Assembly (NCBI GenBank): GCA_964621305.1
Contig: CAZUOM010000005.1
Coordinates: forward strand, 18,647-82,646
DNA length: 64,000 nt
From: an uncultured Gammaproteobacteria bacterium
Lineage (GTDB): Bacteria; Patescibacteriota; Microgenomatia; UBA10105; UBA927
Direction: 5' to 3'
Positions 1 through 64,000 of this stretch are shown here, piece after piece. The translations under genes and the position numbers were made by a program. How positions within the stretch are numbered: position 1 is the stretch's first letter; every line of letters starts with the position of its first letter. The notes below the pieces were generated by a model. The model made no database searches. It was given only the letters and a program-made list of their open reading frames with translations, and had not been told where the DNA came from.

Positions 1-18
1 TTTTGTAGGTGTCTATAA

Positions 19-1125
19 TCATGTCTTTTTCACCACAAACTTCTCGTCCAATCTTTTCAGGTTTTCTACCACCCCTGTGTACTCCAGCTCATCCATACCC
101 GCCATGGCCGGTCCGTAGAAGCCCTGACGGCGCATTTCGAGGGTTTTCTCAGTTGCTTTAGCGCGGATGGCGTCCCAGAATGGCTGGTCGAAGAGGTCGA
201 CGGCCTCAGTTAGCTTTCCCTCGTGAACACAGTAGCCGGCTGCAGAAACAATAGTGGGGCCGTCAAAATAGGAAATGATCGTGCCCTGTTTAACTGGCAT
301 CACAGCCACGTGGTGACTTCCTCGATTGTCGCCAAGCGTGTAATGAGCAAGCGACCACGGCGAAAGAATCTCACCAGTCGATGGAAATTGTTTCTGTGAT
401 CGAACGATAGCAACGGGATCGTCTTTACCTACGTATTTTCCCGCGATGTTGTGAAGGCGACTGGTCGATGCGACAGCTGCTTGTAATCCTGATTTGTTTT
501 CCCAAACGCTTTCAATAACGTAGTGATTAGGATCTCGTAGAAGTGTACAAAGGTCGTAATAATCTTGCGGGGCCGTGAGCGTAATTGTTCTATCTGCATC
601 TGTGTAATTAACGTCCATGATTGTAAACCTAAATCCTGCACTCATATCTGGAGCCAAAAGAAGGCCAGCATTGTGGTATGGACTTGCATGCGCCTCAAAC
701 AGCGGATAGTTAAATACCCCAGGCCCGCACTTGTCAGCGGCAAAGACTATAAATGGTTCTGCAGGGCGCTCTTCAAACTCCATCTCTGACGATCCCGGGC
801 CCATTCCTCGGACGTTGCCTGAAAAAGCGTCTTTGAGAAGATCCTGACCTGCGCCATAAAGGCCCTGCGACTTAGCTATTTTTGTCGTCTCCACAAAAGT
901 ATCCCATGCTAATTTATGAATATCAGCATTATCGACACCTCTGGTATGAGTCATAAGAAGCGCGATGTCGTCGCCAGTAAACGTAACACGGCTGTCGATG
1001 AGCAATCCTTTGCTGATGGCTTGGGTTTGAAATTCTTTCGCCTTTTCAAGCATGGCTTCGCTGGGCCTGTTGTGGCCACCGATAGAGCCGGTATCTGCTT
1101 TTATTATAGAAAGTGTTATTTTCAT
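19..1125 (-). CDS. fbp: fructose-1,6-bisphosphate aldolase/phosphatase (archaeal-type, class V FBPase)
   Basis: 368 aa; N-terminus MKITLSIIKADTGSIGGH matches the conserved start of the bifunctional FBP aldolase/phosphatase family; first gene of a gluconeogenic operon. Confidence 0.75.
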   Translation of the reverse strand: MKITLSIIKADTGSIGGHNRPSEAMLEKAKEFQTQAISKGLLIDSRVTFTGDDIALLMTHTRGVDNADIHKLAWDTFVETTKIAKSQGLYGAGQDLLKDAFSGNVRGMGPGSSEMEFEERPAEPFIVFAADKCGPGVFNYPLFEAHASPYHNAGLLLAPDMSAGFRFTIMDVNYTDADRTITLTAPQDYYDLCTLLRDPNHYVIESVWENKSGLQAAVASTSRLHNIAGKYVGKDDPVAIVRSQKQFPSTGEILSPWSLAHYTLGDNRGSHHVAVMPVKQGTIISYFDGPTIVSAAGYCVHEGKLTEAVDLFDQPFWDAIRAKATEKTLEMRRQGFYGPAMAGMDELEYTGVVENLKRLDEKFVVKKT

Positions 1126-1135
1126 CTCATTTTAT

Positions 1136-2773
1136 TTAACCATTCCCCAAAAAATCTTGCAAGAGGTTGTTTCCGGTCATATCAGTTGGGATAGGTATCC
1201 CCATGTGCGAAAGGATTGTTGGGGCAACATCTCCAAGTTTTCCTTTGGGTAAACTATATCCAAAGCCTTGAAATTTTTTCTGGATGATCATAAGTGGCAC
1301 GGGATATGTCGAGTGTTCGGTGTCCATGCTGCCATCAGCTGTAAGCATCTCCTCAACGTTTCCATGGTCAGCCGTGATAAAGCATGTTCCGTCCATAGCC
1401 AATGCCTGACTGACTATCTCACCTACACATCTGTCTGTTGCTTCACAGGCTTTTATGGCTGCAGCGATATTTCCAGTATGAGCTACCATATCCGGACAAG
1501 CGATGTTAACCACGCTAAATGCATACACACCGAGCTTGAGACGGTCGATCAGACGATCAGTGAGCTCGTAGGTAGACATCTCAGGCATTAAGTCGTATGT
1601 CGTTATATGGGGTGAGGGAATGATAATTCGATCTTCTCCAGGATATGCATCTTCATGTAGTCCATTAAAATAATACGTAACAAATCGCTCTTTCTCTGAT
1701 TCTGCAGCGCGCAGCTGTCTCAATTTATGATCAGCAATCACCCGACCAAGAGAATTATGAATCTGCTCAGGTGGAAATGCAACCATAACGGGAAGATTAC
1801 GCTCATATTCTGTCATCGAGACAAAAAAAAGAGAACTTAATACTTTGTGGCGGAAAAACGGCCTGCGCCCAGCGGGTTCAAGAGTATGTTTGTGTACATA
1901 TTTGATCGTATACGGATCGAATGCCATCGACGTTTTTACTTCAAAGTCAGGCAATACAAATGCACGAGTAAGTTGTCGCGGTCGATCGATACGATAATTA
2001 AAAAAAATGACGGCATCGTTATTATCTATCCGGGGCCTCGCAATACCCGTCTCATCGAGAATTATAGTTGGTTCGACGAACTCGTCAGTTACACCAGAGG
2101 CGTAAGATCGCTCCAATGCCTCGCGGGCGCTTTTCGCCGTTCGGGATGTACTCTCCGTCAGCGCCACATAGGCTTTTTCGGTGCGATCCCAGCGACAATC
2201 TCGATCCATAGCATAATACCGGCCAGTAATAGTTGAAACGACTCCGATTCCCATCGTCGTACAAGTTTCTTCTAGTTCGTTGATGAAACGAAGCCCAGCC
2301 TGTGGAGGAGAATCTCGCCCATCTGTTATTACATGCAAATAGACCGGTCGAAAGCAATTATGTTGTTTTACCATCTCTAACAAAGAATATAGATGGTCCC
2401 TACTAGAGTGAACTCCGCCATCGCTTAACAAGCCTATAATATGGAGTGAAGACTCATGATTATTTACATGAGCGATAGCTGCTGCAAAAGCCCCATTTCG
2501 ATAATAACTTCCATCGGCAATCGACATATTTATTTTTGGTAGATCCTGCAAAACGACACGCCCCGCACCAATGTTTACGTGGCCTGTTTCCGTGTTTCCA
2601 TCTTCGTTCGGTGGCAAACCGACGCCTTCCCCCGATGCAATGAGTTCACTGTGCGGATAGCTTTGCCACAATGAAGGAATCGCGGTAAGGTTTGCTTGCG
2701 ATATCGCATTCCCTGGGCCAGAAGGTGCTATTCCCCAACCGTCGAGGATGATAAGAATAGTAGGTTTAACCAT
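1136..2773 (-). CDS. gpmI: 2,3-bisphosphoglycerate-independent phosphoglycerate mutase
   Basis: 545 aa; N-terminal ILDGWG motif and overall length typical of iPGM; adjacent to enolase. Confidence 0.85.
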   Translation of the reverse strand: MVKPTILIILDGWGIAPSGPGNAISQANLTAIPSLWQSYPHSELIASGEGVGLPPNEDGNTETGHVNIGAGRVVLQDLPKINMSIADGSYYRNGAFAAAIAHVNNHESSLHIIGLLSDGGVHSSRDHLYSLLEMVKQHNCFRPVYLHVITDGRDSPPQAGLRFINELEETCTTMGIGVVSTITGRYYAMDRDCRWDRTEKAYVALTESTSRTAKSAREALERSYASGVTDEFVEPTIILDETGIARPRIDNNDAVIFFNYRIDRPRQLTRAFVLPDFEVKTSMAFDPYTIKYVHKHTLEPAGRRPFFRHKVLSSLFFVSMTEYERNLPVMVAFPPEQIHNSLGRVIADHKLRQLRAAESEKERFVTYYFNGLHEDAYPGEDRIIIPSPHITTYDLMPEMSTYELTDRLIDRLKLGVYAFSVVNIACPDMVAHTGNIAAAIKACEATDRCVGEIVSQALAMDGTCFITADHGNVEEMLTADGSMDTEHSTYPVPLMIIQKKFQGFGYSLPKGKLGDVAPTILSHMGIPIPTDMTGNNLLQDFLGNG

Positions 2774-4044
2774 TATTTACCCAAAAACAACTCTGATTCT
2801 ATTTGTAGTAACCGATTATATTTGGCGACGCGTTCACCCCGTGCTGGCGCCCCAAATTTGACGTAATCGCACTGGACGGCAACAGCCAAATCAGCAATAA
2901 ACGCATCATTGGTCTCTGCGCTGCGATGTGAAACAATGGTTGAAAGTCCGGCATTTTTTGCTTTGGTCACTACCTGAAGGTATTCAGACAGCGTGCCGAT
3001 TTGGTTTGGCTTAAGAAGCACGGCAGAACAGGCTTTTTGCGCAATAGCTTGATCGAGACGAGTAGCATTAGTGGCAACCAAATCATCACCAATAATGAGT
3101 ATTTCTTTTCCTATTTCAGCAGTCATTATCTTCCAACCTTCCCAATCATCTTCATCTAACGGATCCTCCAAAAGTAGAAGTCGATATTGACGATGAAGGT
3201 CAATAAGATACTTGGCAAAATCTTTTGGCGCAAGCTCTTGAGGTTTATCCTTGATGCGGTAGCCTGATGGCGTTTTAAAATGACTGGCGGCAACGTCCAC
3301 GCCCAAAAAAACATCAACGCCAAAAGTGTATGGAGATTGTTTGATGGCATCCAGTAGCAAGGCAAAAGCCTCCAGATTGGTAAAGAGATTGGGAGCAAAA
3401 CCTCCCTCGTCACCTACGGAATGAACGGCGTTGCGGTAAATCAAAATGTCATTGAGGACATGATCAAGCTCCGCCCCCATCCGGAGGGCAGCATGATACG
3501 GCTTGTTTGTCGCTGGCACGACATGGAACTCTTGAAAGTCCAAATTGCCCGCCCCGTGTTTTCCGCCGTTGATAAGATTTAGTATTGGTGTGGGAATCCG
3601 CTTGATGGGTGTCGGCAGAAGTGTAGCAAAAAGCGAATTTAAGTATGCATACAGCGGACTGCGCTCCTGCGCCGCAGCAGCAGTAGCCACAGCCAATGAA
3701 ACCGAAAGAATGGCATTTGCCCCTAGCCTAGCTTTATTTGGCGTGCCATCGAGCTGGATCATGGCAGAATCGATAGCGCCTTGATTTAGTCCGTCCATGC
3801 CACGTATCTTCGGCCCGATGATCGTGTTGACGTTGTTGACTGCTGAAAGTACCCCCATGCCGCCGTAGCGCTTCATGTCCTTGTCCCTAAGCTCCACCGC
3901 CTCGTAGGTGCCTATCGAGGCCCCTGCCGGCACGGAAGAAACACCGCGGTAGCCGCTTTCAAAAACCACCATCGTTTCAACAGTCGGGTTGCCGCGAGAG
4001 TCTAGGATCTCGCGAGCAATGACGGCGTAAATTTTTGATGACAT
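2773..4044 (-). CDS. eno: enolase (phosphopyruvate hydratase)
   Basis: 423 aa; N-terminus IYAVIAREILDSRGNPTVE is the canonical enolase start; stop/start overlap with gpmI. Confidence 0.95.
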   Translation of the reverse strand: MSSKIYAVIAREILDSRGNPTVETMVVFESGYRGVSSVPAGASIGTYEAVELRDKDMKRYGGMGVLSAVNNVNTIIGPKIRGMDGLNQGAIDSAMIQLDGTPNKARLGANAILSVSLAVATAAAAQERSPLYAYLNSLFATLLPTPIKRIPTPILNLINGGKHGAGNLDFQEFHVVPATNKPYHAALRMGAELDHVLNDILIYRNAVHSVGDEGGFAPNLFTNLEAFALLLDAIKQSPYTFGVDVFLGVDVAASHFKTPSGYRIKDKPQELAPKDFAKYLIDLHRQYRLLLLEDPLDEDDWEGWKIMTAEIGKEILIIGDDLVATNATRLDQAIAQKACSAVLLKPNQIGTLSEYLQVVTKAKNAGLSTIVSHRSAETNDAFIADLAVAVQCDYVKFGAPARGERVAKYNRLLQIESELFLGK

Positions 4045-4049
4045 ACATT

Positions 4050-4110
4050 AAGTTATAAAGTTTATAAAGTTAAAAGTCCTTAAAGTAAAAGCTTTATAAC
4101 TTTATAACTT
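4050..4110. repeat. AT-rich ~20-bp inverted repeat (hairpin) in the eno-ppsA spacer; right arm overlaps the ppsA stop codon
   Basis: aagttataaagtttataaagtt ... aagctttataactttataactt are near-perfect reverse complements (one indel), loop ~17 nt; no U-tract follows on either strand. Confidence 0.6.
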
Positions 4111-6391
4111 TATTAACTATTTTGTTTTCCGCCTGATAAACAGTTTCTCTTACGTGATCTACGGCATCCGGGTTTACCGAGACGCTTGTGATGCCCCAAC
4201 TGACAAGTTTTTCAACGAGCTCCGGATAATCTGACGGCGCTTGCCCGCAGATAGAGCTAGTAACTGCGCGTTTGGCACAGGTTTTGATAGTACGTTCAAA
4301 CGCCCACAGGACTGCATCATCAACTTCGTAAAAGTCTTTGGCTACCTCGCTATTGTCTCGATCCGTGCCCAGTATGAGCATGGTTAAATCATTGGAGCCA
4401 ATGGAAACACCATCAATCCCGATGTCAAGGTATTTTTCAATCAAAATGGCATTTGTCGGGACTTCGACCATCATCCACAAACGAAATGTTGATGAGCGAC
4501 AGAGCCCGGATCCTGTGACGATTTTCTTAACCTCCAAAAGTTCTCTGGGCGAACGCACAAATGGTATCATCAAAGAAAGATTCTTCAGTCCGTGCTTGTT
4601 GCGAACCGCTTTGATTGCTTCCAGCTCCAACTCAAACACCCGAGGATCGGCAATATAGCGCGCCGCACCGCGGTACCCGAGCATGGGGTTTTCTTCTTTA
4701 GGTTCGTACTTTTCCCCACCTTTGAGGTCTCGGAACTCATTGGTGCGAAAGTCGCTGGCCCGGTACACAACCGGCCGGGGATGAAACGCCTCACAAATCG
4801 TAGTCATCCCGGAAGATAAACGGTTGATAAAAAATACTTCTTTCCTTTCGTCGATAAGTTTCCTTGGGTGGGTACCTATTTGAGCCATCATAAACTCCGC
4901 GCGTAAGAGCCCCACGCCATCTACATTCATTTTTGCCACTTCTTTTGCACGATCCGGTTGAGCCAGGTTGACGTAGACATGGGTAGCGGTTTTTAAGTTC
5001 TTCCTGAAAACACCTTTGGCGATTGGGTTTTGGGTTCCACCTTCTCTTTTCACAACTCCTCGATATATCTCCCCCATCGATCCATTGACCGTTATTACCA
5101 AACCGTCTTTGAGCAGTTTCCTTGCTCCAGTTGCGCCAACGACACACGGGATACCCAGTTCCCTAGAGACGATGGCCGCATGAGACGTTCTACCTCCCTG
5201 TTCTGTGACAATTGCAACGACCTTCCTCATAACGGGAACATAATCCGGGTTGGTCATTTCTGCTACCAATACGCTGCCAAATTTTACTCTGTGCAGTTGG
5301 TTGGGAGACGAAAGTTGAGCCACCGGTCCGCTGCCAATACCCGGACTTGCCGCATCGCCCTTCAGCAGCAAAGCTGCTTCAGGGTAAACCCTCTGTGTTG
5401 CTTGCCCTGAACCCCGTTCTGCGGGGTGAAGGGTTGTTATCGGCCTCGTCTGCACTAAATATATCTTTTTTTTCTCAATGGCCCATTCGGCGTCCTGAGG
5501 AAAAAAATAGTGATGTTCCAATTTTTTGGCCAATACGGCAAGCTCAAGAATCTCCGCATCGGTCAATTTCTGCTTACTTCCCAGTGTTTTTGTTATCCTG
5601 GTTTCCACGTTTTTACTACCCTTTCGCGCGAGCATCAAATCCTGCGTGCGGGTCTGTTTAACTAAGATCGTTAACTTCTTTTTATCTACTTCATAGTGAT
5701 CAGGCGTCACGGCGCCCTGGACGATCATTTCTCCGAGTCCGTAAATTGCTTCAATGACAATTTTTGATTTATCGTTAGTTACCGGATCGATCGTAAACAT
5801 GATACCTGATTTCTCCGACTCAACCATTTTTTGTACTGGAACGGCAATACCAACCTTAAAGTGATCAAAATTGTTCGTTGCTCTGTAAAATATCGCTCGT
5901 GCAGTAAAAAGCGACGCCCAGCACTCCTTTACTTTTTCAATGAGGTTAGCTTCACCCTCTACGTTGAGAAACGTCGCCTGCTGGCCGGCAAATGACGCAT
6001 TCGGTAAGTCCTCAGCGGTCGCTGATGAGCGTACGGCAACGAGGGGATGTTTAAAGACACCGTCGCCGCCAAGTTTAAAGTAGACTCGAATTATTTCTTG
6101 TGCGATCGATTTAGGAAATTCGAAGCGCGTGATAAAATGCTGGATATTTTTTGAAGCTTTCTCAAGGGCTTTACTATCGCTTACCTCTAATCCTTCTAGT
6201 TCCTTCTTAATCCTCTTTTCTAGCTGGTTATGATTTAGGAAATCCTGGTAAGCCTTTACAGTTACGATAAAACCAGGAGGCACTGGGAATCCGGCCTTTG
6301 TCATCTCGCCAAGATTTGCTCCCTTTCCGCCGACGATATCTACGTCTTCGCGATCAACCTCATTAAACCAAACAACATACTTTGCGGGCAT
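4094..6391 (-). CDS. ppsA: phosphoenolpyruvate synthase (pyruvate, water dikinase)
   Basis: 765 aa; N-terminal GGKGANLGEM ATP-grasp motif, central phosphohistidine domain (GGRTSHAAIVSRELGIP) and C-terminal PEP-utilising domain; length fits PEP synthase rather than PPDK. Confidence 0.8.
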   Translation of the reverse strand: MPAKYVVWFNEVDREDVDIVGGKGANLGEMTKAGFPVPPGFIVTVKAYQDFLNHNQLEKRIKKELEGLEVSDSKALEKASKNIQHFITRFEFPKSIAQEIIRVYFKLGGDGVFKHPLVAVRSSATAEDLPNASFAGQQATFLNVEGEANLIEKVKECWASLFTARAIFYRATNNFDHFKVGIAVPVQKMVESEKSGIMFTIDPVTNDKSKIVIEAIYGLGEMIVQGAVTPDHYEVDKKKLTILVKQTRTQDLMLARKGSKNVETRITKTLGSKQKLTDAEILELAVLAKKLEHHYFFPQDAEWAIEKKKIYLVQTRPITTLHPAERGSGQATQRVYPEAALLLKGDAASPGIGSGPVAQLSSPNQLHRVKFGSVLVAEMTNPDYVPVMRKVVAIVTEQGGRTSHAAIVSRELGIPCVVGATGARKLLKDGLVITVNGSMGEIYRGVVKREGGTQNPIAKGVFRKNLKTATHVYVNLAQPDRAKEVAKMNVDGVGLLRAEFMMAQIGTHPRKLIDERKEVFFINRLSSGMTTICEAFHPRPVVYRASDFRTNEFRDLKGGEKYEPKEENPMLGYRGAARYIADPRVFELELEAIKAVRNKHGLKNLSLMIPFVRSPRELLEVKKIVTGSGLCRSSTFRLWMMVEVPTNAILIEKYLDIGIDGVSIGSNDLTMLILGTDRDNSEVAKDFYEVDDAVLWAFERTIKTCAKRAVTSSICGQAPSDYPELVEKLVSWGITSVSVNPDAVDHVRETVYQAENKIVNKVIKL

Positions 6392-6424
6392 GAAATAAGT
6401 ATGAAGAGTTATTTGCGACTTTAC

Positions 6425-6460
6425 AAGGTCTCACCTTGCAGTATTGCAAGGCGAGACCTT
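6425..6460. repeat. 36-nt palindromic element (AAGGTCTCACC...GAGACCTT), intergenic copy between ppsA and pgi
   Basis: aaggtctcaccttgcagtattgcaaggcgagacctt folds as a hairpin; a second 36-nt copy with the same termini and compensatory interior changes lies at 58854..58889. Confidence 0.6.
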
Positions 6461-6466
6461 AAGAAA

Positions 6467-7540
6467 TTAAGTCTTTGCCAGTTCTGCCTTGAAATAGTCA
6501 ACCCAAGGGATTTTGCTGGGATTGATGTCGTAGAGCATTGACATGTAGTAGTTTACGTAAGCGCCAAACTGGATACATTCGAACACTTGCGCGACTTTTG
6601 TCTTCGACTCTGGGACAAATTCCTCTATATGCATTCCCTGCTTTCGCACGACATCCTTGGTTATTGCGACTCTCTTTTCAATAACCTCTGAATAAAGATT
6701 AGACGTGAGAAATAAAAACGTAAGTATTTGTTTATTCTTGTTTGGAAATGTGAGTGCCTCCATCAGGTGGTGGTTGAGCTCTGGTATGTCATGGTAGGCT
6801 GCAAACGCTTTAGCACACTCATGGAATTGATTGCGAATGACCCGGCCAACCTGCAATAAAAATTCTGCTGAGACGATAATCGGTATTTTCTCAAACCACG
6901 TAAGTGCCAACTGCTTAGCGGAGTTGCTTGTCGTGGGCACAGAAAGTCCAAAAGATCTGTTTCCCTTATCGGCAACCGCTTCAATATCGCCGCTATCTTT
7001 ATCTGAAAGCGAAATAAAACCAAGGCTATTGATAATAGCCATCTGACCGTATACGGTATAACCTGTACCAAGACGCGGCTGTGCTGACGGATTATAAAGC
7101 GGATTAAAAATATATGCCGGGACTTTAAAGCTTGCGAAAACATCTCCAAGTGTCTTTCCGATGGTAATACCGGTCAATTGTGCGTTTTTTTCTCCGGCTT
7201 CCTTGGCGCAGGCAATCGCCTCTTCGGTAGTTCCCGAGTAGCTGCAAACTATCACCAAGGAATCTTTGTTAACGTAGGGCGGCAAATGATAGCCGTTAAT
7301 AATTTCAAATGGTACTTTCAATTCATCGAAAAAAAGCGATTTGATAACATAGGCGCCCAGTGCCGACCCACCCATGCCGGCAAACACAATGTTTTTTACG
7401 TTTCTGTAAAAGTCCGGAAACCGGATTTTTTTAACGTCTTCCCACGCCTGCTGACACTGTTTTCCTAAGAGTTCAATCGACCCCAAAACATTTTCCTCAT
7501 CAAGCCTATTAACCGCAGCAATATCATCAAGATTTTGCAT
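6467..7540 (-). CDS. bifunctional phosphoglucose/phosphomannose isomerase (SIS-domain, archaeal-type PGI/PMI)
   Basis: 357 aa; SIS-domain signatures (VFAGMGGSALGA, VIVCSYSGTTEE); size and architecture of the archaeal-type PGI/PMI family. Confidence 0.7.
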   Translation of the reverse strand: MQNLDDIAAVNRLDEENVLGSIELLGKQCQQAWEDVKKIRFPDFYRNVKNIVFAGMGGSALGAYVIKSLFFDELKVPFEIINGYHLPPYVNKDSLVIVCSYSGTTEEAIACAKEAGEKNAQLTGITIGKTLGDVFASFKVPAYIFNPLYNPSAQPRLGTGYTVYGQMAIINSLGFISLSDKDSGDIEAVADKGNRSFGLSVPTTSNSAKQLALTWFEKIPIIVSAEFLLQVGRVIRNQFHECAKAFAAYHDIPELNHHLMEALTFPNKNKQILTFLFLTSNLYSEVIEKRVAITKDVVRKQGMHIEEFVPESKTKVAQVFECIQFGAYVNYYMSMLYDINPSKIPWVDYFKAELAKT

Positions 7541-7552
7541 ATCGCTAATGTA

Positions 7553-8368
7553 CTACGGACTCAATCCAATAATCCTCAATAATTGTTCGTGGATTTTTCC
7601 GTTGCTAGCCAGAATTCCTCCTGACAGGTTGTGATTTTTCAATGGATACCCGCTCCAGTCAGTCACGGTTCCGCCTGCTTCAGCCACAAGCAACAAACCG
7701 GATGCAATATCATGCCATTTGTTTACGTTTGCGCAAATAATATGCGCGTCAAAGACTCCTCGCGCAACAAGTCCCAAATGTTTGGCATCATCCCAGCCCG
7801 GCCGGATGCGGTAGACGCATTTAATGAGTTTCTCAAGAAGGTTTGTCGTTCGTGCAATATATGTAGAAGCATTCGATTTCGTAGGCAGATGAAAACCAAC
7901 GAAAGAACGTGCAATATCCGACGTTTGGGATACGGCAATTGGGTTGCCATTCAGTATCGCACCATAATCTTTTGCGCAGCTATAAAGCTCATTATTGGAG
8001 CTCCGACAAATTGCCGCCGCTATAAGTTCTCCTTTCTCCTCAACAGCAAGAAGGCAGTTGTATTCAGTCAAACCCCTTGCGTATTCCTTGGTCCCGTCGA
8101 GTGGATCGACAATCCACAGATAGCCGCTTGCCCCTGTGAGATAACCAGATTCCTCTGATTCTATCGCGTGCACTGGATATTTCTCATGGATGAGAGAAAT
8201 GAGAAGTTTTTCCGCTTCAATATCTGCAGTGGTCGCCAGATCTGCCTCATCTTTCATCTGATATATGGTACTTTCTGCCTGATATTTTTGAAGAAATGCA
8301 ATCGCGCGTTGTGTAAAATCTTCACAATCTTTCTGGAACTGCAGATAGGGTTTATTTTCATTCTTCAT
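7553..8368 (-). CDS. inositol monophosphatase / fructose-1,6-bisphosphatase family protein (SuhB-like)
   Basis: 271 aa; WIVDPLDGTKEY metal-binding motif of the IMPase/FBPase superfamily. Confidence 0.75.
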   Translation of the reverse strand: MKNENKPYLQFQKDCEDFTQRAIAFLQKYQAESTIYQMKDEADLATTADIEAEKLLISLIHEKYPVHAIESEESGYLTGASGYLWIVDPLDGTKEYARGLTEYNCLLAVEEKGELIAAAICRSSNNELYSCAKDYGAILNGNPIAVSQTSDIARSFVGFHLPTKSNASTYIARTTNLLEKLIKCVYRIRPGWDDAKHLGLVARGVFDAHIICANVNKWHDIASGLLLVAEAGGTVTDWSGYPLKNHNLSGGILASNGKIHEQLLRIIGLSP

Positions 8369-9783
8369 TATTCGAGCGCCTTGACGTTAACACCTTTAGT
8401 AAAGTCAATTTCAGGATAGTTGTGCAAAATTTCACTAACCTGTTTTTTGAGCTTATCATATGCTTCTTGGGTTTTGCCTTCAAACTTTACAGTCAAGTAT
8501 GGTCCGTTTTGGGACGCGCGGACGATGAGCATTTCTTCCTTTGTATCCATGCGAATGCCGTCGATTTCGACGTATTTACCCGCCGGATAAAGTTTTTTCA
8601 TTTCTCCGCCTATTTTTTGACTTACAAGGTCAAACTTGACCGCGTCTGGACAGCCGACTTTAATCTCAGGGCTTGAAATGTACTGAGGCAACTCAGAAAC
8701 CGCCTGCTTAAGCGATTTATTTACCCTAGTCAGGTACGCAAGCAACCGAAGCGTACCCATGGCGCCATCATCATGTCCATAAAAATTATCCACGAAAAAG
8801 AAGTGCCCGGAAATCTCTCCACCAAATGCAGCGCCTTCCTCGCGGACTTTAGCTTTAATAAACGAGTGCCCTGTTTTCCACATAACCGGCCTGCCGCCGT
8901 GGCTCTTAATCACCTCATCCACCTGTTTGGAGCAAAGCGTGTTGTAGACAATTTTTGCACCAGGTAAGTAGTCCAAAATATCAATTGAGCAAATTGAAAC
9001 GAATGTATCGTTCCAGATGAGCCCACCCTCTCCATCCACTATGCCGACGCGGTCGCCGTCAGCGTCATAGGAAAATCCAATGTCAGCTTTATCCGCAACG
9101 ACGCGTTTGGCTAACCGTTCCTGAACCTCTCGCTCTGTTGGGTCAGGAGTACCGACGGGAAAGTTGCCATCAGGCTTGGTATGTTGCTCAATTACCGTAC
9201 ACCCAGCTCGTCGTAGAATTTCCGGCAAAAAAAGGCCTGGCGTTGAAGCGCAGGCGTCAACAACAACTTTAAAATTTTTGATGGGGCCGATTCTTCTCAT
9301 TAAATCGTCAACGTATTGCGCAAACACATCCTTCTGGAGGTGTATACCGTTGGGGGCTTTGGCGGTAAATTTGCCACTTTTGACCAAATAGCGAAGCTCG
9401 ATAATTTCCTCCGTCACCATGGTTTCGGAAAATCCCGAGCCGAACTTAAAACCGTTGTATTCCTTAGGGTTATGCGAAGCAGTGATCATGACTAAACCAC
9501 GTGTACGGAATACGTATTGAGCGAAATAGGAAATCTGGGAAAGAGTGATACCGATATCATAAACGGTTATTCCTGATTCGGTCAACCCTTTTACAACAGC
9601 ATCACGAAACGCGGGGCTGCTTGTCCGGCAATCAAATCCTACGACGCAATCAAAAACTCGGCGCTCTAGCAGCCACGTTGCATACCCTCGGGCCAAATAT
9701 TCTACGTTTTCCGTAGTCAATTCTTTATCAACGAGTCCCCGTAAGTCATACCCGCGAAATACATGATCAGGTATAGGCACCAT
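8368..9783 (-). CDS. phosphoglucomutase/phosphomannomutase family protein
   Basis: 471 aa; active-site serine loop TASHNPKEYNGFKF typical of alpha-D-phosphohexomutases. Confidence 0.8.
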   Translation of the reverse strand: MVPIPDHVFRGYDLRGLVDKELTTENVEYLARGYATWLLERRVFDCVVGFDCRTSSPAFRDAVVKGLTESGITVYDIGITLSQISYFAQYVFRTRGLVMITASHNPKEYNGFKFGSGFSETMVTEEIIELRYLVKSGKFTAKAPNGIHLQKDVFAQYVDDLMRRIGPIKNFKVVVDACASTPGLFLPEILRRAGCTVIEQHTKPDGNFPVGTPDPTEREVQERLAKRVVADKADIGFSYDADGDRVGIVDGEGGLIWNDTFVSICSIDILDYLPGAKIVYNTLCSKQVDEVIKSHGGRPVMWKTGHSFIKAKVREEGAAFGGEISGHFFFVDNFYGHDDGAMGTLRLLAYLTRVNKSLKQAVSELPQYISSPEIKVGCPDAVKFDLVSQKIGGEMKKLYPAGKYVEIDGIRMDTKEEMLIVRASQNGPYLTVKFEGKTQEAYDKLKKQVSEILHNYPEIDFTKGVNVKALE

Positions 9784-9786
9784 AAT

Positions 9787-10476
9787 TTATAAGTTAACGA
9801 TAAATAGCTCTAAATGTTGAGAAAGCGTAAACGGTGAGGCGCCGGTTTTTATGGAGTATTCAATCTCGAGAAGTTTTTTCTCCATAAGGAGCAGAGAATT
9901 CATCGTAAACAACTTAGCTTGAGCTGTCAAGCGACTTGCCTGCCAACCAGCAAGGCCGTCTGGGGTAACGCCATCCCGCAGTTGAATAAGCTGCCTTATC
10001 CGTCGGACGATCATGGTAAACACAAGCTCCGGCGCTTCGTTCTCAACCAAGCGCTGATACAAGTCAATTAGTGTCTTTGCTTGCGAAGGAGCCAGACCAT
10101 CGAGAAAATGGAAAATGATCGCCGGCATTTTGAATAGCTTGATTTGGATGTTAGTGCCGAGATTTTTGGTAACGTTTGCGCCAACCTCCTTGTATTCCCA
10201 CAACACAACGTCGCTACTTTTGGATGAAGCTGCAATAATTTTAGCCAGTTCCTCAACTAGTTTTGTTTTCTTTCCGATCCGGCTAAAAAGATTTTCGATA
10301 ATAACTAGTGTATCTCCCCCAAAAAGCGAGCTGGATTCAAGCGCCTGTGTAAGAGCGGTTTTATCAAGGTTTCTGCCGTCAAGTTGGCGTATTTCTTTTC
10401 CTTTGGCCGTAAGTTTCAAGCGGTTAAGCTCGTTGCGAGAAGCTTCTGTATGGTCGCCGTGAATAACTGTAATCAT
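9787..10476 (-). CDS. holA: DNA polymerase III delta subunit-like (short HolA)
   Basis: 229 aa; N-terminal pattern (VIHGD..., RLDG..., SLFGGDTLVIIEN) resembles the HolA N-domain; shorter than canonical delta. Confidence 0.45.
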   Translation of the reverse strand: MITVIHGDHTEASRNELNRLKLTAKGKEIRQLDGRNLDKTALTQALESSSLFGGDTLVIIENLFSRIGKKTKLVEELAKIIAASSKSSDVVLWEYKEVGANVTKNLGTNIQIKLFKMPAIIFHFLDGLAPSQAKTLIDLYQRLVENEAPELVFTMIVRRIRQLIQLRDGVTPDGLAGWQASRLTAQAKLFTMNSLLLMEKKLLEIEYSIKTGASPFTLSQHLELFIVNL

Positions 10477-10853
10477 TTTATTGTGGATTTATAAATCTGA
10501 AAAAACTTTTCTACTGTTCTTCGCTCAATTTGCCGGTAGCGGCCCCGATGGGGAACGAGCGCTCCGGAAAAATTCATGGGTATGTGCATGAGCTCGTGAA
10601 TGATTGTCCTAATTTTATCGTCGCTAGAAAGCTTGTCAAAGCGATGAGAAATGACTTCAATGATGTAGTGCGGAGGGTGGTTTAGAGCCTGTTGCCAGAT
10701 TTTTGGAAAACTCCAAATCCGTGCATACGCCCGGCTTGTGGCGCCACGGCTGCGCATGCAAGTAATTTGCGATGGTTTCACATGCCCAAACGGTGTCCTT
10801 TTTAAAACGTAGCGCATTAGTTTGGTAATATCAGGTGCCGGAGAGACTTCCAT
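10473..10853 (-). CDS. hypothetical HExxH metallohydrolase-like protein (SprT/DUF45-like)
   Basis: 126 aa; single HELMH zinc-binding motif; overlaps neighbours at both ends. Confidence 0.3.
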   Translation of the reverse strand: MEVSPAPDITKLMRYVLKRTPFGHVKPSQITCMRSRGATSRAYARIWSFPKIWQQALNHPPHYIIEVISHRFDKLSSDDKIRTIIHELMHIPMNFSGALVPHRGRYRQIERRTVEKFFQIYKSTIK

Positions 10854-11253
10854 AAACGTTTTCTAAAATCGGCTTGTTCGTCTTTGGATATCCGATAATG
10901 TTAACCGCTTCTGATAAACTTACCCATTTTACCTCGCTTACACCTTCTTCTTTCTGCGGCTTAAGAGTCTCGTTTATTAGCAACAGAAATAAGAAGTAAT
11001 GAACGGTTTTACTTATGAGGTCGCCTCGCTTATACATATATCGTACCGTGTTTAGTTTCTTAATTATTTTAAGCGACTTAATACCCACCTCTTCGAAAAC
11101 CTCCCTACGCGCTGCTTTCTCTGGCGATTCGCCCTTTTCAATAATTCCTTTGGGAAACGTCCAATTGCCGTTCATGTCACGCATAACCAACACGTTCCAG
11201 CCTTTTCCCTTTTTCCGAGCAACTATGCCACCAGCAGATATTTCAGTTTTCAT
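10831..11253 (-). CDS. NUDIX hydrolase
   Basis: 140 aa; Nudix box GESPEKAARREVFEEVGI. Confidence 0.8.
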   Translation of the reverse strand: MKTEISAGGIVARKKGKGWNVLVMRDMNGNWTFPKGIIEKGESPEKAARREVFEEVGIKSLKIIKKLNTVRYMYKRGDLISKTVHYFLFLLLINETLKPQKEEGVSEVKWVSLSEAVNIIGYPKTNKPILENVYGSLSGT

Positions 11254-11516
11254 TTTTTCTGCACAAGAAAAAGTACGTCGCCTTCTTTGACTGGTTTATC
11301 TACCTTCATTCCGCACGTTTCCCCTGATGGCACCTCACTAACTTGTTTATGTTCTATTTGAAGTGAGTCTATAGTCTGATTAAACTCGCTGTCGTGGCCG
11401 GAAATTTTTACCGTGTCGCCAACTTTAAGCGGCTGGTTCGTCACCAAAACCACAGCCACCCCAATTTTGTCGTAGTAATGTGTAACTTTACCTATTTGAA
11501 TGTCCATTTGTATCAC
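11250..11516 (-). CDS. small hypothetical protein (EF-Tu domain-2-like beta-barrel?)
   Basis: 88 aa; preceded by a perfect Shine-Dalgarno (GGAGGTGAtacaaATG on the minus strand); Gly/Val-rich pattern reminiscent of translation-factor beta-barrel domains. Confidence 0.35.
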   Translation of the reverse strand: MIQMDIQIGKVTHYYDKIGVAVVLVTNQPLKVGDTVKISGHDSEFNQTIDSLQIEHKQVSEVPSGETCGMKVDKPVKEGDVLFLVQKK

Positions 11517-11623
11517 CTCCCTCGCCCGCCGAAGTCTCTACGAAAGCGGGCTTCGGCGGTTGACTCAAAATCACAAATCTCAAATCCCAATGTCCAATAA
11601 AAATATTAACACAAACATGATGA

Positions 11624-12925
11624 TCATTTTACTCCTGCAAAGGCAATACGGTCTAGAATCTGTTGCGCCGTTCCCAACACGCGTCCAGAAACAATCGTTC
11701 CGTCTCCCCAGCGATCGGCAATTTGGTCAATAGCCTGAGTTAGTAATCTTTTCCTTCGTTCTTCAACAAATAAACTTTCCTGCTGGTACAAACTTTTTTG
11801 GAGATTAAAACTGCTTATTGCTAAGATTCGAACCGGTTTGGCCGGCGCAGTCATTAGAATCGCTTTAGCACGTTTATAGAAATCAGCGTCCGCATAAAAC
11901 GCAGTTGTCGACTTTTCTCCGTGATTCCAATATGTATGATCGGCAAATAAACAGGACGCGCGAACTCCCGATGCTACAAATCCCCCGTCCCGCAGGCGTT
12001 TGCCCATTTTTGCCACGAGTTGGGCAAGGATTTTATGCAGTTCATTCTGGGTTGGCAAGTAAGGCTTCCCCAAGGCGTAGGACTGACCAAAGCTCTTCTG
12101 CTCGGCTTCAATTTCCCATGAAGGGTATCCATGAAGTCTAAGCCACCACAAATAGCCCGTGACTGCTCGAAACGCGCGCTTGAGCGCAACGGGTGAGGCT
12201 CGATAAAAATCAAGCGGAGTCTTTATTCCGGCTGACCGCAGCCGCAGACTGTTACCTTCCTTAATGCCACACAGATCAACAAGTTCGAGCTTGCCCAGAA
12301 CTTCTTCGATATTCTCTTTTGTAATCACGTCAAATCCATCGGGTTTATGAAGTCCGCTAGCAACCTTGGCCAGATACCTATTCGGCGCAATGCCAATAGA
12401 GACTGTAAGCCACTCACCGATTTCTTCTTTAATCCGTTGTTTTATTTCCCGTGCAGTATTTGTCATTTGGCATTTGTCATTTGGCATTTTAAGCACTATT
12501 TCATCTATCGATTCAACGGAAAAATTCGGCGTGTATGAAGAAAGGAGTTCCACGAGCTTACGGTTCACAAATCGATATTTTTCCGGATCAGGAGGTAAAA
12601 CGATAAGATTGGGAAAAATTTGCTTGCCCTCCCATACGCGCATGCTGGTCTTGATACCAAGTTTTTTGGCCTCTCGCGAGGCAGCCAAAATGCACCCGTT
12701 TGACTGGACATAGGCTGCAACAGCCACTGGTTTGCCGCGCAGAAGCGGGTTTGCCTGCTGCTCAACGGAAGCAAAGCAGGAGTTAAGGTCGATATGCATG
12801 ATGGTGGGAGGAGCTGAAGAAAAATTGTTATATTGTTTCATTGTTAAATTGTTACAAAGTTTTTCTTTCAACAATGTAGCAATGTAGCCATGTAACCATT
12901 CTCTAAACAGTCGAGTCAATCTCAA
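11624..12925 (-). CDS. dinB: DNA polymerase IV (Y-family translesion polymerase, DinB)
   Basis: longest ORF 433 aa; the conserved start of the Y-family polymerase domain is MHIDLNSCFASVEQ (ATG at 12796..12798), so the true start is probably 12798 or 12840 rather than 12925. Confidence 0.8.
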   Translation of the reverse strand: MRLTRLFREWLHGYIATLLKEKLCNNLTMKQYNNFSSAPPTIMHIDLNSCFASVEQQANPLLRGKPVAVAAYVQSNGCILAASREAKKLGIKTSMRVWEGKQIFPNLIVLPPDPEKYRFVNRKLVELLSSYTPNFSVESIDEIVLKMPNDKCQMTNTAREIKQRIKEEIGEWLTVSIGIAPNRYLAKVASGLHKPDGFDVITKENIEEVLGKLELVDLCGIKEGNSLRLRSAGIKTPLDFYRASPVALKRAFRAVTGYLWWLRLHGYPSWEIEAEQKSFGQSYALGKPYLPTQNELHKILAQLVAKMGKRLRDGGFVASGVRASCLFADHTYWNHGEKSTTAFYADADFYKRAKAILMTAPAKPVRILAISSFNLQKSLYQQESLFVEERRKRLLTQAIDQIADRWGDGTIVSGRVLGTAQQILDRIAFAGVK

Positions 12926-13157
12926 GGAGCTTCCATGATAATAACTCTGTATCGAAGCTCAACTTAAACGCCGTTGTTCCATCGGTCACTGAAAAAACGT
13001 GGGTTAAGGCCCTCCCTTCCCGCGTTGTATGGTGCAGGCCTACTTTGACAATCTGGTAGCGCCTCCCGTGCCAGTAAATCGACGTCGGTGCTGCTGACTT
13101 CTTGATGTGGTTAAATAAAAGATTTACCGAAACAGACTCATCGATTATTTCTGGCAT
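12903..13157 (-). CDS. hypothetical protein upstream of dinB
   Basis: 84 aa ORF with no recognisable motif; its 3' end overlaps the longest dinB ORF. Confidence 0.3.
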   Translation of the reverse strand: MPEIIDESVSVNLLFNHIKKSAAPTSIYWHGRRYQIVKVGLHHTTREGRALTHVFSVTDGTTAFKLSFDTELLSWKLLEIDSTV

Positions 13158-13194
13158 AAAGCTATATAACCAAAATATACCCGAAAATAATTTC

Positions 13195-13227
13195 TGTCAA
13201 GAGTCAAGACGCAGAAGATGCTATAAT
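13195..13227 (+). promoter_or_regulatory. candidate promoter (extended -10 TGcTATAAT) for tRNA-Glu
   Basis: TGCTATAAT at 13219..13227, about 9 nt upstream of the tRNA 5' end; no convincing -35. Confidence 0.3.
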
Positions 13228-13236
13228 AAGGCCTAG

Positions 13237-13310
13237 GCCCCCATCGTCTAGCGGCCTAGGACGACTGGTTTTCAGCCAGTAAACCGCCGGTTCGAATCCG
13301 GCTGGGGGTA
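13237..13310 (+). tRNA. tRNA-Glu (anticodon TTC)
   Basis: manual cloverleaf: acceptor GCCCCCA/TGGGGGT, D-stem GTCT/GGAC, anticodon stem ACTGG/CCAGT with loop TTTTCAG, T-arm GCCGG-TTCGAAT-CCGGC, discriminator A. Confidence 0.8.
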
Positions 13311-13426
13311 CTTAACCTATAGTAAAATTAGACTATAAAATATCCCCCGCGAGAACAAGAACAGAAAAATAAAAAGTAGTCTCGCTCAAATAATTATTTT
13401 CTTTACCATCTTATATATGTACAAAT

Positions 13427-14209
13427 ATGAAAGTTAAAGCTATCAGAACGCATAAAATCAAGATTGGCGATAATCTGTATCAAATTTTAGACAAGTATCT
13501 GCCGAAACTAAAAGAAAAAGATATCATCGCTATTACCTCAAAAATAGTCAGCATCTGTCAAGGGAGAGTCGTTAAAAACGATGGAAAAGTTGATAAAAAG
13601 AAACTTATTCGTAGCGAGGCAGACTATTATTTTGAAAACGAGTTAACCCGCCGCCATGGTATCACGCTTACACTAAAAGAAAAGCCAACTTCAACGCTTA
13701 TCGCTAGCGCAGGCATAGACGAAAGCAACGGAAACGGCTACTTTATCCTTTGGCCGAAAGACGCTTTCAAAACCGCCGCCGAAATCTGGCTGCGCCTACG
13801 CGGTCAATACCGCGTCAATCGTATAGGAGTTCTTATTGTCGACAGCAACATCGTGCCGCTGCGCTGGGGCACGCGCGGACTGGCCGTGGGCTGGTGCGGA
13901 TTTGACGGGCTTAAAGATTACATTGGAACGCCGGATATCTTCGGGAGAAGGCTCCGTGTGACAAAGCAAAACATCGCCGATGACCTCGCCGCTGCTGCCA
14001 ACTTGGTCATTGGCGAGGGTAATGAGCAAACACCAATTGCAGTTGTTTCCGAGGTGTCAGGTGTATCCTTTCAATACCGCCCGCCAACACAAAAAGAAAT
14101 CGGCTCCATGAGGATTTCGCTTGAAGAGGACATCTACGCGCCTCTTCTTACTTCAGTCAAGTGGAAACGGGGTCAGGCCTCGAAAAGATCGTCATACAGC
14201 TCTAGCTAG
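13427..14209 (+). CDS. cofE: coenzyme F420-0:L-glutamate ligase family protein (CofE-like gamma-glutamyl ligase)
   Basis: 260 aa; C-terminal half (GVLIVDSN...GWCGFDGLKDYIGTPDIFGRRLRVTKQNIADDLAAAANLVIGEGNEQTPIAVV) and N-terminal KIGDNL...DIIAITSKIVSICQGRVV match the conserved CofE core closely. Confidence 0.75.
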   Translation: MKVKAIRTHKIKIGDNLYQILDKYLPKLKEKDIIAITSKIVSICQGRVVKNDGKVDKKKLIRSEADYYFENELTRRHGITLTLKEKPTSTLIASAGIDESNGNGYFILWPKDAFKTAAEIWLRLRGQYRVNRIGVLIVDSNIVPLRWGTRGLAVGWCGFDGLKDYIGTPDIFGRRLRVTKQNIADDLAAAANLVIGEGNEQTPIAVVSEVSGVSFQYRPPTQKEIGSMRISLEEDIYAPLLTSVKWKRGQASKRSSYSSS

Positions 14210-14228
14210 ACACCATCATGGGGGGTTG

Positions 14229-14300
14229 TGAGCCGTGCAGGGCTCGAACCTGCAACCAATAGCTTAAAAGGCTACTGCTCTGCCATTGAGCTAACGGCCC
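14229..14300 (-). tRNA. tRNA-Lys (anticodon TTT)
   Basis: reverse complement folds as acceptor GGGCCGT/ACGGCTC, D-arm GCTC-AATGGCA-GAGC, anticodon stem GTAGC/GCTAT with loop CTTTTAA, T-arm GCAGG-TTCGAGC-CCTGC. Confidence 0.8.
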
Positions 14301-14655
14301 GAATTTCTTTAAATTGCCTGCCTCGTAAATAATAGAGTTTTGCCCGCCGGACGTCGCCGCGCTTTTTGACGTCTATTTTTTTGATCCACGGCGAGATCAG
14401 GGGAAAAATCCTTTCGATTCCGATACCTCCTGCGGCAACATGGCGCACCGTAATCATCGTGTTTGGTCCGCTTCCTTTTATCGCTATTACAATGCCCTCA
14501 AAAACCTGTATCCGCTCGCGCGTCTCCTCGTGAACCTCTCGCTTGGTTTTACCCGCTACCTTCTCGTGCTCGATGAGTTTGTAGTGCACGCGGATCGTGT
14601 CACCGACATGAAATTTTACATCATTCCAATGTGCAAAATTTGACATATTAGGCAA
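14272..14655 (-). CDS. rplS: 50S ribosomal protein L19
   Basis: 127 aa; FxVGDT...FEGIVIA...RRAKLYYLR pattern is diagnostic of L19; the last 9 codons and stop run into tRNA-Lys on the same strand. Confidence 0.85.
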
Positions 14656-14670
14656 ATTATAGCATGGCGA

Positions 14671-16116
14671 TCACATTTCCTCAACGTTGTGCTGGGTAGA
14701 TTCACGAAAGCCGGCCTGGGTAATTCGGATGAAGCGTGCGTTTTTCCAGAGCTCGGAGATGGTTGCGGCATTGCAGTAACTCATGCCACTGCGCACTGCG
14801 CCAACCAGCTGATTGACTACGTCTTTTGCCGCTCCTTTGTACGGCACAAACGTTTCGACCCCCTCTGGCACAACTTCTTCCAATTCCTTGTCAAGCTCTC
14901 CCTCCGCAAATTCCTTCCTTGATGCTACCGCCGAAAATGACGCTGCCCCACGGTGGACTTTATACTTTTGCCCTTTGCGAAGAAGAATACTCCCCGGGCT
15001 CTCATCGGTACCTGCTAACCAGCCGGCAATCATGACACATGAAGCCCCAGCGGAAAGCGCCTTCGTCATGTCAGCCTGGTAATTCGTTCCTCCGTCGGCA
15101 ATAAGTGGCACTTGAGCTCGATGACCAACTGGCGAACAATCCAAAATCGCCGTTAACTGCGGTACGCCAGCGCCAGCCACGATACGAGTAATGCAAATGC
15201 CACCAGGGCCAATACCAACTTTAACCGCATCAACGTCAAGCCGAATCAAGTCACGGGCCGCCTGGGCAGTCGCTATGTTTCCTACGATAACATCTGTATT
15301 GTGAGCAAGTTTCCTTAACTTCTTAATTGCAAGCATGCCATGCGTTGAGTGAATGTGCGCTATATCGACAACCAGCGCGTCAACTCCGGCCTTAACAAGC
15401 TCTGTTGCCCGCTCTAGGTAATCGCCAACTACGCCCACAGCCGCGCCCACCCGCAACCTTCCATGACTGTCTTGTGTAGCATTGGGGTAGCGGTTTTCAT
15501 TAAGGACAGTCCGGGATGTAATTAGCCCTCCAAGTGTACCGTCACGATGAAGAAGAGGCAGCTTTTCTACTTTATGTTTACGGAAAAGCTTTCTTGCTTG
15601 ATCAAGCGTTATTCCGACACCAGCGATAACCAATTTAATCGCCGGAGTCATAATTTGGCTCATTTTTTTACCCTCGTTATCTAAAAACCACATGTCTCGA
15701 TCGGAGACTAAACCCAAGACTTTATTCTTTTCATCTACGATAATGGCGCTGCTCACATTATGCTGCCTCATAAGCGCTCTGGCCTCTGCAACTGTCTGGC
15801 CAGGCCCAAGAGTAAATGGCGTACCCATAATAAATCCTTCACTACGTTTAACCTTCCGCACTTCCGCTACTTCCCGTTCGATAGTCATAAACCTATGGAT
15901 TATGCCGATACCGCCGAGTTTAGCCATAGCGATAGCCATGTTGCTTTCCGTAACCGTATCGATGTTGGAGGAAACAAAAGGGATAGCAATCTCGATGTTT
16001 CGGGAAACCTTGGTTTTCGTAGAAACGACTTTGCGTGATGTAATCCGCGACTTCTGCGGCACAAGAAGTACGTCGTCGTAAACTAAACCAAGTGGCAAGC
16101 GATTTGCATTTATCAT
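14671..16116 (-). CDS. guaB: inosine-5'-monophosphate dehydrogenase
   Basis: 481 aa; IMPDH active-site loop [24 protein letters not shown] and an inserted CBS pair. Confidence 0.9.
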
Positions 16117-17375
16117 AGCCGCAAAAAAGCTCTTCGTTCCGGTCCTACAGAAATATACTTAATCGGAACGCCCAGCTGAACAGAGAGAAATTTTATGTAT
16201 CGCCGTGCAGCCTTGGGAAGTTTTCTTGCTGACTTAATGTCATCAATGTTTTCTTGCCAACCGTCAAATGTTTTGTAGACTGGTAAACAATGACCGAGGG
16301 TATTTACTTCTGACGGAAACTCACGGAGAAGCTTATTCCCAAAGCGATAAGCCACACAAATTTTTAGTTGTGTAAGACCAGACAAAACATCAAGTTTGGT
16401 AATGGCAAGGCTGCTGCAACCGTTGAGTCCAACGCCGTAGCGCAGCATCGGTAGATCTAGCCACCCGCATCGGCGCTTTCGTCCAGAGACCGTGCCAACT
16501 TCACGACCTGCCTCTTGCAGATACTGCCCTATTTGATTGGCTTGTTCCGTTGGAAAAGGGCCATTGCCAACACGCGTCGTATATGCCTTGACTACGCCCA
16601 AAACAGGGATATCGCATGGGGCTATTCCAACGCTAGGGAATACTGCCCCGGCAATAGTTGGAGGAGCGACAGTATATGGATACGTGCCAAATACGGGATC
16701 CAGCATCGTCCCGTGAGCTTGTTCAAACAAAAAACGTTTTGAACCAAGGTTCTCCGACGCCTCAGTCGACACATCGCCCATATACGCAGCGAGTTGTTTT
16801 CCGTACGAAACGCACTCCGATAAAATTGATTCCTCTGTCAAGTTAGTTTTCATACCATAGGCCTTTTCTATGATGGCGATTTTAAGTGGTAAAAGGTGTT
16901 TTAATTTTTCTTCCAAAACTTTAGGCGTCACGAGATCTTCGAGACGAACTCCGGCGCGATTATTGCGGTCTTCGTAGCAATAGCCGATCCCTAGATGGAG
17001 GCTGCCTGTTGCGCGTTTACCTTTCCACTGCTCGGTTGCCGCATCAAGAAGTTTATGGTAAGGCATGACGATGTGGCAGCGCGGGTCAATTGTCAAATGT
17101 ACTGGATAACCCGCCTTCACAAGGAAAGCAACCTCGTCTAAGAGCACGTTTGGCGTAATAACGACGCCCTGAGCTATAAGAAGTTTTTTTCCGTGAAGCA
17201 CTCCAGACGGTATCAAGGATAGGGGAAATTTTTTTCCGTCAGCGACCACGGTGTGTCCGGCATTATTGCCGCCATTCCAGCGGACAACATAATCAAATCT
17301 TGGCGCTATGGCATCAATTACTTTCCCTTTGCCTTCGTCTCCCCACTGAAGGCCAACGACGATGAGCGACTTCAT
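16113..17375 (-). CDS. purA: adenylosuccinate synthetase
   Basis: 420 aa; N-terminal VVGLQWGDEGKGK P-loop and GGNNAGHTV motif. Confidence 0.9.
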   Translation of the reverse strand: MKSLIVVGLQWGDEGKGKVIDAIAPRFDYVVRWNGGNNAGHTVVADGKKFPLSLIPSGVLHGKKLLIAQGVVITPNVLLDEVAFLVKAGYPVHLTIDPRCHIVMPYHKLLDAATEQWKGKRATGSLHLGIGYCYEDRNNRAGVRLEDLVTPKVLEEKLKHLLPLKIAIIEKAYGMKTNLTEESILSECVSYGKQLAAYMGDVSTEASENLGSKRFLFEQAHGTMLDPVFGTYPYTVAPPTIAGAVFPSVGIAPCDIPVLGVVKAYTTRVGNGPFPTEQANQIGQYLQEAGREVGTVSGRKRRCGWLDLPMLRYGVGLNGCSSLAITKLDVLSGLTQLKICVAYRFGNKLLREFPSEVNTLGHCLPVYKTFDGWQENIDDIKSARKLPKAARRYIKFLSVQLGVPIKYISVGPERRAFLRL

Positions 17376-18736
17376 ATCATTTTTTCGGCACGCTTGACTG
17401 CCTCATCAACTATTCGTCCGGCAAACGGATTGTTCTGCTCAGTGATTATTTTTTTCAATTCGTCCTTTTGTTTTTCACTAAGAGATAACCTGTCAACAAT
17501 GGTCCACAGTTGCTGTGGGTTCAACGATTTTCCGCGAGTTTTTTCCTTGAGCCTGTCGTACATATCGGAAATTCCACTAACCAGTCCATACGCCTTGATT
17601 GTTTCTAGCCAAATTTCCGGATGTTTTTGGACATCTGCAGCTATTGCGTTTCGGTCAACACTAATGCGCGACAGTCCCTTGACAATGCTTTGATAGGATA
17701 GGATGCTATACGCAATTGGTATCACGAGGTTCCTGCGCACAGTCGAGTCTGAAAAGTCTCTCTGCAAGCGATTAATAGGAAGTTTTCTACACATTGCCTC
17801 GATGACTCCATTGGCAAACTCAAGCCCTCCTTCAGCTCCTTCAAAATAGATGGGGTTGACTTTGTGAGGCATTCCGCCAGAACCCACTTCTTTTTTAACT
17901 GGAATTACTCTAAGATACCCAAGTAAGACGTATAGCCAAAGATTTTTTACGAAATCTATAAGGATGCTGTTTAGCCGAAATAGACTCTGCAAATAACGAA
18001 CTAATCCCTCGTAAGGCACGATCTGCGTAGTCGCATGGCAAGATTCTAGGCCAAGACTAGCGATGAAATGGTCAGTTAATACAATCCAGTCTAGCTTTGG
18101 CTCGACAGCATAAAGAGCCTGAAATGATCCCACTTCACCTGAACATTTTGCAAAGAAAGAAAAATTTTGAAACATTTCTACCTCGTCGCACAATCTTGAC
18201 AGGGGAACGGCTAGTTCTTTCCCAAAAGTTGTCACGTTTGCCCGCTGCGCGTGCGTGCGGGCGACCAGCACTGTATCTCGCTCGGCCTTAGCAAACACCA
18301 CAAGCTTTTTTACGATATTTCTTAGTGGTGGCAGCAACACGTCTTCCCTGCTCTGCTTAAGAATTAGTGATAGCGCGATTGAATTAATATCTTCAGATCC
18401 GATACCGAGATTAACAAATTGTCTATATTCAGCTCGCGTGTGATGCTCGAGAAATAATTCTATTGCCTTCAAATCATGATTGGTTATACGTTCGAACTCT
18501 TGAATTTTTTTGGCTTTATCTAAAGAAAAATTGTTGATGACAGATCTCAATTTAGGATAATTCCTTTTCATAACAACTTTTACAATCCAGATTAAGTATT
18601 CAACCATCACATAAAGCCGTCTCTCCATCCATGCAAATTCCGAAAAATACTGGCGAAGACTGACCAATTTACGGCTATTTCTCCCATCAAAATGGGTCAA
18701 GGCAAAGAGCGGTTCTGAAGCCTCCCAGTTAATCAT
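17372..18736 (-). CDS. purB: adenylosuccinate lyase
   Basis: 454 aa; fumarate-lyase signature GSGGMPHKVNP; downstream of purA with start/stop overlap. Confidence 0.8.
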   Translation of the reverse strand: MINWEASEPLFALTHFDGRNSRKLVSLRQYFSEFAWMERRLYVMVEYLIWIVKVVMKRNYPKLRSVINNFSLDKAKKIQEFERITNHDLKAIELFLEHHTRAEYRQFVNLGIGSEDINSIALSLILKQSREDVLLPPLRNIVKKLVVFAKAERDTVLVARTHAQRANVTTFGKELAVPLSRLCDEVEMFQNFSFFAKCSGEVGSFQALYAVEPKLDWIVLTDHFIASLGLESCHATTQIVPYEGLVRYLQSLFRLNSILIDFVKNLWLYVLLGYLRVIPVKKEVGSGGMPHKVNPIYFEGAEGGLEFANGVIEAMCRKLPINRLQRDFSDSTVRRNLVIPIAYSILSYQSIVKGLSRISVDRNAIAADVQKHPEIWLETIKAYGLVSGISDMYDRLKEKTRGKSLNPQQLWTIVDRLSLSEKQKDELKKIITEQNNPFAGRIVDEAVKRAEKMI

Positions 18737-20388
18737 GCTCGGCTGGCGGCAGTGAGAAAATCTAGAAACAGCGGATGTGGCCGAAGTGGGCGAGAACGAT
18801 ATTCAGGATGAAATTGCGTGCCGAGAAAAAATGGGTGAACGCTTTTAGGTAATTCAATGATTTCAACCAGGTTCTCGACCACCGATCTTCCCGAAATCAC
18901 AAAACCGGCATCTTCAAATTGCTTTGTATACGCTTCGTTAAATTCGTAGCGGTGCCTGTGCCGCTCACCAACAATTTTTTTGGATGCATTGTCATACCCT
19001 TTCTCGCTCGTATAACTTAGATCTGCTAGCGTTCCTTCTTTTACTTTGCACTCCCACCGCCCCAAACGCATAGTACCGCCATAGGCGCGGCGTTTAAGAA
19101 TTTTGTCCTGGCCGCTAATCATGTGGATAACGGGGTGATTGGTATCTACATCACATTCGAGAGTATGAGCATCACGAAGCCCCAAGGCGTTGCGAGCAAA
19201 CTCGACAACTGCCAATTGCATGCCGTAGCAAAGGCCTAAGTATGGAATCTTGTTGACGCGGGCAAAATTAATGGCTTTTATTTTCCCCTCCACCCCCCGC
19301 GGCCCCCAGCCAATCGGCACGATAATACTATCTGCCTCAGAAAGGTACTCGTAACTTCCTTTTTCCAGATTCTCCGCCTGGATCCAGCGGACGTTAGTCG
19401 CGATGCCGAGATTCCACGAGGCATGGTCGATTGCGTCCATGAGAGCGGCGTAACTATCGCGGAGTTGATACTCGCCTGTGGCAAAGTACTTCCCTACAAT
19501 TGCGATTCTGACAGACTGTGATTTTTTCTTTTTTAGACGCGAAACCATATTCGACCACTGAGTCAGATGTAGTTTCTTGCCAGGCATGTCAAGAAGGGTA
19601 AGAATTTTCTCATCCATGCCTTGCGAGGCAAGTGACAGAGGCGTTTCGTAGACGCTGGTCTGGTCCACGCTGTTGATGATGTGATCAGTTTCGACGTTGC
19701 AAAAAAGGGCCAGACGATTGCGACGACGCTCGTCCATGGGTTTTTCCGACCTGGCGACGATAAAATCCGGCTGAATACCCATGGAGTTGAGAGTTCGAAC
19801 CGATAGTTGGGTGGGCTTAGTCTTTGGCTCCCCCAAGTGATAAGGAGTCGGTAAGTAGCTCACGTGGACGTGGACGACTTTATTTTTTTTGTTGTGCGCG
19901 AGAATCCTCGAAGCCTCATAATAAAGAACATTTTGATACTCGCCCGCAGTGCCACCGAGTTCAACCACAACGATATCTGCTTTTTCTTTTTCCCCGGCTT
20001 CGCCAATTCGACGGATAATTTCATCAGTCACATCTGGTACGGCCTCAACGTCCTCACCATTGTATTCAAAGTTGCGCTCGCGATCTATAACCGCCTTGTA
20101 AATCTGCCCCATGGTGATGAAGTTGCGCCGGTACATATTTTTGTCCAGAAACTTCTCATAGCTGCCCATGTCCATGTCTGCCTCTGTTCCGTCTTCGCAC
20201 AGAAAGGGATCGCCGTGCTCTATGGGGTTAATCAATCCCGCATCGATATTGAGGTAATTTTCGCACTTTACAGGAGTAACTCTATATCCGCGAGACTGGA
20301 GAAGTAGGGCTATAGAGGCTGTCGTAACGCCTTTTCCAAGGCCTGAGATGACGCCACCAGAGACAAAAATGTACTTTGTGGGTTGCAC
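18733..20388 (-). CDS. pyrG: CTP synthase
   Basis: 551 aa; N-terminal KYIFVSGGVISGLGKG and C-terminal glutamine amidotransferase domain (LGLCYGMQLAVVEFARN). Confidence 0.95.
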   Translation of the reverse strand: MQPTKYIFVSGGVISGLGKGVTTASIALLLQSRGYRVTPVKCENYLNIDAGLINPIEHGDPFLCEDGTEADMDMGSYEKFLDKNMYRRNFITMGQIYKAVIDRERNFEYNGEDVEAVPDVTDEIIRRIGEAGEKEKADIVVVELGGTAGEYQNVLYYEASRILAHNKKNKVVHVHVSYLPTPYHLGEPKTKPTQLSVRTLNSMGIQPDFIVARSEKPMDERRRNRLALFCNVETDHIINSVDQTSVYETPLSLASQGMDEKILTLLDMPGKKLHLTQWSNMVSRLKKKKSQSVRIAIVGKYFATGEYQLRDSYAALMDAIDHASWNLGIATNVRWIQAENLEKGSYEYLSEADSIIVPIGWGPRGVEGKIKAINFARVNKIPYLGLCYGMQLAVVEFARNALGLRDAHTLECDVDTNHPVIHMISGQDKILKRRAYGGTMRLGRWECKVKEGTLADLSYTSEKGYDNASKKIVGERHRHRYEFNEAYTKQFEDAGFVISGRSVVENLVEIIELPKSVHPFFLGTQFHPEYRSRPLRPHPLFLDFLTAASRA

Positions 20389-20442
20389 AATTTAAGATAC
20401 CAAAAGATAACCACATTCGTCAATATTAAAAAAACGACAACT

Positions 20443-20703
20443 CTATTCGATTCGAAGTTTGCTTAAAGTAACATTCCAATCTTTTTTCGCTTTTTGCATT
20501 GCTTCTTCTACCGTCATGCCTTGATCCCTATTCCTGCCCCTCTCCCGCGGCATAAGTCCTTCCTCCAGTGCTTCATCCGCTTCCTCACGAAGTTTGGCAA
20601 GCCGCCCCTCAAGCGTCCGCTCTTCTCCAAAGATAGCGGTTTCCCATTGGGATTGAATAACCATGTGGGTATTATTTACCGTGCCTCTGTCTGTTTCTTT
20701 CAT
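20443..20703 (-). CDS. small MazG-like all-alpha NTP pyrophosphohydrolase domain protein (putative)
   Basis: 86 aa; acidic helix LAKLREEADEALEEGL resembles the EExxE metal-binding helix of MazG/HisE-type NTP-PPases; region looks compositionally different from its flanks by eye. Confidence 0.3.
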   Translation of the reverse strand: MKETDRGTVNNTHMVIQSQWETAIFGEERTLEGRLAKLREEADEALEEGLMPRERGRNRDQGMTVEEAMQKAKKDWNVTLSKLRIE

Positions 20704-20988
20704 ACACGATCCCCACTATAATATCGCCAATCCTCGTTATCGGCTGTTCTTGCCACCTATGGTTATTCGCTATGTACTCCTTAAATGAATTTTTATCGCC
20801 CATCCTAACCACACTCCGAAGCCGCGTTTGGGAGGGTTGGCGAGCATATCTTCCCACTCTGTCCCGTCCTTGTCGCAATCTGTTTCCTTTACTAATTGTT
20901 CTTCGGGTACGTCTTTGCCAAGGGATAAATAGGCGATACGCAAAGATGCCGGGCCGCAGGACCACTCCAGTTCCTGCTTATACGGCAT
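20672..20988 (-). pseudogene. possible frameshifted remnant of a papain-like C39-family cysteine peptidase domain
   Basis: two overlapping same-strand ORFs in different frames (20770..20988 and 20672..20965); the first contains a C39-like Cys-box EWSCGPASLRIAYLSLGKDV...DGT; sense continues in the other frame after ~20810. Confidence 0.2.
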
Positions 20989-21029
20989 TATGCAATCTAT
21001 CGCCTTAATGGTTACTCCTCTTATCTACT

Positions 21030-21362
21030 TCATTTCCCCTGTAATTCTCTGGAAATCCTATCCCTTGCACCCATTACCTGATCCGCCATTTCGGCACAAT
21101 CCGAGTATTCGGGCATATTCCCAGTCGCTACCGCAAGTTCGCACCATGCTTTTACATAAGTCTTGTCCAGTTCCCGTGCGTCCAGAGATTCAGCCGTCAG
21201 CCTTCTTATCTTGGCTTCCGCAGCCGACAGGCGGTTAAGAGCATCTATCAACACCCCGCCGGCCGCTGTATTGCCGAAAACAAAAACTGTACCCACGACT
21301 AAATCCCGTTTATGAGTATTCAGAAACTTACCTGCTTCCGTTAGTTTTCCTTTGATTTGCAT
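21030..21362 (-). CDS. hypothetical protein
   Basis: 110 aa ORF, no recognisable motif; part of the small odd-composition island between pyrG and pyrE. Confidence 0.3.
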   Translation of the reverse strand: MQIKGKLTEAGKFLNTHKRDLVVGTVFVFGNTAAGGVLIDALNRLSAAEAKIRRLTAESLDARELDKTYVKAWCELAVATGNMPEYSDCAEMADQVMGARDRISRELQGK

Positions 21363-21475
21363 AATCCATCACCATCCTTTCCCAAAGATCGTTTTCGAAA
21401 TTATTAATTACTGTATTCGGATACAAAAATCAAGTGTAATGTTCAAAATTAGCTATTAAGTGTGTTAAACTTAGG

Positions 21476-21625
21476 TTGATTTTACGGGCTGAATGCAAGA
21501 AATGTTCCGGAAAAAAGTTTTGGATGGTCAGAAGAGGTAAGTTGAAGTGTAAAAAATGCGGGTACGAGTTTGTCTCCAGGATTGGAGTAATAAGTCTAAC
21601 GAGGTATCAATGGAGAGCATTTTAA
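21476..21625 (+). CDS. orphan zinc-ribbon mini-ORF (C-x2-C-x13-C-x2-C), possible IS1595-type transposase N-terminal remnant
   Basis: translation ...ECKKCSGKKFWMVRRGKLKCKKCGYEFVSRIG...* ; ATG at 21524, possible TTG start at 21476, in-frame TAA at 21437; lies in a 475-bp non-coding gap. Confidence 0.2.
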   Translation: MILRAECKKCSGKKFWMVRRGKLKCKKCGYEFVSRIGVISLTRYQWRAF

Positions 21626-21835
21626 ACCGATAAAATCCAGTAAAGACATGCCCCGTGGGGGAAGGACAAGAATATCAACGTCACTTTCCTCCTGCCAAAA
21701 TTGTCCGCGCGAGAGATCCAAAAAAAGCCGCTTTTACCACACCGTACCGCCGCATGATGGGTGTAAGGATATCCGAATACTGTTTGAGTTGCGTCGTCAT
21801 ACTGTTATTCTACCGATTCTTAATACATGCCGCTT

Positions 21836-22492
21836 TCATGCGGACGCGGATTTCTCTTCTAAAAATTTTTTCCCGTGGCCAATTTTGATATTAATTGGTC
21901 TACCAGCTTTACACAGAGGACAGACCGCCGCATCAAATGCTTCGGCTTTCAGGACGCCGAGAGCAGAAAATGGCGCGCCGACCAAATCTGCGTTGACATG
22001 CTCTGGATCTCGGTTGACCATAACACAAACGGCTACAACGGTACCGCCTGCAGTGCGCACGGCGTCCACGACTTTCTTTACCGACATGCCAGTCGTCGTG
22101 AGATCTTCAATGACTAATACGTTCTTTCCGGGGATAAGCTTGTCATAGCCACGTCGAAATGATTGCTCGCTTTCGACTGCTGAGGCTAGCGTCCCTTTAT
22201 CTTTCTCAGTATAAGCGCTCAGTATTTCTTTCTTTTTCAGCTCGGAAAGGTGATAGGCTACCCACTGTGAAAGAATCGTTCCACCTACGGCTGGCGCAAC
22301 CACTACATCAATTTTCTTGTTTTTAAATTTTTCGGCAAACATTTTCCCTGCCTTTGACGTTTCACCAGTGTGGGGGTAGAGCGCGTCTTTATTGATGTAG
22401 ACGCTCCCATGTTTTCCCGACGTATAGACAAAATGATCATCCACAAGTACCGCTCCTATCTTTTTGAGAATTTGAATAATGCCTTTGTTCAT
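21836..22492 (-). CDS. pyrE: orotate phosphoribosyltransferase
   Basis: 218 aa; type-I PRTase PRPP-binding motif VLVIEDLTTTGMS; adjacent to pyrF. Confidence 0.8.
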   Translation of the reverse strand: MNKGIIQILKKIGAVLVDDHFVYTSGKHGSVYINKDALYPHTGETSKAGKMFAEKFKNKKIDVVVAPAVGGTILSQWVAYHLSELKKKEILSAYTEKDKGTLASAVESEQSFRRGYDKLIPGKNVLVIEDLTTTGMSVKKVVDAVRTAGGTVVAVCVMVNRDPEHVNADLVGAPFSALGVLKAEAFDAAVCPLCKAGRPINIKIGHGKKFLEEKSASA

Positions 22493-22497
22493 ATCAC

Positions 22498-23352
22498 TTA
22501 TCGGTGTCGATTGATTCCTGCTTTTAGCAGTTGCGTGGCTTGTCGTGCTTTTTGAGCAAAATTTTCTCCAGATGATGCGAAAATGATAGCTCGTGAGGAG
22601 TTGATCATCAAGCCGCCTTTTTGGTTGTTAAGGCCTGCCTGAAGGGTTTTTTGAATGTCTCCTCCTTGCGTGCCGATTCCTGGCACAAGGAGCGGCATTT
22701 CGTCTCCCACTATTCGTCGCACAATGGCAAGCTCAGTAGGGTAGGTAGCTGCGACGACTAAACCACAGTTGCCGTTCGTATTCCACTCACGGCTCACCTT
22801 TTCGGCAACTACTTGGTAGAGCGGCTTGCCACCTGTCTTGAGATCCTGCAGCTCTCCTGCCCCTGGATTGGATGTGCGGCACAAAATGATGCAGCCTTTG
22901 TCCTTTCTATCCAAAAACGGCTGAAGTGCTTCGCGGCCAAGATACGGGTGAAGCGTGATGGCATCGACACCAAGGTAATCAAAGGCGTAGGCCACATACC
23001 CCTCGTTTGTGCTCCCAATGTCAGCTCGTTTAGCATCGAGAATAATGGGTATATCCGGATACGTTACGCGTAGGTAATCGCACGTCATTTTTAGCTCTCT
23101 TATGCCCTCTGCCCCGCGCGCTTCATAAAATGCGCTATTCGGTTTATACGCGCAGACGAGGTCATGAGTCGCGTCAATGATGGATTTGTTGAAGGTAAAC
23201 TGGGGCGTTTTGTCCTCTTGTAGACGTTGCGGAATCTTACGAATATCGCTATCTAGCCCCACGCAGACAAGAGAATTATTTTTCTTAACGATCGCATCAA
23301 GTTTCTGCTCAATTGGCCTAGACTTTTTATTCATATTCTGCGAGTAAGCCAT
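22498..23352 (-). CDS. pyrF: orotidine-5'-phosphate decarboxylase (long, type 2)
   Basis: 284 aa; LVCVGLDSD and ILDAKRADIGSTNEGY motifs of OMP decarboxylase. Confidence 0.85.
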   Translation of the reverse strand: MAYSQNMNKKSRPIEQKLDAIVKKNNSLVCVGLDSDIRKIPQRLQEDKTPQFTFNKSIIDATHDLVCAYKPNSAFYEARGAEGIRELKMTCDYLRVTYPDIPIILDAKRADIGSTNEGYVAYAFDYLGVDAITLHPYLGREALQPFLDRKDKGCIILCRTSNPGAGELQDLKTGGKPLYQVVAEKVSREWNTNGNCGLVVAATYPTELAIVRRIVGDEMPLLVPGIGTQGGDIQKTLQAGLNNQKGGLMINSSRAIIFASSGENFAQKARQATQLLKAGINRHR

Positions 23353-24680
23353 TGACCAGAATTTTGTCCCACAATTTTTCCTTTTTCATATACCAGGTTT
23401 CCTCGCAAGAATGTTGCTATTGGCCTACCGATAAGCTTCATTCCTTCATAGGCTGACCAGCGCTGCTTTGTAAATAAATCTTCTTTTTTTACAACCCAAG
23501 GTGTTTTCAGATCGACAATGGTGAAATCCGCATCGTTACCTATATTTATACCAGATTTTTGTGGATATCCAAAAAACTTGGCTACATTAGTTGAACTACA
23601 ACGAGCAAGACGGATTAGTCCTTCTTCAAGAGTATCAAGTCCAAACGTTTTTACCCAGCCAGTCAAAAAAGCCGCGACGCTTTCTTGTATTCCAGGGGTG
23701 CCGCTAACCGCCTTCCAGATATCTCCCTTTTTCTCGCTTAATGGATGTGGAGTGTGTTCAGAACAAATCCCATCTACCATACCCTGCCGAACCATTTGCC
23801 ACAACTGTCGCGTTTCTTTTACGCCTCGAAGCGCAGGACATACTTTGATTAGCTTGCCATATTTCTTGTAATCTCTTGTACTGAAAAACAACTGGTAGAC
23901 AGCAATCTCTCCTCCTGTCTGAATCCCTTGTTTTCGGCCATAAGCTATAGCCTCAAATTCTCCTTGCGTACTTGCATGAAGAATCCATAACTTTGTACCA
24001 AAGTGTTTAGCCAAAACTATCGCTTCCCATGACGCCATTTCTACCACAAGCTCACTCCGAGCTTCTGAGTACGCCAACATGTCCATGCGTCCGGCCTTTT
24101 TATATGCCTTTTCACGGCTCGTGACTAGATCTTGATTTTCAGCATGCACAAGAACCGGAAATGAACGTCTCGCCGCTATCTCCCAAATACGTGCTTGGTC
24201 AGAAAGCTTAGGAATCGTCGTTGGCGTCGTCTGATGCCCTGCTGTAAATACTTTGACACCAGTGATTTCTCTGGGATCGACTTTCTCAAGTTCTGGTATA
24301 TCAGAAACAGAAACACCGAAATTAATGGCAAAATCACAGTATGAATTCTTTTTATAGCGTTCGATCTGTTCATGAAGTAATTTAACTGTGGTTGTCGGAG
24401 GAAGCACATTGGGCATGTCAAAAACTGTTGTGAATCCGCCAGCCAAAGCTGCCCGAGACCCATGAGCTATTGTTTCTTTATGTTCGAGTCCAGGCTCCCG
24501 AAAATGTGCGTGTGTTTCAATAAGTCCCGGAAGTACATATTTCCCATTGGCATCAAAGAACTGGGCTTCGTCACCTGGATGTGAACTGATTTGTTTAATT
24601 TTGCCTTTTTCAATGCGAATGCCTCCCAGAATGATTTTGTCTGCGGTCACTATACGTGCGTTTTTAATACCCTTGATCAT
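23331..24680 (-). CDS. pyrC: dihydroorotase
   Basis: 449 aa; amidohydrolase metal-binding start GLIETHAHFREPG and cyclic-amidohydrolase architecture; in a pyr operon. Confidence 0.85.
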   Translation of the reverse strand: MIKGIKNARIVTADKIILGGIRIEKGKIKQISSHPGDEAQFFDANGKYVLPGLIETHAHFREPGLEHKETIAHGSRAALAGGFTTVFDMPNVLPPTTTVKLLHEQIERYKKNSYCDFAINFGVSVSDIPELEKVDPREITGVKVFTAGHQTTPTTIPKLSDQARIWEIAARRSFPVLVHAENQDLVTSREKAYKKAGRMDMLAYSEARSELVVEMASWEAIVLAKHFGTKLWILHASTQGEFEAIAYGRKQGIQTGGEIAVYQLFFSTRDYKKYGKLIKVCPALRGVKETRQLWQMVRQGMVDGICSEHTPHPLSEKKGDIWKAVSGTPGIQESVAAFLTGWVKTFGLDTLEEGLIRLARCSSTNVAKFFGYPQKSGINIGNDADFTIVDLKTPWVVKKEDLFTKQRWSAYEGMKLIGRPIATFLRGNLVYEKGKIVGQNSGQWLTRRI

Positions 24681-24687
24681 TCTAATT

Positions 24688-26340
24688 CTAATGGGTAGCC
24701 AGTGTAACGACAGGTACTTTTTTTATTTGTAGTTTTCCTTTTTCTTTATAAACTACGATGTTTTTCTGCCATTCACTCTTTATTTTAGGATAGTCCGACC
24801 TAAAATGAGCTCCTCGACTTTCTTTTCGCTCAAGAGCTGCATGAATGATGATTTTTGCAACCACAAGCATTTCTTGTGTCTCCAACGTACTTTGAAGTGT
24901 ATCTAGTGTTGCTTTTAAATTATTTGCTTTCTTTTGAAGATCTTCTACAACTCTTTTAGCTTTTACTAAGCTATTTTTGTTTCGTACGATTCCTACAAAA
25001 TCCCACATTGTTTGTTTAAGTTTGGACATCAACTCTTCAAAACTCGCGCCATTGGGTTTATTCAATAATTTCTGAATACGATTATATTCTGAGTTTACTT
25101 TTGACTTAGGAATATCTGGGAATTTCTGCGATTTTATATACCATGCCGCCCGTAAGCCACAACGCCTGCCAAATACTTGTAGTTCAGCTAGTGAATTCCC
25201 CCCCAGCCTATTGGCTCCATGCACTCCTCCGGCGACCTCGCCACAGGAAAAAAAACCGGCAACTGTGCTCTCTCCCCACTCGTTTATCTTCACTCCTCCC
25301 ATAACATGGTGCATTGTAGGAGTTATTTCCATGCGCTCTTTGGCTATATCGACGCCTATTTTTCGATATTTCTCTTGGACATCTGGAATGAGTTTGATTA
25401 TTTCCTGACGAGAGAGGTGAGTAACGTCGAGCCACACCCCACCATTTTGGGTCCCTCTTCCCTCTTTTATTTCCGTATAGATAGCTCGGGTCACCTCGTC
25501 TCGACCTGCTAGTTCTAATCGCTCTGGCTGATACTTTTTCATAAATCGTTCGTTTTTTGAGTTCCATAGAGTTCCCTTATGTCCACGAACTTTTTCTGTG
25601 ATTAAACTCCCCCTCACCGATGGGGGAAATACCATACCAGTAGGGTGGAATTGAATCATTTCCATGTCCACAAGTTTTGCACCGATATCGTAGGCATACG
25701 CGTACCCTTCTCCAGTATTACTCGGTTCATTTGACGTAACCAGATATAGTTGACCAGCCCCGCCTGAGCTTAAAACGACAGCTTTAGCTTTAAATAAAGT
25801 GAATTCTTTATGCGCAGTGTCATAGGCAAACGCTCCTGCGGCTTTTCCATGGGAGGTAAATATTTTTGTCACGTAGTAGTTTGAGTAAAAAGGAACCTTT
25901 CGACGTTTGATTTCGCGAGCCAAACCCTTCATTATTTCTCGGCCGGTGTAGTCACCTACACAAAGGTTTAAGGGTGCAGACTGTTTACCCCCTGCCCAGG
26001 TATAAAACGTGCCATCGGGTAGTCGATCAAAACGGACGCCATAGGATTCAAGATCATAAATCCTATCAGGCATCTCTCGAGTAAAGATATCAACCAAGAC
26101 TTGATTGTTAATAAGCGCTCCTCCCTTTATAGTGTCATCATAGTGCTGTTTAGGCGTGGCTGGCGCTTTAATTGCAACATTAAGGCCACCCATAGCTTTT
26201 TCTGTATGGGCCCTGCCGAAGGGTTCTTTCGAGATTATAGCTATTTTTACTTTCTCGCTAGACGCCTCAATGGCTGCCCGCAAACCAGCGCCGCCTGCGC
26301 CGATTATCAGAAGATCGGTGATTATTGTTTTATACTTCAT
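24688..26340 (-). CDS. FAD-dependent flavoprotein of the SdhA/FrdA/NadB family (L-aspartate oxidase or soluble fumarate reductase)
   Basis: 550 aa; Rossmann start IIGAGGAGLRAA, HVMGGV...GEVAGGVHGANRLGGNSL and C-terminal ESRGAHFRSDYP motifs; no SdhB/C/D partners nearby. Confidence 0.7.
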   Translation of the reverse strand: MKYKTIITDLLIIGAGGAGLRAAIEASSEKVKIAIISKEPFGRAHTEKAMGGLNVAIKAPATPKQHYDDTIKGGALINNQVLVDIFTREMPDRIYDLESYGVRFDRLPDGTFYTWAGGKQSAPLNLCVGDYTGREIMKGLAREIKRRKVPFYSNYYVTKIFTSHGKAAGAFAYDTAHKEFTLFKAKAVVLSSGGAGQLYLVTSNEPSNTGEGYAYAYDIGAKLVDMEMIQFHPTGMVFPPSVRGSLITEKVRGHKGTLWNSKNERFMKKYQPERLELAGRDEVTRAIYTEIKEGRGTQNGGVWLDVTHLSRQEIIKLIPDVQEKYRKIGVDIAKERMEITPTMHHVMGGVKINEWGESTVAGFFSCGEVAGGVHGANRLGGNSLAELQVFGRRCGLRAAWYIKSQKFPDIPKSKVNSEYNRIQKLLNKPNGASFEELMSKLKQTMWDFVGIVRNKNSLVKAKRVVEDLQKKANNLKATLDTLQSTLETQEMLVVAKIIIHAALERKESRGAHFRSDYPKIKSEWQKNIVVYKEKGKLQIKKVPVVTLATH

Positions 26341-26347
26341 TTTCCTC

Positions 26348-27280
26348 TTACAACATAAGCGCTAGGAGGGCCATACGCACGTACATACCGTTTCGCATTT
26401 GTTCGGTTATATAGACAGCTCGCCTATCTTGATCGCTGTCCATCGTAATTTCACCAACTCTGGGAAACGGATGCATGACAATTGCTGTTTTTTTCATTTT
26501 CGCCAAGATTTTGGGTGTCACAACATAACGATGTTTCAGTTTTTCGTAGAGCTCAAAATCAGAAAATCGTTCTTTTTGAACACGAGTAACATATAAAACG
26601 TCCGTTTCAGAAAGAATCGGATCAAGATTCTCATATTCAGAAAAGTTGACTTTCCGCTCTTTAAGAAGAGCAAGGAGAGTGGGCGATACGCGCAAATGGT
26701 CCGGCGAGACAAAATTGAGTTTCACGCCTTTATAGAGCGATACGAGTTTGGCAAGAGAATGGATGGTTCTGCCATTGTACATATCGCCAATCATGCTGAT
26801 CGCAAGGCCCCCCAACTTTGGAAAATGGCGGGTAATCGTATAAAAATCGAGAAGCGCCTGGGTCGGATGCTCGCCTATGCCATCTCCGGCGTTTATGACT
26901 GGTTTTTGGCAAAATTCAGAGGCGATCTTGGCAGAGCCTACTTCCGGGTGACGGATCACGATAATATCGGAAAAACTTTCGAAAGTCCGCACAGTATCTG
27001 GCAGCGACTCACCCTTTGAGACGGAGGAATAGGTCACGCCTTGCAAAGGAATAATACTGCCTCCAAGCCGTTGCATAGCGGCAATGAATGACCCAAATGT
27101 CCTGCTTGATGGCTCGTAAAAGAGCGCTGTCATAACCTTTCCTCTGAGTTGATCATTGCCTCCTTTTGTTTCAACAAGCCGTTTCATTCGACTAGCCTGC
27201 TCGACCACTATATCAAGGTCATACGTACTAAACTGCTCCGCACTCAAGATGTCGTGGTGGGAAAAATTATTTTTAGCCAT
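26348..27280 (-). CDS. pyrB: aspartate carbamoyltransferase catalytic subunit
   Basis: 310 aa; carbamoyl-phosphate-binding SSRTFGSF and HPTQALLD (HPTQ rather than HPCQ favours ATCase over OTCase). Confidence 0.85.
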   Translation of the reverse strand: MAKNNFSHHDILSAEQFSTYDLDIVVEQASRMKRLVETKGGNDQLRGKVMTALFYEPSSRTFGSFIAAMQRLGGSIIPLQGVTYSSVSKGESLPDTVRTFESFSDIIVIRHPEVGSAKIASEFCQKPVINAGDGIGEHPTQALLDFYTITRHFPKLGGLAISMIGDMYNGRTIHSLAKLVSLYKGVKLNFVSPDHLRVSPTLLALLKERKVNFSEYENLDPILSETDVLYVTRVQKERFSDFELYEKLKHRYVVTPKILAKMKKTAIVMHPFPRVGEITMDSDQDRRAVYITEQMRNGMYVRMALLALML

Positions 27281-30200
27281 AGGCCTCCTTCCGCTGTTGA
27301 ACCCGATAATACCACTCCAGTGGTTTCACAGGAACTGACGCAATAGCAAAGCGTGACGTTGCCAAAATAAAATAAGTCGCCGTTTGCGTTGAGGTAAAAA
27401 CGGGAATACCGGCATCGATTGCGACTCGACGCATACGATAGCCTTCTGTCTCGACATGATATCCATTAACATTGTCTGGCTTCTCTTGTCTCGGTACAAT
27501 TACTGCAAAATCGATCGCTTTTTGCTCTAATAAATCCAAGACGTTGGGACGACGATCCGTTACTTTTCCAATCCTGGTTGCGTCTATTCCATTTTCTCTG
27601 AGAAAAAGCGAAGTTGCGTCTGTTGCATATATCCTAAATCCTTTGGAAGCCAGCTTCTGGCAGCCATATAATAATTGAAGTTTATTTCGGCTCCCTCCGA
27701 GACTAATCAGTACTGCTTTTTTAGTAGGAAATGCCACGCCAGTAGAAAGAATTGCTTTAAAATAGGCCTCAAGTGGATCAAGTCCAAAGGAAGCAACCTC
27801 GCCGGTTGAGCGCATCTCAACGGCCAGTATCGGATCGGAACCTCGCAGCTTATGGAATGAAAACTGCGGTACTTTGACACCAACAAACGGCTGCTGATTA
27901 ATCGAGTTTTTAGGTGTAGGAAGGTCAAGGATGACCTTTGTGGCTAGTTCAATGAAGTTATCGCCGCTAGTTTTACTCACAAATGGCATGCTTCGGGAAG
28001 CTCGCAAATTACACTCGATCACGTATGTCAAATCTTGTCCGATTATAAACTGAATATTAAACGGGCCGTGTATATGAAGGCTAGCAGATATTAGTTTTGT
28101 TGCTCTTTCTATAACGCGCCTAGAATCTGCCTCAATCGAAGTTATAGGATACTGAATAGTTGAATCGCCAGAGTGAACACCAGCCGGCTCCACGTGCTCA
28201 GAGATGGCAAGCGCTATAACCTTGCCATTTCTGGAAACTCCGTCAACATCACATTCGCGGCAAGCATCAAGATATTCAGTCATAACCATTGGGTAGGTTT
28301 TCGACACCTCAATCTGATTTTTCAGGTATAAAGCTAGTTCCTGGTCACTGGCGACTACCTTCATAGCTTTACCTGAAAGAACGAAGGAGGGTCGAAGTAT
28401 CACTGGGTAACTTATGCGTCTGGCTTCTGAACGAGCCTGCTTTATACTCGCTACGCTGGCCCACTTAGGTTGGGCGATCTTTAACTTATCTAAGAGTAAA
28501 CTAAAAGTCCGTCTATCTTCAGCCCTCCTGACATCAACCGATTGGGTCCCTAAAATCGGCACACCGTAGTCGGACAAGCCGCGTGTCAAATTATTGGGTA
28601 TTTGTCCGCCAACCGCACAGACAAACGGAGCTTTTTCAATATCATATATATCTAGCACCCGCTCTAAGGTTAGCTCTTCAAAGTATAGCTTGTCAGAATA
28701 GTCATAGTCCGTTGAGACGGTTTCGGGATTGCAGTTGACCATAATCGTCCCAAAGCCACGATCGCGAAGCGTTTTTATGGTATTGACAGCGCACCAATCA
28801 AATTCTACCGACGTTCCAATGGCGTATGGACCGGCTCCAACTACCACGATCTGTTTTTCTTTATGAAGGGGAATCTCGTCACTGGTTTTGGCGTGATAGG
28901 TGAGATAGAGGTAATTGGTTTGGGCTGGAAACTCTCCAGCTAGGGTATCGATTCGCTTAACATATGGGACAATTCCTGCTCGTTTTCTTTTTACTCTTAT
29001 GCTATCAGCGTTGGTTTTACGAAGGAGGGCTATTTGCTCATCGCAAAACCCATATTGCTTGGCTATTTTCAGAAGTTTTGCTTTAAGTCTCTTGGCATTT
29101 TTGAGCACTTTATAGACACCAACAATGCTAGCAAACTCACTTATATACCAACGGTCAATTTTAGTGATTTTGCTGATTTTATCAATAGAAATCCCCGCTC
29201 GTAGGGACGAACAAATGCTAAATAAACGCATAGAATCGGGTACTTTAAGTTTCTTTTGCAATTCCTGTTTTGACAGTTTCCCGAAACGCGAATCGATAAC
29301 ACCGATAAATCCGTCGTTAAGCATCCGAGCAGCCTTTTGGATCGCCTCGGGAAATGTCCGTCCGATACTCATAACTTCACCAACGCTCTTCATTTCGCTA
29401 CCGATTTCGGTTTTGACTCCCCAAAACTTATCCAGATCCCACCGGGGAATTTTAACTACAATATAGTCCAAACTTGGCTCAAAAAAGGCCGAGGTGACAC
29501 CAGTTATGTTATTTATAAGATCGGGTAATTTCTTACCTAAAGCCAGTTTGGCAGCAATGTAGGCCAGGGGATACCCGGTGGCCTTGGATGCCAGTGCCGA
29601 TGAGCGAGAAAGTCGAGCGTTGACTTCGATGATACGGATATCGTCGTGCTTAGGGTGAATAGCAAATTGTATGTTACACTCACCAATGACTCCAAGATTA
29701 CGGATAACATCTATCGATATCTGACGCAGCCGATAATATACCTTATCGTTAAGCGTCTGGGAGGGTGCAACCACAATCGATTCTCCAGTATGGACACCAA
29801 CTGGATCCATGTTTTCCATATTACAAACGGTAATACAATTATCTTTTCCGTCGCGCACCACCTCATACTCCACCTCTTTCCAACCCCATAAGCTTTCTTC
29901 AAGGTACACTTGAGAACTCGTTGCCAAGGCAAAACTAAGGATTTTAGTTAGTTCGATGCTGTTTCTTGCAATGCCGCTTCCCGTTCCTCCTAAAGCAAAC
30001 CCGGACCGAACCATGACGGGGTAACCGATACGTTTAGCAACTGTTAGTCCCATGCCTGTAGTAGTCACCGTTTGACCTTTTGCCGTGGCAATACCAATTC
30101 TGGCCAGGCGCTTGGCGAACCGATGACGATCTTCTGTTGTCAGAATTGCTTCAATTGGTGTTCCCAGAATGGCAACATGATGTTTTTCCAGGATGCCGCT

Positions 30201-30494
30201 AGTCTGAAGAGCTAGGCCGCAATTTAACGCCGTCTGGCCGCCAAAAGACAGTAGTATGCCGTCAGGTTTCTCTTTTTCGATGACGCGACTGACAAATTCT
30301 AGCGTTATGGGCACAAAATAGACCCGGTCGGCGAACCCCTGAGAAGTCTGAATGGTGGCAACATTTGGGTTTACCAAAACAACTTTACAGCCTTCTTCTT
30401 TGAGCGCTTTAATAGCCTGTGTTCCAGAGTAGTCAAATTCACCAGCTTCTCCGATTTTCAAGGCACCGGATCCGAGCAACAGAACTTTTTTCAT
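27273..30494 (-). CDS. carB: carbamoyl-phosphate synthase large subunit
   Basis: 1073 aa; duplicated ATP-grasp halves, N-terminus KVLLLGSGALKIGEAGEFDYSGTQA. Confidence 0.95.
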   Translation of the reverse strand: MKKVLLLGSGALKIGEAGEFDYSGTQAIKALKEEGCKVVLVNPNVATIQTSQGFADRVYFVPITLEFVSRVIEKEKPDGILLSFGGQTALNCGLALQTSGILEKHHVAILGTPIEAILTTEDRHRFAKRLARIGIATAKGQTVTTTGMGLTVAKRIGYPVMVRSGFALGGTGSGIARNSIELTKILSFALATSSQVYLEESLWGWKEVEYEVVRDGKDNCITVCNMENMDPVGVHTGESIVVAPSQTLNDKVYYRLRQISIDVIRNLGVIGECNIQFAIHPKHDDIRIIEVNARLSRSSALASKATGYPLAYIAAKLALGKKLPDLINNITGVTSAFFEPSLDYIVVKIPRWDLDKFWGVKTEIGSEMKSVGEVMSIGRTFPEAIQKAARMLNDGFIGVIDSRFGKLSKQELQKKLKVPDSMRLFSICSSLRAGISIDKISKITKIDRWYISEFASIVGVYKVLKNAKRLKAKLLKIAKQYGFCDEQIALLRKTNADSIRVKRKRAGIVPYVKRIDTLAGEFPAQTNYLYLTYHAKTSDEIPLHKEKQIVVVGAGPYAIGTSVEFDWCAVNTIKTLRDRGFGTIMVNCNPETVSTDYDYSDKLYFEELTLERVLDIYDIEKAPFVCAVGGQIPNNLTRGLSDYGVPILGTQSVDVRRAEDRRTFSLLLDKLKIAQPKWASVASIKQARSEARRISYPVILRPSFVLSGKAMKVVASDQELALYLKNQIEVSKTYPMVMTEYLDACRECDVDGVSRNGKVIALAISEHVEPAGVHSGDSTIQYPITSIEADSRRVIERATKLISASLHIHGPFNIQFIIGQDLTYVIECNLRASRSMPFVSKTSGDNFIELATKVILDLPTPKNSINQQPFVGVKVPQFSFHKLRGSDPILAVEMRSTGEVASFGLDPLEAYFKAILSTGVAFPTKKAVLISLGGSRNKLQLLYGCQKLASKGFRIYATDATSLFLRENGIDATRIGKVTDRRPNVLDLLEQKAIDFAVIVPRQEKPDNVNGYHVETEGYRMRRVAIDAGIPVFTSTQTATYFILATSRFAIASVPVKPLEWYYRVQQRKEAYG

Positions 30495-31546
30495 AAAAGA
30501 TCAAATATCCACTCTGTGTCATGTGGACCGGGGTTTCCTTCCGGGTGAAACTGGCTCGTCCATATGCGCCGTTTTTCGTCAATCAGGCCTTCGTTAGTTT
30601 GGTCATTTAAGTTAATAAACCACTCGCCAATTCCTCTAGGCAACGATTCCCGTCTCACCGCGTACCCATGATTTTGACTGGTCACGTATGCCTTACCAGT
30701 TCGACTATCGCCCACTGGCTGATTTATCCCGCGATGACCGTAAGGCATTTTATAGGTGTCGGCTCCGAGTGAAAGTGCCAAAAGTTGATGCCCAAGGCAG
30801 ACACCGATAAACGGTATACCAGCATCAACAACACGTCTGATATTTTGTATCGTTTCCTGACAAGTTTTCGGATCGCCAGGACCATTGGAACAGAGAACAG
30901 TATCAATGTCTGAAATGACAAGCGGGTCACTATTCCAAGGAATCCGAGTCACCGTAAACCCACGGGATAAAAGCGCACGAAGAATGCCGTGTTTGACTCC
31001 GCAATCGATGAGCACAACGTGTTTAGTTCGCGAATTTTTGGACCGATATACCTGTACATCTGTGCAGCTCGTCTCGCTAACTAAATGATTTGAATCTTTT
31101 TCAAACAGAACCTTGGAACTTGCACTAATTTTTCCTAGAAGCGTTCCATATTCTCTAAGTTTAAGTGTTAATTTGCGCGTATCGATACCAGAAATTCCGG
31201 GAATTTTTTGTGAGAAGAGAAATTTGGAAAATGTTGTTTTTGATAGATAGTGTGAGGGAGTGTCGCAACTTTGGGCAACCACTACGCCCCGGACCCAAAT
31301 CCGCTGAGATTCAAAATTTTGTACAATATCTCCTACCAATTTTCTGGGTGATGGAATGCCGTAATTGCCGATCAACGGAAAGGTGAAAACCAAAATTTGA
31401 CCGTTGTATGAGGGATCTGTCAGGCTCTGAGGATAGCCTACCATGGCTGTTGAGAATACAACCTCACCGTTAGCTTGGCCTGGATAGCCGATAGCTTCTC
31501 CTTCAATTCGCGTGCCATCCTCAAGATGTAGGTATGTGCGTCCCAT
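30491..31546 (-). CDS. carA: carbamoyl-phosphate synthase small subunit (glutamine amidotransferase)
   Basis: 351 aa; class-I GATase catalytic loop GVCLGHQLLALSLGA; start/stop overlap with carB. Confidence 0.9.
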   Translation of the reverse strand: MGRTYLHLEDGTRIEGEAIGYPGQANGEVVFSTAMVGYPQSLTDPSYNGQILVFTFPLIGNYGIPSPRKLVGDIVQNFESQRIWVRGVVVAQSCDTPSHYLSKTTFSKFLFSQKIPGISGIDTRKLTLKLREYGTLLGKISASSKVLFEKDSNHLVSETSCTDVQVYRSKNSRTKHVVLIDCGVKHGILRALLSRGFTVTRIPWNSDPLVISDIDTVLCSNGPGDPKTCQETIQNIRRVVDAGIPFIGVCLGHQLLALSLGADTYKMPYGHRGINQPVGDSRTGKAYVTSQNHGYAVRRESLPRGIGEWFINLNDQTNEGLIDEKRRIWTSQFHPEGNPGPHDTEWIFDLL

Positions 31547-31572
31547 AAAAAAAGAGAGCCACTGCGGCTCTC
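31547..31572 (-). terminator. rho-independent terminator (minus strand), T-tract abuts the carA start codon
   Basis: minus-strand RNA GAGAGCCGCAGUGGCUCUC followed by UUUUUUU then AUG of carA. Confidence 0.6.
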
Positions 31573-31610
31573 AATGAGATACAACTCTATGCTGATTTCG
31601 TTTTTTTCCT

Positions 31611-31672
31611 AAAAAAAAACCCAGGGTATTCATCTCTGTGGGCTTGCCCGGCGTCAGACAGGCTCCTGGGGT
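31611..31672 (-). terminator. second, upstream rho-independent terminator (minus strand) downstream of the CBS/atp operon
   Basis: minus-strand RNA CCCCAGGAGCC...GGGUAUUCAUC...CCCUGGG structured hairpin followed by a run of nine U. Confidence 0.45.
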
Positions 31673-31701
31673 TCTAGTCTATCGACCAGCACCGGGATCT
31701 G

Positions 31702-32235
31702 TCAAGAGACAAAGTCAGATTTTTTCTTCTTTTTTGATGCGAGGTGGCGACGAAGCGATGATCCTCTTTTTTTTGAAAACCCCGGCAGCCGTAAGTGTTT
31801 TTTAAATAGCGTGTCGAAAATATCGCCTTTGGATATGACGCCAAGGAGCACATTCTGTTCGGATAATACCGGCAATTGTTGGACGTCTCGCACGATCATG
31901 CGGGAGAGCGCTCGAAGAATTGGGGTCTCAGAACGGGTAAATATCACGCGGCGATTCATCACGTGCTCTGCGCGCAGCTTAACTAAATCGTGAATTTTTT
32001 CCTCCATATCTTCAAAATCTGTTGCGGAAATAAAATCTTCAACAAGATGCTGGTAATCCGGGTACAGCGGCTTGAGAAGATCTTCTTCTGTAACGATACC
32101 TATTATCTTTTTCTTGGCATCAAGAACGGGTAGGGCATGGATTTTATGCTTGAAGATAGACTTCCATAAATCCCTAAAAGTCGTCTTAGGCTTGACCGCA
32201 ATAATGTCAATACTCATGATCTGGTGGACTTTCAT
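31702..32235 (-). CDS. CBS-domain pair protein with lysine-rich C-terminal tail
   Basis: 177 aa; two CBS motifs (IIAVKPKTTFRDL..., ILRALSRMIVRDVQQLPVL...); last gene of the atp transcription unit. Confidence 0.75.
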   Translation of the reverse strand: MKVHQIMSIDIIAVKPKTTFRDLWKSIFKHKIHALPVLDAKKKIIGIVTEEDLLKPLYPDYQHLVEDFISATDFEDMEEKIHDLVKLRAEHVMNRRVIFTRSETPILRALSRMIVRDVQQLPVLSEQNVLLGVISKGDIFDTLFKKHLRLPGFSKKRGSSLRRHLASKKKKKSDFVS

Positions 32236-32238
32236 ATG

Positions 32239-34939
<2,701 letters not shown>

Positions 34940-36403
34940 CTGCTTTTTTCAACTGCTCTTCAATTTCAGGCGTAATTGCGCGCTCCTTGGCGATTAAACT
35001 GATGAGTTTAGTGTGTTTTGTTTCCAGAAACGACAGGTACGCCTCGCTAAATTGCGTCACGTTGGCAACAGCAATGTCGTCAAGGTAACCATTGACTCCT
35101 GCCCAAATCAACGCAACCTGTTTTTCAACAGGCATGGGGACAAATTGACCTTGCTTGAGAAGTTCGGTCATCCTGCTGCCGCGGTCGATCTGGCTTCTGG
35201 TGGCTTCATCCAGATCCGATGCGAACTGGGCAAAGGCTGCTAGTTCCCGGTATTGAGCCAAATCTAGTCTCAGACTCCCAGCTACCTTTTTCATGGCTTT
35301 GTTCTGTGCAGCTCCTCCGACGCGCGAGACCGAAAGACCAACGTTAATGGCCGGCCGCTGCCCTGCGTAAAAAAGGTCAGACTCCAGATACAACTGGCCG
35401 TCAGTTATAGAAATGACATTAGTCGGGACGTAGGCGGAAACATCATTGGCTAGCGTTTCAATGATGGGAAGAGCGGTAATCGAGCCGCCACCATGAGCCT
35501 CATCAAGCCTGCAGGCCCGTTCCAAGAGCCTGCTGTGTAGGTAAAATACGTCCCCGGGATAGGCCTCACGTCCGGAGGGACGACGCAAAACAAGAGAAAT
35601 TTGTCTGTAAGCCCAAGCGTGTTTGGATAAATCATCGTAAACAATGAGGACGTCGCGGCCTTTATCCATAAAGTATTCAGCTAAAGCGCATCCGGCGTAT
35701 GGAGCCAAATACTGGAGAGCCGCCGGGTCGCTGGCAGAGGCAGCAACTACTATCGTGTGAGCCATGGCCTTGAATCGATTAAGAGCTGCTACTGTTTGAG
35801 CAATGCGCGCTGTCTTTTGCCCAATTGCTACATAAACGCAGATGACGTTTTCCTTTTTCTGATTTATGATCGTGTCAATAACAATTGCAGTTTTTCCTGT
35901 ATTTCTGTCGCCAATAATTAACTCCCTTTGTCCGCGGCCGATTGGAATCATCGCGTCAATTGCTTTTATTCCGGTTTGAAGCGGGCTATTAACAGGTTGA
36001 CGCACCGTAACGCCAGGAGCTACTTTTTCCATCGGGTATCGACTGACACTCTTAATCTCTCTTTTCCCATCAACCGGATTTCCAAGCGGATCTATTACCC
36101 TGCCTAAAAAACCCTCGCCTACAGGAACAGATAAAAGACTATCGACAGCCTCAACTGTATCTCCTTCAGAAAGCGCTAGCCAGTCGCCCAAAACGATTGC
36201 ACCGATTGAGTCTTCTTCTAAATTTACAGCAACGGCAGCTACCCCACCTTTACATCGCAAAAGTTCCATGTAGGCAACTTTTGGCAATCCCGATATTTTA
36301 ATAACTCCGTCGCCAGCGGCTGTAATGCAACCGACCCGCTGGGTCCTTACAGTAGGCTCAATAGCCTCAAGGCGTTTGGTAAGTTCTTTGGCAATGTTTT
36401 TGG

Positions 36404-36769
36404 TCAAGAGAGCATCCATGTCATTTCTGAGAGAAGCTTTTTGCTGCTGGTATCAATTAAGATATCTCCCATCCGAATTTTTAAGCCGGAAAGAAGATCA
36501 GTTTTTTCTCTATATGTTACGCTGACTTGACCGCCAGATACTTTAGCCAAAAGCGAAGAAAGTTTTCGTTGCTCCTCGCTAGTAAGTGAAACTGCGGATT
36601 CAACAATAGCGTTTTGCCTACCACTAGCTGCCATACTCATCTTATGAAAAAGCGCTCCAATCTTTTTTGTGAGTAACTCCCCGGCACCCTCGCGGACGAG
36701 GCGTTTGGTTACTTCATTTACAAATGTTTTTGTGTCGTTTCGTGTGATACTCATGAGGTTTTTACCCAA
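36404..36769 (-). CDS. atpH: F1Fo ATP synthase delta subunit (OSCP), N-terminally truncated relative to the canonical ~180 aa
   Basis: 121 aa; C-terminal [55 protein letters not shown] matches the conserved OSCP C-domain; position between atpF and atpA. Confidence 0.6.
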
Positions 36770-37250
36770 GTAGATAATTCTCTCAATTGCCGGCTGATAA
36801 TTTTGTGTCGTTCTGATGCGGACATACCTGCCAAGATTCTGCCAGCCATTTCTGCTGCAAGTTTGACGGATTCTTTACGGATTTCATCTGCTAAACTGTC
36901 ATGGATTCTCTTGGCATCGGCTTTTCCTTTTTCAACGATTTCAGTGGCTTCTCTTTGCGCAGCTGCCGTGATTTCTAGCTCTCGCTCTTTTCCGGCTACT
37001 TTTGCTTCCTCTAAGATGCGCCTGCCCTCTGCGCGCGCTTCGTCGAGAATCTTCTCTCGTTTGATCTTAAGCTTTTCCTCTTCTTCGCGTAGTTTATCAG
37101 TAAGAGCCAAGCCTTCTTCGATTTCTTTCCGGCGTTTTTCAAGCATGCTTGTAATCGGCTTATACAAAAGCTTGGTCAAAACCACTACCATTATGGCAAA
37201 ATTAATTGCCTGCAACAGGAGTTGTGTTGGTTGAATGCCTAACTTCTCCA

Positions 37251-37251
<1 letters not shown>
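36751..37251 (-). CDS. atpF: F1Fo ATP synthase b subunit
   Basis: 166 aa; single N-terminal TM helix followed by a long charged coiled coil (EKRRKEIEEGLALTDKLREEEEKLK). Confidence 0.75.
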
Positions 37252-37493
<242 letters not shown>

Positions 37494-37502
37494 TCACCTC
37501 CT

Positions 37503-38234
37503 TCAGTGCTCTTTATGCATTGCCAAGAGCAAAAACACTGCTGTCAACATCGAAAATACCAAAGCCTGGATAAATCCTACAAACAATTCTAACCCGAGAA
37601 ACGGAATCGGCGCAATGAGAGGAATCAGAAACGCGATAACCGTAAGGAGCACCTCTCCGGCAAAAACATTGCCGAAGAGACGAAACGCGAATGAGATTAT
37701 CCTGGAAAACTCACTAACTAGCTCCAAAACGCCGACAAAAAAACCCATTGGACTTTTGAAGTTAAAAAATTTGCCCAAATACGTCAACCCGTGGCTTCTG
37801 AGCCCCGTCCATTGAACGACCACTATGACAATAACAGCCAAGGCAATCGTCATGTTGAGGTCTGCCGTGCCGGAGCGAAATAAAGGGATAAATGCTTCGT
37901 GGCCGTCTTTGACTTCATTAAATCCAATAGTTCCCACGCCAGGAACTAGCCCGGCCCAGTTGAGGGAGGCGATAAATAAAAATAGAGTAGCCAGAAGAGG
38001 AAAAAATTGTTTAGTTTTTTCGTGGAGGACGCTTCTAAAAAGCGACTCAATGCCGCCTACTAATATTTCTGCGACCGACTGACCACCACCTGGAACCAAA
38101 GATAGTCTACGGGTGGCGGCAATGGCTAGAAGAGTTACAAGAGCCATTACAAACCAGGTTGTCAGAATAGAGTTGGTTATGGCAAACCCTCCGACAGAGA
38201 AAATAGTCTCGGCAGCAAGCGAAATATGAAGCAT
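37503..38234 (-). CDS. atpB: F1Fo ATP synthase a subunit
   Basis: 243 aa; conserved arginine helix FAFRLFGNVFAGEVLL. Confidence 0.9.
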   Translation of the reverse strand: MLHISLAAETIFSVGGFAITNSILTTWFVMALVTLLAIAATRRLSLVPGGGQSVAEILVGGIESLFRSVLHEKTKQFFPLLATLFLFIASLNWAGLVPGVGTIGFNEVKDGHEAFIPLFRSGTADLNMTIALAVIVIVVVQWTGLRSHGLTYLGKFFNFKSPMGFFVGVLELVSEFSRIISFAFRLFGNVFAGEVLLTVIAFLIPLIAPIPFLGLELFVGFIQALVFSMLTAVFLLLAMHKEH

Positions 38235-38246
38235 GAGTTCAAATAA

Positions 38247-38468
38247 CTAATCCAAATCCTTTATAATAGTATACAAACTTACAACAGAAATCGCTAGCCC
38301 CAAGAGCAGCAATACGAGCGTTACCTTCGGCGAAGTTCCCAAAGCACTATCAATCAGGCTCCCGATAAAGGCTCCAGCCACCAACGGCACAACAACCGCA
38401 TACCCCAGACTTCCGATAAGCCCCCACCCGATCCATTGTTTCATATTATCAAATTTTGGTTTAACCAT
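38247..38468 (-). CDS. small membrane protein of the ATP-synthase operon (AtpZ/AtpI-like)
   Basis: 73 aa; two TM helices; immediately upstream of atpB. Confidence 0.5.
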   Translation of the reverse strand: MVKPKFDNMKQWIGWGLIGSLGYAVVVPLVAGAFIGSLIDSALGTSPKVTLVLLLLGLAISVVSLYTIIKDLD

Positions 38469-38567
38469 GAAAGTATTTTACTTCTTACTGAAGGGAGAGT
38501 AAATGAAAAATAAGCAAAAATAAGCAAAAACCTCCTAGATTGACAATAGAATTTTTACGAGCTAAAT

Positions 38568-39056
38568 TTGGTAATAATGAAAAAGACAACTGCGTTAATT
38601 ATTAGAGATGAACTTAAAAAAGCCAAACTTACCGGCCTTCCTAAAAAATTTGATGGTTTATCCAAAAGAGTCGATGGTTTATCCAAAAGAGTCGATGGTT
38701 TATCCAAAAGAGTCGATGGTTTGTCCAAAAGAGTCGATGGTTTGTCCAAAAGATTTGATGGTTTATCCAAAAGAGTCGATGGTTTGTCGAAAAGAGTCGA
38801 TGACATATCGAATCGAATGGACCAAGTAAACGACGCCGCTCGAATCATTCAGGAAAACGAGCAGAACCTGAAGGACTTAGGCGGACTCAAACGCCGACTC
38901 GACGTCTTGGACAAAATATTTGTTAGGGTCGACAAAATTGCCGGTGAAGTGACTAAATATCGAGAGGAGCAAGAACTCAACAGTAAAGCGCTATCCAATC
39001 ATGACTACCGCCTGGAACGAATTGAAAAACACCTCAACTTGGCTGTAACCAGCTAG
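38568..39056 (+). CDS. coiled-coil protein built around eight tandem heptad repeats (VDGLSKR)
   Basis: 162 aa; only plus-strand gene in the region; internal 21-bp x8 tandem DNA repeat; charged helical N- and C-terminal flanks; stop overlaps dnaE stop convergently. Confidence 0.5.
   Translation: MVIMKKTTALIIRDELKKAKLTGLPKKFDGLSKRVDGLSKRVDGLSKRVDGLSKRVDGLSKRFDGLSKRVDGLSKRVDDISNRMDQVNDAARIIQENEQNLKDLGGLKRRLDVLDKIFVRVDKIAGEVTKYREEQELNSKALSNHDYRLERIEKHLNLAVTS
38646..38813. repeat. 21-bp tandem repeat x8 (consensus gtcgatggtttRtccaaaaga)
   Basis: directly visible; in-frame (21 = 7 codons) within the 38568..39056 ORF; units differ at 1-2 positions. Confidence 0.9.
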
Positions 39057-42000
39057 TCACTTTCGATCCTTTTTGCATCATCGACCAAAATGGTAAGGCG
39101 GTCGTCCTTCTCGTCGACGCGGCCGGATACAAGAACTATTGCATCGCGGCTCCAGAGGTCGCTCGTTTTGGCAAATATTTTGGGGAATACGACTAATTCG
39201 ATGACTCCTCCTAAATCCTCGATGCGCACAAAAGCCATTTCGCTGTTGCCGGCTTTGGTAAGGATTTTCTTCACATTTGTAACCATGCCGCAGACAGTCA
39301 CGCGGCTGCCGACAGAATCCTGGTTAACGTCAGCGAGCGAAACAATCGGAGTTGCGCTGTCAACTGAAATTCGTGTCAGGACCGTCGCAAGGGGGTGCTC
39401 GGTGAGATAGTAACCGAGAAGCTCTTTTTCGTAGGACAGAAGCACCTGCTTGGGCAGTTCGGCTACAGCCGGAAGCGCATCCACCAGCTGATCCGAACCA
39501 TTTTCATCTGTGTCGAACAGACCAACTTGACCCCAGGCAACAGCCTTTCTTACCCGGTGGGCTTCCTCAAGAATAACAAGAAGTGCTTCCAACAGTTGTG
39601 CGCGGCTGCCGAATACATCCATGGCGCCCGCTTTAATAAGGCTCTCAAGAGTCTTTCTGTTTACTTTAGACAAATCAACTCGCCTTATAAAATCAGTAAG
39701 TGATTTAAACGACCCTCCGGCTGAATGAGCCGAAAGGATGCTTTCAATCGCGGCAGTTCCAACATTTTTGATTGCAGATAGACCAAAACGGATTTTCCCC
39801 CCTTCTATTGTAAATTCTACATTCGAAGCATTAACGTCTGGTGGCAAAAGCACTATCCCAATTCGTCGGCACTCCTCAACTGCACGGGCTATTTTTTCAT
39901 CGCGCGCCGGCCCTGTGGTTCCACGAGATTCAGCTGTCAGGACAGCGGTCATATATTCGACGGGGAAATTGGCTTTTAGGTACGCAGTCTGATAGGCAAT
40001 CATCGCGTAACAAGCTGCATGCGCTTTATTAAATCCGTAACCGGCAAACGGCTCGATTAAGTGAAAAATTTCTTCAGCTTTTGTTTTATTTATCCCATTT
40101 TTGACACAACCTTCAATAAACTTCTCTTTTTGCTTTTTCATTTCAGACGGAATTTTTTTACCAACTGCTTTCCTTAGCTTATCTGCATCACCCCACGAGT
40201 AACCCGCAAGCGTAATAGCCGTTAAAAGCACATCGTCTTGATAACAAATGATTCCGTATGATTGCTTGAGGACGTCTTTTAGTCGCGGATCCGGATAAGT
40301 AATATGCTTGGGATCGTGTTTTCTCCTGATAAATTCCGGAATAACTTGCATCGGCCCGGGCCGAAACAAAGCTACCATTGCCATAAGATCAAAAACAGTC
40401 GTCGGCTTGAGCTCTTTGACGTAGCGGCGCATGCCTGTCGATTCCAGCTGAAATATGCCTGTGGTTTCGCCAAGCGATAGAAGTTCAAAAGTCTTTTTAT
40501 CGTCAAGAGCTATTTTTGACAAATCAATTTCAGTCTTGTGAACAACTTTAATGAATTTTAGCGCTTGTGAAAGGATCGTGAGGTTCCTTAGCCCCAAAAA
40601 ATCCATTTTAAGTAGCCCAACCCCGTCCTCACCGACTGTGTACATGTCATACTGAGTTACAATTTTTTCGCCACGAGTTTCTTTCTGAAGTGGCGTGTAT
40701 TCTACTAGTGGTTTATCAGCAATTACTACTCCTGCAGCGTGCACCGATGCGTGACGGGCAACCCCTTCAAGTTTCCTAGCTACATCCAAAAGTTTTTTGG
40801 TTTCCGGTTCATTTTTATAAGCGCTAGCAAGATCCGGTGACTGCTCAAGCGCTTTATCAATTGTCATTGGTGCACCCTGATAGCCTGGGGGGATCATTTT
40901 AGCAATCCTGTCTGGCGCCGCGTACAGCATACCTAGCGCCCGGCCCGCGTCCCGCACAGATCCGCGCGCCTCCATCGTACCGAAGGTGACGATTTGAGCT
41001 ACCTTATCGTCACCATACCGGGCAGTCACATAGGCTATGACTTCATCCCGCCGATCGTCGGCAAAATCTAGATCGATATCAGGCGGACTAGGCCGCTGGG
41101 GGTTGAGAAAGCGCTCAAACGGAAGCTTAAAGTAAAACGGGTCGATACCCGTAATCCCCAGTGAATACGAAACAACCGACCCTGCCGCCGATCCTCGACC
41201 CGGACCAACTGCTATCCCGCGACTTCTGGCCCAATTGACGAAATCTGCAACAATCAAAAAATACGTCGCGTATCCCTTGGTCTTGATGATGTCTAGCTCA
41301 TACGTTATGCGCTCCTTGATGGCTTGGGTAATATCTCCATACCGCTGCGGAGACCGCTCCCAAACCAGTTTTTCTAAATATTCTGCAGGACTATCTTCAC
41401 CCTTCGGAAGGGGAAAATGCGGCAGGATCCAGTTTCCGATAGCCAATTTAATATCGCACATATCAGCAATCCGTTTCGTATTTTCGATTGCATCAGGATA
41501 CTGGATAAAGAGACCGCGCATTTCCTCTGGAGAACGCATGTAAAAATCCGGAGAGTCGATCATTGACAAGGGTCGGTTTTTCTCGATGATCGTGTGCTGG
41601 GTCTGCACGCAAAGAAGAATTTCCTGAGCCTCGGCGTCATCAGGGTCAACGTAATGAATGTCGTTGGTAGCCACAATCGGCAAACCAAGTTTTTTTGCAA
41701 GAACCACAAGCTTTTCATTGACCATATCGCAGTCAGGAATCTTTGGGTGTTTTTGAAGCTCCAGATAATAGTGCTGGGGCCCAAAAAGCTCCGCGTACTG
41801 TTTGGCAACGGTTTGGGCTTCTTCATCCTGATTGTTTCGCAAAAGTGAAGGTACTTGGCCGTTGAGGCAGGCAGACAGGCAGATTAAGTCATCGTGATAT
41901 TTTTGCAATAGTTCCCAGTCGATCCTGGGTTTGTAGTAGTACCCCTCCAAATGCGCGTGAGTAACCAACTTCATCAAATTTTTGTAACCGTTTTCGTTTT

Positions 42001-42280
42001 TGGCAAGTAAAACCAGGTGAAAGGGGTCAACGTCGACTTTGGCCTCTTTATCAAAGCGCGATCTTTTGGCTACATAAGTCTCAACGCCAATAATCGGCTT
42101 GATGCCTGCTGCTTTTGCCTTAAGGTAAAACTTAAAACTCCCGTACATCGCCCCGTGGTCGGTTAAAGCCAATGCATCCATCCCAAAGCTCTTTGCCCGC
42201 TCAATAAGGTGATCCAGCTTCCCCAACCCATCCAGAAGCGAGTACTCGCTATGAACATGAAGATGCACAAAATCGGACAT
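39053..42280 (-). CDS. dnaE: DNA polymerase III alpha subunit
   Basis: 1075 aa; N-terminal PHP domain [18 protein letters not shown], polymerase core and OB-fold C-terminus. Confidence 0.95.
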   Translation of the reverse strand: MSDFVHLHVHSEYSLLDGLGKLDHLIERAKSFGMDALALTDHGAMYGSFKFYLKAKAAGIKPIIGVETYVAKRSRFDKEAKVDVDPFHLVLLAKNENGYKNLMKLVTHAHLEGYYYKPRIDWELLQKYHDDLICLSACLNGQVPSLLRNNQDEEAQTVAKQYAELFGPQHYYLELQKHPKIPDCDMVNEKLVVLAKKLGLPIVATNDIHYVDPDDAEAQEILLCVQTQHTIIEKNRPLSMIDSPDFYMRSPEEMRGLFIQYPDAIENTKRIADMCDIKLAIGNWILPHFPLPKGEDSPAEYLEKLVWERSPQRYGDITQAIKERITYELDIIKTKGYATYFLIVADFVNWARSRGIAVGPGRGSAAGSVVSYSLGITGIDPFYFKLPFERFLNPQRPSPPDIDLDFADDRRDEVIAYVTARYGDDKVAQIVTFGTMEARGSVRDAGRALGMLYAAPDRIAKMIPPGYQGAPMTIDKALEQSPDLASAYKNEPETKKLLDVARKLEGVARHASVHAAGVVIADKPLVEYTPLQKETRGEKIVTQYDMYTVGEDGVGLLKMDFLGLRNLTILSQALKFIKVVHKTEIDLSKIALDDKKTFELLSLGETTGIFQLESTGMRRYVKELKPTTVFDLMAMVALFRPGPMQVIPEFIRRKHDPKHITYPDPRLKDVLKQSYGIICYQDDVLLTAITLAGYSWGDADKLRKAVGKKIPSEMKKQKEKFIEGCVKNGINKTKAEEIFHLIEPFAGYGFNKAHAACYAMIAYQTAYLKANFPVEYMTAVLTAESRGTTGPARDEKIARAVEECRRIGIVLLPPDVNASNVEFTIEGGKIRFGLSAIKNVGTAAIESILSAHSAGGSFKSLTDFIRRVDLSKVNRKTLESLIKAGAMDVFGSRAQLLEALLVILEEAHRVRKAVAWGQVGLFDTDENGSDQLVDALPAVAELPKQVLLSYEKELLGYYLTEHPLATVLTRISVDSATPIVSLADVNQDSVGSRVTVCGMVTNVKKILTKAGNSEMAFVRIEDLGGVIELVVFPKIFAKTSDLWSRDAIVLVSGRVDEKDDRLTILVDDAKRIESD
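42206..42280. repeat. direct repeat copy A (= first 25 codons of dnaE)
   Basis: 75 nt; ~91% identical to 43027..43101; all 7 differences are synonymous third-codon positions. Confidence 0.85.
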
Positions 42281-42288
42281 GAGGGAAT

Positions 42289-42675
42289 TTATGTTAGCTT
42301 TTCAATCTTTTCCTTTATTAGTCGAGCACTGCCAAATGCTTCGCTGATTTCTGCCTTGCTATATTGAGGTATATCAGGCGGATATCTAGATTCAATATAG
42401 AAACCGGTCAAAAGTTCGCATGCATCTCTAAGCTCTTCAAGAACTGCGTTTATTCTTACACATTCATTTAATAATAATGGTAATTCATGCACCCGAGGCG
42501 GTTCAACGCCGTGAAACACAAGGAATCCCTTTAAGAATTTTTCGGCGACCTGCTGGGAAAGAAAACATATTTGTGGATATATTTGTTCCTCTTTTAGTCC
42601 AACCTCCGCATAACGGTAATCAGAAATCGCGGAATCAAACCATTCTTTTGCTAATTTTTTTTTATGATCGTCCAT
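42289..42675 (-). CDS. HEPN-domain protein (toxin component of a HEPN/MNT pair)
   Basis: 128 aa; AEKFLKGFLVFHGVEPPRVHELPLL and YIESRYPPD match the HEPN (PF05168-type) core; overlaps the upstream MNT gene by 14 nt. Confidence 0.75.
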   Translation of the reverse strand: MDDHKKKLAKEWFDSAISDYRYAEVGLKEEQIYPQICFLSQQVAEKFLKGFLVFHGVEPPRVHELPLLLNECVRINAVLEELRDACELLTGFYIESRYPPDIPQYSKAEISEAFGSARLIKEKIEKLT

Positions 42676-42988
42676 AGAGCATAGTCCCTTCGGATAGTAT
42701 TCGGATAATAAAATAGTCGCCTAATGATATTCTTTTTTCTAATTCATCAGGAGTATACACGAGAGCATCCAGTGGATACCTGCGCTCCATCCCCCGAAGC
42801 GATGCGAACACTTCTTTAGTACGAAATGGTCTTCTCTTGTCGCTCTTTTTAATAATTAAAAGATCGATATCAGAATCATTGTGAATTTCTCCTCGAGCAA
42901 GGGAACCAAAAAGAATTACCTTATCCGGTTTATAACTATCGACGATCTTTTGAACCAATTGTTTCGCCTCCTCTTGAATATCATTCAT
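42662..42988 (-). CDS. minimal nucleotidyltransferase (MNT) domain protein
   Basis: 108 aa; [22 protein letters not shown] = GS-x9-DxD nucleotidyltransferase motif. Confidence 0.8.
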
Positions 42989-43026
42989 AACAGTTCAATT
43001 GTAATTATTAGTCTTGAGGAAAACAA

Positions 43027-43101
43027 CAGGTGATCCAGCTTCCCCAAGCCATCAAGAAGCGAGTACTCGCTATGAACATGAAGATGAACGAAGTCTGACA
43101 T
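43027..43101. repeat. direct repeat copy B: orphan duplicate of the dnaE 5' end (encodes [25 protein letters not shown] then 13 unrelated codons and a stop overlapping the MNT start)
   Basis: see copy A; reading frame from ATG 43099..43101 (minus strand) stays open for 38 codons. Confidence 0.85.
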
Positions 43102-43108
43102 AGTTTTT

Positions 43109-43930
43109 CTAGCGAGACGTATTTCTAGGCATCATTTCAAGGTCGGGTTTCCAAGAAGTAAGTTTTACCCGAGTGTCTTTTTGCGCTTTAGAATGAGACA
43201 TTGCTATTTCCGCTTGGTTAAATAGTTCGTTTGTTTTAATCGGTTCGTCTGGCCCGTCATAAAAGCTTATTCCAACACTTAACCCAATCTCTCTCATCCC
43301 TGGTACCTGATCAAAACTCTCCATTGCTTTTTCGATTCTTTGAATAAATTGATAAATAGTAATAGGTTTTGGGACATTTAATAGCGTTATTCCAAATTCG
43401 TCTCCAGAAAATCTACCTACTACATCATAGGGTCGTTTAGCAGCGTCGAATATATTTCCCATAGTTTTAATTACTTCGTCCCCCGCCTCGTGGCCCAAAA
43501 CGTCATTTACTTTAGTTTTGAAATGATCAAAATCAATATATAGGAAATAGACATTGCCGCCTTGTCTTTTTGCAAGATTAATCATACGCTGAGTAGATCT
43601 TGCCATCGATTCCTTATTTGGCAGACCAGTTAAAGGATCTTTACCAGATTTTATTTTTTCTCTCATTGAATCCCCAACATTGTGCCGCAATTGACTCACA
43701 ATCGAATTGATAGACTGTTTCACATGGACTCGAGCAAGAACGCCCGGCAAAAGATCGTTCCATTTCGCACGGTATGCCTCAAGCAGCATGTGATGGTAAG
43801 GGTCTTCTAATTCACCATGTATCGAATAAGTCAACTGTTCGCGGAGCCGTTTCTGCATGTCATTTGGTATTCTTCTAAAATCTGCTCTAGCAAAAATTAT
43901 TTTATCATCGCCTGTTATTTCTGCTGACAT
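43109..43930 (-). CDS. GGDEF-domain diguanylate cyclase-like protein (SGDEF variant) with ~100-aa uncharacterised N-terminal domain
   Basis: 273 aa; DPLTGLPNK...[25 protein letters not shown]...RFSGDEFGI are the conserved GGDEF-domain blocks; A-site reads SGDEF. Confidence 0.75.
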
Positions 43931-43934
43931 AGTG

Positions 43935-45263
43935 TCATAAAAGAAAATTTTTTAACTTCTTCAAGGACAATTCTGCTTGCGCCGTCGGAAGAAGTTTTTT
44001 TATTTGACCAACCAGGAAAAACATCGCCTGCTGTTTTCCCTTTTTATAATCTTCTACCGCTTTTGGATTTTCGGAAAGGACTTGTTTGATAATTTTTTCC
44101 AGTTTCTCATCTGAGACACTCGACCCGGCACCAGATTGTTGAGCAATTTGCGCAAGCAACTCTTCTGGCGAAACCGTCGCTATATCTATTTTTTTATTTA
44201 TTATCCAATTCGCAATTGTTTTCGGGCTTGTTTTTTTGTTAATGGCGGCTTTTTCAAAGTAATCTGCACGCTCTCGCGTCTCCGTAAGAAGAGCCGCATC
44301 ATATTGACTTAGGTTATATTGCTTCATAAACCGCTCTTCTTTTGCCTCCGGCAATTCTCCAATTTGGGATTTGAGATTTGTGATTTGGGATTTCTCCCAT
44401 GTTATGGGAGGGATGTCCGGTTCAGGAAAATACCGGTAGTCATGGGCTTCTTCTTTCTCCCGTTGAGCCTGCGTAATTCCTTTGGATTCGACAAACCCCC
44501 GCGTCTGCTGCGTCGGCCTTTCGCCGCGTTCCAACATCTCAGTCTGGCGTTCAACCTCAAATTCAATCGCTTTTCTTGCAAATTTAAACGAGTTAATGTT
44601 TTTGATTTCCACTCTGTAATTTGGATATTGGATATTGGTAGTATCGGATATTGGTAGTATTGAGACACTGGGCTCGATTCGCATGCTACCCTTCTCCATA
44701 TCTGCATCGGAAATACCCAGATACCGAATGATTCTCTGGAGTTTTTTGAGAAATATATGAACGTCTTCCGATGAACGGAAATCCGGCTCGGTAACAATCT
44801 CAACCAACGGTACGCCGCTTCGGTTAAAATCAATCAAGCTTACTCGCTCGCCGTTTACTCCTGCATGCTGCAGCTTCCCGGTGTCTTCCTCCAAATGTAC
44901 CCGCCTAATGCGTATGTTATTAAACGATCCGTTAACGCAAAACGGAGCGTCATATTGAGATATTTGATAGCCTTTTGGAAGATCAGGATAAAAATAGTGC
45001 TTGCGGTCAAATTTACTCTCTAATGGGATTTTGCAATCCAGAGCCAAGCCAAGAAGGACAGTCCATTCAACTGCTTTCCTGTTAGGTACAGGCAAAGATC
45101 CCGGCAATCCCAGACAGACTGGGCACGTAATCGTATTTGGCTCTCTGCCAAAATGATCCGCCGGGCAGCCGCAAAACATTTTGCTTTTTGTCGCAAGCTC
45201 CACATGGACCTCAAGGCCGATAATTGGTTGGTATGTCATAATGTTGGCCGTCTTGTATTCCAC
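43935..45263 (-). CDS. gatB: Asp-tRNA(Asn)/Glu-tRNA(Gln) amidotransferase subunit B
   Basis: 442 aa; N-terminal YQPIIGLEVHVELATKSKMFCGC and zinc-ligand cysteines; followed by gatA/gatC. Confidence 0.9.
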   Translation of the reverse strand: MEYKTANIMTYQPIIGLEVHVELATKSKMFCGCPADHFGREPNTITCPVCLGLPGSLPVPNRKAVEWTVLLGLALDCKIPLESKFDRKHYFYPDLPKGYQISQYDAPFCVNGSFNNIRIRRVHLEEDTGKLQHAGVNGERVSLIDFNRSGVPLVEIVTEPDFRSSEDVHIFLKKLQRIIRYLGISDADMEKGSMRIEPSVSILPISDTTNIQYPNYRVEIKNINSFKFARKAIEFEVERQTEMLERGERPTQQTRGFVESKGITQAQREKEEAHDYRYFPEPDIPPITWEKSQITNLKSQIGELPEAKEERFMKQYNLSQYDAALLTETRERADYFEKAAINKKTSPKTIANWIINKKIDIATVSPEELLAQIAQQSGAGSSVSDEKLEKIIKQVLSENPKAVEDYKKGKQQAMFFLVGQIKKLLPTAQAELSLKKLKNFLL

Positions 45264-46648
45264 TGGGTCGCTGCTTCATAAACAGAACCCACTTGAAACA
45301 GTCGTTCTTCGGAAAATTGGGGCCCGATCAGCTGCATCCCGACCGGCAACTCTCCGGCAAATCCGCACGGAATATTAAGAGCCGGAACGCCTGCCAGATT
45401 GACCGGACACACAAAAATATCGGAAAGGTACATGGCAAGCGGATCGTTGGTTTTCTCCCCGATACGAAACGGCACTGTGGACGATGAAGGGGCGACAATT
45501 ATGTCAACTTTTTTAAAAGCTTCATCAAAGTCTTTTTTGATAAGCGTCCGGACTTTTGCAGCTTTTTTGTAGTACGCCTCATAATATCCTTGAGAAAGAG
45601 CAAACGTCCCCAGCATAATCCGTCGTTTTGCTTCTGCCCCCAACATTGATCGTTTGTGCCCGTAGCGGATGCCGTCAAAGCGGGAAAGGTTGGAGCTGAC
45701 CTCCGACGGGACGAGAATGTAGTAGCAAGCCATCGCATAGTCGGTATGCGGCAATGAAATCTCCACAGTCCGTGCTCCCAACTCCTCCAATTTCCGTATC
45801 GCATCCTCTGTGAGGTGCCGGACATCTGACTGCATACCGGGTAAAGACAGATACTCTTTTGGTACGCCGATGACAAAATCTCGCATGTTTTTGCCCAGAG
45901 CGTTCGTATAGCGGGCAACGGAAACAGCGGGCGTCGTTGCATCATGCACGTCTTTACCCGCAGTAATTTCGTAAAGCAGCGCGCAGTCTGCAACCGTTTT
46001 GGTCATGTGGCCAATTGTGTCAAAAGACGACGCCATAGCTATGATGCCGTAGCGTGATACTCGTCCGTATGTAGGTTTTATGCCAACAAGATTGCAAAAT
46101 GCGGCCGGTAGTCTCACAGAGCTCCCCGTATCAGTCCCGGTTGCCGCAAGACACATGCCAGCTGCTACAGCAGCCGCCGAACCGGAGCTAGATCCACCCG
46201 GTACGCGACTTAAGTCATAAGGATTCTTTGTCGGTCCAAAATCGGAATTTTCCCCGGACGATCCATGCCCCCACGCATCTTCATTTGTTTTCCCGATGAT
46301 GATAGCTCCCGCCTCCTTTAACCGTTCCACGGCTGTCGAGTCAAACGGCGGCAAATAATTATCAATAATTTTTGCTCCGGCAGTTGTTCGTAAATCTTCT
46401 GTCGTAAATAGATCTTTACATGCAATCGGTATTCCCAGAAGCGGCTTCTTTGTCCCACTGGCTCTCTGTTTATCGGCACTGTCCGCTTGATCCATGACCT
46501 CATCACGGTTGACTGTAAGGAAAGCGTGAACTCTGGAATCTACAGTCTCTATTCTGTTAAGGCACGCGCCAACGAGCTCGCGGCACGAGTACTCCTTCTT
46601 TCCCAATGATTCAAGTGCCGACCGTATCGCCACGTTCTTAATATCCAT
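45236..46648 (-). CDS. gatA: Glu-tRNA(Gln) amidotransferase subunit A (amidase)
   Basis: 470 aa; amidase signature GGSSSGSAAAVAAGM. Confidence 0.9.
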   Translation of the reverse strand: MDIKNVAIRSALESLGKKEYSCRELVGACLNRIETVDSRVHAFLTVNRDEVMDQADSADKQRASGTKKPLLGIPIACKDLFTTEDLRTTAGAKIIDNYLPPFDSTAVERLKEAGAIIIGKTNEDAWGHGSSGENSDFGPTKNPYDLSRVPGGSSSGSAAAVAAGMCLAATGTDTGSSVRLPAAFCNLVGIKPTYGRVSRYGIIAMASSFDTIGHMTKTVADCALLYEITAGKDVHDATTPAVSVARYTNALGKNMRDFVIGVPKEYLSLPGMQSDVRHLTEDAIRKLEELGARTVEISLPHTDYAMACYYILVPSEVSSNLSRFDGIRYGHKRSMLGAEAKRRIMLGTFALSQGYYEAYYKKAAKVRTLIKKDFDEAFKKVDIIVAPSSSTVPFRIGEKTNDPLAMYLSDIFVCPVNLAGVPALNIPCGFAGELPVGMQLIGPQFSEERLFQVGSVYEAATQWNTRRPTL

Positions 46649-46699
46649 AGAATACCTGTAAACTAGGTTGTTTTTCCTCCGACCGGAGAAAAAACAACG

Positions 46700-47008
46700 T
46701 CATTCAAAAGCTCCTATAATTTTGACTTTCACAAAACCGCTATATGATGCGGGGGCATTCTTGAGCGCCTCTTTTTGTGAAAGCATTCTCGAGGTATCAA
46801 CCTCGTCCTCACGGAAAACATTCGTTAATCCTGTTACCTGGGCTGTGGGCTCGACGCTCGTCGTGTCGCACTCATTTAGTTTTGTGACGTACGTTAATAC
46901 TGACGAAAGTTGTGTTGTAAAAAGTTTTTTCTCTTCATCAGTCAGCCTGAGCATTGCAAGTTTTTCCACTCGATCGATATCAATGACCGGCGTTTGTTTT
47001 TTTAACAT
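46700..47008 (-). CDS. gatC: Glu-tRNA(Gln) amidotransferase subunit C
   Basis: 102 aa; IDIDRVEKLAMLRLTDEEKKLFTTQLSSVLTYV matches the GatC helix-loop pattern; first gene of the gatCAB operon. Confidence 0.8.
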   Translation of the reverse strand: MLKKQTPVIDIDRVEKLAMLRLTDEEKKLFTTQLSSVLTYVTKLNECDTTSVEPTAQVTGLTNVFREDEVDTSRMLSQKEALKNAPASYSGFVKVKIIGAFE

Positions 47009-47079
47009 ATGCAGTGATTATAGATGAGTAATGGAAACTACGAAAGAAGACTTTTTATCTATAGCCTGTAATATTTGAC

Positions 47080-47430
47080 TTGAAATCTATTTATGGTAAA
47101 CTTCTTATTCTTATGTCAGAAATGGATCGCGACATATCTGTTCATCCTTATCTTAGGAATATCTATCCTTATCTTGATGCATATATTCCAGAGGGTGGGG
47201 CATCTGACACAGCTACAGGTGTCTGCATGCTGAAACAGGCTGTAGATTTAGCTATAGAAGGAACAAGCTTAACGGGAAACTGTTTGAATGGAAATCTTCT
47301 TGTAAAGAATGACGTAGCGATACAATTTAGGCAAGCCGCATATGCATCATGCACTAAATGTCCTATAAATGAAAAATATGCACACCGTGTCGAAGTTTCA
47401 CCGACGCTTCGATCATTAATGGATGAATAA
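47080..47430 (+). CDS. hypothetical protein in an AT-rich insert
   Basis: 116 aa ORF; composition noticeably AT-richer than flanks; Cys-containing, no TM, no recognisable motif. Confidence 0.3.
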   Translation: MKSIYGKLLILMSEMDRDISVHPYLRNIYPYLDAYIPEGGASDTATGVCMLKQAVDLAIEGTSLTGNCLNGNLLVKNDVAIQFRQAAYASCTKCPINEKYAHRVEVSPTLRSLMDE

Positions 47431-47455
47431 AAAATTCAAGGAACTTCCTCGTATC

Positions 47456-48229
47456 TCATCGACGCACTAATACAAATTGGTGAGCCTGCCACTCAAGCGC
47501 ATCGTCAAGGGGCTGTAAGTCGATTTTTTTCTGATACTTCAATTCAAGCGCTTTACCAATCAGCCAGTCGGCGAGGTGAGGGTTTTTCGGGAGTAGCGGC
47601 CCGTGGAAGTAGCTGCCGATGGCGTTTTTATAAACCGCCCCTTCATATCCATCCTCTCCATTGTTTCCATATCCTTTAATCACTCTCGCGAGCGGTTTCA
47701 TCTTAGCCCCTAAATACGTCCTCCCACCGTGGTTTTCAAAACCTACTATTTTCCTGTTTTCCCATGAACCATGAGCCATGAGCCATGAACTCAGCTCAGC
47801 AACCACATTCCCAATCAACCTCTTCTTCTGATCTCCCGGGTGCTCGGTGTACAGGTCAAAAATACCTGCTCCGGGTATCTTTGCGCCTTGGTAGGGTTTG
47901 TAATAATGGCCGACGAACTGGTAGGCCGCACAGACAAATAGCGCCGGAATTCCTTTTTCGACCATTTTTTTGACTGTTTCTGATTTTTTGCCCAAAAAAT
48001 CCTCTGCGACAATCTTCTGCTGCCGATCCTGCGCCCCACCCATAAAGAGAAGATCGCAACGCTCGAGAGTCGGGTATCGAGTTTCGAGAGTGATGCGTTC
48101 AGCTCTTAGCTCAATGCCTCTCCACACGCACCGCTTCGTCAAACAAATAATATTCCCACGATCACCATATGTCGACATTAGGTCGGGATATAACCACCCT
48201 ATGGTAATGCTCTGTTTCATCTTTTTCAT
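47456..48229 (-). CDS. gatD: lipid II isoglutaminyl synthase glutaminase subunit (CobB/CobQ-like GATase)
   Basis: 257 aa; ITIGWLYPDLMSTYGDRGNI...LLFMGGAQDRQQ...ALFVCAAYQFVGHYY matches the GatD family; directly downstream of murT. Confidence 0.75.
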   Translation of the reverse strand: MKKMKQSITIGWLYPDLMSTYGDRGNIICLTKRCVWRGIELRAERITLETRYPTLERCDLLFMGGAQDRQQKIVAEDFLGKKSETVKKMVEKGIPALFVCAAYQFVGHYYKPYQGAKIPGAGIFDLYTEHPGDQKKRLIGNVVAELSSWLMAHGSWENRKIVGFENHGGRTYLGAKMKPLARVIKGYGNNGEDGYEGAVYKNAIGSYFHGPLLPKNPHLADWLIGKALELKYQKKIDLQPLDDALEWQAHQFVLVRR

Positions 48230-48287
48230 GACCTAGCAGTGAAAAGCGGCCGCTTGTTACTACTAGGTTTTAAAGGATCTTAGACTT

Positions 48288-49796
48288 TTACAATATTCTC
48301 CTGCCTGTTAGTAGTTTACGCACTTCCAACATAGCTGAATACGTAGGCAATATGTAAAGAGTTTCTGATTTTGGAGTTTGTCTTAGACACCGGTTTATTG
48401 CTTTCTTTAAGTCTTCTTCAATTTGAAATTTGAAATTTGAAATTTGAAATTTTGAGGGATTTGAGTATTTTATTCTCAATCCCATATCCCAACATCGATC
48501 TCCCGATATTACCATTATCGTTTTTTCCGCGATCATCTCAAAATCCACATCCCAGATCCAGCTAACGTCTCGCCCATCCGGAATACGATCGTTGAGGACA
48601 AACAAAATATTTTTAGCGCCCAGTTGGAGAACTGTTCGTAACGATTCATTAAATCCGGCAGGATTTTTTGAGAGAAATATCTTCACCTTTCGACCATCAA
48701 TCTCAAATTCTTCCTGGCGGCCAAAGGCAGGAGAAAAGCCCCTAAGCGCATGCTTAATTTTCTGATCGGCAATGCCTAATGACTTTGCTGTCGCGACAGT
48801 CGCAAGGGTATTGTAACGATTATAGAAGCCTGGCAATGGATACTCCCACGTCGAAATATCCGGTTTTGGTCGTATGTTTTTACACCTGGCGCAGCGCCAG
48901 TCGCCTATGTGAGAATAATAAACGCCCTTGTACGTTAACCGTGTACCGCATCGCGGACAAAACGTTGAATCAGTTGCATGCTCGAGCTTTTCGACAAACT
49001 GCGCCGGATCATCGAGACCAAAGAATATGACCCTTTTTGTCATCGCGATCCGCCAGCTGGCGGAGTGGCGATCTCGGACTTGATTTGAGATTGCTTCGCC
49101 ATGAGAATGGTCTCGCAATGACAAAGGCCGTGCTATCTCAGCAATCTGCGGATCATCGGCATTGGCAATTACCTGAATACTAGGGCCGAGCCTCGAGCGA
49201 TCCCGAGTCTTTGCGAGGGAGAAGCGATCGGCTCGTCCTGAGGAGTCCTGAGCTTGCGAGGGACGACGAAGGGCTCTCTCCCATTTCTCCGCGATCACAT
49301 CCACCTCTCCATACCGATCCAACTGATCCCGAAAAAGATTAAGTAAGACAACAACAACTTTTTGTTTGTTGTCATTGCGAGGAGTCTTCGACGAAGCAAT
49401 CTTCTGTTTAATTGAGATCGCTTCGCCGTCAGAACGGTCTCGCGATGACAAGTTAGCCAGTACTCCCGGAAGGGAGTTTTCGTCTACCTCAAACACTCCC
49501 CATTCCCCCGGCGGACTCGTAATGATGGCAGAAACGATACCGTTAAGAAGGTTTGCGCCGCTTGAATTGTGAACGACACTTTGTCCGTCTTTCTCAAGAA
49601 TTGTTTTTATCATGAAAGCTGTCGTTGTTTTTCCGTTTGTTCCGGCAACCAAGATGATATTTTTAGGTGTTATTTTAGATAAAATATCGGGGTCAATCCG
49701 CAACGCAATTTCCCCCGGCCAAGTTGCTCCAGCGCCGAGGTTGAGTAGTTTAATTAGCAATGAAACAATTTTTCCGAGAAAGACGGGAAAAATCAT
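48288..49796 (-). CDS. murT: lipid II isoglutaminyl synthase, Mur-ligase-like subunit MurT (with internal in-frame insertions)
   Basis: 502 aa; ILVAGTNGKTTTAFMI P-loop, conserved LNLFRDQLDRYGE block, Cys4 zinc ribbon CPRCGTRL...CARCKN; several low-complexity in-frame insertions coincide with palindromic DNA elements. Confidence 0.8.
   Translation of the reverse strand: MIFPVFLGKIVSLLIKLLNLGAGATWPGEIALRIDPDILSKITPKNIILVAGTNGKTTTAFMIKTILEKDGQSVVHNSSGANLLNGIVSAIITSPPGEWGVFEVDENSLPGVLANLSSRDRSDGEAISIKQKIASSKTPRNDNKQKVVVVLLNLFRDQLDRYGEVDVIAEKWERALRRPSQAQDSSGRADRFSLAKTRDRSRLGPSIQVIANADDPQIAEIARPLSLRDHSHGEAISNQVRDRHSASWRIAMTKRVIFFGLDDPAQFVEKLEHATDSTFCPRCGTRLTYKGVYYSHIGDWRCARCKNIRPKPDISTWEYPLPGFYNRYNTLATVATAKSLGIADQKIKHALRGFSPAFGRQEEFEIDGRKVKIFLSKNPAGFNESLRTVLQLGAKNILFVLNDRIPDGRDVSWIWDVDFEMIAEKTIMVISGDRCWDMGLRIKYSNPSKFQISNFKFQIEEDLKKAINRCLRQTPKSETLYILPTYSAMLEVRKLLTGRRIL
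49028..49113. mobile_element. MITE-like palindromic element with 12-bp terminal inverted repeats (TGTCATCGCGAT...CTCGCAATGACA), in-frame inside murT
   Basis: termini are reverse complements; interior is an inverted pair of a ~38-nt unit (gagattgcttcgcc...ggtctcgcaatgaca). Confidence 0.5.
49370..49450. mobile_element. second MITE-like palindromic element with 12-bp TIRs (TGTCATTGCGAG...CTCGCGATGACA), 81 nt = 27 codons, in-frame inside murT
   Basis: same TIR family as 49028..49113; a third degenerate copy of the unit lies between them at ~49190..49290. Confidence 0.5.
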
Positions 49797-49822
49797 GAGA
49801 AAGGCCTCTGAGTGGGATTATC

Positions 49823-50716
49823 TCACATCGCCCGCAATATCTTTATCCTCTCCTCAATCGGCGGGTGGGTGTTGAAGAGGCTGGAAAACCAGGCAGCAAA
49901 CTGTTTTCCCTTAAAGGGGTTGGTAATGTAAAGGTGAGCGGTAGCATTGGTTGCCGCCTCGAGTACTTCTTTGTCTTTTGAAAGCTTTTCGAGAGCCCTT
50001 GCTAAGCCTTCAGGATAACGCGTCAAATGGGAACCAGATGCGTCGGCCAAAAATTCGCGTCTGCGCGAGATAGCAAGCTGGATAAGGGTTGCCAAAATCG
50101 GCGTGGCGATGGCTAAAATGATTCCGATAACGAGCAGCGGAGCGCTGGACCGGTCGCTATCTCGATCACGGTGGCCTCCCCACCAGAGGTTGCGCAAAAA
50201 CATATCAGCTAAAAACGCGACAGTTCCAACCAGTACTGCAACCACCGCCATAAGTCTGATATCGAAATTTTTTATATGCGAAAGTTCGTGAGCGATGACG
50301 CCCTCCAGCTCGCGCCGCTCTAGCCGAGAAAGGATGCCCGTTGTAGCGCAGACCACCGCATGCTCGGGATCGCGGCCCGTGGCAAATGCGTTCATGGCGG
50401 TATCGTCAATCACGTATAATTTAGGTTTCGGAATGCCAGAGGCAATAGCTAGGTTCTCGGTAACAGTAAAAAAGTCAAAGTCGCGCTTTCGGTTTGCCGG
50501 CCGCGCACCGGACATAGCCAAGACCATTCTGTCCCCCCAGTAATAACTGACAAAACTTGAAATAACGGAAAATGCGACTGCAATCCACATTAAGCTCGTC
50601 CCGTAGCCAAGAACTACCCCAAATACGTAACCGGCGGCGACCACAAACGCCATAAATCCCGCCATAAGTACCAGCGTTTTGCTTTTATTGGAAGCAATTT
50701 CGGACTGAATGGTCAT
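49823..50716 (-). CDS. htpX: HtpX-family M48 zinc metalloprotease
   Basis: 297 aa; four TM segments and HEXXH motif GVIAHELSHIKNFD. Confidence 0.85.
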   Translation of the reverse strand: MTIQSEIASNKSKTLVLMAGFMAFVVAAGYVFGVVLGYGTSLMWIAVAFSVISSFVSYYWGDRMVLAMSGARPANRKRDFDFFTVTENLAIASGIPKPKLYVIDDTAMNAFATGRDPEHAVVCATTGILSRLERRELEGVIAHELSHIKNFDIRLMAVVAVLVGTVAFLADMFLRNLWWGGHRDRDSDRSSAPLLVIGIILAIATPILATLIQLAISRRREFLADASGSHLTRYPEGLARALEKLSKDKEVLEAATNATAHLYITNPFKGKQFAAWFSSLFNTHPPIEERIKILRAM

Positions 50717-51270
50717 GAGAAGTTGACGTTAATGGGTTTGCGCTCTCCCTCCGTTGCGCCGAAGAATTCTTTTTCACCAAAGCCAAACATTTCGTTAAAC
50801 AAGGTGTTTGGGAATGTTCGGATCTTGATATTGTAGTCGTTGACCACGGAGTTGTAGTATTGCCTGCTGTAAGCGACTTTGTCCTCGGTGTCTGAAAGTT
50901 CTTTCTGAAGTTGCAGAAACACTTCGTTGGCTTTGAGTTGCGGGTAGTTTTCCGCAACTGCAAACAGCTTGCCCAACGCGCTAGTCAGCATGTCGCTTGC
51001 CGCAGCTTTTTTATCAAGGCTCCGGGCCCCCAAAAGTGCACTCCTAGCCTTGGTTACCTCAGAAAACACGGTCTTCTCATGCTTGGCATAACCTTTTACC
51101 GTATCAACAAGGTTGGGGATGAGCTCAGCGCGGCGCTTGAGTTGGACGTCAATTTGGCTCCATGCTTCTTCAATCTGGGTTTTAAGCGCAACAAGACTGT
51201 TATAGAGACTCCAAAAGTAAAGGACGACTAAAACTACTAAACCGACAAGTATCCAAACTAGTGTAGTCAT
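50713..51270 (-). CDS. lemA: LemA family protein
   Basis: 185 aa; N-terminal TM helix and the typical LemA consensus (YNSLVALKTQIEEAWSQIDVQLKRRAELIPNLV); classic LemA-HtpX pair. Confidence 0.85.
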   Translation of the reverse strand: MTTLVWILVGLVVLVVLYFWSLYNSLVALKTQIEEAWSQIDVQLKRRAELIPNLVDTVKGYAKHEKTVFSEVTKARSALLGARSLDKKAAASDMLTSALGKLFAVAENYPQLKANEVFLQLQKELSDTEDKVAYSRQYYNSVVNDYNIKIRTFPNTLFNEMFGFGEKEFFGATEGERKPINVNFS

Positions 51271-53051
51271 AAGTTAAAAAGCCACTTTCTAAAATCAGTA
51301 TACATCATTGTATTTACAATGTCACTTTTTTCCGCCCACCCACGCTTGGCAACAGAAACGCCATATTTCATCATGTCCATCTGATAAGCAGCGTGGCTGT
51401 CAGTGTTAATGCAAAATTTGACCCCGGCTCTAACTGCATCGTAGACGATTGTATCAGGCAGGTCAAGCCGCTGGTGGTAGGCGTTAATTTCAAGCGCAAT
51501 GTTCTTCTCTCTGCAAGCGGCAAAAATTTCTTGCCAGTCAAGTTCCACTCCCTCACGCTTGCCTAGAAGCCTTCCCGTTGGGTGACCGAAGATTCGTACT
51601 TTTTGGTGAGCAGTCAGGGCCGCAATCACACGCTTAGTCATTTCTTTCCGCGGCTGGGCGAAGCTGGAGTGAATAGAAACTATCACCGCATCTACAAAAA
51701 CAAACGCATCTATTGGCAAAGACAATTTTCCATCCGACTGAATATCCACTTCGCACATGACAAATATATTCATATTGGGTACTTTTTTTGTCCATGAGGA
51801 ATATTTTTGTTCATAAAAGTCCTTTCGTCGCTTCATGATGTCTAATATCTGTTGTTTGGACAAATCCGAAGTTTTCGGATTATGGTCGCTTAGACCGATG
51901 TATTCATACTTGAGGCTTGCTGCTGTCTCCAGATATTTTTCCAAAGGATCCGCTCCCAAATCATGCGAAGGCTTGAGATCATAATCGGTATGAATATGCA
52001 GGTCTCCTTTGATATCAGTAAGTTTAACCAAATTGGGCAATCGTTTTCGAATACCGGCTTCGATCTCTCCCTTATCTTCCCGCAGCTCAGGAGGAATCCA
52101 CGGCAAACCCAGGCGTTTATAAAAATCTTCTTCCGTTGCGCACGAAATAAGTTTTGAACTTTGAACTTTTTTAATCCCATATTCATTCAGGCTTAATCCC
52201 TTGGAAAGACCGTACTCACGCAGCTTGATGTTGTGATTTTTGGATCCGGTGAAGTATTGGAGCATGGCGCCATATTTTACCGGCTCAATCACTCGCAAAT
52301 CCACCTGTCGACCGTTGGTAAGAAGGAGAGTCGCGCCGCTTGGCCCCTGTTCAACTATTTTTTGATGCGGATATTTGACGAAGCGATCTATGACGTCCTT
52401 AGGTTTGGTTGTGGCGACAGCAATGTCGATATCACCGATGGTTGAAACCTGCCTGCGCAAACTGCCAAGGGCGTCGACTCGATCGACTGCAGACAGCTCC
52501 CTGAGGTAACCCATAACATCTTGGGCTATCGCATCGGCAATCGGCAGTCCCATGCGATTTTCCTTGATCTGGCCTTTTTTGTATGTGGCTATTGCCTCCA
52601 AAATATCCAGTTCGGACTTTTCACCAAATCCCTCAATCGGATCGATCTTGTGGGCTTTGGCTAAAAACTCAAGTTCTCCCACCGCATCATCTTCGTCGTC
52701 TTTGATTTTGAGCGCCGTCACTAGCTTGTACGCCTTCTTCGGACCGATACCGGGAACGAGAAGGAGGGGGAACACCGCCTGAGGGACTTTTCGCATCACA
52801 TGGTCAAAATGTTTAGCCCTTCCTGTGCGAAAAAGCTCGTCGAGGTGGCCGGCAATAGATGGGCCTACTCCCGGAATCTGGTCGAGTTTCCCATCATCCC
52901 AGAGGTCTTTTACTTCGCTAGTTAAGTGCTCGATGCTATCGCTGGCTCTCTCGTAGGCGATAATTTTGAAACGGTTTTCACCGAGTATTTGATACGCAGC
53001 CGCCATCTGGCGCAGAAGCTGGGCAAGTTCAAGATTTGTCAACGACTTCAT
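51267..53051 (-). CDS. polX: family X DNA polymerase with C-terminal PHP domain (PolX)
   Basis: 594 aa; HhH and pol-beta-like nucleotidyltransferase core (GSLRRQVSTIGDIDIAV) plus PHP (DLHIHTDYD...). Confidence 0.85.
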   Translation of the reverse strand: MKSLTNLELAQLLRQMAAAYQILGENRFKIIAYERASDSIEHLTSEVKDLWDDGKLDQIPGVGPSIAGHLDELFRTGRAKHFDHVMRKVPQAVFPLLLVPGIGPKKAYKLVTALKIKDDEDDAVGELEFLAKAHKIDPIEGFGEKSELDILEAIATYKKGQIKENRMGLPIADAIAQDVMGYLRELSAVDRVDALGSLRRQVSTIGDIDIAVATTKPKDVIDRFVKYPHQKIVEQGPSGATLLLTNGRQVDLRVIEPVKYGAMLQYFTGSKNHNIKLREYGLSKGLSLNEYGIKKVQSSKLISCATEEDFYKRLGLPWIPPELREDKGEIEAGIRKRLPNLVKLTDIKGDLHIHTDYDLKPSHDLGADPLEKYLETAASLKYEYIGLSDHNPKTSDLSKQQILDIMKRRKDFYEQKYSSWTKKVPNMNIFVMCEVDIQSDGKLSLPIDAFVFVDAVIVSIHSSFAQPRKEMTKRVIAALTAHQKVRIFGHPTGRLLGKREGVELDWQEIFAACREKNIALEINAYHQRLDLPDTIVYDAVRAGVKFCINTDSHAAYQMDMMKYGVSVAKRGWAEKSDIVNTMMYTDFRKWLFNL

Positions 53052-53090
53052 TGATTCTTATACTACCACATGGTAAGATCTTATAAATTT

Positions 53091-53166
53091 GGTCGCGTGG
53101 TGTAGCCTGGCCTAACACGCGTCCCTGTCAAGGACGAGATCACCGGTTCAAATCCGGCCGCGACCG
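53091..53166 (+). tRNA. tRNA-Asp (anticodon GTC)
   Basis: acceptor GGTCGCG/CGCGACC, D-stem GTGT/ACAC, anticodon stem CGTCC/GGACG with loop CTGTCAA, TTCAAAT T-loop. Confidence 0.75.
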
Positions 53167-53205
53167 CTTTACTGCCACAACTGCCTGGAACGGAGGAGAT
53201 TACAA

Positions 53206-53763
53206 ATGTGGGATGAACTTAAAAAACGCTTTTCGTCAACAGATTCCGCAGCATCTTTAGTTTTAGGCTTGGCAGTAGTAGTTGTATTAGGCGCCTTGCT
53301 CTTTAATTACATCAAAGACAAACAGCCAGTTCCCGGAACAACGACAACCGCACCGGGCGCAGGTGGTCAAACAGAACAGATGCAGCCGGTTAGCTCGCCA
53401 ACCACCCATACAGTTGCCTCTGGCGATACGCTCTGGAGCGTATCACAGAAGTACTACAAAACCGGGTACAATTGGGTAGATTTGGTGGAAGCCAACAACC
53501 TTGCTGATGCCAATCGTATAGAAATAGGCCAGACCCTGAAAATTCCCCTTGTCACGCCGATTGTGCCTCAAGGACAGGTGGCAGGCGGCATGATGGCAAA
53601 AAAACCGGAGCAAACTAGCTACACTGTTGTACGTGGCGATACCCTGTGGGCAATCGCGGTCAAGCAATACAACGACGGCTACAAGTGGTCATCAATTGCA
53701 GCTATCAATAAGCTAGCTAATCCAGACCTGATCCACGCCGGAAACGTCCTGGTATTGCCGTAA
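53206..53763 (+). CDS. LysM-domain peptidoglycan-binding protein (two LysM repeats, N-terminal membrane anchor)
   Basis: 185 aa; two copies of ...GDTLW..I......Y.....I...N.L.....I..G..L.IP; good SD GGAGGAG upstream. Confidence 0.8.
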   Translation: MWDELKKRFSSTDSAASLVLGLAVVVVLGALLFNYIKDKQPVPGTTTTAPGAGGQTEQMQPVSSPTTHTVASGDTLWSVSQKYYKTGYNWVDLVEANNLADANRIEIGQTLKIPLVTPIVPQGQVAGGMMAKKPEQTSYTVVRGDTLWAIAVKQYNDGYKWSSIAAINKLANPDLIHAGNVLVLP

Positions 53764-53793
53764 GGTGACGTCGCGCGTAGGCGGCAATCTAAT

Positions 53794-53865
53794 GCGGGTG
53801 TGGTCCAATGGTAGGATGCGTCCTTCCCAAGGATGAGGCGGGGGTTCGACTTCCCCTCACCCGCT
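53794..53865 (+). tRNA. tRNA-Gly (anticodon CCC)
   Basis: acceptor GCGGGTG/CACCCGC, anticodon stem CGTCC/GGATG with loop TTCCCAA; T-arm GGGGG-TTCGACT-(T)CCCC appears to carry one extra nucleotide in my hand fold. Confidence 0.7.
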
Positions 53866-53876
53866 CAGGAGAATCT

Positions 53877-53947
53877 GCCGATATAGCTCAATGGCAGAGC
53901 AGCGGTTTCGTAAACCGTAGATGACAGTCCGATTCTGTCTATCGGCT
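53877..53947 (+). tRNA. tRNA-Thr (anticodon CGT)
   Basis: acceptor GCCGATA/TATCGGC, D-arm GCTC-AATGGCA-GAGC, anticodon stem GCGGT/ACCGT with loop TTCGTAA, T-arm GACAG-TCCGATT-CTGTC. Confidence 0.75.
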
Positions 53948-54059
53948 CATGGGGTCAGGCCTCGATTTAGTCGTTATAACAATCCAGCCAGCTACCTTCA
54001 CTTAACTATCTCCACTGTCAATGCTTTCGTAAGGCCAAAGTTATACAATACCTTTATAT

Positions 54060-54770
54060 ATGCGCTCATCGCGACTCAGGCGATTTGAGGAAAGGAAACA
54101 AAAGAGAAGACTAACCCTTGCTATCGTTGGATCTGTTGCTATCATATTATTTTTAGGCTTTTTCGGCCTGAAAATCCTCGTCGGCTTTAGCCTATTTCTT
54201 GATAAGTTCCAGGGTACGGCACCAAAAGAGCAGTCGCAGACGATCGTCCTGCCTCCGATCATTGATCCTCTACCGGAGGCCACCAACAGCGCAACGATCG
54301 ATGTCACCGGCAAAGGACAGCCTGGCCTCACACTTATCGTTTATCTAAATGAAGCTGACACAAAAAAACTCACCGTTGCCGATGACGGAACCTTTACTAT
54401 AAAGAATCTTACTGTCTCTGAAGGAACCAACACGGTCAGCGCCAAGCAAAAAGATGATAAAGACAACACCAGCGATCTCTCTAACGTCATCACGATTCAG
54501 GTTAAACGGACGCCACCGACGCTTGATGTAACCGCTCCGGCAGAGGGAGCGACTCTAATCGGAGAAAAAAATACAGTAACTGTCGCTGGATCTGTAAGGG
54601 ACGATAGTACAAGCGTGACCGTCAACGGCCGATTCGTCGTGGTAGGAAGCGGCGGCAGCTTTCGCTATGAACACCCGCTCAGCGAAGGAGGCAACACCCT
54701 AACTATTGTCGCAACAGACGCCGCCGGCAACCAAACACAATTAGAGCGCCGTGTCACGTATCAGAGATAG
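54060..54770 (+). CDS. membrane-anchored surface protein with Ig-like (Big-type) beta-sandwich repeats
   Basis: 236 aa; basic N-terminus plus TM helix, then Thr/Val-rich repeats (TVSAKQKD..., TVTVAGSVRDD..., TLTIVATDAAGN) typical of bacterial Ig-like domains. Confidence 0.45.
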   Translation: MRSSRLRRFEERKQKRRLTLAIVGSVAIILFLGFFGLKILVGFSLFLDKFQGTAPKEQSQTIVLPPIIDPLPEATNSATIDVTGKGQPGLTLIVYLNEADTKKLTVADDGTFTIKNLTVSEGTNTVSAKQKDDKDNTSDLSNVITIQVKRTPPTLDVTAPAEGATLIGEKNTVTVAGSVRDDSTSVTVNGRFVVVGSGGSFRYEHPLSEGGNTLTIVATDAAGNQTQLERRVTYQR

Positions 54771-55863
54771 ATGCACCAGCCAATATCCACATCCATACCA
54801 TCACCCAAGGATAAAAAAGGCTGTTGACAAATAAACTGTGCACAAAGACTGCGGCAAGGCTTGCCAAATACATTGGTTTGCGCCCAATTTTGCCCATCCT
54901 CAACAAAAGCCAAAGGTAAGCTCCCAGCCCAACAATCCCAGTTGTCGCAGCCACAAAAAGAAGGCTGTTGTCTACCCCTGCCCCCGCACGCGAGGGAGTT
55001 ATGTCTCTCGTCTCGCGCTGCCGGAGAATCGGCAAAGTATTAAATCCCCACCCGAACAACGGTTTTTGACTGATTAAAGAGAAGGTCTCCTTCCAGTTGA
55101 CAAGTCTCGAAACAGTCGAGTCAAATCGATCGAGCGAAAGCGCTTCCCGGCCCGGATGCGGCAGATAAACAATCGCTAGAAGCACAAGCAGCACGACAAA
55201 CAGCCCCTTTTTCCACTGGCTTTTTACCAAAACCCCAAAAAAGACTCCTGTCAGCAACGCAAGGTAACTACTACGTGAATACGTAAGAAGTAGCGCAATG
55301 AAAGCCAAAATAACAAAGTGAATTTTTTTCAGATCGACAGCAAGTAATATTGTTAAAACGATGATTATACCTGTGAAATTCGGGTCAAAAAGCGTGCTAA
55401 ACAATCTATAGTAATGCGGGTCCCACCCAAGGTACATGAGATTGCGCAGATCCGGATAAAGGAAAAATTGTAACAACCCCAAAACTGATAATCCTACTCC
55501 CGCCCCGAATAATGCCTTCAACAGATTCTTTTTCTTAACGACATTGCATGCGGCGACAAAATACAGCCCAGCGTAAAACACCCAACGTACCAAATACAGA
55601 CTGCTCCTTGCTAACTCCTGCCAGGAAAACTGGGAGCTATTGGCAAGAAGCGATATAGCTCCCACCACTACAAACGCCGCTATGGGCCTGACAAGGCGAG
55701 ACCCTGTCATGGACCGTCTGAAAGCTTTCTTTCTAAACGCTACAACCAAGATAATCGCCAAAACTATCTCGTGCGCGTACACTACCACCCCCCTCGCCAC
55801 TTGCATACCACCAAGTTGGCCCAATAACAGGCTAAAGAAGAAAGTTAAAAGAAGCAGTTTCAT
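54754..55863 (-). CDS. O-antigen ligase/polymerase-like polytopic membrane protein (Wzy_C-like)
   Basis: 369 aa; ~10 TM helices with a loop containing YSRSSYLALLTGVFFG resembling the O-antigen ligase domain. Confidence 0.45.
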   Translation of the reverse strand: MKLLLLTFFFSLLLGQLGGMQVARGVVVYAHEIVLAIILVVAFRKKAFRRSMTGSRLVRPIAAFVVVGAISLLANSSQFSWQELARSSLYLVRWVFYAGLYFVAACNVVKKKNLLKALFGAGVGLSVLGLLQFFLYPDLRNLMYLGWDPHYYRLFSTLFDPNFTGIIIVLTILLAVDLKKIHFVILAFIALLLTYSRSSYLALLTGVFFGVLVKSQWKKGLFVVLLVLLAIVYLPHPGREALSLDRFDSTVSRLVNWKETFSLISQKPLFGWGFNTLPILRQRETRDITPSRAGAGVDNSLLFVAATTGIVGLGAYLWLLLRMGKIGRKPMYLASLAAVFVHSLFVNSLFYPWVMVWMWILAGASISDT

Positions 55864-56633
55864 GAATGCTCATTCTGCAAGCGCCAAAGTTTAGAACGCA
55901 CAAGAAAGGAGTGAAAACTCATCATAAGAGCTAAAATTACTCCAGCAGTTCCATCCATAAACCCCAGGCGCCAGAAATAATTGACAAGAAACTTGATTTT
56001 CGGATATGCGATGATCTGCCACCAAGACACGGTAACTCCTTGGGAATGTAAATATCGTGCGTTGAGAGTCGAATACCGGTTAATTTCATCTAAAAATTGT
56101 GCGACGTTAGGGTGGGGGTAGTGGAGGAGTGGATGACTTAGTTCTCCAACGTTTCCTTTTACGTCCCACACTTCATGCACCGGCCGTGTCCATTTTCCAG
56201 CGTCCTTTTTAGCCAGTCGCAACAGTTTCACATTGGCCGTCTCCCCGTGTGTAAGCCACCTCCCCAAAAAATAATCCTTTCTCTTGACGTAGAATCCAAC
56301 CTCTCTATTTGATATTTCCGCTGGTTTTTTGATGACATTCTGAATCTCAGAAGCCAATTCTTGACTCACAATCTCATCGGAATCTATAAACAATACCCAC
56401 TCCCCTCTCGCCTTACTCAACCCAAAATTCCTCTGGGCCGCAAAATCACCGTTGAGTTTTCTCCGAAATACTTTTCCTCCCAGTTTTTTAGCTAGCTGCG
56501 CCGTCCCATCTGTCGACTCGTCGTCAATAACTACTATCTCATCGCACCAGGTCAGAGACTGGTAGCATCGTTTGATAATGTCTTCGTCATCATGTGTTAA
56601 GACAACTCCAGATATCATAATCCCATTGTACAA
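55860..56633 (-). CDS. family 2 glycosyltransferase
   Basis: 257 aa; GT-A fold motifs VVLTHDDEDII...VIDDESTDGT...LFIDSDE (DxD). Confidence 0.8.
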   Translation of the reverse strand: MYNGIMISGVVLTHDDEDIIKRCYQSLTWCDEIVVIDDESTDGTAQLAKKLGGKVFRRKLNGDFAAQRNFGLSKARGEWVLFIDSDEIVSQELASEIQNVIKKPAEISNREVGFYVKRKDYFLGRWLTHGETANVKLLRLAKKDAGKWTRPVHEVWDVKGNVGELSHPLLHYPHPNVAQFLDEINRYSTLNARYLHSQGVTVSWWQIIAYPKIKFLVNYFWRLGFMDGTAGVILALMMSFHSFLVRSKLWRLQNEHS

Positions 56634-56787
56634 CTTTCCTTTTTCTCAATACCATCAACCTAGTAGTAACAAGCGGTCGCTTTTCACTACTAGGTTCCAA
56701 GAAGAGTGAGTCCTCCACGGACTGAAGTAATAATTTACCGGAAAATAAATCTCGTGTACACTACGTCAACGCGTACTCTCTAAAAAA

Positions 56788-57876
56788 ATGAACACGCCAA
56801 GGATCTTTTTTTTCATTTTCGTTATCTATATTCTAGGATTTTTTGCGCACGTGCTCCATCTTAAAAAAACAGTCTACGGGGATGGGATTTTTTACTACTC
56901 GTGGGTGCGTTCCATGGTTGTTGACCATGACATCGATTTTCAAAATGACTATCAACATTTTGGGGTAAATCAACAGGGAAATAAACACGCCGTAGGTCCG
57001 GCGCTTTTGTGGATTGTCCCGTTTTGGTGGATGCACCAGACTGTTCAGGCAACAGGCTACGAGTTTCCTTACCAATTGGCCGTTGGCTTAACAAGCGTCC
57101 TTGCCGTGATTTTCGGGCTGATTCTTCTCTACCAACTCCTTCGTAGATGGTTTAGTCAATCAGCAAGTATTTTAACCATACTTGCCATCGCGTTTACGAC
57201 CAATCTCCTTTTTTACGGGTCGCTGGATACTGTCAATTCTCACGGGGTATCGTTTTTTGCCAGTGCACTCTTTTTGGCCTTCCTTATCAATCGTCAAGCG
57301 TTGTTAGCCGGATTGGCACTCGGCTTCCTCGGAGCCATTCGCCCTCACGACCTTATTCTTGGCATTGTCGCATTCGGACTCTTGCATAAAAAAGAGTGGA
57401 CAAAATTTCTGGTCGGAGCAGGAATCGGCTTTTTGCCGCAACTCGTTGCCTGGCAAGCACTCTACGGAAACTTTTGGAACATCCCATATTTTTCCGGCGA
57501 AGGATTTAATTTACTGCAACCACACCTTCTGGAGGTTCTTTTTTCGACAAACTTTGGCCTATTTGTTTATTCTCCCATTCTGATCCTCGGACTACTCGGG
57601 CTTTTTTTCTGGAAAAACCGATTGCGTCTATTTTTCTCTCTTGCCATCCTCCTAGAGTTACTCGCCATCTCCTCCTGGAGCACCTGGTGGCAAGGGGCTA
57701 GCTACGGCGGCCGGATGTTTGTCGGGAGTCTCCCGCTTTTTGCCTTAGGAATCGCGACAACTTTTCAATTGCTACTGCGGGCAATCCGTTCAATAAATTT
57801 TGTATTAGCAGCTGTCATCATTCCACTTTCACTTTTAAATGTCATCTTGATATTTTTCTTTCTCTTACGGACGTAA
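56788..57876 (+). CDS. polytopic membrane protein, possible GT-C-type glycosyltransferase
   Basis: 362 aa; >=9 predicted TM helices, large first loop with acidic cluster (VVDHDIDFQNDY). Confidence 0.35.
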   Translation: MNTPRIFFFIFVIYILGFFAHVLHLKKTVYGDGIFYYSWVRSMVVDHDIDFQNDYQHFGVNQQGNKHAVGPALLWIVPFWWMHQTVQATGYEFPYQLAVGLTSVLAVIFGLILLYQLLRRWFSQSASILTILAIAFTTNLLFYGSLDTVNSHGVSFFASALFLAFLINRQALLAGLALGFLGAIRPHDLILGIVAFGLLHKKEWTKFLVGAGIGFLPQLVAWQALYGNFWNIPYFSGEGFNLLQPHLLEVLFSTNFGLFVYSPILILGLLGLFFWKNRLRLFFSLAILLELLAISSWSTWWQGASYGGRMFVGSLPLFALGIATTFQLLLRAIRSINFVLAAVIIPLSLLNVILIFFFLLRT

Positions 57877-59464
57877 GAGCAACTACACCAAGTGCTAACA
57901 ATCCAACAATTGAAAACCGCAGTCCAACTCGCGTTGCACGGTCAATCGCTTCGCGTTCTTTGGTAATATCAGGAGATCCAAAAGATTTAAGTTGCTCAAT
58001 CGAAATGTTTCGGAAATCAACTCCGGTCGGATCTTTGCTATTTGGATTTATAAAATCACGATATTTCTGCAACACTAACGATGCATACCCATCATATGAG
58101 GGAATGTGATAGAGCATGTTGAGGTTTGGGCGAAGGATTTTAGCTTGCCAAGATGTTTCTGCGGCAACATCAATAAAAGGTTTCCCTTTTGCATACGGAT
58201 TGGGAAAAGTCTTCTGGTCGACTAGAATTCGACCTTGATCGTCTAGTTTTTGCGCTGTGACCTTTGCGTCAGCGAGCCAGTCGGCAACCTGCGCCTCCGG
58301 AACCGTTAAAAGATTATTTCTGCTAAACAAAAATAATTCTGCAAAAATTATGATGATGATTAACTTCTGGATAAATTTTTTTTGAACCAGCTGTTGAGCG
58401 CTAAATCCGGCAAGTATGGCAATAGAAAATGTATAAAGCAGAAGGAAGTGTTGAGGGGACCGAAAATAAGAAAGACCGGGCAGCACATGGTAGGCAACCC
58501 AGTATACTGGCGTGTGTTTCCCAAGTGCCAACATAAAAGAAATGATTGCAGTAAAAACAAAAAACCGTACCGCGCTTTTTTTTCGTGGAGCAAAAAGCGC
58601 CAGAAGTAAGGCCAGTACGCCAACATAACCATATACACTCCCGCCCTGTGCTAGCACAAATCCTTCTGAAAGGTTTCCAACGATGTTGGGTATAATCAAA
58701 CGAGCCACAGACAGAGGGTGGAGTGAGTCAAATGTCGCGTACCTATAATCTCCGTTGAACCGCGTTGAAAGCCGTACAAACTCGAGAAACGGAATTGTCT
58801 GGACGGCAGTAAGAAGAAAAATTAACGAAATAAGAATGATAAATTGTTTTATAAAGGTCTCACCCTGTATTCTGACAGGGTGAGACCTTGTCAAGAGCCA
58901 AAGCAAATACACACAGACAAAGAGCCATGTAAGGTACGTTAGCTGAGGATGCCCTGAGACAATCTGTAGCGACGCAAATAATACTCCTACTATTAAATTT
59001 TTGCTCACTCCCCACAAAACCCATGGCAGAAGCGACGCCACCTGAATCATCGGCGCGTTATTGGTGTACACCACCATCGTGCCGGAAAAACCGAAGACAA
59101 TCGCAGCAACAAAGCTGCCGAAGGGTGAAACTTTAAGAGACCGAGCAAAAAGGTAGATACCCACAAGTGCGATCATGAAGTTAAGAATGATTCCCCACGT
59201 TAACGCTCCAAATGGCGACACCGATGCGTACAGAATGTTAAGCGGATACAGAAGAGCATTGTTAATATCAGCAAAAAACGGCGTGCCGGAAAAAATGTAC
59301 GGGTTCCAAAGTGGAAATCTACCCTGTTTGAGCTCTTCTATTAAATAGACTTTGGCGGGAACGTTAATAAGGAAGTTGTCGCAGCAATAGATAACGCGGT
59401 TAAGAAATAATTCGCGATAAAAGAAAATTGCGATTAAAACAATAAACAATATTATCGATCGCAT
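57842..59464 (-). CDS. YfhO-family membrane protein (putative membrane glycosyltransferase)
   Basis: 540 aa; N-terminal GRFPLWNPYIFSGTPFFADINNALLYPLNILY matches the YfhO signature; carries an in-frame 36-nt palindromic element. Confidence 0.6.
   Translation of the reverse strand: MRSIILFIVLIAIFFYRELFLNRVIYCCDNFLINVPAKVYLIEELKQGRFPLWNPYIFSGTPFFADINNALLYPLNILYASVSPFGALTWGIILNFMIALVGIYLFARSLKVSPFGSFVAAIVFGFSGTMVVYTNNAPMIQVASLLPWVLWGVSKNLIVGVLFASLQIVSGHPQLTYLTWLFVCVYLLWLLTRSHPVRIQGETFIKQFIILISLIFLLTAVQTIPFLEFVRLSTRFNGDYRYATFDSLHPLSVARLIIPNIVGNLSEGFVLAQGGSVYGYVGVLALLLALFAPRKKSAVRFFVFTAIISFMLALGKHTPVYWVAYHVLPGLSYFRSPQHFLLLYTFSIAILAGFSAQQLVQKKFIQKLIIIIIFAELFLFSRNNLLTVPEAQVADWLADAKVTAQKLDDQGRILVDQKTFPNPYAKGKPFIDVAAETSWQAKILRPNLNMLYHIPSYDGYASLVLQKYRDFINPNSKDPTGVDFRNISIEQLKSFGSPDITKEREAIDRATRVGLRFSIVGLLALGVVALTSVRERKISR
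58854..58889. repeat. 36-nt palindromic element (AAGGTCTCACC...GGTGAGACCTT) inserted in-frame (12 codons: RSHPVRIQGETF) in the YfhO-like gene
   Basis: aaggtctcaccctgtattctgacagggtgagacctt; 14-bp perfect arms; same termini and length as 6425..6460. Confidence 0.6.
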
Positions 59465-59466
59465 AT

Positions 59467-60963
59467 TTAAAAAATTAGGATTGTATCAGCGACAACGTCT
59501 TTAATTTTATCTTTGTGAAATTGTTGTTGCGTCGAAAACCCACACTGGTACCAGTTTGTGGCGCTGATAGCGATTAAGCGACTACCGGAATTCTTTGGTA
59601 AGTCAATCTCGTGAAATGCACAGATTTCTTCAAACTTGTGGCTTCCGTATGGTCTGTTACTGATCAGACCGTATAGGTTCCCGTTGTCACGGCCAAAATA
59701 GGAAAAAGACGCGTGTTCTGGTTTTTTTTTGTCGATATATCGTTTTAAGTCAGGCAGGCTCTGTCCCCAATCTAGGTTGCTGTCATTAAGTTTTTCAAAG
59801 CGTTTGTCCCGGGGGCCAGCCAGTTCATTGGCATAGGAAATAAAATTGGGAAACTGTACGAGGGTCCCGACTATGTACCAGATGAGCAAAAGCAAGATCC
59901 CTAATTTCATATATTTCCCCTTAACTTCCCCTATCGCCCTCCCGGCAACAATTGCCAGAAACGGAAGAGACGGTATGACATACCGTACCCACGGCTGTAG
60001 CGGGACAAGCGAAGAAATACTAATAATTACGGCAGCCGGTATAAAAAAAAGCAAAACTTTCTTACTACGCAATCCTAGAACTATAAAAATCAAAAATGGA
60101 ATTGGAGTTTTCAAAATAAAATTAACGGGAAGTTCGTACAAGCTGTGCTTAGCTTTTTGAGTAGAACGGACAAGAGAATTTTTTATGGTCGCCAGATAAT
60201 TGCCCAGTGGAATTGGTTGGACAGACGCGACAAGAATTAAATTTCTTAACAGTGAATTGTTTGTCTGCATAATCCTACTCGATACTCTATTGGGGTCTTG
60301 ACGCTGGGCTACAACAACGTCACTTCTAAAAGAATATGTTAACCAAATTGTTAAAACTGACACCATACATGCAACGATTATTTTCCCCCACTGTAACTTT
60401 CTAAAATTCACTATCGATATGATTGCAATTGATATAGGTAGAAATATGAGAGATTGAATTCTTGACGCAAACGCAAAACCGGAAGCAATTCCCAAAAATA
60501 GTGCGTTTCGAAATGAGTGCCGCCTGAGAAACTCCAAAAATACGAGATACGCATGGAAAATAAAAAATGCCGCTCCGACGTCTAGCGTCACATAATGGCT
60601 GTGAGCCAAAAACGTCGGCTCAAATGACAACAATAAGGCAGCCAGAAGCGCGCTATTTTGTCCAAAATATCTTTTAGTAGTAAGGTAAACAAGAATAACT
60701 AGTAATGTGGCCAGGGCTACGATAACCAACCGTGCCGGGAGAGTTCCTTCGATACCCATTACAAACGGTATTGCTGCAAGTTCACGGACTAAAGGCGGAT
60801 TATTGGTGTCAATGGCGAATGTATGATTGACAAGATGGTTGTATCCTTCCTGCAAGTGAACTATTTCGTCATATGTAAGCGACTCACGAAGTGCGCTGCC
60901 GGTTGTTAAAACGATAAAACAGACGACAATAATAAAGAAAATCTTCATTTCAAAAGTGACCAA
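59467..60963 (-). CDS. GT-C fold glycosyltransferase (PMT/ArnT-like, GT39/GT83-type)
   Basis: 498 aa; first extracytoplasmic loop carries the DE motif (LTYDEIVHLQEG) after TM1; >=10 TM helices. Confidence 0.55.
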   Translation of the reverse strand: MVTFEMKIFFIIVVCFIVLTTGSALRESLTYDEIVHLQEGYNHLVNHTFAIDTNNPPLVRELAAIPFVMGIEGTLPARLVIVALATLLVILVYLTTKRYFGQNSALLAALLLSFEPTFLAHSHYVTLDVGAAFFIFHAYLVFLEFLRRHSFRNALFLGIASGFAFASRIQSLIFLPISIAIISIVNFRKLQWGKIIVACMVSVLTIWLTYSFRSDVVVAQRQDPNRVSSRIMQTNNSLLRNLILVASVQPIPLGNYLATIKNSLVRSTQKAKHSLYELPVNFILKTPIPFLIFIVLGLRSKKVLLFFIPAAVIISISSLVPLQPWVRYVIPSLPFLAIVAGRAIGEVKGKYMKLGILLLLIWYIVGTLVQFPNFISYANELAGPRDKRFEKLNDSNLDWGQSLPDLKRYIDKKKPEHASFSYFGRDNGNLYGLISNRPYGSHKFEEICAFHEIDLPKNSGSRLIAISATNWYQCGFSTQQQFHKDKIKDVVADTILIF

Positions 60964-61970
60964 TAAAGATGCTTAAGTTTCTTTGCTCCGATAGAAATAT
61001 CATGAACCGCAACCGCTCGCTCGCGTGCCTTTTGACCGTACAAAGAGCGTAGTTTCTCATCAAGAATAAATCTTTTGACTGCGCGCGCTATCGCCGAGAC
61101 ATCTCCTGGGTCAACGAGGACCGCCGCATCGCCAACATTTTCCGGAATTCCACCGGTCTTCGTCGTCACGATCGGCAAGCCGCTCGCCTGCGCCTCCAAA
61201 AGCGCGGTATTGTATTGCTCCTCCCAGGTTGGAATCGGCTTTGAAGGGGCAACAAAAATATCAGCTTCTTGATAAATAGCCGGCATTTCTTCGTATGACT
61301 TTTGCCCGGTGACGTAAAGAAAACGAGCGTGATGCAGTTTCAAAATTTTTTCTGCGGCCATTAGATCAAAAATTCCTTTTTCTTCTACTGCTCTACCGAC
61401 AAAAAGAATCGTCAAGATCTTGCGATCTTTTTTAACAGGATAAAACCGTTTTGTGTCAACGAAATGTGAAATTACGCTAATTTTTTTTGGGTCTGCGCCT
61501 TCTACAAGAAGCGCTTCTTTCGTTTTATTAGTCAACGCAATAATGTGGTCCAGTTCTTTTCTAGCGCGTTTCTTAAAAGCCTTCCTACCGCAAATCCTCT
61601 CATTATTAAATGGAATGTTTTCTAAAACCGTTGCAATTAATTTTGATTTACCACGGGCGTCCAGACATTGCTGCGTACACCGAAAATATGTTTCTGCCGT
61701 GTGGATAATGTCAAAATCACGTAGTTTATTTTCCAATCCCCAAAGATAGTGCGCATCAACAAACAAACGGTTTAAAACCGCCATTTTATACGGGAACTCC
61801 GGCATATCCATCGGCGAGGCAAGCTTAACTACCGGAAAAGCAAATCGGTCGTGATAGGGAGTAAGCGATCCAAAAGCAGTAATGTCAAAATCTTTTACGA
61901 GCGGCTCGAAAAACTGCATTTCATACCGATTGAGAAATTTTCCGCGAACAATTGCTATTTTAGGCTTCAT
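60945..61970 (-). CDS. family 4 (GT-B) glycosyltransferase
   Basis: 341 aa; C-terminal EX7E-type motif region (EEQYNTALLEAQASGLPIVTTKTGGIPE). Confidence 0.8.
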   Translation of the reverse strand: MKPKIAIVRGKFLNRYEMQFFEPLVKDFDITAFGSLTPYHDRFAFPVVKLASPMDMPEFPYKMAVLNRLFVDAHYLWGLENKLRDFDIIHTAETYFRCTQQCLDARGKSKLIATVLENIPFNNERICGRKAFKKRARKELDHIIALTNKTKEALLVEGADPKKISVISHFVDTKRFYPVKKDRKILTILFVGRAVEEKGIFDLMAAEKILKLHHARFLYVTGQKSYEEMPAIYQEADIFVAPSKPIPTWEEQYNTALLEAQASGLPIVTTKTGGIPENVGDAAVLVDPGDVSAIARAVKRFILDEKLRSLYGQKARERAVAVHDISIGAKKLKHLYWSLLK

Positions 61971-63505
61971 AATCTACTTTTCCATATTGTAATTGATTTT
62001 TTCTCAAAATATTTATCGTAAGAATAAGAAGAAAAGTCCGCGCCCGTAGATCCAAGAATATATTTAGGTCTAACTGTGTTTAAAGCTGAAAAATCATATC
62101 CATCACCATTTTCATTTATAAAGCTTGGTGCGCTTTTTGGTTTCCAACCGTAGTAATAATTGATTATTGGAATATGTTCACCTACCAAATACCACTGCAT
62201 ACAACAAACAAAGGAAGCAACGTAATACTCCGATGGGTCTCGACTGCGAAGATCTCTAATAACTGACTCGGCATATTCACGTTTTTGTTCAAAGCTTCGC
62301 ACCCAAATTGGGAGTGTTACGACGAAAGTCCATGCAACAGCCAAAGCAAGTAAAACGTAACTAAATCGCCGACTCCACTTTTCCGCACAAAGCATAATGA
62401 GTGCTATCATAACCGGTGTGACAACCATAAACATCCGCTGCGGGACCCGAAAAATATCCACTTGGGGAATAAGCTGAAAAAGCCAGTAGAACGGAGAATA
62501 GGGATGGCGGAGAGAAATATAGAATGCGCCAGTAGCAAGAATAATTAAAAGCAATCTCACCTGAAACTTCCCCCAAATCTTTGGTAGTTTCCAAAGAAAC
62601 ACAAACGGTAAGGGGCTAATGAATGCAAAGTACTCGTACCAGTTAAAATGAAATCCTAAAAGCTTCTGAAGTATCGGCGTGTCGTAGAAAGATGTTTGAA
62701 GAGGCACAAGAAAAGGCAGAAAAAAGAAAATAATATGAATAGAACCGGCAAAAGGATCAATAGGAAAAAGCCGCGCCAAATTAGGATAAACATCGGCAAT
62801 CATTGGAATTAGTATTATGCCGGAAAATAAAATAAATAAAACTAAGATTAAAATTATGCGCCGAATTTTATAAAAATTTATAATTAAAAAAATAGTTAAA
62901 GTAAGCCATAAGGCATACACATCACCGGAAAAAAGTATCAAAGTCCAAGCCAAAGAAATAATAAATACGTTGTGTTTAAAAAGGCCAGTGAAAAACAACG
63001 GTAATAGCGGATACGAAAGAACTTTCTCAATATGGCCGCTAGCTACTCGCGCTGCTAAAGCGCCGCTAAAAGCATATAGCAGAGATCCGAATATGCGAAA
63101 CCAGACAGAAATAGCCAAAAACTTGAGCATCCACCACATCCCAATCGCTGACGTAAGAAGACTCAGAAGAAAGACAACGTACATACCGCTCTCAACGCCA
63201 AAAATGAGGACGGGCACGGTGAAAAACGGGTTGAGTATGGAAAGTAAGGGATCTCCAATTATCGGTATCCCAGTTGAAACGTACGGATTCCAAGTGGGAA
63301 AGCGGCCGGTTGTACGAACTGTTTCTACTATAAACCGGTAAACAGGCAGGTTGCTATCATAATCCGTATCGAGCCGGAGCATTTTTCCTTGAGTAAGTAG
63401 AAAAAACGGAAGGAAAAAAGCCAGAACGCCAAAAAAAAGAAAAAGGATTTCGCGCCGTGCGTTCATTGTATAAGCGACAGAACCGAAGTTGCCATTTTGG
63501 TCCAA
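61967..63505 (-). CDS. second YfhO-like polytopic membrane protein
   Basis: 512 aa; GRFPTWNPYVSTGIPIIGDPLLSILNPF matches the YfhO signature; >=12 TM helices. Confidence 0.5.
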   Translation of the reverse strand: MDQNGNFGSVAYTMNARREILFLFFGVLAFFLPFFLLTQGKMLRLDTDYDSNLPVYRFIVETVRTTGRFPTWNPYVSTGIPIIGDPLLSILNPFFTVPVLIFGVESGMYVVFLLSLLTSAIGMWWMLKFLAISVWFRIFGSLLYAFSGALAARVASGHIEKVLSYPLLPLFFTGLFKHNVFIISLAWTLILFSGDVYALWLTLTIFLIINFYKIRRIILILVLFILFSGIILIPMIADVYPNLARLFPIDPFAGSIHIIFFFLPFLVPLQTSFYDTPILQKLLGFHFNWYEYFAFISPLPFVFLWKLPKIWGKFQVRLLLIILATGAFYISLRHPYSPFYWLFQLIPQVDIFRVPQRMFMVVTPVMIALIMLCAEKWSRRFSYVLLALAVAWTFVVTLPIWVRSFEQKREYAESVIRDLRSRDPSEYYVASFVCCMQWYLVGEHIPIINYYYGWKPKSAPSFINENGDGYDFSALNTVRPKYILGSTGADFSSYSYDKYFEKKSITIWKSRL

Positions 63506-64000
63506 GAAAAGTCTTTGGCTCTCTTTAACCCCTTTGTGATTAGTTCTTCTCTTAATAAATCATCTGACGATATTCTCTTCATTGCACTGGCTAATTTATC
63601 TTCCTCAACAACTAATCCGGCATTCCCGATAATTTCCGGCATTGCTCCAACATTAGTAGCAACGACAGGACATCCGCAGGCCATTGCCTCAACAATGGGC
63701 AAACAAAATCCTTCCCAAAGAGATGGAACTACTAAAGCGGTCGCTCCACGATAATATTTCAGTAACTCTTTGTCGGGAACAAAACCCAATTTCTTAACAC
63801 CGTTAATTATTTTTATTTCTGGATCCAACCAATAGTCGCCGCCGATCAATAAAAGATCATAAGATTTGGAAAAATTTGCGAAACTCTTTATCAACGCCGG
63901 GATATTTTTACCGCGCTTGAGTGCGCCTACAAAAAGAAAATAAGGCTTTTTAGATTTATATTTTTCTCCGATTGGATTGAAAAGCTTATCGACTCCCGGA
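63463..64000 (-). CDS. family 4 glycosyltransferase, 5'-truncated at the window edge
   Basis: GT4 C-terminal motifs (EGFCLPIVEAMACGCPVVATNVGAMPEII); the frame stays open upstream of the listed TTG start (…YFLFVGALKRGKNIPALIKSF…) to position 64000. Confidence 0.7.
   Translation of the reverse strand, partial: PGVDKLFNPIGEKYKSKKPYFLFVGALKRGKNIPALIKSFANFSKSYDLLLIGGDYWLDPEIKIINGVKKLGFVPDKELLKYYRGATALVVPSLWEGFCLPIVEAMACGCPVVATNVGAMPEIIGNAGLVVEEDKLASAMKRISSDDLLREELITKGLKRAKDFSWTKMATSVLSLIQ

Follow-up and report, generated by a model that had tools for sequence, protein, structure and literature searches.

Dihydroorotate oxidation is the sole redox step in pyrimidine synthesis and a drug target, and to our knowledge it is thought to belong universally to one superfamily, the PyrD dihydroorotate dehydrogenases (DHODs) of classes 1A, 1B, and 2. 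The 64-kb stretch of DNA analyzed here (the window) contains an operon with all of the UMP genes but pyrD, and within that operon is a gene for an FAD flavoprotein of the SdhA/FrdA type, hereafter X, which raises the question of how dihydroorotate is oxidized in this organism and whether X is the enzyme responsible. From comparison of sequences and gene neighborhoods we consider it somewhat probable that X is the dihydroorotate-oxidizing enzyme of the pathway, a non-homologous replacement for PyrD that probably acts with fumarate.

The pyrimidine operon of the window

The operon lies on the minus strand and is transcribed in the order carA-carB-pyrB-X-pyrC-pyrF-pyrE. Its first gene, carA (30491-31546), encodes the small subunit of carbamoyl-phosphate synthase (TIGR01368, 401 against a cutoff of 307) and is followed by carB for the large subunit (27273-30494), which overlaps by 8 nt with pyrB, the gene for the aspartate carbamoyltransferase catalytic chain (26348-27280; TIGR00670, 332 against 237). 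Downstream of X are pyrC, encoding a dihydroorotase of the long type (23331-24680; TIGR00857, 290.6 against 279), pyrF, encoding an OMP decarboxylase of subfamily 2 (22498-23352; TIGR02127, 246 against 111), and pyrE, encoding orotate phosphoribosyltransferase (21836-22492), for which the best model, pyrE_Therm, gives 125 bits and is below its cutoff of 150. The same strand also carries pyrG (18733-20388), near the operon, and purA and purB for adenylosuccinate synthase and lyase (16113-18736; Pfam Adenylsucc_synt and Lyase_1/ASL_C).

The ORF of X (24688-26340, minus strand) encodes 550 amino acids from an ATG that is preceded by a GAGG Shine-Dalgarno sequence, with 7 nt between the pyrB stop codon and this ATG and another 7 nt between the X stop codon and the pyrC start. 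The NCBI gene call for X (P0001, 531 amino acids) begins at a later Met and loses the GxGxxG FAD-binding motif; the 550-amino acid start is the right one. The original prediction described a 550-amino acid flavoprotein between pyrC and pyrB, in an operon complete except for the DHOD gene, and its ORF coordinates and flanking genes are all as it had them, with carA, carB, pyrB, pyrC, pyrF, and pyrE present.

Search for a PyrD gene

In the 64-kb window, pyrD was sought by tblastn with E. coli PyrD and two class-1 probes and with an HMM built from three sequences, which was searched against every six-frame segment; neither approach gave a match, and the positive control for the HMM, E. coli PyrD, scored 431 bits. 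There was also no PyrD-like ORF within ±10 kb in any of 33 pyr-linked loci that contain relatives of X (approximately 465 kb in total), and the absence of pyrD is thus a local one, observed across the window and these related loci. The single weak match to the PyrD HMM, in L114 (E 0.002), was rejected as the C-terminus of IMP dehydrogenase, and the sporadic ORFs inserted in the operons were rejected as cryptic pyrD candidates, being AbiE toxin-antitoxin pairs, Fic, methyltransferases, TauE, a SLOG protein, and extra PRTases. In many bacteria, e.g., Actinobacteria, pyrD is located away from the other pyr genes, and an operon that lacks it therefore says little by itself. PyrD (PF01180) is an FMN-binding TIM barrel to which X shows no similarity, so that any DHOD activity X might possess would be analogous rather than homologous.

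The X family is linked to pyrC in two phyla

The linkage between X and pyrC is found in 33 other loci, with X homologs of 50 to 67% identity, and in all 33 pyr-linked loci that show both genes X is directly upstream of pyrC, or of a small SdhB-like gene followed by pyrC. These loci are from Roizman-, Gottesman-, and Levybacteria (CPR Microgenomates) and from Ktedonobacteria, including the cultured Thermosporothrix hazakensis, and the adjacency therefore spans two distant bacterial phyla. Ktedonosporobacter rubrisoli carries X as well. Because it is repeated in 33 other loci, the placement of X in the operon is far beyond what chance would produce. The X family is monophyletic (NJ bootstrap 100/100), and its closest relatives are archaeal SdhA proteins at 40 to 46% identity, which adjoin a normal three-cluster SdhB and never pyrC. 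The family also includes an orphan, L009, with no pyr genes within 10 kb, and this placement far from pyr genes counts against a dihydroorotate-oxidizing function. The pyrC partner has a parallel distribution: among the 120 homologs of the window PyrC listed (at least 53% identity), those that are named are CPR (Roizman- or Gottesmanbacteria) or Ktedonobacteria, and several are on contigs equal in length to contigs with matches to X or to the SdhB-like protein. The X-linked PyrC proteins form their own clade, scoring just above the dihydroorotase cutoff with allantoinase models nearly as high.

In a sister set of loci the small SdhB-like gene sits between X and pyrC, and its product is predicted to contain 2Fe-2S and 4Fe-4S clusters, with all three 3Fe-4S ligands missing in 18 of 18 sequences. 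The operon in these sister loci also encodes an aspartase (aspartate ammonia-lyase), and in L122, which has the same backbone synteny as the window, X, the SdhB-like gene, and the aspartase gene together fill the slot that X alone holds in the window. An SdhB/FrdB-like Fe-S subunit was sought and not found in the 64-kb window and the group 1 loci, and no aspartase was found within the 64 kb of the window or locally in the Ktedonobacteria loci. The earlier view that X has no Fe-S partner is thus correct for the window, but for the family it has to be qualified by the SdhB-like gene of the sister loci. Functional Sdh/Frd complexes have an adjacent three-cluster Fe-S subunit (SdhB/FrdB/TfrB) and in most cases a membrane anchor or CCG domain; the X loci have no such subunit and no anchor genes. 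The sister loci also contain a conserved 294-amino acid ORF after pyrF, which appears by eye to be PRTase-like and not a TIM barrel; searches of Pfam, NCBIfam, and the PDB gave no match to it.

Domain structure and active site of X

X contains the GxGxxG FAD domain, the capping domain, and the C-terminal helical domain of the SdhA/FrdA superfamily, with Pfam matches to FAD_binding_2 (PF00890, E 4e-83, residues 9-384) and Succ_DH_flav_C (PF02910, E 5e-22). SdhA chains in the PDB match it at E 1e-111 to 1e-70, the best being 7D6V_A (E 1e-111), the SdhA of M. smegmatis Sdh1, and the similarity in fold and domain order is especially to the archaeal/actinobacterial type of complex II flavoprotein. 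The best NCBIfam model is that of the thiol:fumarate reductase flavoprotein TfrA (NF004900), which scores X at 603.1 bits, below its cutoff of 718, and X reaches none of the other curated cutoffs either; TfrA pairs with TfrB, a protein with HdrB-like CCG domains, and no TfrB-like gene was found in the window. The public annotations of X family members are inconsistent and include "fumarate reductase subunit A", "L-aspartate oxidase", "thiol-driven fumarate reductase", and "FAD-binding protein".

X shares with SdhA/FrdA and TfrA a histidine of the RSHT type and the catalytic His/Thr/Glu/Arg/His/Arg set. The histidine is His45, within the motif RAHT, and it is unchanged in the best 120 matches listed and in 16 further loci; the FAD would be covalently held through this residue (predicted 8-alpha-N3-histidyl linkage). 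The catalytic and dicarboxylate-binding residues are His232, Thr248, Glu249, Arg280, His344, and Arg378 (the reference set in FrdA is His232, Thr244, Glu245, Arg287, His355, and Arg390), and they are unchanged among the 120 matches listed save for one Cys at position 378.

The remainder of the pocket differs from that of Sdh and Frd. The family signature consists of Met50, Trp115, Gly117, Lys119, Leu124, Tyr131, Arg134, Lys250, and His345, and includes the replacements E/Q50M, R115W, R124L, R131Y, and G250K in X numbering, together with Gly or Ser in place of the Phe that is equivalent to Glu121 of NadB; in SdhA-type numbering these are Q/E50M, R117W, F119G, R133L, R140Y, and G256K. As a sequence pattern the signature reads TWAGGK...PLN.C..DYTGR...TEK. 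Of 129 family members, at least 93% have Met50, Trp115, Gly/Ser117, Leu124, and Tyr131, whereas 73 archaeal SdhA proteins, like E. coli SdhA and FrdA, have E/Q, R, F, R, and R/K at positions 50, 115, 117, 124, and 131. Pocket residues that are invariant across Sdh, Frd, and NadB are swapped uniformly in 129 plus 16 members of the X family, with all of the SdhA residues Gln/Glu50, Arg117, Phe119, Arg133, and Arg140 replaced. In NadB, the residue at position 121 contacts the substrate C-alpha substituent and selects for it (PMC10249383).

X as a putative dihydroorotate-oxidizing enzyme

Dihydroorotate is cyclized N-carbamoyl-aspartate, i.e., a succinate skeleton with an N-substituent on C-alpha, and X, a soluble FAD flavoprotein that would derive from the complex II/TfrA flavoprotein, may convert the (S)-dihydroorotate produced by the adjacent PyrC into orotate. 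The substrate would be placed over the flavin as succinate is, with its carboxylate and C4 carbonyl on the His232/Thr248 and His344/Arg378 pairs, and Arg280 would take the C5 proton while N5 of the FAD takes the C6 hydride, in a trans C-alpha/C-beta desaturation like that of SdhA. The change of the substrate-packing Phe (F119 in SdhA, E121 in NadB) to Gly or Ser could, with Met50, Trp115, Tyr131, Arg134, and Lys250, make space for the ureide portion of the ring and hold it in place. In the window type of X, which has no Fe-S partner, reoxidation might occur at the same site with either O2 or fumarate as the oxidant, the latter in the ping-pong manner of class 1A DHOD and NadB, and in the sister loci the two-cluster SdhB-like protein may carry electrons away from X. 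The fumarate might come from the PurB reaction in the window organism and from the operon aspartase in the sister loci.

The original prediction of a fumarate-linked or non-canonical dihydroorotate oxidation gains comparative support from the X-pyrC adjacency in two phyla, the remodeled pocket, and the aspartase of the sister loci, and the substrate, its mode of binding, and the acceptor are proposals built on these comparisons. Taking the family as a whole, we lean toward a fourth, non-homologous class of DHOD that would be derived from the flavoprotein of complex II, with its FAD covalently bound, and act by itself or together with a two-cluster SdhB-like subunit, and that would serve CPR Microgenomates and Ktedonobacteria in place of PyrD, with fumarate from aspartase or purine synthesis as the likely oxidant.

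The retention of all the true Frd/Sdh dicarboxylate-binding and catalytic residues counts against this assignment, since fumarate and succinate could then be the sole substrates, and a rather unlikely alternative is that X works as a conventional soluble fumarate reductase or succinate dehydrogenase that only supports the pathway, as an electron sink or fumarate supply for a PyrD encoded elsewhere, or by balancing succinate, fumarate, and aspartate for PyrB together with aspartase. Beyond the catalytic set and the covalent-FAD histidine, such a role would account for the SdhB-like partner, which would be superfluous for a single-site ping-pong enzyme, and for the aspartase, which could equally well make aspartate for PyrB, and general knowledge that pyrD is frequently unlinked to other pyr genes is compatible with it. 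However, class 1A PyrD itself reduces fumarate and classes 2 and 1B need none, which would make X redundant, above all in the aerobic Ktedonobacteria, and the family-wide swap of otherwise invariant pocket residues would be left unexplained. The window type, having neither Fe-S partner nor aspartase in its 64 kb, would also lack local electron wiring and an aspartate supply, and no acceptor of the kind required for oxidizing succinate is known from fermentative CPR bacteria. It would be less economical for X to serve in fumarate recycling for a class 1A DHOD whose gene is elsewhere in the genome.

A reordered pathway appears improbable. In it, X would act on the product of PyrB, N-carbamoyl-L-aspartate, which is a true dicarboxylate, and desaturate it to N-carbamoyl-aminofumarate, and a co-evolving PyrC would cyclize the latter directly to orotate. 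The scheme is consistent with the retention of both carboxylate-binding pairs while space is opened at the C-alpha substituent (F to G), although the retained residues would be needed just as much if fumarate were the second substrate; it is also consistent with the gene order pyrB-X-pyrC, although gene order is weak evidence. On chemical grounds, closure to orotate requires a trans geometry like that of fumarate, which an Sdh-type product would have, and the linked PyrC, in a clade of its own, barely exceeds the dihydroorotase cutoff and scores nearly equally with allantoinase models, but it does pass the dihydroorotase model TIGR00857, and the route is without precedent. We judged a role in aspartate supply (succinate to fumarate to aspartate) to be unlikely, given that the window type and the Ktedonobacteria have no local aspartase and that the pocket is remodeled.

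The suggestion that X functions as L-aspartate oxidase (NadB), under common regulation with pyrB, whose product consumes aspartate, draws on the public annotation of family member P0093 as "L-aspartate oxidase" and on the 345 to 363 bits that NadB models give X, but it is rejected as very improbable, because X falls below every NadB cutoff (TIGR00551, 363 against 452.75) and scores far higher with TfrA and Sdh models, has Gly117 (Gly or Ser in the family) in place of the catalytic Glu121 that acts as base for the amino group, has the covalent-FAD His45 where NadB has Ser, and has pyrC as its conserved partner, and because neither the 64-kb window nor any of the pyr-linked loci contains nadA or nadC. 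NadB is nonetheless similar to X as a stand-alone, soluble member of the superfamily (32% identity), and it acts on a substrate with an aspartate skeleton, using fumarate or O2 as acceptor.

Comparison of the favored assignment, X as a dihydroorotate-oxidizing enzyme, with the known DHODs suggests functional parallels without homology. The class 1A enzymes (PyrDA and yeast Ura1) convert dihydroorotate and fumarate to orotate and succinate, the reaction that X would share, by the single-site ping-pong logic proposed for X, and both proteins are soluble and encoded among pyr genes; the class 1A enzyme is, however, an FMN TIM barrel and X has an FAD Rossmann domain and a capping domain, with dissimilar sequences. 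In class 1B (PyrD plus PyrK) and in the sister loci, a flavoprotein is accompanied in the pyr operon by a small Fe-S protein that includes a 2Fe-2S cluster, but PyrD and PyrK are unrelated to X and to the SdhB-like protein, and the latter has 2Fe-2S and 4Fe-4S clusters without an FAD/NAD domain. Relative to SdhA and FrdA, which are found in TCA cycle or respiratory contexts, X belongs to a pyrimidine operon, with no Fe-S or membrane subunit in the window and with only the two-cluster protein in the sister loci.

The searchable literature, which does not extend to most subscription journals, yielded no earlier description of a pyr operon that encodes an Sdh-like enzyme. If the assignment is right, the displacement of PyrD by a non-orthologous enzyme made from succinate dehydrogenase would be a textbook example, showing how the chemistry of complex II can be redirected to a cyclic ureide in place of succinate. 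The step that seems to be missing when the metabolism of CPR bacteria and Ktedonobacteria is reconstructed would then be filled, and the inconsistent public annotations of the X family would be corrected.

A further feature of the operon is its leader (31554-31705, minus strand), a candidate attenuator. It has a promoter-like element, TTGACA-18-TAGACT, as well as a GC hairpin plus T7, the latter ending 8 nt ahead of the carA ATG, and the leader of L122 has the same layout.

A flavoprotein within the pyrimidine operon

The proteins of the window have their best matches in Candidatus Roizmanbacteria and Gottesmanbacteria (CPR Microgenomates). Its minus strand carries a tightly packed seven-gene operon comprising carA (30491-31546), carB (27273-30494), pyrB (26348-27280), the flavoprotein gene X (24688-26340), pyrC (23331-24680), pyrF (22498-23352), and pyrE (21836-22492), with pyrG 1.4 kb beyond pyrE, followed by purB, purA, and guaB. 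Gaps of 7 nt separate X from pyrB on one side and pyrC on the other. The NCBI gene model for X (P0001, 531 aa) begins at an internal Met and leaves out 26284-26340 (minus strand), dropping 19 N-terminal residues that include the GxGxxG FAD-binding motif DLLIIGAGGAG; a GAGG ribosome-binding site stands 4-5 nt ahead of the upstream ATG, and the correct reading is 550 aa, not 531. X contains FAD_binding_2 and Succ_DH_flav_C domains, its top curated model is TfrA (603 bits, under the cutoff of 718), and its nearest solved structure is the M. smegmatis Sdh1 SdhA (7D6V, E 1e-111). These coordinates and domains, together with the absence from the 64-kb window of any PyrD (tblastn and a small HMM), SdhB/FrdB-like protein, or NadA/NadC, bear out the original prediction that X sits in a pyr operon missing pyrD and has no Fe-S partner there.

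Conservation of X beside pyrC

The placement of X in the pyr operon is conserved, not coincidental. X lies directly upstream of pyrC in all three contexts consulted, one on a contig of Roizmanbacteria, one on an 855-kb contig from a metagenome, and one in the cultured Ktedonobacteria member Thermosporothrix hazakensis (Chloroflexota); in each, the X-pyrC pair is in or beside a carAB-pyrB-pyrE-pyrF cluster, and their precomputed Pfam lists hold no DHO_dh domain protein. A scan with X of one genome per GTDB species recovered seven close loci (56-62% identity), six of them with X-pyrC; in the seventh (L009) X is an orphan, and the 10 kb around it contain no pyr genes. The other 73 loci encode archaeal homologs (40-46% identity), none with pyrC adjacent; SdhB probes hit nearly all of them, and in the two inspected closely (L016 and L024) a three-cluster SdhB follows the SdhA-like gene. 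Scanning metagenomes with the window PyrC gave 23 loci (PyrC 46-56% identical), and X is present in every one that reaches upstream. Across the 33 pyr-linked X loci (~465 kb), no PyrD-like ORF was detected by tblastn or the small HMM, with probes that included two class-1 sequences besides E. coli PyrD and were validated solely by an E. coli positive control (431 bits for the HMM) and by their picking up the distantly related IMPDH barrel. The sole weak HMM match in these loci is IMP dehydrogenase and was rejected as PyrD, and the ORFs sporadically inserted in the operons encode toxin-antitoxin pairs, Fic, methyltransferases, and the like.

In L013 (9968-14440), from a MAG labeled Gammaproteobacteria, an isolated X-pyrC pair without adjoining pyr genes lies beside a tyrosine recombinase gene (Phage_integrase), which suggests that both genes travel as one unit. 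Thorarchaeota loci and those of two archaeal MAGs without assignment have a 41-42%-identical SdhA-like gene ~8 kb from nadC and a PyrC-like amidohydrolase gene of 27-30% identity (first 3.6 kb of L025, L038, L044, L055, L059, L069, and L087).

Two operon architectures

Group 1 loci, which comprise the window, other Roizman- and Levybacteria, and all Ktedonobacteria, are ordered pyrB-carA-carB-X-pyrC-pyrE-pyrF or as in the window. Group 2 comprises the groundwater-metagenome loci L095-L115, assigned to the Microgenomates by PyrE/PyrF identity to the window and by the names on public homologs (Roizman-/Gottesmanbacteria, 'Patescibacteria group') of SdhB*, a small SdhB-like protein, together with L122, and has two extra genes in the order X-SdhB*-pyrC-AspA. 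SdhB* (e.g., L108 9325-9987; L122 9337-9999) is 220 aa long and belongs to the dhsB family (TIGR00384, 171 bits against a cutoff of 88). It keeps the 2Fe-2S and 4Fe-4S cysteines, and since all three 3Fe-4S ligands (E. coli C159, C206, and C212) are lost in 18 of 18 sequences, it is predicted to be soluble, with two clusters and none proximal to quinone. AspA scores 589 bits (cutoff 510) with the aspartate ammonia-lyase subfamily model NF008909 and carries the aspartase-type GSSIMPGKVNPV(I/M)PE loop.

L122 has a backbone in common with the window, atpC-CBS-...-carA-carB-pyrB-...-pyrF-pyrE, though in L122 two unrelated genes stand between CBS and carA; X stands alone in the window where L122 has X, SdhB*, and AspA, and the L122 X belongs to group 2 and shares 50% identity with the window X. 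The roughly 100 protein clusters of SdhB* homologs are all CPR-named or unnamed, with none on Ktedonobacteria contigs or the window's contig. Given this exchange and this distribution, the lone group 1 X appears to do the job of X plus SdhB*.

Many group 2 operons carry a 294-aa ORF after pyrF, 82-88% identical among six loci (L095 9075-9959, L098 9147-10028, L099 5587-6471, L113 3880-4764, L114 16293-17177, and L115 15375-16304) and ~60% identical with L104 (17648-18553); it is not in the window, and Pfam, NCBIfam, and PDB sequences gave no match to it. By eye, its C-terminal 'ILISDFVNPASGASS' resembles a phosphoribosyltransferase PRPP-binding loop. Some group 2 operons are broken up by AbiEi/AbiEii toxin-antitoxin pairs and by a Fic gene (L107 11448-12760; L115 4540-5852 and 13486-14526). 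In L104 (12988-14990), three tandem paralogous PRTase-like genes take the place of pyrE, and pyrF is split.

A remodeled substrate pocket

Taken together, groups 1 and 2 form a single clade to the exclusion of archaeal SdhA and of the E. coli proteins SdhA, FrdA, and NadB (neighbor joining, 100/100 bootstraps). Mean identity is 64% within group 1, 54% between groups, 43% to archaeal SdhA, and 32-35% to the E. coli proteins. All members retain His45 of the covalent-FAD motif (RAHT), along with His232, Thr248, Glu249, Arg280, His344, and Arg378 (Cys in one of 120 matches listed), the set that binds and turns over succinate or fumarate. Positions fixed in the comparators are substituted in at least 93% of the 129 sequences of group 1 and in nearly all of the 14 of group 2: E/Q50 to Met, Asp61 to Ala, Arg115 to Trp, Phe117 to Gly/Ser, Arg124 to Leu, Arg/Lys131 to Tyr, position 134 to Arg, Gly/Ala250 to Lys, and Tyr345 to His. 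FrdA Glu49 and SdhA Gln50 tune catalytic direction, and E. coli FrdA Phe116 and W. succinogenes FrdA Phe141 pack against the bound dicarboxylate. Position 117 of X corresponds to SdhA Phe119 and NadB Glu121. The latter forms a hydrogen bond to the C-alpha amino nitrogen of L-aspartate, whereas the residue in SDH/FRD is neutral (PMC10249383). The pattern in X reads as a new pocket kept under purifying selection, with room probably opened where a C-alpha substituent would sit.

Proposed oxidation of dihydroorotate

The sole redox step of UMP synthesis is the one in which dihydroorotate is oxidized to orotate. Dihydroorotate is cyclized N-carbamoyl-aspartate, a succinate skeleton with nitrogen on C-alpha, and its oxidation is a C-alpha/C-beta trans-desaturation, the SdhA reaction type; for this reason we propose that X would oxidize dihydroorotate, the product of its invariant neighbor PyrC. 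Arg280 would be the base and FAD N5 would accept the hydride, and fumarate may reoxidize the flavin at the same site, as it does in class 1A DHOD and NadB. Fumarate could come from PurB, encoded adjacently in the window, or from the operon aspartase in group 2; alternatively O2 might reoxidize the flavin, or in group 2 electrons might exit via SdhB*. The observed genomic context, its conservation, and the pocket changes on balance favor X as a dihydroorotate-oxidizing enzyme, whose substrate, binding mode, and acceptor we infer, and there is a better than even chance that it represents a new analogous class of dihydroorotate dehydrogenase.

An unlikely alternative is that X has an accessory role as a fumarate reductase/succinate dehydrogenase, in support of an unlinked PyrD or of the balance between aspartate and fumarate. 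This fits the retained catalytic residues and the SdhB* and AspA of group 2 but does not account for the remodeled pocket, for a group 1 enzyme without Fe-S, or for aerobic Ktedonobacteria having kept X. In another alternative the pathway is reordered, with X desaturating carbamoyl-aspartate before PyrC closes the ring; this is possible stereochemically but without precedent, and we regard it as improbable. The L-aspartate oxidase option of the original prediction was rejected as very improbable, given the replaced Glu121, the presence of His45, NadB model scores of 345-363 bits, every one under its cutoff, and the genomic context. X defines a real, conserved, and apparently unrecognized subfamily of complex II-type flavoproteins hard-wired to pyrC in pyr operons that locally lack pyrD; a literature search, largely without subscription journals, found no prior description of Sdh-like X in pyr operons.

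Neighboring genes

The carA leader (window 31554-31705, minus strand; L122 2319-2449) contains a promoter-like TTGACA-17/18-TAGACT and a GC-rich hairpin with a T-run ending just ahead of the carA ATG, alike in both loci with differing stem sequences; that of the window also has a CCCAGG...CCTGGG stem, then T9 and A7. It has no Rfam match and is a candidate attenuator that would respond to pyrimidines. In both loci the pyr operon and the ATP synthase epsilon gene flank the gene of a tandem-CBS-domain protein (window 31702-32235, minus strand; L122 133-612), possibly a nucleotide-sensing regulator.

A CofE-like gene of the F420-0:gamma-glutamyl ligase family (PF01996) lies between tRNA-Glu and tRNA-Lys in the window (13427-14209, plus strand), and in the 855-kb contig a homolog of 48% identity separates carB from X (L005/L006, 8042-8779). 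The host is not known to make F420, so the gene is unexpected; a link to X is possible. A gluconeogenic/glycolytic cluster with iPGM, enolase, PEP synthase/PPDK-like, PGI, and PGM genes is headed at 19-1125 (minus strand) by an FBPase of the fructose-1,6-bisphosphate aldolase/phosphatase type (PF01950, E 9e-151), which is typical of archaea and of bacteria that branch deeply. A translated ORF at 38568-39056 (plus strand) contains eight tandem heptad repeats, DGLSKR(V/F).

Follow-up and report, generated by a model that had tools for sequence, protein, structure and literature searches.

A short plus-strand reading frame lies between the atp operon and dnaE in the window analysed here (the whole 64-kb stretch of DNA, from an uncultured Gottesmanbacteria-like bacterium), and at its core is a tandem array of 21-bp units, each encoding one heptad of a predicted coiled coil. 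The locus raises the question of whether this frame is a gene at all and, if it is, whether the array serves as a contingency device, as an earlier note on this DNA had proposed, or records a length change of another kind. The features discussed below are collected in Table 1.

Table 1. Positions in the window of the coiled-coil gene, its parts and its neighbours.
Feature	Position	Strand	Basis
AtpZ/ATPase_gene1-like ORF, first gene of the divergent atp operon	38247-38468	-	Pfam PF09527, E = 6e-12
Predicted sigma-70-like promoter: -35 TTGACA (38540-38545), 17-nt spacer, -10 TAAATT (38563-38568)	38540-38568	+	consensus scan
Antisense ORF, 97 aa, repeating STLLDKP	38555-38848	-	confined to the repeat, stops short of the conserved domain
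CDS of the 159-aa predicted coiled-coil protein, from ATG 38577; stop TAG 39054-39056	38577-39056	+	ORF list, homologues, pN/pS
N-terminal basic segment: predicted short helix (residues 5-15), then L-x-G-L-P-K-K break	38577-38648	+	AlphaFold; motif MKKTTAQIVRDELKKAKL
Seven near-identical 21-bp units encoding (V/F)DGLSKR	38649-38795	+	TRF and unit-by-unit listing
Eighth, diverged unit VDDISNR	38796-38816	+	unit listing; 15/21 nt match (manual count)
Conserved C-terminal domain, residues 81-159, 18 invariant residues	38817-39053	+	alignment A1
C-terminal superfamily module, residues 105-159	38889-39053	+	hhalign, representative search
dnaE, convergent	39053-42280	-	gene order, ORF list

The plus-strand gene and its start

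In the ORF list the frame runs on the plus strand from a TTG at 38568 to 39056, and this whole span had been taken as the gene. That the frame is a genuine gene is well supported. A search of 5.8 billion clustered proteins returned about 30 homologues of 89-131 aa, several of them named Candidatus Gottesmanbacteria, with E-values between the window protein and family members ranging from 1e-49 to 1e-25. The closest relative, P0002, is 64% identical and carries four heptads (pS 0.83, pN 0.10). For the C-terminal domain, comparison of the window gene with nine relatives gave pN values of 0.10-0.24 against pS values of 0.8-1.1, at which synonymous sites are saturated, indicating strong purifying selection in the plus frame. 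The same protein search found an identical product (P0001) on NCBI contig SBBN01000014.1 of GCA_005239695.1. The TTG start did not hold up: because the homologues begin MKKTT and the TTG falls within the predicted -10 hexamer, the true start is almost certainly the ATG at 38577, which gives a product of 159 aa.

We also considered the alternative that the plus-strand frame is not the gene and that either the antisense ORF codes, a case raised in the earlier note, or the repeat region is non-coding. An antisense ORF of 97 aa is indeed present, but it is confined to the repeat, whereas the conserved sequence of the locus lies beyond it and is under strong purifying selection in the plus frame, and a non-coding reading is countered by an Rfam scan over 38200-39300 that returned no match. 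We give this alternative practically no credence and reject it, as both conservation and selection fit the plus frame. The antisense ORF is a by-product of the repeat without gene status, and as such would not be able to occur in homologues that lack the expansion.

The setting of the gene largely agrees with what had been described. It is divergent from the atp operon, the upstream minus-strand order being the AtpZ-like ORF, then atpB and the remaining atp genes, and at its other end it overlaps the dnaE stop, with both stop codons sharing the CTAG at 39053-39056. The claim that it is the only plus-strand gene of the region is roughly right for about 14.7-53 kb, where there is one other long plus-strand ORF (21648-22148); this has no family match and overlaps a real minus-strand phosphoribosyltransferase gene. 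Directly downstream of dnaE is a toxin-antitoxin-like HEPN and nucleotidyltransferase pair (42289-42675 and 42662-42988, minus strand), followed by a GGDEF-domain gene at 43109-43930.

The 21-bp array

Tandem Repeats Finder (TRF) places the array at 38652-38802 and scores it at 260 (7.2 copies, 93% matches, no indels), compared to 66 for the next-best tandem repeat in the whole 64-kb window. Read in frame, the near-identical units run FDGLSKR, VDGLSKR four times, FDGLSKR and VDGLSKR (five V and two F), so the earlier count of eight copies is fair when taken as seven near-identical units plus one diverged unit. The only variable sites among the seven are the GTC/TTT first codon and two synonymous third positions. 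Three of the seven units were scored as identical to another unit, the others differing at 1-3 nt, and the identical pairs are units 2 and 3 and units 4 and 5. As ordered, the unit variants (F/V codon, TTA/TTG, TCC/TCG) make every three-unit window unique. The diverged VDDISNR unit represents the ancestral heptad, which is found in most subfamily members as VD-x-(L/I)S-x-(R/K). It had further been pointed out that copy number could change here without a frameshift, and this is correct: one 21-bp unit makes up one heptad, so that units can be added or removed with both the reading frame and the coiled-coil register preserved. The copy number in the window rests on one metagenome-assembled genome, and an array of about 150 bp of near-identical units carries a risk of miscounting by short-read assemblers.

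Other short arrays were seen in this lineage. Three heptanucleotide arrays of 4.6-4.7 copies, which share a CAAAT core on the coding strand, are found in the window at 12458-12489, 44362-44393 and 48420-48452. Each lies within a different, unrelated minus-strand gene (one is gatB-like), and the encoded peptides are KCQMTN, KSQITNLKSQI and KFQISNFKFQI. A perfect heptanucleotide array, AGCTATC repeated 10.9 times, is present on another Gottesmanbacteria contig (L020, 5478-5553). Long arrays of a heptad very similar to that of the window gene (RVDGL-S/T-x-RVD...) also occur in two longer, unrelated proteins, P0032 (Microbispora sp., 214 aa) and P0035 (193 aa). These were matched through the repeat only and probably reflect convergent use of a VDGLxxR coiled-coil unit.

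Stalk length across the family

To place the array in the context of its family, we measured the linker, which joins the N-terminal motif to the C-terminal domain, in the 25 proteins of subfamily A. Eleven proteins have a linker of 11 aa, six of 18 aa, four of 25 aa and two of 39 aa, and that of the window protein is 67 aa; the one exception is a protein with 9 aa, so that 24 of the 25 fit the heptad classes. The five classes are all 4 mod 7, and in units of the heptad VD-x-LS-x-(R/K) they amount to 0, 1, 2, 4 and 8 extra copies. As far as the aligned proteins go, linker length is clearly quantised in heptads across the relatives, and the window expansion is thus the extreme of a whole-heptad length change that runs through the family.

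Tandem duplication is found elsewhere in the family and at various ages. A 21-bp array in L013 has 3.9 copies with 77% matched, and further duplications comprise 51 bp x 2.8 (84%), 51 bp x 2 (95%) and 33 bp x 2 (84%). P0057 has a 9-aa unit in four copies, and P0052, P0055 and P0060 have a duplicated NEQNL motif. These duplications arose independently. A second subfamily has duplicated a unit of 17 aa (51 bp), present two to three times; since this is not a multiple of seven, preservation of register is no rule for the family as a whole. By comparison of divergence, the window expansion is evidently recent and the youngest in the family: synonymous sites between the window gene and its relatives are saturated whereas the units are 0-3 nt apart, which places the expansion after the split from every sampled relative.

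Predicted protein architecture

AlphaFold, run with the family alignment, modelled the protein as nearly all helix (mean pLDDT 86), in keeping with the earlier prediction of a helical coiled coil that includes both termini. The model has a helix at residues 5-15, a break at G-L-P, a continuous helix from 24 to 140 and a further one at 142-153; pLDDT is 90-97 in the long helix and 94-97 in the repeat, although AlphaFold tends toward helix over-prediction on periodic sequence. The same architecture was predicted for a 103-aa relative without extra heptads, with helices at 5-15 and 19-96. In every unit heptad position a is V or F and position d is L or I, and the best heptad register stays constant for all 28-residue windows starting at residues 1-80, then changes near the invariant ENEQNLKDLGGLK motif. 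Stable coiled coils do not usually carry a glycine in each heptad. We infer that the protein would be a homo-oligomeric coiled coil.

Family members share an N-terminal MKKTTAQIVRDELKK helix, and subfamily-A homologues carry the N-terminal motif MKKTTAQIVRDELKKAKL, whose version in the window is MKKTTALIIRDELKKAKL. The C-terminal domain of about 75 residues follows the invariant pattern N-E-Q-N-L..L-G.L-K..L...D.I....D..A-G...Q...R...E and includes the family-specific motif ENEQNLKDLGGLK at 38853-38891. The 18 invariant columns of alignment A1 all lie within this domain, and the window protein carries every one of them. With a pI of ~10.4 the N-terminal and repeat segments are basic; the C-terminal domain is close to neutral. 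We found no hydrophobic or membrane segment in the window protein (maximum 19-residue Kyte-Doolittle mean 0.56), and its sequence has no cysteine, lipobox or signal-peptide-like N-terminus. The family proteins are probably cytoplasmic.

The family and a wider superfamily

The family, whose members are 95-160 aa long, is narrow, undescribed and apparently restricted to Gottesmanbacteria. An exhaustive profile search of 1.84 billion representatives yielded only 103 clusters when the threshold was E < 1e-3 and 23 when it was E < 1e-10; their lengths lie between 41 and 170 aa, with the lone exception of P0129, a 601-aa repeat protein. The distant matches share only the last ~55 residues, with the pattern ..LPTKDEF..MDK..GE.K..REEQ......H.DRIE.LE.., and hhalign of A1 against A3 gave a probability of 99.5% over 55 columns. 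Proteins of this wider superfamily resemble the window protein in that they are of similar size, all helical and stand-alone, without conserved neighbours, and they differ from it in lacking the ENEQNLKDLGGLK motif and the MKKTTAQIVRDELKK N-terminus. All are annotated as 'hypothetical protein' and have no Pfam domain.

Searches of Pfam, NCBIfam and PHROGs with the protein, 30 family members and 10 distant relatives gave generic coiled-coil matches, mostly on the repeat. Only one of these, MbeD/MobD (PF04899), exceeded a curated cut-off, with 32.8 bits, yet it aligns residues 33-57 with profile positions 44-69 inside the repeat, is matched by only one of the 30 family members and has no mobilisation genes nearby, and we rejected it. 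Profile searches of the PDB with A1 and A3 returned nothing below E = 0.01. Foldseek of the AlphaFold model against the PDB also gave no match (best E = 1.9), although a fold search is uninformative here because the model is a single long helix.

A conserved promoter and a putative leaderless start

Because its predicted -10 hexamer ends only 8 nt before the ATG, the gene would be transcribed from its own predicted promoter into an mRNA that is leaderless or nearly so. This type of start is not special to the coiled-coil gene, as several other window genes have -10-like boxes 5-10 nt upstream. Among the 57 long window ORFs, about 8 have a GGAG, GAGG or AGGA motif 3-12 nt upstream, and about 14 have a TAnnnT box 5-10 nt from the start, which suggests that the organism makes little use of Shine-Dalgarno sequences and frequent use of leaderless starts.

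In most relatives the upstream sequence reads TTGAC-N7-TTTTCACGCAG-TAnAGT, 6-9 nt upstream of the ATG. The family promoter is a sigma-70-like -35/-10 pair with a 17-nt spacer, and the 3' part of the spacer is itself conserved. The predicted window promoter, probably homologous to it, retains both hexamers, their 17-nt separation and, at 8 nt, the short distance to the ATG, and differs at 5 of the 17 conserved spacer/-10 positions (manual count); a search of the window with the family motif at up to three mismatches gave no match. Among the 42 loci searched, the motif was found only upstream of family genes (L002, L006, L011, L013-L015, L017, L018, L022, L023, L026, L027, L031, L033, L038 and L040), including the L014 paralogue described below. 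A second promoter type, TTGACA ... TGGTATAGT, is found on another branch (L019, L020, L021, L037 and L039). The family promoter is more conserved than the coding DNA. The conserved block in its spacer could function as an operator or represent an extended promoter element of an unusual kind. A LexA-like or palindromic operator in this block was considered and discarded: no inverted repeat is conserved, and a TTTTCA/TGAAAA pairing with the start region is missing from members whose N-termini differ.

Promoter-like sites for the atp operon and for the coiled-coil gene both lie in the 108 bp of the window that separate these divergent transcription units (38469-38576). The two -35 hexamers overlap on a near-palindrome, ATTGACAA, at 38539-38546, and a 10-bp repeat, AAAAATAAGC, is present in 2.5 copies at 38506-38530. 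The ATG of the atpZ-like gene likewise lies only ~6 nt from a -10-like box.

Genomic context of relatives

The position next to atp and dnaE is not conserved in the neighbourhoods that we examined, those of P0003, P0005, P0006, P0008, P0026, P0028 and L023. P0003 and the closest relative, P0002, adjoin a TsaB-like gene and a CAP-domain gene; P0005 is surrounded by glycosyltransferases; P0006 follows a trigger factor gene and a DUF5660 gene; P0008 overlaps the start of ruvC-ruvA-ruvB; and P0026 and P0028 are found in yet other gene neighbourhoods. Two wider-superfamily members likewise lack a conserved neighbourhood. Since the neighbourhoods of the relatives differ, guilt by association fails, and the linkage of the coiled-coil gene to atp and dnaE is incidental. 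A link to ATP synthase, such as an IF1-like inhibitor helix, had been suggested by adjacency and was dropped because that adjacency is not conserved.

The sole operon-like association seen is at L011, where the family gene (5001-5336) overlaps the start of ruvC (5333-5818) by 4 nt and would be co-transcribed with ruvC-ruvA-ruvB. L014 holds a shorter paralogue of about 82-85 aa at 4632-4889 on the plus strand, 1.4 kb from the first copy and with its promoter at 4597-4631; it lacks the ENEQNLKDLGGLK motif and consists of the C-terminal superfamily module only, and a metallo-beta-lactamase-type gene of 448 aa lies between the two copies. The gene and its promoter are also present together in several TPA metagenome-assembled genomes (L013-L017 and L022) whose title reads 'uncultured Gammaproteobacteria bacterium', a label that is probably wrong.

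Discussion

We favour, with a probability of about 0.6, the reading that the gene encodes a small, lineage-restricted coiled-coil protein in which a recent, slippage-type heptad amplification has lengthened the stalk in register. The protein would have four parts: a short basic N-terminal helix, a break (L-P-x-K), a very long heptad helix and a conserved stretch of ~75 residues that would be the functional core. A pre-existing stalk heptad (VD-x-LS-x-R) would have been amplified to seven extra near-identical 21-bp copies, likely through slipped-strand mispairing or unequal recombination, and this would have been tolerated because the stalk is extended without loss of frame or register and both the basic N-terminal helix and the C-terminal core stay intact. 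By standard helix geometry the predicted rod would grow by ~1 nm per unit and reach ~8 nm beyond the shortest relatives. We infer that the expansion is a tolerated and possibly neutral length change, not a programmed switch. As for function, our guess is an oligomeric coiled-coil adaptor or spacer, in which the invariant polar motif (ENEQNLKDLGGLK...D..I....D..AG) would serve as the binding site for a partner, with the stalk determining how far that site lies from the basic N-terminal helix.

For a contingency locus, copy number would have to vary among strains or among members of one population. If the gene were such a locus, the 21-bp array would be hypermutable, stalk-length alleles would coexist within the population and selection would use the variation, for example as a tunable ruler or spacer, or in evasion of something that recognises the protein. 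Seven near-identical in-frame units are a suitable substrate for slippage, and the family repeatedly gains tandem duplications in the same N-terminal half; however, the exact protein is found on two NCBI contigs only, and neither a second strain nor a length variant was found among the 5.8 billion clustered proteins, in the genome scan or in JGI metagenomes. Copy number does differ between relatives in whole heptads, but these other length classes are separated by saturated synonymous divergence, a pattern equally compatible with rare events spread over long periods and with rapid switching. Furthermore, classical contingency genes mostly encode surface-exposed products and this protein looks cytoplasmic, so that despite the precedents of NeuO (PMC3046976) and Borrelia bdrT (PMC3303823) we consider this reading unlikely. 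Somewhat further down the scale is the possibility that the array is real and its assembled length wrong, through collapse or inflation of the array during short-read assembly, which would make the count of eight biologically meaningless. The contig is metagenome-assembled and the near-identical part, at 147 bp with its two pairs of identical units, is about one short read long; on the other hand, the ordered variants distinguish each three-unit window, an identical 162-aa product is encoded on two NCBI contigs, and relatives with 4-5 heptads indicate that multi-unit arrays do occur in the family. We regard a miscount as distinctly unlikely.

The earlier suggestion of a variable surface or phage-related protein found no support. 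A secreted, surface or phage-derived coiled coil, whether an adhesin stalk, an Lpp-like tether, or a tape-measure-like or spanin-like protein, would account for the weak generic matches to LPP, NPV_P10, tape-measure and spanin PHROGs and MbeD_MobD, but these all fall on the repeat and occur in only 1-4 of the 30 family members. No PHROG was consistent across the family, the best shared one matching 6 of the 30 members at E = 0.002 and the window-specific matches lying within the repeat. Signal peptide, lipobox, cysteine and membrane segment are all lacking, the neighbours are housekeeping genes, and 2.9 million viral contigs contained no relative, which together make such an origin highly improbable. 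The most ambitious reading of the locus would make the family a set of self-promoted, leaderless Gottesmanbacteria 'molecular rulers', with stalk length under diversifying or tuning selection, the array an active hypermutable minisatellite and TTTTCACGCAG the operator of a dedicated regulator; we treat this as a long shot.

The tolerated in-register amplification that we favour is of a kind already known, namely in-frame repeat-length variation in helical proteins. The Bdr proteins of Borrelia are likewise a small, helical, paralogous family with no assigned function, in which the in-frame repeat number varies between paralogues and strains. Their repeat unit is a different one, they are anchored in the membrane at the C-terminus and their genes lie on plasmids or prophages, whereas the window protein has no anchor and is chromosomal, and we detected no sequence relationship between the two. 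The bdrT orthologues of Borrelia strains B31 and N40 are 99.4% identical and differ in having about 9 and about 6 repeats, respectively; despite such strain differences, bdr repeats are stable in culture (PMC3303823). A second comparison is NeuO, the O-acetyltransferase of the E. coli K1 prophage CUS-3. The poly-psi DNA unit of NeuO is 7 nt, so that its array also switches the gene on and off by frameshift; the window array, with its 21-bp unit, could not act in this way, its heptads are predicted to be helical and no catalytic domain is attached. NeuO activity scales with the number of RLKTQDS heptads (PMC3046976).

The comparison with Braun lipoprotein (Lpp) is functional only: the window protein is predicted to be a short, all-helical coiled coil as Lpp is, and its length in heptads may likewise correspond to a physical distance. 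Lpp carries a signal peptide and a lipobox cysteine and is attached to peptidoglycan through a C-terminal lysine. The window protein lacks these defining features and contains no cysteine at all, and a direct assignment to Lpp (PF04728/PRK15396) was rejected, as the weak Pfam LPP match (E = 2e-5; 25.2 bits) lies below the cut-off of 29.1 and the protein has neither a cysteine nor a hydrophobic N-terminus. Engineered longer Lpp variants widen the periplasm, indicating that Lpp length sets distance (PMC5736177, PMC8824477). Natural length variation of the kind seen in the window family is not a known feature of Lpp.

The analysis documents an undescribed small-protein family and a wider superfamily, corrects the start codon and does away with the connections that had been proposed with the atp operon, dnaE, phage and the cell surface. 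Within one orthologous family it provides a natural example of coiled-coil length evolving by whole heptads (0, 1, 2, 4 and 8 extra), in a lineage of the candidate phyla radiation where most small proteins are unannotated. If the ruler reading were true, the population would sample rod lengths in 1-nm steps, which might, for example, match a cell-envelope or division structure. Should the array prove polymorphic within populations, the family would represent a rare case of a cytoplasmic rod of tunable length.

Follow-up and report, generated by a model that had tools for sequence, protein, structure and literature searches.

The 64-kb window, by which we mean the whole stretch of DNA analyzed here, contains an intact dnaE gene that is preceded by a short cassette and by an orphan copy of its own 5′ end. 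The cassette carries two genes, one encoding a minimal nucleotidyltransferase (MNT) and the other a HEPN-domain protein. The features of the locus are as follows.

39053..42280, minus strand: intact dnaE (DNA polymerase III alpha, 1075 aa), taken from the open reading frame (ORF) list, with Pfam matches to PHP, DNA_pol3_alpha, finger, HHH_6 and OB
42206..42280, minus strand: copy A, codons 1-25 of the working dnaE, defined by the repeat comparison
42234..42265, minus strand: 32-nt block of copy A identical to 43055-43086 of copy B in the repeat comparison, a possible gene-conversion tract
42289..42675, minus strand: HEPN-domain gene, 128 aa, PF05168 (Pfam), overlapping the MNT gene by 14 nt
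42662..42988, minus strand: MNT gene, 108 aa, NTP_transf_2/Polbeta, identified by Pfam, a GSx10DxD motif and the N-terminus of homologues
42998..43026, minus strand: left end of the cassette, promoter-like TTGTTT-17 nt-TACAAT, found in the same place in 7 lineages and starting at the base adjoining copy B
43027..43101, minus strand: copy B, orphan dnaE codons 1-25 in their native context after the GGDEF gene, identified by the repeat comparison, a weak PHP match and two Logan assemblies
43109..43930, minus strand: GGDEF-domain gene (Pfam), the native upstream neighbor of dnaE, with gatA and gatB further upstream

The segments at 42206-42280 and 43027-43101 are 75-nt direct repeats that are identical at 68 of 75 positions. 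Read on the minus strand, both give the same 25-residue peptide, and the homology between them begins with the first base of the ATG and ends with codon 25. All seven mismatches (codons 2, 3, 4, 5, 16, 18 and 25) fall in third positions and are synonymous, an outcome with a chance probability of ~6e-5 if 22 to 25% of random changes are silent. In the entire window, this pair is the sole direct repeat that reaches 30 nt at a spacing of 200 to 4000 nt (blastn E = 1.6e-23). These results confirmed what an earlier note had read from the DNA, namely, silent-only differences between two copies of the first 25 dnaE codons. Its assignment of copy A as the real start of dnaE and of copy B as an orphan was likewise borne out, with copy A opening the 1075-aa gene and copy B a 38-codon ORF (42985..43101) that has a weak PHP match. 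As the note had also stated, the TGA of this ORF overlaps the ATG of the MNT gene (ATGA), and the MNT and HEPN genes are the only ones that Pfam places in the 746 nt between the repeats. The note had further described the spacer behind the GGDEF gene as preserved; the lengths agree (7 nt from the GGDEF stop to the ATG of copy B and 8 nt from the HEPN stop to that of copy A), but the two spacer sequences are unrelated. A palindrome present in both copies inside the 32-nt block, AGCGAGTACTCGCT, was considered as a recombination or regulatory hairpin and rejected as a by-product of coding, being perfect in just 6 of 75 functional dnaE starts and free of covariation (Fisher p = 0.69).

Cassette genes and expression of dnaE

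For the MNT gene, we preferred the ATG start over the TTG at 42958 selected by the gene caller, since homologues keep the N-terminus; the TTG call also explains why the exact 108-aa protein is absent from records. The protein carries its GSx10DxD motif at residue 28, and its gene lies ahead of the HEPN gene. This layout resembles that of type VII HepT/MntA systems, in which a minimal nucleotidyltransferase with the same motif and a HEPN protein are encoded, in this order, by a two-gene overlapping operon. Unlike HepT, however, the window HEPN protein belongs to PF05168 and not to DUF86/HepT, and a motif scan of its 128-aa sequence detected no Rx4-6H motif, while the MNT protein scored 30 bits against the MntA family model, for which the cutoff is 60. 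PF05168 is the single family assignment of the HEPN protein, which had no NCBIfam match, and the nearest solved structures are uncharacterized. From its sequence, we predict that the MNT-HEPN pair is a toxin-antitoxin module.

A strict sigma-70 consensus scan makes no call at the TTGTTT/TACAAT element, and it is the conservation of this element that suggests it may serve as the cassette promoter. Because dnaE begins 8 nt past the HEPN gene with no terminator between them, dnaE is probably cotranscribed with the cassette and coupled to it in translation.

Recurrence of the arrangement in related lineages

The same order of orphan dnaE 5′ piece, MNT, HEPN and intact dnaE was found in five more independently assembled lineages of Gottesmanbacteria, the group in which the dnaE tree places the host of the window. 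The left end of the cassette and the right junction, from HEPN to the dnaE ATG, are the same in all five. A sixth lineage, L131, has the MNT-HEPN-dnaE layout with no detectable orphan. Across lineages, the orphans are 12 to ~46 codons long and begin at the ATG wherever their start is visible; each of these keeps the ATG and at least 7 codons, and the 5′ part is never deleted, while the 3′ part has been trimmed in a lineage-specific manner. Since the genes further upstream vary among cassette-bearing lineages, these loci have no flanks in common apart from dnaE and the orphan. The earlier note had treated the arrangement as a single event in one genome, a view that does not survive its presence throughout a Gottesmanbacteria subclade and in distant lineages.

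Empty sites, which the note had proposed to look for, were found. In most of 80 related species (for example, L015, L018 and L024), gatB or the GGDEF gene abuts a single dnaE start, with the GGDEF stop located 4 to 6 nt ahead of the dnaE ATG. This comparison is between species, and no empty-site strain of the window's own species was found. An apparent orphan in L028 proved to be a scaffold artifact at an N-gap and was discarded.

The dnaE site also hosts a second type of cargo. In L014 and L017, an element with a Y1 transposase gene stands alone behind an orphan, and in L130, the two cargos follow one another in series (orphan 1, MNT-HEPN, orphan 2, Y1 element, dnaE), so that this locus contains three dnaE starts. 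Neither the Y1 transposase gene nor its REP-like hairpin is present in the window.

Cassette phylogeny and cassettes at other loci

On the dnaE tree, cassette-bearing lineages are polyphyletic, and the cassette and dnaE phylogenies disagree. The cassette is more highly conserved than dnaE between distant clades and less so within the core clade. The cassette of L131 is a mosaic with its breakpoint at the MNT/HEPN boundary; a sliding-window search for a sharp mosaic breakpoint in dnaE just downstream of copy A found none.

Related cassettes also occur away from dnaE. At 5 of ~24 independent loci of this kind, the cassette is flanked by significant duplications of its own local target (z = 11 to 33). 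These repeats differ from locus to locus and are unrelated to dnaE; in L099, for instance, it is codons 1-8 of a HAD-family gene that are duplicated. The flanking repeats at L114 and L112 derive from tandem pilin/LamG paralogues and were left out of the count. Among metagenome loci whose HEPN protein is at most 70% identical, none of 36 adjoins dnaE. We searched viral contigs, phages and plasmids and did not find the cassette on any of them, nor did we find a donor with a near-identical cassette.

Probable descent of the orphan and the working copy from different dnaE alleles

We compared the orphan with the dnaE gene of the same genome in 8 lineages and counted 59 codons with synonymous differences and 17 with nonsynonymous differences or stops (78% synonymous), a ratio that departs strongly from neutral expectation (p ~1e-21). 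Several orphans carry lesions, including a stop at codon 13 in L014, a frameshift near codon 7 in L009, and early stops in L013 and L132. In the stretches that cannot be translated, past the L014 stop and the L009 frameshift, the bias persists at 14:5 (p = 2e-6). Because it holds beyond stops and frameshifts, the bias cannot be ascribed to selection on a peptide, and the two copies therefore probably descend from different functional dnaE alleles. The note's reading of silent-only divergence, that both copies evolved as coding dnaE 5′ ends, is supported by these counts.

Perfect-identity tracts beside clustered differences were seen in L007 (54 nt; clustering p = 0.0013) and in the window (32 nt; p = 0.08). 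Codons 3-4 read GAC-TTC in three orphans and in 7 of 75 functional genes, a shared state that hints at common descent of these orphans rather than repeated import. The orphans are too short for each to be assigned to a nearest neighbor among 75 dnaE 5′ ends; that of the window, for instance, matches its own dnaE at 68/75 positions and that of L130 at 67/75.

Origin of the duplication

We consider it somewhat probable that the insertion of a cassette with no recombinase was accompanied by a long target duplication and that the cassette was then kept, lost or exchanged by homologous recombination via the duplicated dnaE segment. The cassette would be the 0.75-kb unit composed of the promoter-like element, MNT and HEPN, and it would lie within a dnaE start that has undergone long target duplication. 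Incoming DNA in which the cassette was joined to a dnaE 5′ end, presumably taken up by natural transformation, would have recombined into the resident dnaE; this direction of transfer, like the recombination pathway, is what we infer. One side would have paired by homology within dnaE, and the joint on the other side would fall within the first 25 to 46 codons and would be either illegitimate or made via a preexisting orphan. In the window, what would be the resident 5′ end is stranded after the GGDEF gene as the orphan copy B, and the 5′ end beside the HEPN stop is the working copy A. The structure is old in a Gottesmanbacteria subclade and may later have been remodeled by RecA-type recombination between the dnaE repeats. 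Within genomes, such remodeling would have produced gene-conversion tracts and led to losses through the repeats; between lineages, it would have replaced alleles and parts of the cassette, with a second, nested insertion of the Y1 transposase element. The loci display conversion tracts and mosaics, together with nested copies, empty sites and a synonymous bias. At other genes, related MNT-HEPN cassettes may have inserted in the same mode. The primary event that created the duplication could nevertheless have been a duplication in situ. The earlier note had proposed Campbell-type or site-specific integration, and of these, homology-driven import, either Campbell-like or one-ended, is the best fit.

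A duplication in situ as the full explanation seems rather unlikely to us. Break repair or template switching (staggered breaks or an MMBIR-like process) would have pasted in the cassette and duplicated resident codons 1 to 25-46, after which the copies would have diverged and been partly homogenized by gene conversion. Duplications of variable length at many unrelated targets, formed with no recombinase, are consistent with such a process, as are the existing conversion tracts and the synonymous states common to three orphans. Restriction-modification units show the same phenomenon, for which double-strand breaks have been suggested as the cause (PMC2853133). However, a duplicate that decays in place should accumulate mainly nonsynonymous changes, ~60% even with conversion resets, compared with the 22% observed (p ~3e-11), and should not be biased where it is untranslatable. 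A synonymous-only signature in an ultraconserved coding target argues for two functional alleles and hence for homologous recombination with DNA from outside, in preference to a staggered-cut duplication. Duplication in situ alone also leaves the discordance between cassette and dnaE, and the L131 mosaic, unexplained.

It is improbable that the orphan is maintained because it is useful, whether as a leader that feeds ribosomes into MNT, as a small DnaE N-terminal peptide or as a regulatory RNA, with purifying selection explaining the silent-only differences. The retention of the ATG and at least 7 codons in each orphan with a visible start, the intact 5′ part despite 3′ trimming, and the ATGA overlap with MNT in the window could all be read in this way. 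Against it stand the lesions in L014, L009, L013 and L132 and the persistence of the synonymous bias where translation is impossible. Moreover, ORF length, tail and MNT overlap are all nonconserved, and L131 has no orphan at all.

Site-specific integration is very improbable. An integrase or a Y1 transposase acting in trans would have inserted a circular cassette with an att-like dnaE fragment, as do islands that regenerate tRNA, prfC or dusA ends. The regenerated 5′ end of the target gene, the use of the same gene in several lineages and the occupation of the same site by the Y1 element in L014, L017 and L130 would suit this mechanism. However, there is no integrase or transposase in or near the insert and no mobility gene among the called neighbors within 6 kb, and the window lacks the hairpin of the Y1 element. 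The junction ranges from codon 12 to ~46, the differences between the repeats are scattered with no identical core, the repeats at other loci are unrelated local sequences, and the palindrome of dnaE lacks conservation as a hairpin.

Finally, an assembly artifact in which two strains with differing dnaE 5′ alleles were stitched together, a concern given that the source is a metagenome-assembled genome, is hardly conceivable, since a collapse of two alleles cannot join copy B at its codon 25 to the cassette promoter, the full 75-nt repeat is shorter than one read, and homologous architectures occur in independent assemblies of other lineages. In addition, the GGDEF gene and the copy-B-specific variants, and with them the copy-B junction, are present in two independent Logan assemblies (SRR6261452 and SRR6943130), both of whose contigs stop inside the repeat because the 32-nt shared block forces a k=31 graph to branch. 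The artifact that the note had wished to see excluded is thereby excluded.

Relation to known systems

Insertion with long target duplication was described for restriction-modification units from 2000 on (Nobusato et al. 2000, Gene 259:99; Furuta, Abe and Kobayashi 2010, PMC2853133). These units are flanked by direct repeats that are long (>30 bp), variable and specific to the locus, that relatives with an empty site carry in a single copy, and that in many cases extend over a translation start or stop; how the insertions arise was left open (PMC2853133). Furuta et al. 2010 required a unit with no mobility gene, repeats of >30 bp that duplicate the local target, an insert of <20 kb and an empty site in a related genome. 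The window locus has no mobility gene, 75-nt repeats, a 746-nt insert and empty sites in other species, and it is therefore not unprecedented in kind (PMC2853133). Because its cargo is an MNT-HEPN pair and not a restriction-modification unit, we regard it as a variant that stands outside those cases. In both, a small selfish or defense unit that lacks a transposase or integrase is bounded by long locus-specific repeats. Here, however, the cargo is MNT-HEPN (elsewhere a PIN pair or a Y1 element), the insertion targets a coding 5′ end, that of an essential replicase gene, and the arrangement is old, spans a clade and includes nested repeats. Its repeats differ mainly synonymously, pointing to two alleles rather than a fresh duplication, and its empty sites are in other species and not in strains of the same species.

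SXT/R391 elements (at prfC) and dusA-specific islands, which carry an integrase, enter a gene at its 5′ end and bring a replacement for that end. As at dnaE, the new start provided by the element keeps the target gene working and an orphaned 5′ fragment remains, but the dnaE cassette has neither an integrase nor a fixed att core, its junction is variable, and its insert is only 0.75 kb. In the minimal mobile elements of Neisseria, conserved genes flank a site whose alternative gene cassettes are exchanged through transformation and homologous recombination. The dnaE site is similar in that one site accommodates alternative cargos (MNT-HEPN, the Y1 element, both or none) with no need for mobility genes, and differs in that the downstream gene itself, through a duplicated piece, furnishes one of the homology arms, a part played in Neisseria by a separate, conserved upstream gene.

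A Campbell-type single crossover can duplicate a target segment, leaving one copy from the donor and one from the recipient. At dnaE, the synonymous bias and the cassette mosaics speak for such an origin of the two copies, but no donor allele was identified among the 75 dnaE 5′ ends and no breakpoint is evident in dnaE. To our knowledge, homology-facilitated or Campbell insertion is known as a laboratory outcome of transformation or conjugation and not as a natural, recurrent route for one cassette at one gene throughout a clade. In homology-facilitated illegitimate recombination, as described in one report, foreign DNA enters by homologous pairing at one side only (PMC3240628). A literature search did not find the present arrangement for toxin-antitoxin systems or at dnaE.

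Implications

How addiction-type pairs, such as toxin-antitoxin and restriction-modification systems, move without a recombinase of their own is an old question. The dnaE locus family offers a natural series for telling the mechanisms apart, comprising empty sites, single, nested and alternative cargos, trimmed orphans, conversion tracts and a mosaic cassette. The family further shows that an essential replicase gene can tolerate such insertions at its start and hosts them there repeatedly; in genome-reduced CPR bacteria, they probably rewire the expression of dnaE to the cassette promoter. More tentatively, MNT-HEPN cassettes may be mobile without a recombinase, and perhaps the same holds for other minimal two-gene modules of CPR bacteria; they would carry a duplicated piece of their target, excise through recombination between the repeats and reenter relatives by homology. 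If so, the ultraconserved dnaE start would be a favored landing pad because it combines homology across lineages with a single expression unit that includes an essential gene.

Layout of the dnaE repeat

The cassette (promoter-like element, MNT gene and HEPN gene) and its flanks are arranged as follows, in window positions and in the direction of reading:

Upstream of the GGDEF gene, minus strand: gatA and gatB
43109..43930, minus strand: GGDEF gene, then a 7-nt spacer
43101..43027, minus strand: copy B, an orphan duplicate of dnaE codons 1-25
43026..42998, minus strand: conserved promoter-like element
42662..42988, minus strand: MNT (minimal nucleotidyltransferase)
42289..42675, minus strand: HEPN, then an 8-nt spacer
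39053..42280, minus strand: intact dnaE (1075 aa), ATG at 42280, whose start is copy A

Copies A and B are identical at 68 of 75 nt. The seven differences lie in codons 2, 3, 4, 5, 16, 18 and 25; as the earlier note had stated, all are synonymous third-position changes. The homology runs from the ATG to codon 25, and the pair is the sole direct repeat of such kind across the 64-kb window (E = 1.6e-23). The window is part of MAG contig SBBN01000014.1 (GCA_005239695.1), and the duplication in it is not an assembly artefact. Two unrelated Logan assemblies (SRR6261452 and SRR6943130) contain the GGDEF gene followed by copy-B-specific variants, and both stop exactly at the last 31-mer still holding a copy-B-specific base, which is the forced branch of a k=31 graph given that a second copy exists. 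Collapse of two dnaE alleles was rejected as a source of artefact because it cannot yield the junction between codon 25 and the cassette.

The pair is MNT-HEPN at the domain level only: the MNT protein carries GSx10DxD and scores under the MntA cutoff, and the HEPN protein belongs to PF05168, lacks Rx4-6H and has TT1696, 1WOL and TM0613, all uncharacterised, as its nearest solved structures. The gene-called MNT start is a TTG behind GAGGAGG (98 aa; 42958-42988, minus strand). Translation from the ATG further upstream (42988) instead yields MNDIQEEAK as the N-terminus, a stretch conserved among homologues, so that GAGGAGG falls within the MNT coding region. There is neither a terminator nor room for a promoter between HEPN and dnaE, so the cassette and dnaE are probably co-expressed, judging from this layout. 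At the related loci L007 (5386-5393) and L013 (2450-2457), the HEPN ORF ends 8 nt inside dnaE (CAC ATG TCT GA) and its final codons are therefore encoded by the dnaE start, an overlap that suggests tight translational coupling.

Separately, a stretch inside dnaE (41310-41331, plus strand, antisense to approximately codons 317-323) is complementary to copy B (43040-43061) at 20 of 22 positions, with a poorer match to copy A; for the region, the naive expectation by chance is ~1e-3.

Recurrence, empty sites and alternative cargo

The nearest HEPN homologues (73-80% identical) occupy the same dnaE position. By aligning every dnaE start locally with the region upstream of it, we detected an orphan, a cut-off dnaE 5' piece upstream of the cargo, at every MNT-HEPN/dnaE locus except L131.

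Table. Arrangement at MNT-HEPN/dnaE loci
Window: orphan, MNT-HEPN, dnaE; orphan of 25 dnaE codons
L007/L008: orphan, MNT-HEPN, dnaE; orphan of 34-37 codons
L009-L012: orphan, MNT-HEPN, dnaE; orphan of ~46 codons with a 1-nt deletion
L013: orphan, MNT-HEPN, dnaE; orphan of 12 codons
L130: orphan 1, MNT-HEPN, orphan 2, Y1 element, dnaE; orphan 1 of 28 codons, orphan 2 of ~19
L131: MNT-HEPN, dnaE; no orphan detected by local alignment against its own upstream region
L132: orphan, MNT-HEPN, dnaE; orphan of 18 codons

All orphans open with the ATG, and homology extends no more than 3 nt upstream of it. The dnaE-site cassettes share a left end, GTTGTTTTC ... ATTACAAT (TTGTTT, 17 nt, TACAAT), and a right junction, TCCYCAC-ATG of dnaE. 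The window's TTGTTT hexamer begins at the base immediately following copy B.

A scan of species-representative genomes with a dnaE N-terminus yielded 80 Gottesmanbacteria and Levybacteria loci. At most of these, gatB or a GGDEF gene directly abuts dnaE, providing the empty sites that the earlier note had proposed to look for in relatives. At L015, L018 and L024, a stop codon lies 4-6 nt upstream of the dnaE ATG, the same context as that of the window orphan. At L014 and L017, an orphan (25 and 17 codons, respectively) is followed by a minus-strand Y1 transposase gene, IS200-like and REP-associated-like, with CAGGGTTCCACCCTG hairpins on both sides, and then by dnaE. Like the window orphan, that of L014 ends with codon 25 and carries GTT5, GGC18 and CTG25; in addition, its codon 13 is TAA and two of its His residues are replaced by Tyr. 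L130 bears the two cargos one after the other and has three dnaE 5' copies (region 714-2518): orphan 1 (715-798), orphan 2 (1568-1625) and the true dnaE start (2435). Its two orphans are ~94% identical, and the working start is more distant from both. An apparent orphan at L028 was rejected as a scaffold-gap artefact.

The Y1 gene itself contains an internal copy of its flanking hairpin, encoding QGGTL, in L017 (gene 5231-5968, minus strand; copy 5771-5785), L014 and L130. We also observed that TPA co-assembly MAG records under the title "uncultured Gammaproteobacteria bacterium" (L016, L019, L020, L028-L031 and many others among the 80) have dnaE nested in Gottesmanbacteria/Levybacteria clades; these titles are probably mislabelled.

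Probable lateral exchange

In the dnaE tree, cargo-bearing lineages are polyphyletic, with many empty-site lineages in between. The window, L130, L013, L007 and L014 form a core clade, joined next by L017 and then L009, and L131/L132 lie far off.

Table. Identities among cassette-bearing lineages
Within core clade: dnaE 83-89%, HEPN 77-83%, MNT 74-88%
Core versus L131/L132: dnaE 66-69%, HEPN 71-79%, MNT 75-82% (L131) and 59-64% (L132)
L131 versus L132: dnaE 84%, HEPN 84%, MNT 64%

A nucleotide profile placed the partner switch of L131 close to the MNT/HEPN boundary: its promoter and MNT are 76-86% identical to core-clade cassettes, and the sequence downstream of the boundary is 77-84% identical to L132. 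The genes upstream of the orphan are not the same among cassette-bearing lineages, leaving dnaE and the orphan as the sole common flanks. We found no sharp recombination breakpoint within dnaE, and comparison of dnaE 5' ends assigned no donor allele.

Synonymous bias and gene conversion

Summed over eight lineages, synonymous codon differences between an orphan and its own dnaE number 59 and nonsynonymous or stop ones 17, against an expectation of ~22% synonymous for random change (p ~1e-21). The bias is also present where the orphan is not readable in frame with dnaE: past the L014 TAA and the L009 frameshift, 14 differences are synonymous and 5 nonsynonymous (p = 2e-6), which means that it does not come from selection for an orphan peptide. 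From these sequence comparisons, the silent bias reads as an inherited mark: both dnaE 5' ends would have evolved within a working gene, which supports the earlier proposal of two coding alleles. Duplication in situ as the origin of the repeat strikes us as unlikely; a fresh duplicate with neutral decay and periodic reset by conversion predicts ~60% nonsynonymous changes and was rejected (p ~3e-11). Gene conversion has also been at work, as indicated by lineage-specific amino-acid states common to each orphan and its own dnaE (N3/F13/D24 in L009, C9/T11 in L132) and by perfect-identity tracts bordering on clustered differences (L007: 54 nt, p = 0.0013; window: 32 nt, p = 0.08).

Related cassettes at other genes

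A HEPN-alignment scan of metagenome contigs returned 36 cassette loci with HEPN at ≤70% identity, and dnaE was the neighbour at 0/36. Highly significant direct repeats (z = 11-33) surround the cassette at 5 of ~24 independent non-dnaE loci. They are distinct at each locus and correspond to the local target sequence; at four of the five, the upstream copy ends 51-62 nt ahead of the MNT ATG.

Table. Repeats at non-dnaE loci
L099: -6 to +25 of the HAD-family gene downstream (gene MIKFVYFD, orphan MINFVYFD), immediately behind secA
L122: 5' fragment, decayed, from a gene nearby
L133: intergenic DNA, 102-110 nt
L096: three copies of the upstream ORF's 3' end, which set a PIN-domain pair apart from the MNT-HEPN pair

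At L096 (1451-3501), the PIN-domain (VapC-like) pair and the MNT-HEPN pair are each trailed by a 63-79 nt target copy, an array resembling serial insertions at one site. At L125 (2557-4100), a serine resolvase gene follows immediately after a distant MNT-HEPN cassette (~40% identical) that is flanked by a 59-nt direct repeat, and a recombinase-mediated route may apply there.

Discussion

As the whole mechanism, we lean towards homology-driven import at dnaE followed by recombination between the repeats. This reading draws on the observed architecture and its recurrence, the empty sites, the cargos that are nested or replace one another, the synonymous bias that extends to untranslatable stretches, the conversion tracts, the mosaic cassette and the target duplications at other loci. 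DNA carrying the cassette fused to a dnaE 5' end would have recombined into the resident dnaE, through homology within dnaE on one side and an illegitimate join or a pre-existing orphan on the other, turning the resident start into the orphan and placing the incoming start behind HEPN. Later recombination among the repeats may have homogenised them and trimmed the orphan back to the cassette promoter, caused losses that restored empty sites or removed MNT-HEPN as in L014, and transferred the cassette into other lineages. Alternatives other than in-situ duplication are minor. The earlier note had offered single-crossover or site-specific integration without an integrase; the data favour the homology type and do not support the site-specific one. 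A search of viral contigs, phages and plasmids found no copy of the cassette.

The arrangement is not confined to this genome, and its kind is already known. It corresponds to "insertion with long target duplication", whose definition on restriction-modification units comprises an insert without mobility genes and repeats of >30 bp, variable in length and present once at the empty site (PMC2853133). Those repeats frequently span a translation start or stop, and the majority of cases come from naturally competent species; double-strand breakage has been suggested as the cause and a repeat-using life cycle hypothesised, with the mechanism unsolved (PMC2853133). Another route that has been discussed combines a duplication and homologous recombination with a diverged locus (PMC3457768). 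We found no account in the literature of such insertion for MNT-HEPN, other toxin-antitoxin pairs or dnaE. The dnaE-site cassette adds a variant to this known, mechanistically unsolved phenomenon, and one for which the comparative material is unusually informative.

Follow-up and report, generated by a model that had tools for sequence, protein, structure and literature searches.

Hairpin-repeat dimers of a TGTC-tagged, GIY-YIG-linked family are translated in frame within murT of a Patescibacteria bacterium

The window analyzed here, a stretch of 64,000 nt of one contig, contains a murT coding sequence on the minus strand at positions 48288..49796. It encodes 502 amino acids with Pfam matches to MurT_C (2e-32) and Mur_ligase_M, and its reading frame is apparently intact. 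The partner gene gatD (Pfam GATase_3) lies downstream on the same strand at 47456..48229, and the gene order LemA, M48 peptidase, MurT, GatD, GatCAB is maintained among relatives. The contig, SBBN01000014.1 of assembly GCA_005239695.1, belongs to a metagenome-assembled genome (MAG), and its source is a groundwater-type bacterium of the Patescibacteria (CPR); the nearest homologues are labelled Gottesmanbacteria, Microgenomates or Patescibacteria. MurT proteins of S. aureus and S. pneumoniae are the nearest solved relatives, and a Foldseek comparison of the modelled protein with MurT crystal structures gave TM values of 0.75-0.78. All columns invariant among 60 homologues are kept, those of the P-loop, the FRDQLDRYGE block and the Cys4 ribbon among them. 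Both S. aureus and S. pneumoniae depend on MurT for viability; that the present organism does so too is an assumption.

Two palindromic elements, E2 and E1, are embedded in this gene. E2 occupies 49370..49450, exactly as in the preliminary description. E1 is real too, at 49038..49123; the earlier placement at 49028..49113 had its start wrong by 10 nt. Each is an inverted dimer of two hairpin units. E2 measures 81 nt (27 codons) and consists of unit 1 at 49414..49450 on the minus strand (TGTC tag, stem ATCGC/GCGAT, inner hairpin CCGT-TCTG-ACGG, tail CTC; nhmmer E 3e-4) and unit 2 at 49370..49403 on the plus strand (TGTC tag, stem ATTGC/GCAAT, tail CTT; E 2e-6). E1 measures 86 nt, with unit 1 at 49087..49123 on the minus strand (TGTC tag, stem ATTGC/GCAAT, inner hairpin CCAT-TCTC-ATGG; E 2e-5) and unit 2 at 49038..49075 on the plus strand (TGTC tag, stem ATCGC/GCGAT, inner hairpin CCGCCAGCTGGCGG; E 0.05). 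The in-frame position claimed for the elements was borne out for both: E2 falls in codons 116-143 (peptide LSSRDRSDGEAISIKQKIASSKTPRND) and E1 in codons 225-253 (peptide LSLRDHSHGEAISNQVRDRHSASWRIAMT), and the peptides quoted earlier were obtained, those of the inserts including DRSDGEAISIK and DHSHGEAISNQVR.

The two unit 1 copies are of one type, and a 45-nt half is common to E1 and E2 at 84% identity. The other halves differ, so each element is a heterodimer and not, as had been proposed, an inverted pair of one ~38-nt unit. The arms of E2 read TGTCATTGCGAG and CTCGCGATGACA, and the left arm of E1 reads TGTCATCGCGAT, with one mismatch against the consensus drawn up earlier. The ends, once taken for exact reverse complements, are so at the consensus level only; within an element, the Y/R position either is mismatched or forms a wobble pair. 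The 12-mer at the ends, allowing up to one mismatch, occurs four times in the 64 kb against 0.5 expected, a count reached in none of 100 shuffles. All four matches are in murT, in inverted orientation and paired 57 to 62 nt apart.

RNA folding, suggested as a check on the palindromes, found the elements far more stable than shuffles, with z-scores from -3.9 to -5.9: E2 folds at -36.5 kcal/mol (z -5.9) and E1 gave z-scores of -3.9 to -4.7. As single-stranded DNA (ssDNA) E2 reached a z-score of -3.8. Three of the four window units adopted the same shape of tag, 5-bp stem, inner region and tail in ssDNA folds, exemplified by E2 unit 1 (....(((((....((((....))))....)))))...). Fold energies of single units were not significant by themselves in ssDNA folding; E1 unit 2 folds at -10.4 kcal/mol (z -2.5). 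Compared with Rfam at E up to 10, the region 48800..49700 gave chance matches only (a microRNA model at 16 bits and an lncRNA model at 13 bits).

Comparison with copies elsewhere identified the hairpin unit as the building block. Copies have two conserved boxes, TGTCATTGCGAG and CGAAGCAATCTC, separated by variable sequence. In each unit a TGTC tag that stays unpaired is followed by a 5-bp stem (ATYGC/GCRAT), which encloses an inner region, and by a 3-nt tail (CTC, CCC or CTT), likewise unpaired. The variable stem base covaries with its partner inside the unit (T-A 385, C-G 59, T-G 2, C-A 0; Fisher 7e-72), evidence that concerns a single two-state position and could partly reflect two unit lineages. 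Compared with the other end of the element, the same base showed no pairing (C-A 28, T-G 29, C-G 1). Pairing thus takes place inside each half and not across the ends; the unit is a hairpin and the element an inverted pair of units. What had been called 12-bp terminal inverted repeats of a MITE-like element is the tag plus one stem arm of two inverted REP-like hairpins. Units of the C-G type are paired with a T-A type unit in 57 of 58 elements; the usual element is made of two different types. The first tag base, at subfamily loci where it was not forced, is T in 57 of 60 and C in 2 of 60. A perfect stem of at least 5 bp was found in 25% of long units and in 2.7% of shuffles, so that the inner hairpin is common but not universal. 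No direct repeats beyond chance, as a target-site duplication would leave, were found at three boundary offsets in sets of 186 and 60 elements.

Between the two elements a third, degenerate copy had been reported. The region in question (49207..49273, plus strand, codons ~180-203) contains two partial half-unit matches, at 49211..49229 and 49254..49271, which score 3 to 5 bits and stand in direct orientation; even in a search space of 236 nt they gave E = 0.035 and 0.011. A larger multi-locus search reported only the second, at E = 6.4, and relatives have a low-complexity linker at this site. These possible decayed unit fragments are an uncertain relic at most, and murT is better described as carrying two clear elements and one doubtful remnant than as having been hit three times.

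At the protein level, an alignment with 120 homologues revealed three inserts that are extra relative to most of them: A (residues 119-147), B (180-203) and C (227-253). All three sites vary in length among many homologues. An AlphaFold2 model of MurT (pTM 0.85) has its main long blocks of low pLDDT at 121-140, 181-200 and 231-250, the same places as the three inserts, and each block is located between a helix and the next strand of the central domain. A surface-loop position, which had been suggested as a point to check, agrees with this model. [quoted passage not shown] The insert peptides, about 27 to 29 hydrophilic residues, are probably disordered.

Lineage specificity of the inserts, also anticipated, is supported by this alignment and by the nearest orthologue, P0001, which is without insert A. 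A distance tree clusters the present murT with orthologues that are mostly empty at this site. P0010, P0012 and P0085 form a separate clade and carry insert A at the codon and in the frame found in the present gene. The DNA of insert A is 91% identical to that of P0010 (93% at third codon positions), and murT outside the insert is 63% identical (39% at third positions), a contrast that speaks for constraint on the element DNA or for its recent arrival. The P0012 element differs in its inner hairpin, and in P0085 a second element is nested within the first. In orthologues that share the inserts, these are palindromic at the DNA level too. P0006 and P0088, one from each clade, have a CGTC-1-type dimer at the very same murT codon, with identical TTGTCAT...ATGACAA boundaries, and the ATTGCGAG-type dimer likewise occurs at this codon in two separate clades. 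No CGTC-1-type unit was found in the 64-kb window. Site A has seen either repeated insertion or the conversion or replacement of resident copies from other copies.

The earlier expectation of further copies in the genome was met by a split result. A profile of 313 half-units found none in the window and another 10 kb of the contig (~74 kb in total), so this stretch gives no evidence of recent proliferation or activity in the source genome; near-identical copies are present in unrelated genes of related genomes. In one of these (L160), E2-type elements are in frame in gatD, gatB and murT. A metagenome scan with the E2/E1 unit yielded 70 instances at 67 loci, and 27 distinct ORFs of 250 aa or more span such copies. 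Hosts identified by Pfam were ArgRS, LepA, a polyprenyl synthase (two inserts), RadA, DinB, an ABC ATPase, methionine aminopeptidase (Map), a class II aminoacyl-tRNA synthetase-like protein, a pseudouridine synthase and a family 2 glycosyltransferase; GatD, GatB, MurT, a MurF-like ligase and PheT were identified by visual inspection. The unit combination of E1 is also present at two metagenome loci (L209 and L231). Among the three frames, a Cys/His-rich one accounts for one of 28 intragenic copies, despite being open about as frequently as another; this speaks for translation of the copies and for selection acting on the products. Lengths of intragenic copies modulo three gave remainder 0 in 9, 2 in 11 and 1 in 2, and the element ends given here are therefore provisional as insertion boundaries. 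Judged from these sequences, in-frame copies appear common among relatives of the source organism.

The family extends well beyond this group. The terminal pair pattern was found on 37 viral contigs and, in genomes from many phyla, at 120 loci at least; hosts among the matches listed include Patescibacteria, Bacteroidota, Cyanobacteria, Chloroflexota, Planctomycetota, Verrucomicrobiota, several Proteobacteria and Firmicutes. A literature search with element sequence strings returned unrelated primers only, and nothing scored in a protein search with a 62-aa query of concatenated insert peptides.

Some unit pairs are ~300-400 nt apart, and between them lies a conserved ~95-aa ORF whose product has a GIY-YIG domain (Pfam 3e-14 and 4e-17), the 3' unit beginning 2-4 nt past the domain. 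In the fetched loci 12 of 16 such ORFs were flanked by units on both sides; these loci had been picked for the units, and as a control GIY-YIG homologues were fetched by protein alone. Only two of the 42 homologues obtained in this way had the present unit type, and ~30 of the 39 testable loci had inverted CGTC/TGTC REPs on either side, each locus with its own REP type. At locus L192 a 97-aa GIY-YIG ORF stands between the two units of E2 (35/38 and 33/35 identical to the E2 units). At L235 the GIY-YIG gene adjoins murT, and its flanking unit types are both types of the dimer in that murT. On the strength of these two loci, E2 is best read as a gene-less derivative of a GIY-YIG-bearing element. 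No GIY-YIG ORF was found in the window and other stretches of the contig (about 74 kb in total).

In size, single-domain build and catalytic residues the predicted partner resembles the published Ssn family. Chenal et al. (2025) described Ssn proteins as ssDNA-specific GIY-YIG nucleases whose genes are flanked by Ssn-related motifs (SRMs); the nucleases bind the hairpin repeat NTS and cut single-stranded DNA a few nucleotides upstream, and NTS/Ssn has a role in transformation in Neisseria (PMC11893778). The association of hairpin repeats with GIY-YIG genes is itself already published there, and in-frame or intragenic copies and CPR bacteria are not mentioned. SRMs and the present units have in common that HGTC-tagged hairpins stand in inverted orientation on both sides of a single-domain GIY-YIG gene of ~94-97 aa, and that each such gene has its own repeat variant. 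The SRM consensus HGTCWYN(0-2)YYVSBRHN(0-5)WNVSBRGN(0-2)RNCYNB nevertheless matched none of 313 family units and nothing in the window, whereas both controls, NTS and an L263 unit, matched. The published motif definition therefore misses a widespread variant.

Among the closest architectural counterparts are the CGTC/TGTC-tagged REPs of Di Nocera, De Gregorio and Rocco (2013), who give intragenic copies and equate Rickettsia RPE-4 and RPE-6 and Neisseria dRS3 with these REPs (PMC3733652). Shared features are an unpaired 5' (C/T)GTC tag (TGTC in all four window units), a stem that begins with A-T pairs, a predominance of inverted dimers that are often heterodimers, and intragenic copies adding 20 to 30 residues. 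The stem and loop of the present family differ from those of all four REP families described in that study: a 5-bp stem (ATYGC), an internal loop and a variable inner hairpin stand against 8-9 bp and a loop of 4-5 nt, and the short unpaired tail, which agrees in part, is CTC, CCC or CTT against a CCA consensus. Its hosts, Patescibacteria and many other phyla, are also unlike those reported, and the signature peptides LAMT, PRND and VIAS are absent from the published list of intragenic copies.

Rickettsia palindromic elements (RPEs; Ogata et al. 2000, as reviewed in PMC10969869) are similarly palindromic selfish DNA, in frame in many unrelated housekeeping genes at fold-compatible positions. 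They are about 100-150 nt long against about 70-93 nt here, they belong to another host phylum and another sequence family, and the present family, unlike RPEs, has a candidate partner gene. E1 and E2 are linked to RPEs only through the literature tie of RPE-4/6 to CGTC REPs (PMC3733652). The parallel with RPEs drawn in the preliminary description is sound in substance; in-frame insertion is not rare in the superfamily (PMC3733652) and appears common in relatives. REPINs likewise are inverted REP doublets that fold into a long hairpin, and they too represent the non-autonomous version of a single gene that has the same REPs on both sides (Bertels and Rainey 2011, PMC3116915). The REPIN/RAYT system combines a GTAG tag with a Y1 (HUH) transposase, and the present family TGTC with a GIY-YIG nuclease. 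A RAYT-type partner was ruled out: no Y1 transposase was found, Y1_Tnp having no match among the genes called at contig positions 10.1-79.9 kb, and the flanked gene encodes a GIY-YIG protein.

We consider it likely that both elements are non-autonomous dimers of a REP-like unit with a TGTC tag, linked to a GIY-YIG gene and tolerated in frame in MurT. The anatomy of the elements, their in-frame status, their place in the family by architecture, the GIY-YIG link, the dispersal of copies and the conservation at nucleotide level are direct observations. On this reading the unit family is related, with divergent sequence, to the CGTC-tagged REPs and to Ssn-related motifs, including Neisseria NTS/dRS3 and Rickettsia RPE-4/6. 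Full-length relatives carry the ~97-aa nuclease gene between the same two units, and E2 would be a version with a ~10-nt spacer in place of the gene. Dimers may have landed in, or been copied into, helix-to-strand loops of the MurT central domain, where their stop-free frames would be translated and the inserts tolerated by the enzyme. An Ssn-type nuclease may cut single-stranded DNA beside the units, and such cutting could drive copying or gene conversion between copies, which would keep copies alike and let one unit family replace another at the same codon. Against such a mechanism, GIY-YIG nucleases are not known to perform strand transfer, nor is any Ssn element known to transpose.

A classical MITE, which would derive by deletion from an insertion sequence with a DDE transposase and move by cut-and-paste through 12-bp terminal inverted repeats, would share the inverted termini (TG at the start, CA at the end), the small size and the many dispersed copies. 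It is a very unlikely source of E1 and E2, since target-site duplications were not found, pairing is conserved inside each half and not across the ends, and the internal boxes are conserved across phyla; moreover, the gene between the same ends encodes a GIY-YIG nuclease, and no transposase family was detected on about 70 to 74 kb of the source contig. Another reading takes the inserts for ordinary low-complexity linkers of MurT that are lineage-specific and do not derive from mobile DNA. It agrees with the variable length of the three sites among homologues, and it may hold for insert B, which resembles such a linker. For E1 and E2 it is refuted by the strong DNA palindromes, by near-identical DNA in unrelated genes and by the gap in third-position identity between insert and remaining gene given above; as a general account we regard it as extremely improbable.

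Misjoining of repeats into murT during assembly or binning might be suspected, the source being a MAG contig, but the frame is intact across both elements and independent assemblies from other samples have the same element at the same codon, which leaves an artefact a next to negligible chance. More serious, though still improbable, is that the hairpins are kept for a benefit to the host, as Ssn-type cleavage marks on incoming single strands like NTS in Neisseria, as mRNA structure or as useful protein loops. Nucleotide conservation far above that of the host gene, reuse of one codon in separate clades and the published part of NTS/Ssn in transformation (PMC11893778) speak for such a benefit. 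It fits poorly with the many orthologues that are without inserts or have other repeat families at the same sites, with host genes that are functionally unrelated, with peptides predicted to be disordered and with a source contig on which no Ssn-like gene was seen (about 74 kb).

A bolder extension of the preferred reading, that of GIY-YIG-linked non-autonomous dimers, is that the units are live substrates of Ssn-type nucleases and that repeated ssDNA cutting beside resident units triggers their repair from other copies. We put this forward tentatively and think it rather unlikely. It would explain the 91% identity of elements between orthologues that are saturated at silent sites, the alternation of ATTGCGAG-type and CGTC-1-type dimers at one murT codon, and the copy with a second element nested inside. 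If it were true, homing-like, tag-directed cassette exchange would keep rewriting the surface loops of essential CPR proteins.

These data extend the translation of Rickettsia-type selfish palindromes inside housekeeping proteins to the Patescibacteria, in which the phenomenon appears common and the same protein loops seem to be reused repeatedly. They also tie it to the recently described pairs of Ssn nucleases and hairpin repeats and point to further candidate Ssn-type nuclease/target pairs. In CPR genomes, gene calls and alignments are inflated and broken up by inserts of this kind, which also mark permissive loops in enzymes such as MurT/GatD. In the GatD alignment, the gatD of the present contig has a heptamer array at the position where relatives hold an E2-type element.

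All the fetched loci together gave 237 unique elements, whose structures were compared. Units carrying the C-G state of the variable base pair in the ATYGC/GCRAT stem were partnered with a T-A variant unit in 57 of 58 elements, and perfectly symmetric dimers of C-G-variant units were nearly missing. For subfamily elements inside ORFs of at least 250 aa, the length from TGTCAT to ATGACA was 0 mod 3 in nine cases, 2 mod 3 in eleven and 1 mod 3 in two. Since these lengths are not all multiples of three, additional bases must restore the frame.

Site A of MurT (residues 119-147), which holds element E2 in the window, has received more than one kind of insert. In two separate clades, the homologues P0006 (locus L236) and P0088 (L235) carry a dimer of the CGTC-1-type, another family of CGTC-tagged REP hairpin units, at exactly the codon of the window's E2; this dimer, TTGTCATTCCGG...CCGGGATGACAA, is translated as LSFRPKSRNPEKK..WIPDQVRDD. 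The murT gene of P0085 (L160, 10356-10487) has a second, shorter element (TGTCATGAGAGATTGCTTCGCTACGCTCGCAATGAC) nested within its site-A element, and the frame is kept. Recurring insert peptides of other kinds were seen at sites B (residues 180-203) and C (227-253) of MurT homologues, e.g. LDSGNQAIKPYH, SRPGLEA / SRPGPSFAQATAGRLEA and LRLRSGQALE, and suggest that other repeat families occupy the same loops.

The neighbouring gatD is also an insertion target. GatD of related genomes (L160, 11869-11946; L184, L212 and L215) contains an E2-type element that ends up only a few residues ahead (upstream) of a conserved motif, GFENHGG; in S. aureus GatD this motif carries the catalytic histidine. At this insertion site the window gatD instead has a heptanucleotide array (47762-47790). 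Such tandem arrays, in frame within coding regions and with approximately 4.1-4.7 copies over 29-34 nt (40 nt for 44621-44660), were also found in the C-terminal part of murT (48420-48452), in the DinB-like ORF 11627-12958 (12458-12489), and twice in ORF 43938-45275 (44362-44393 and 44621-44660). Examples are AATTTGA (4.7 copies), yielding KFQISNFKFQI, and CCATGAA (4.1 copies), yielding LSSWLMAHGSW. These arrays look like a second sort of short in-frame insert. Peptides resembling those of the arrays occupy MurT site A of many homologues.

Two related palindromes of 38-40 nt (ACCTAGCAGTGAAAAGCGGCCGCTTGTTACTACTAGGT and a relative) lie at 48231-48268, in the murT-gatD spacer, and at 56657-56696; they may act as a terminator or belong to a further family of small repeats. 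At 38652-38802, a 21-nt unit is tandemly repeated 7.2 times, in frame within a 168-aa ORF, and encodes (DGLSKRV)n.
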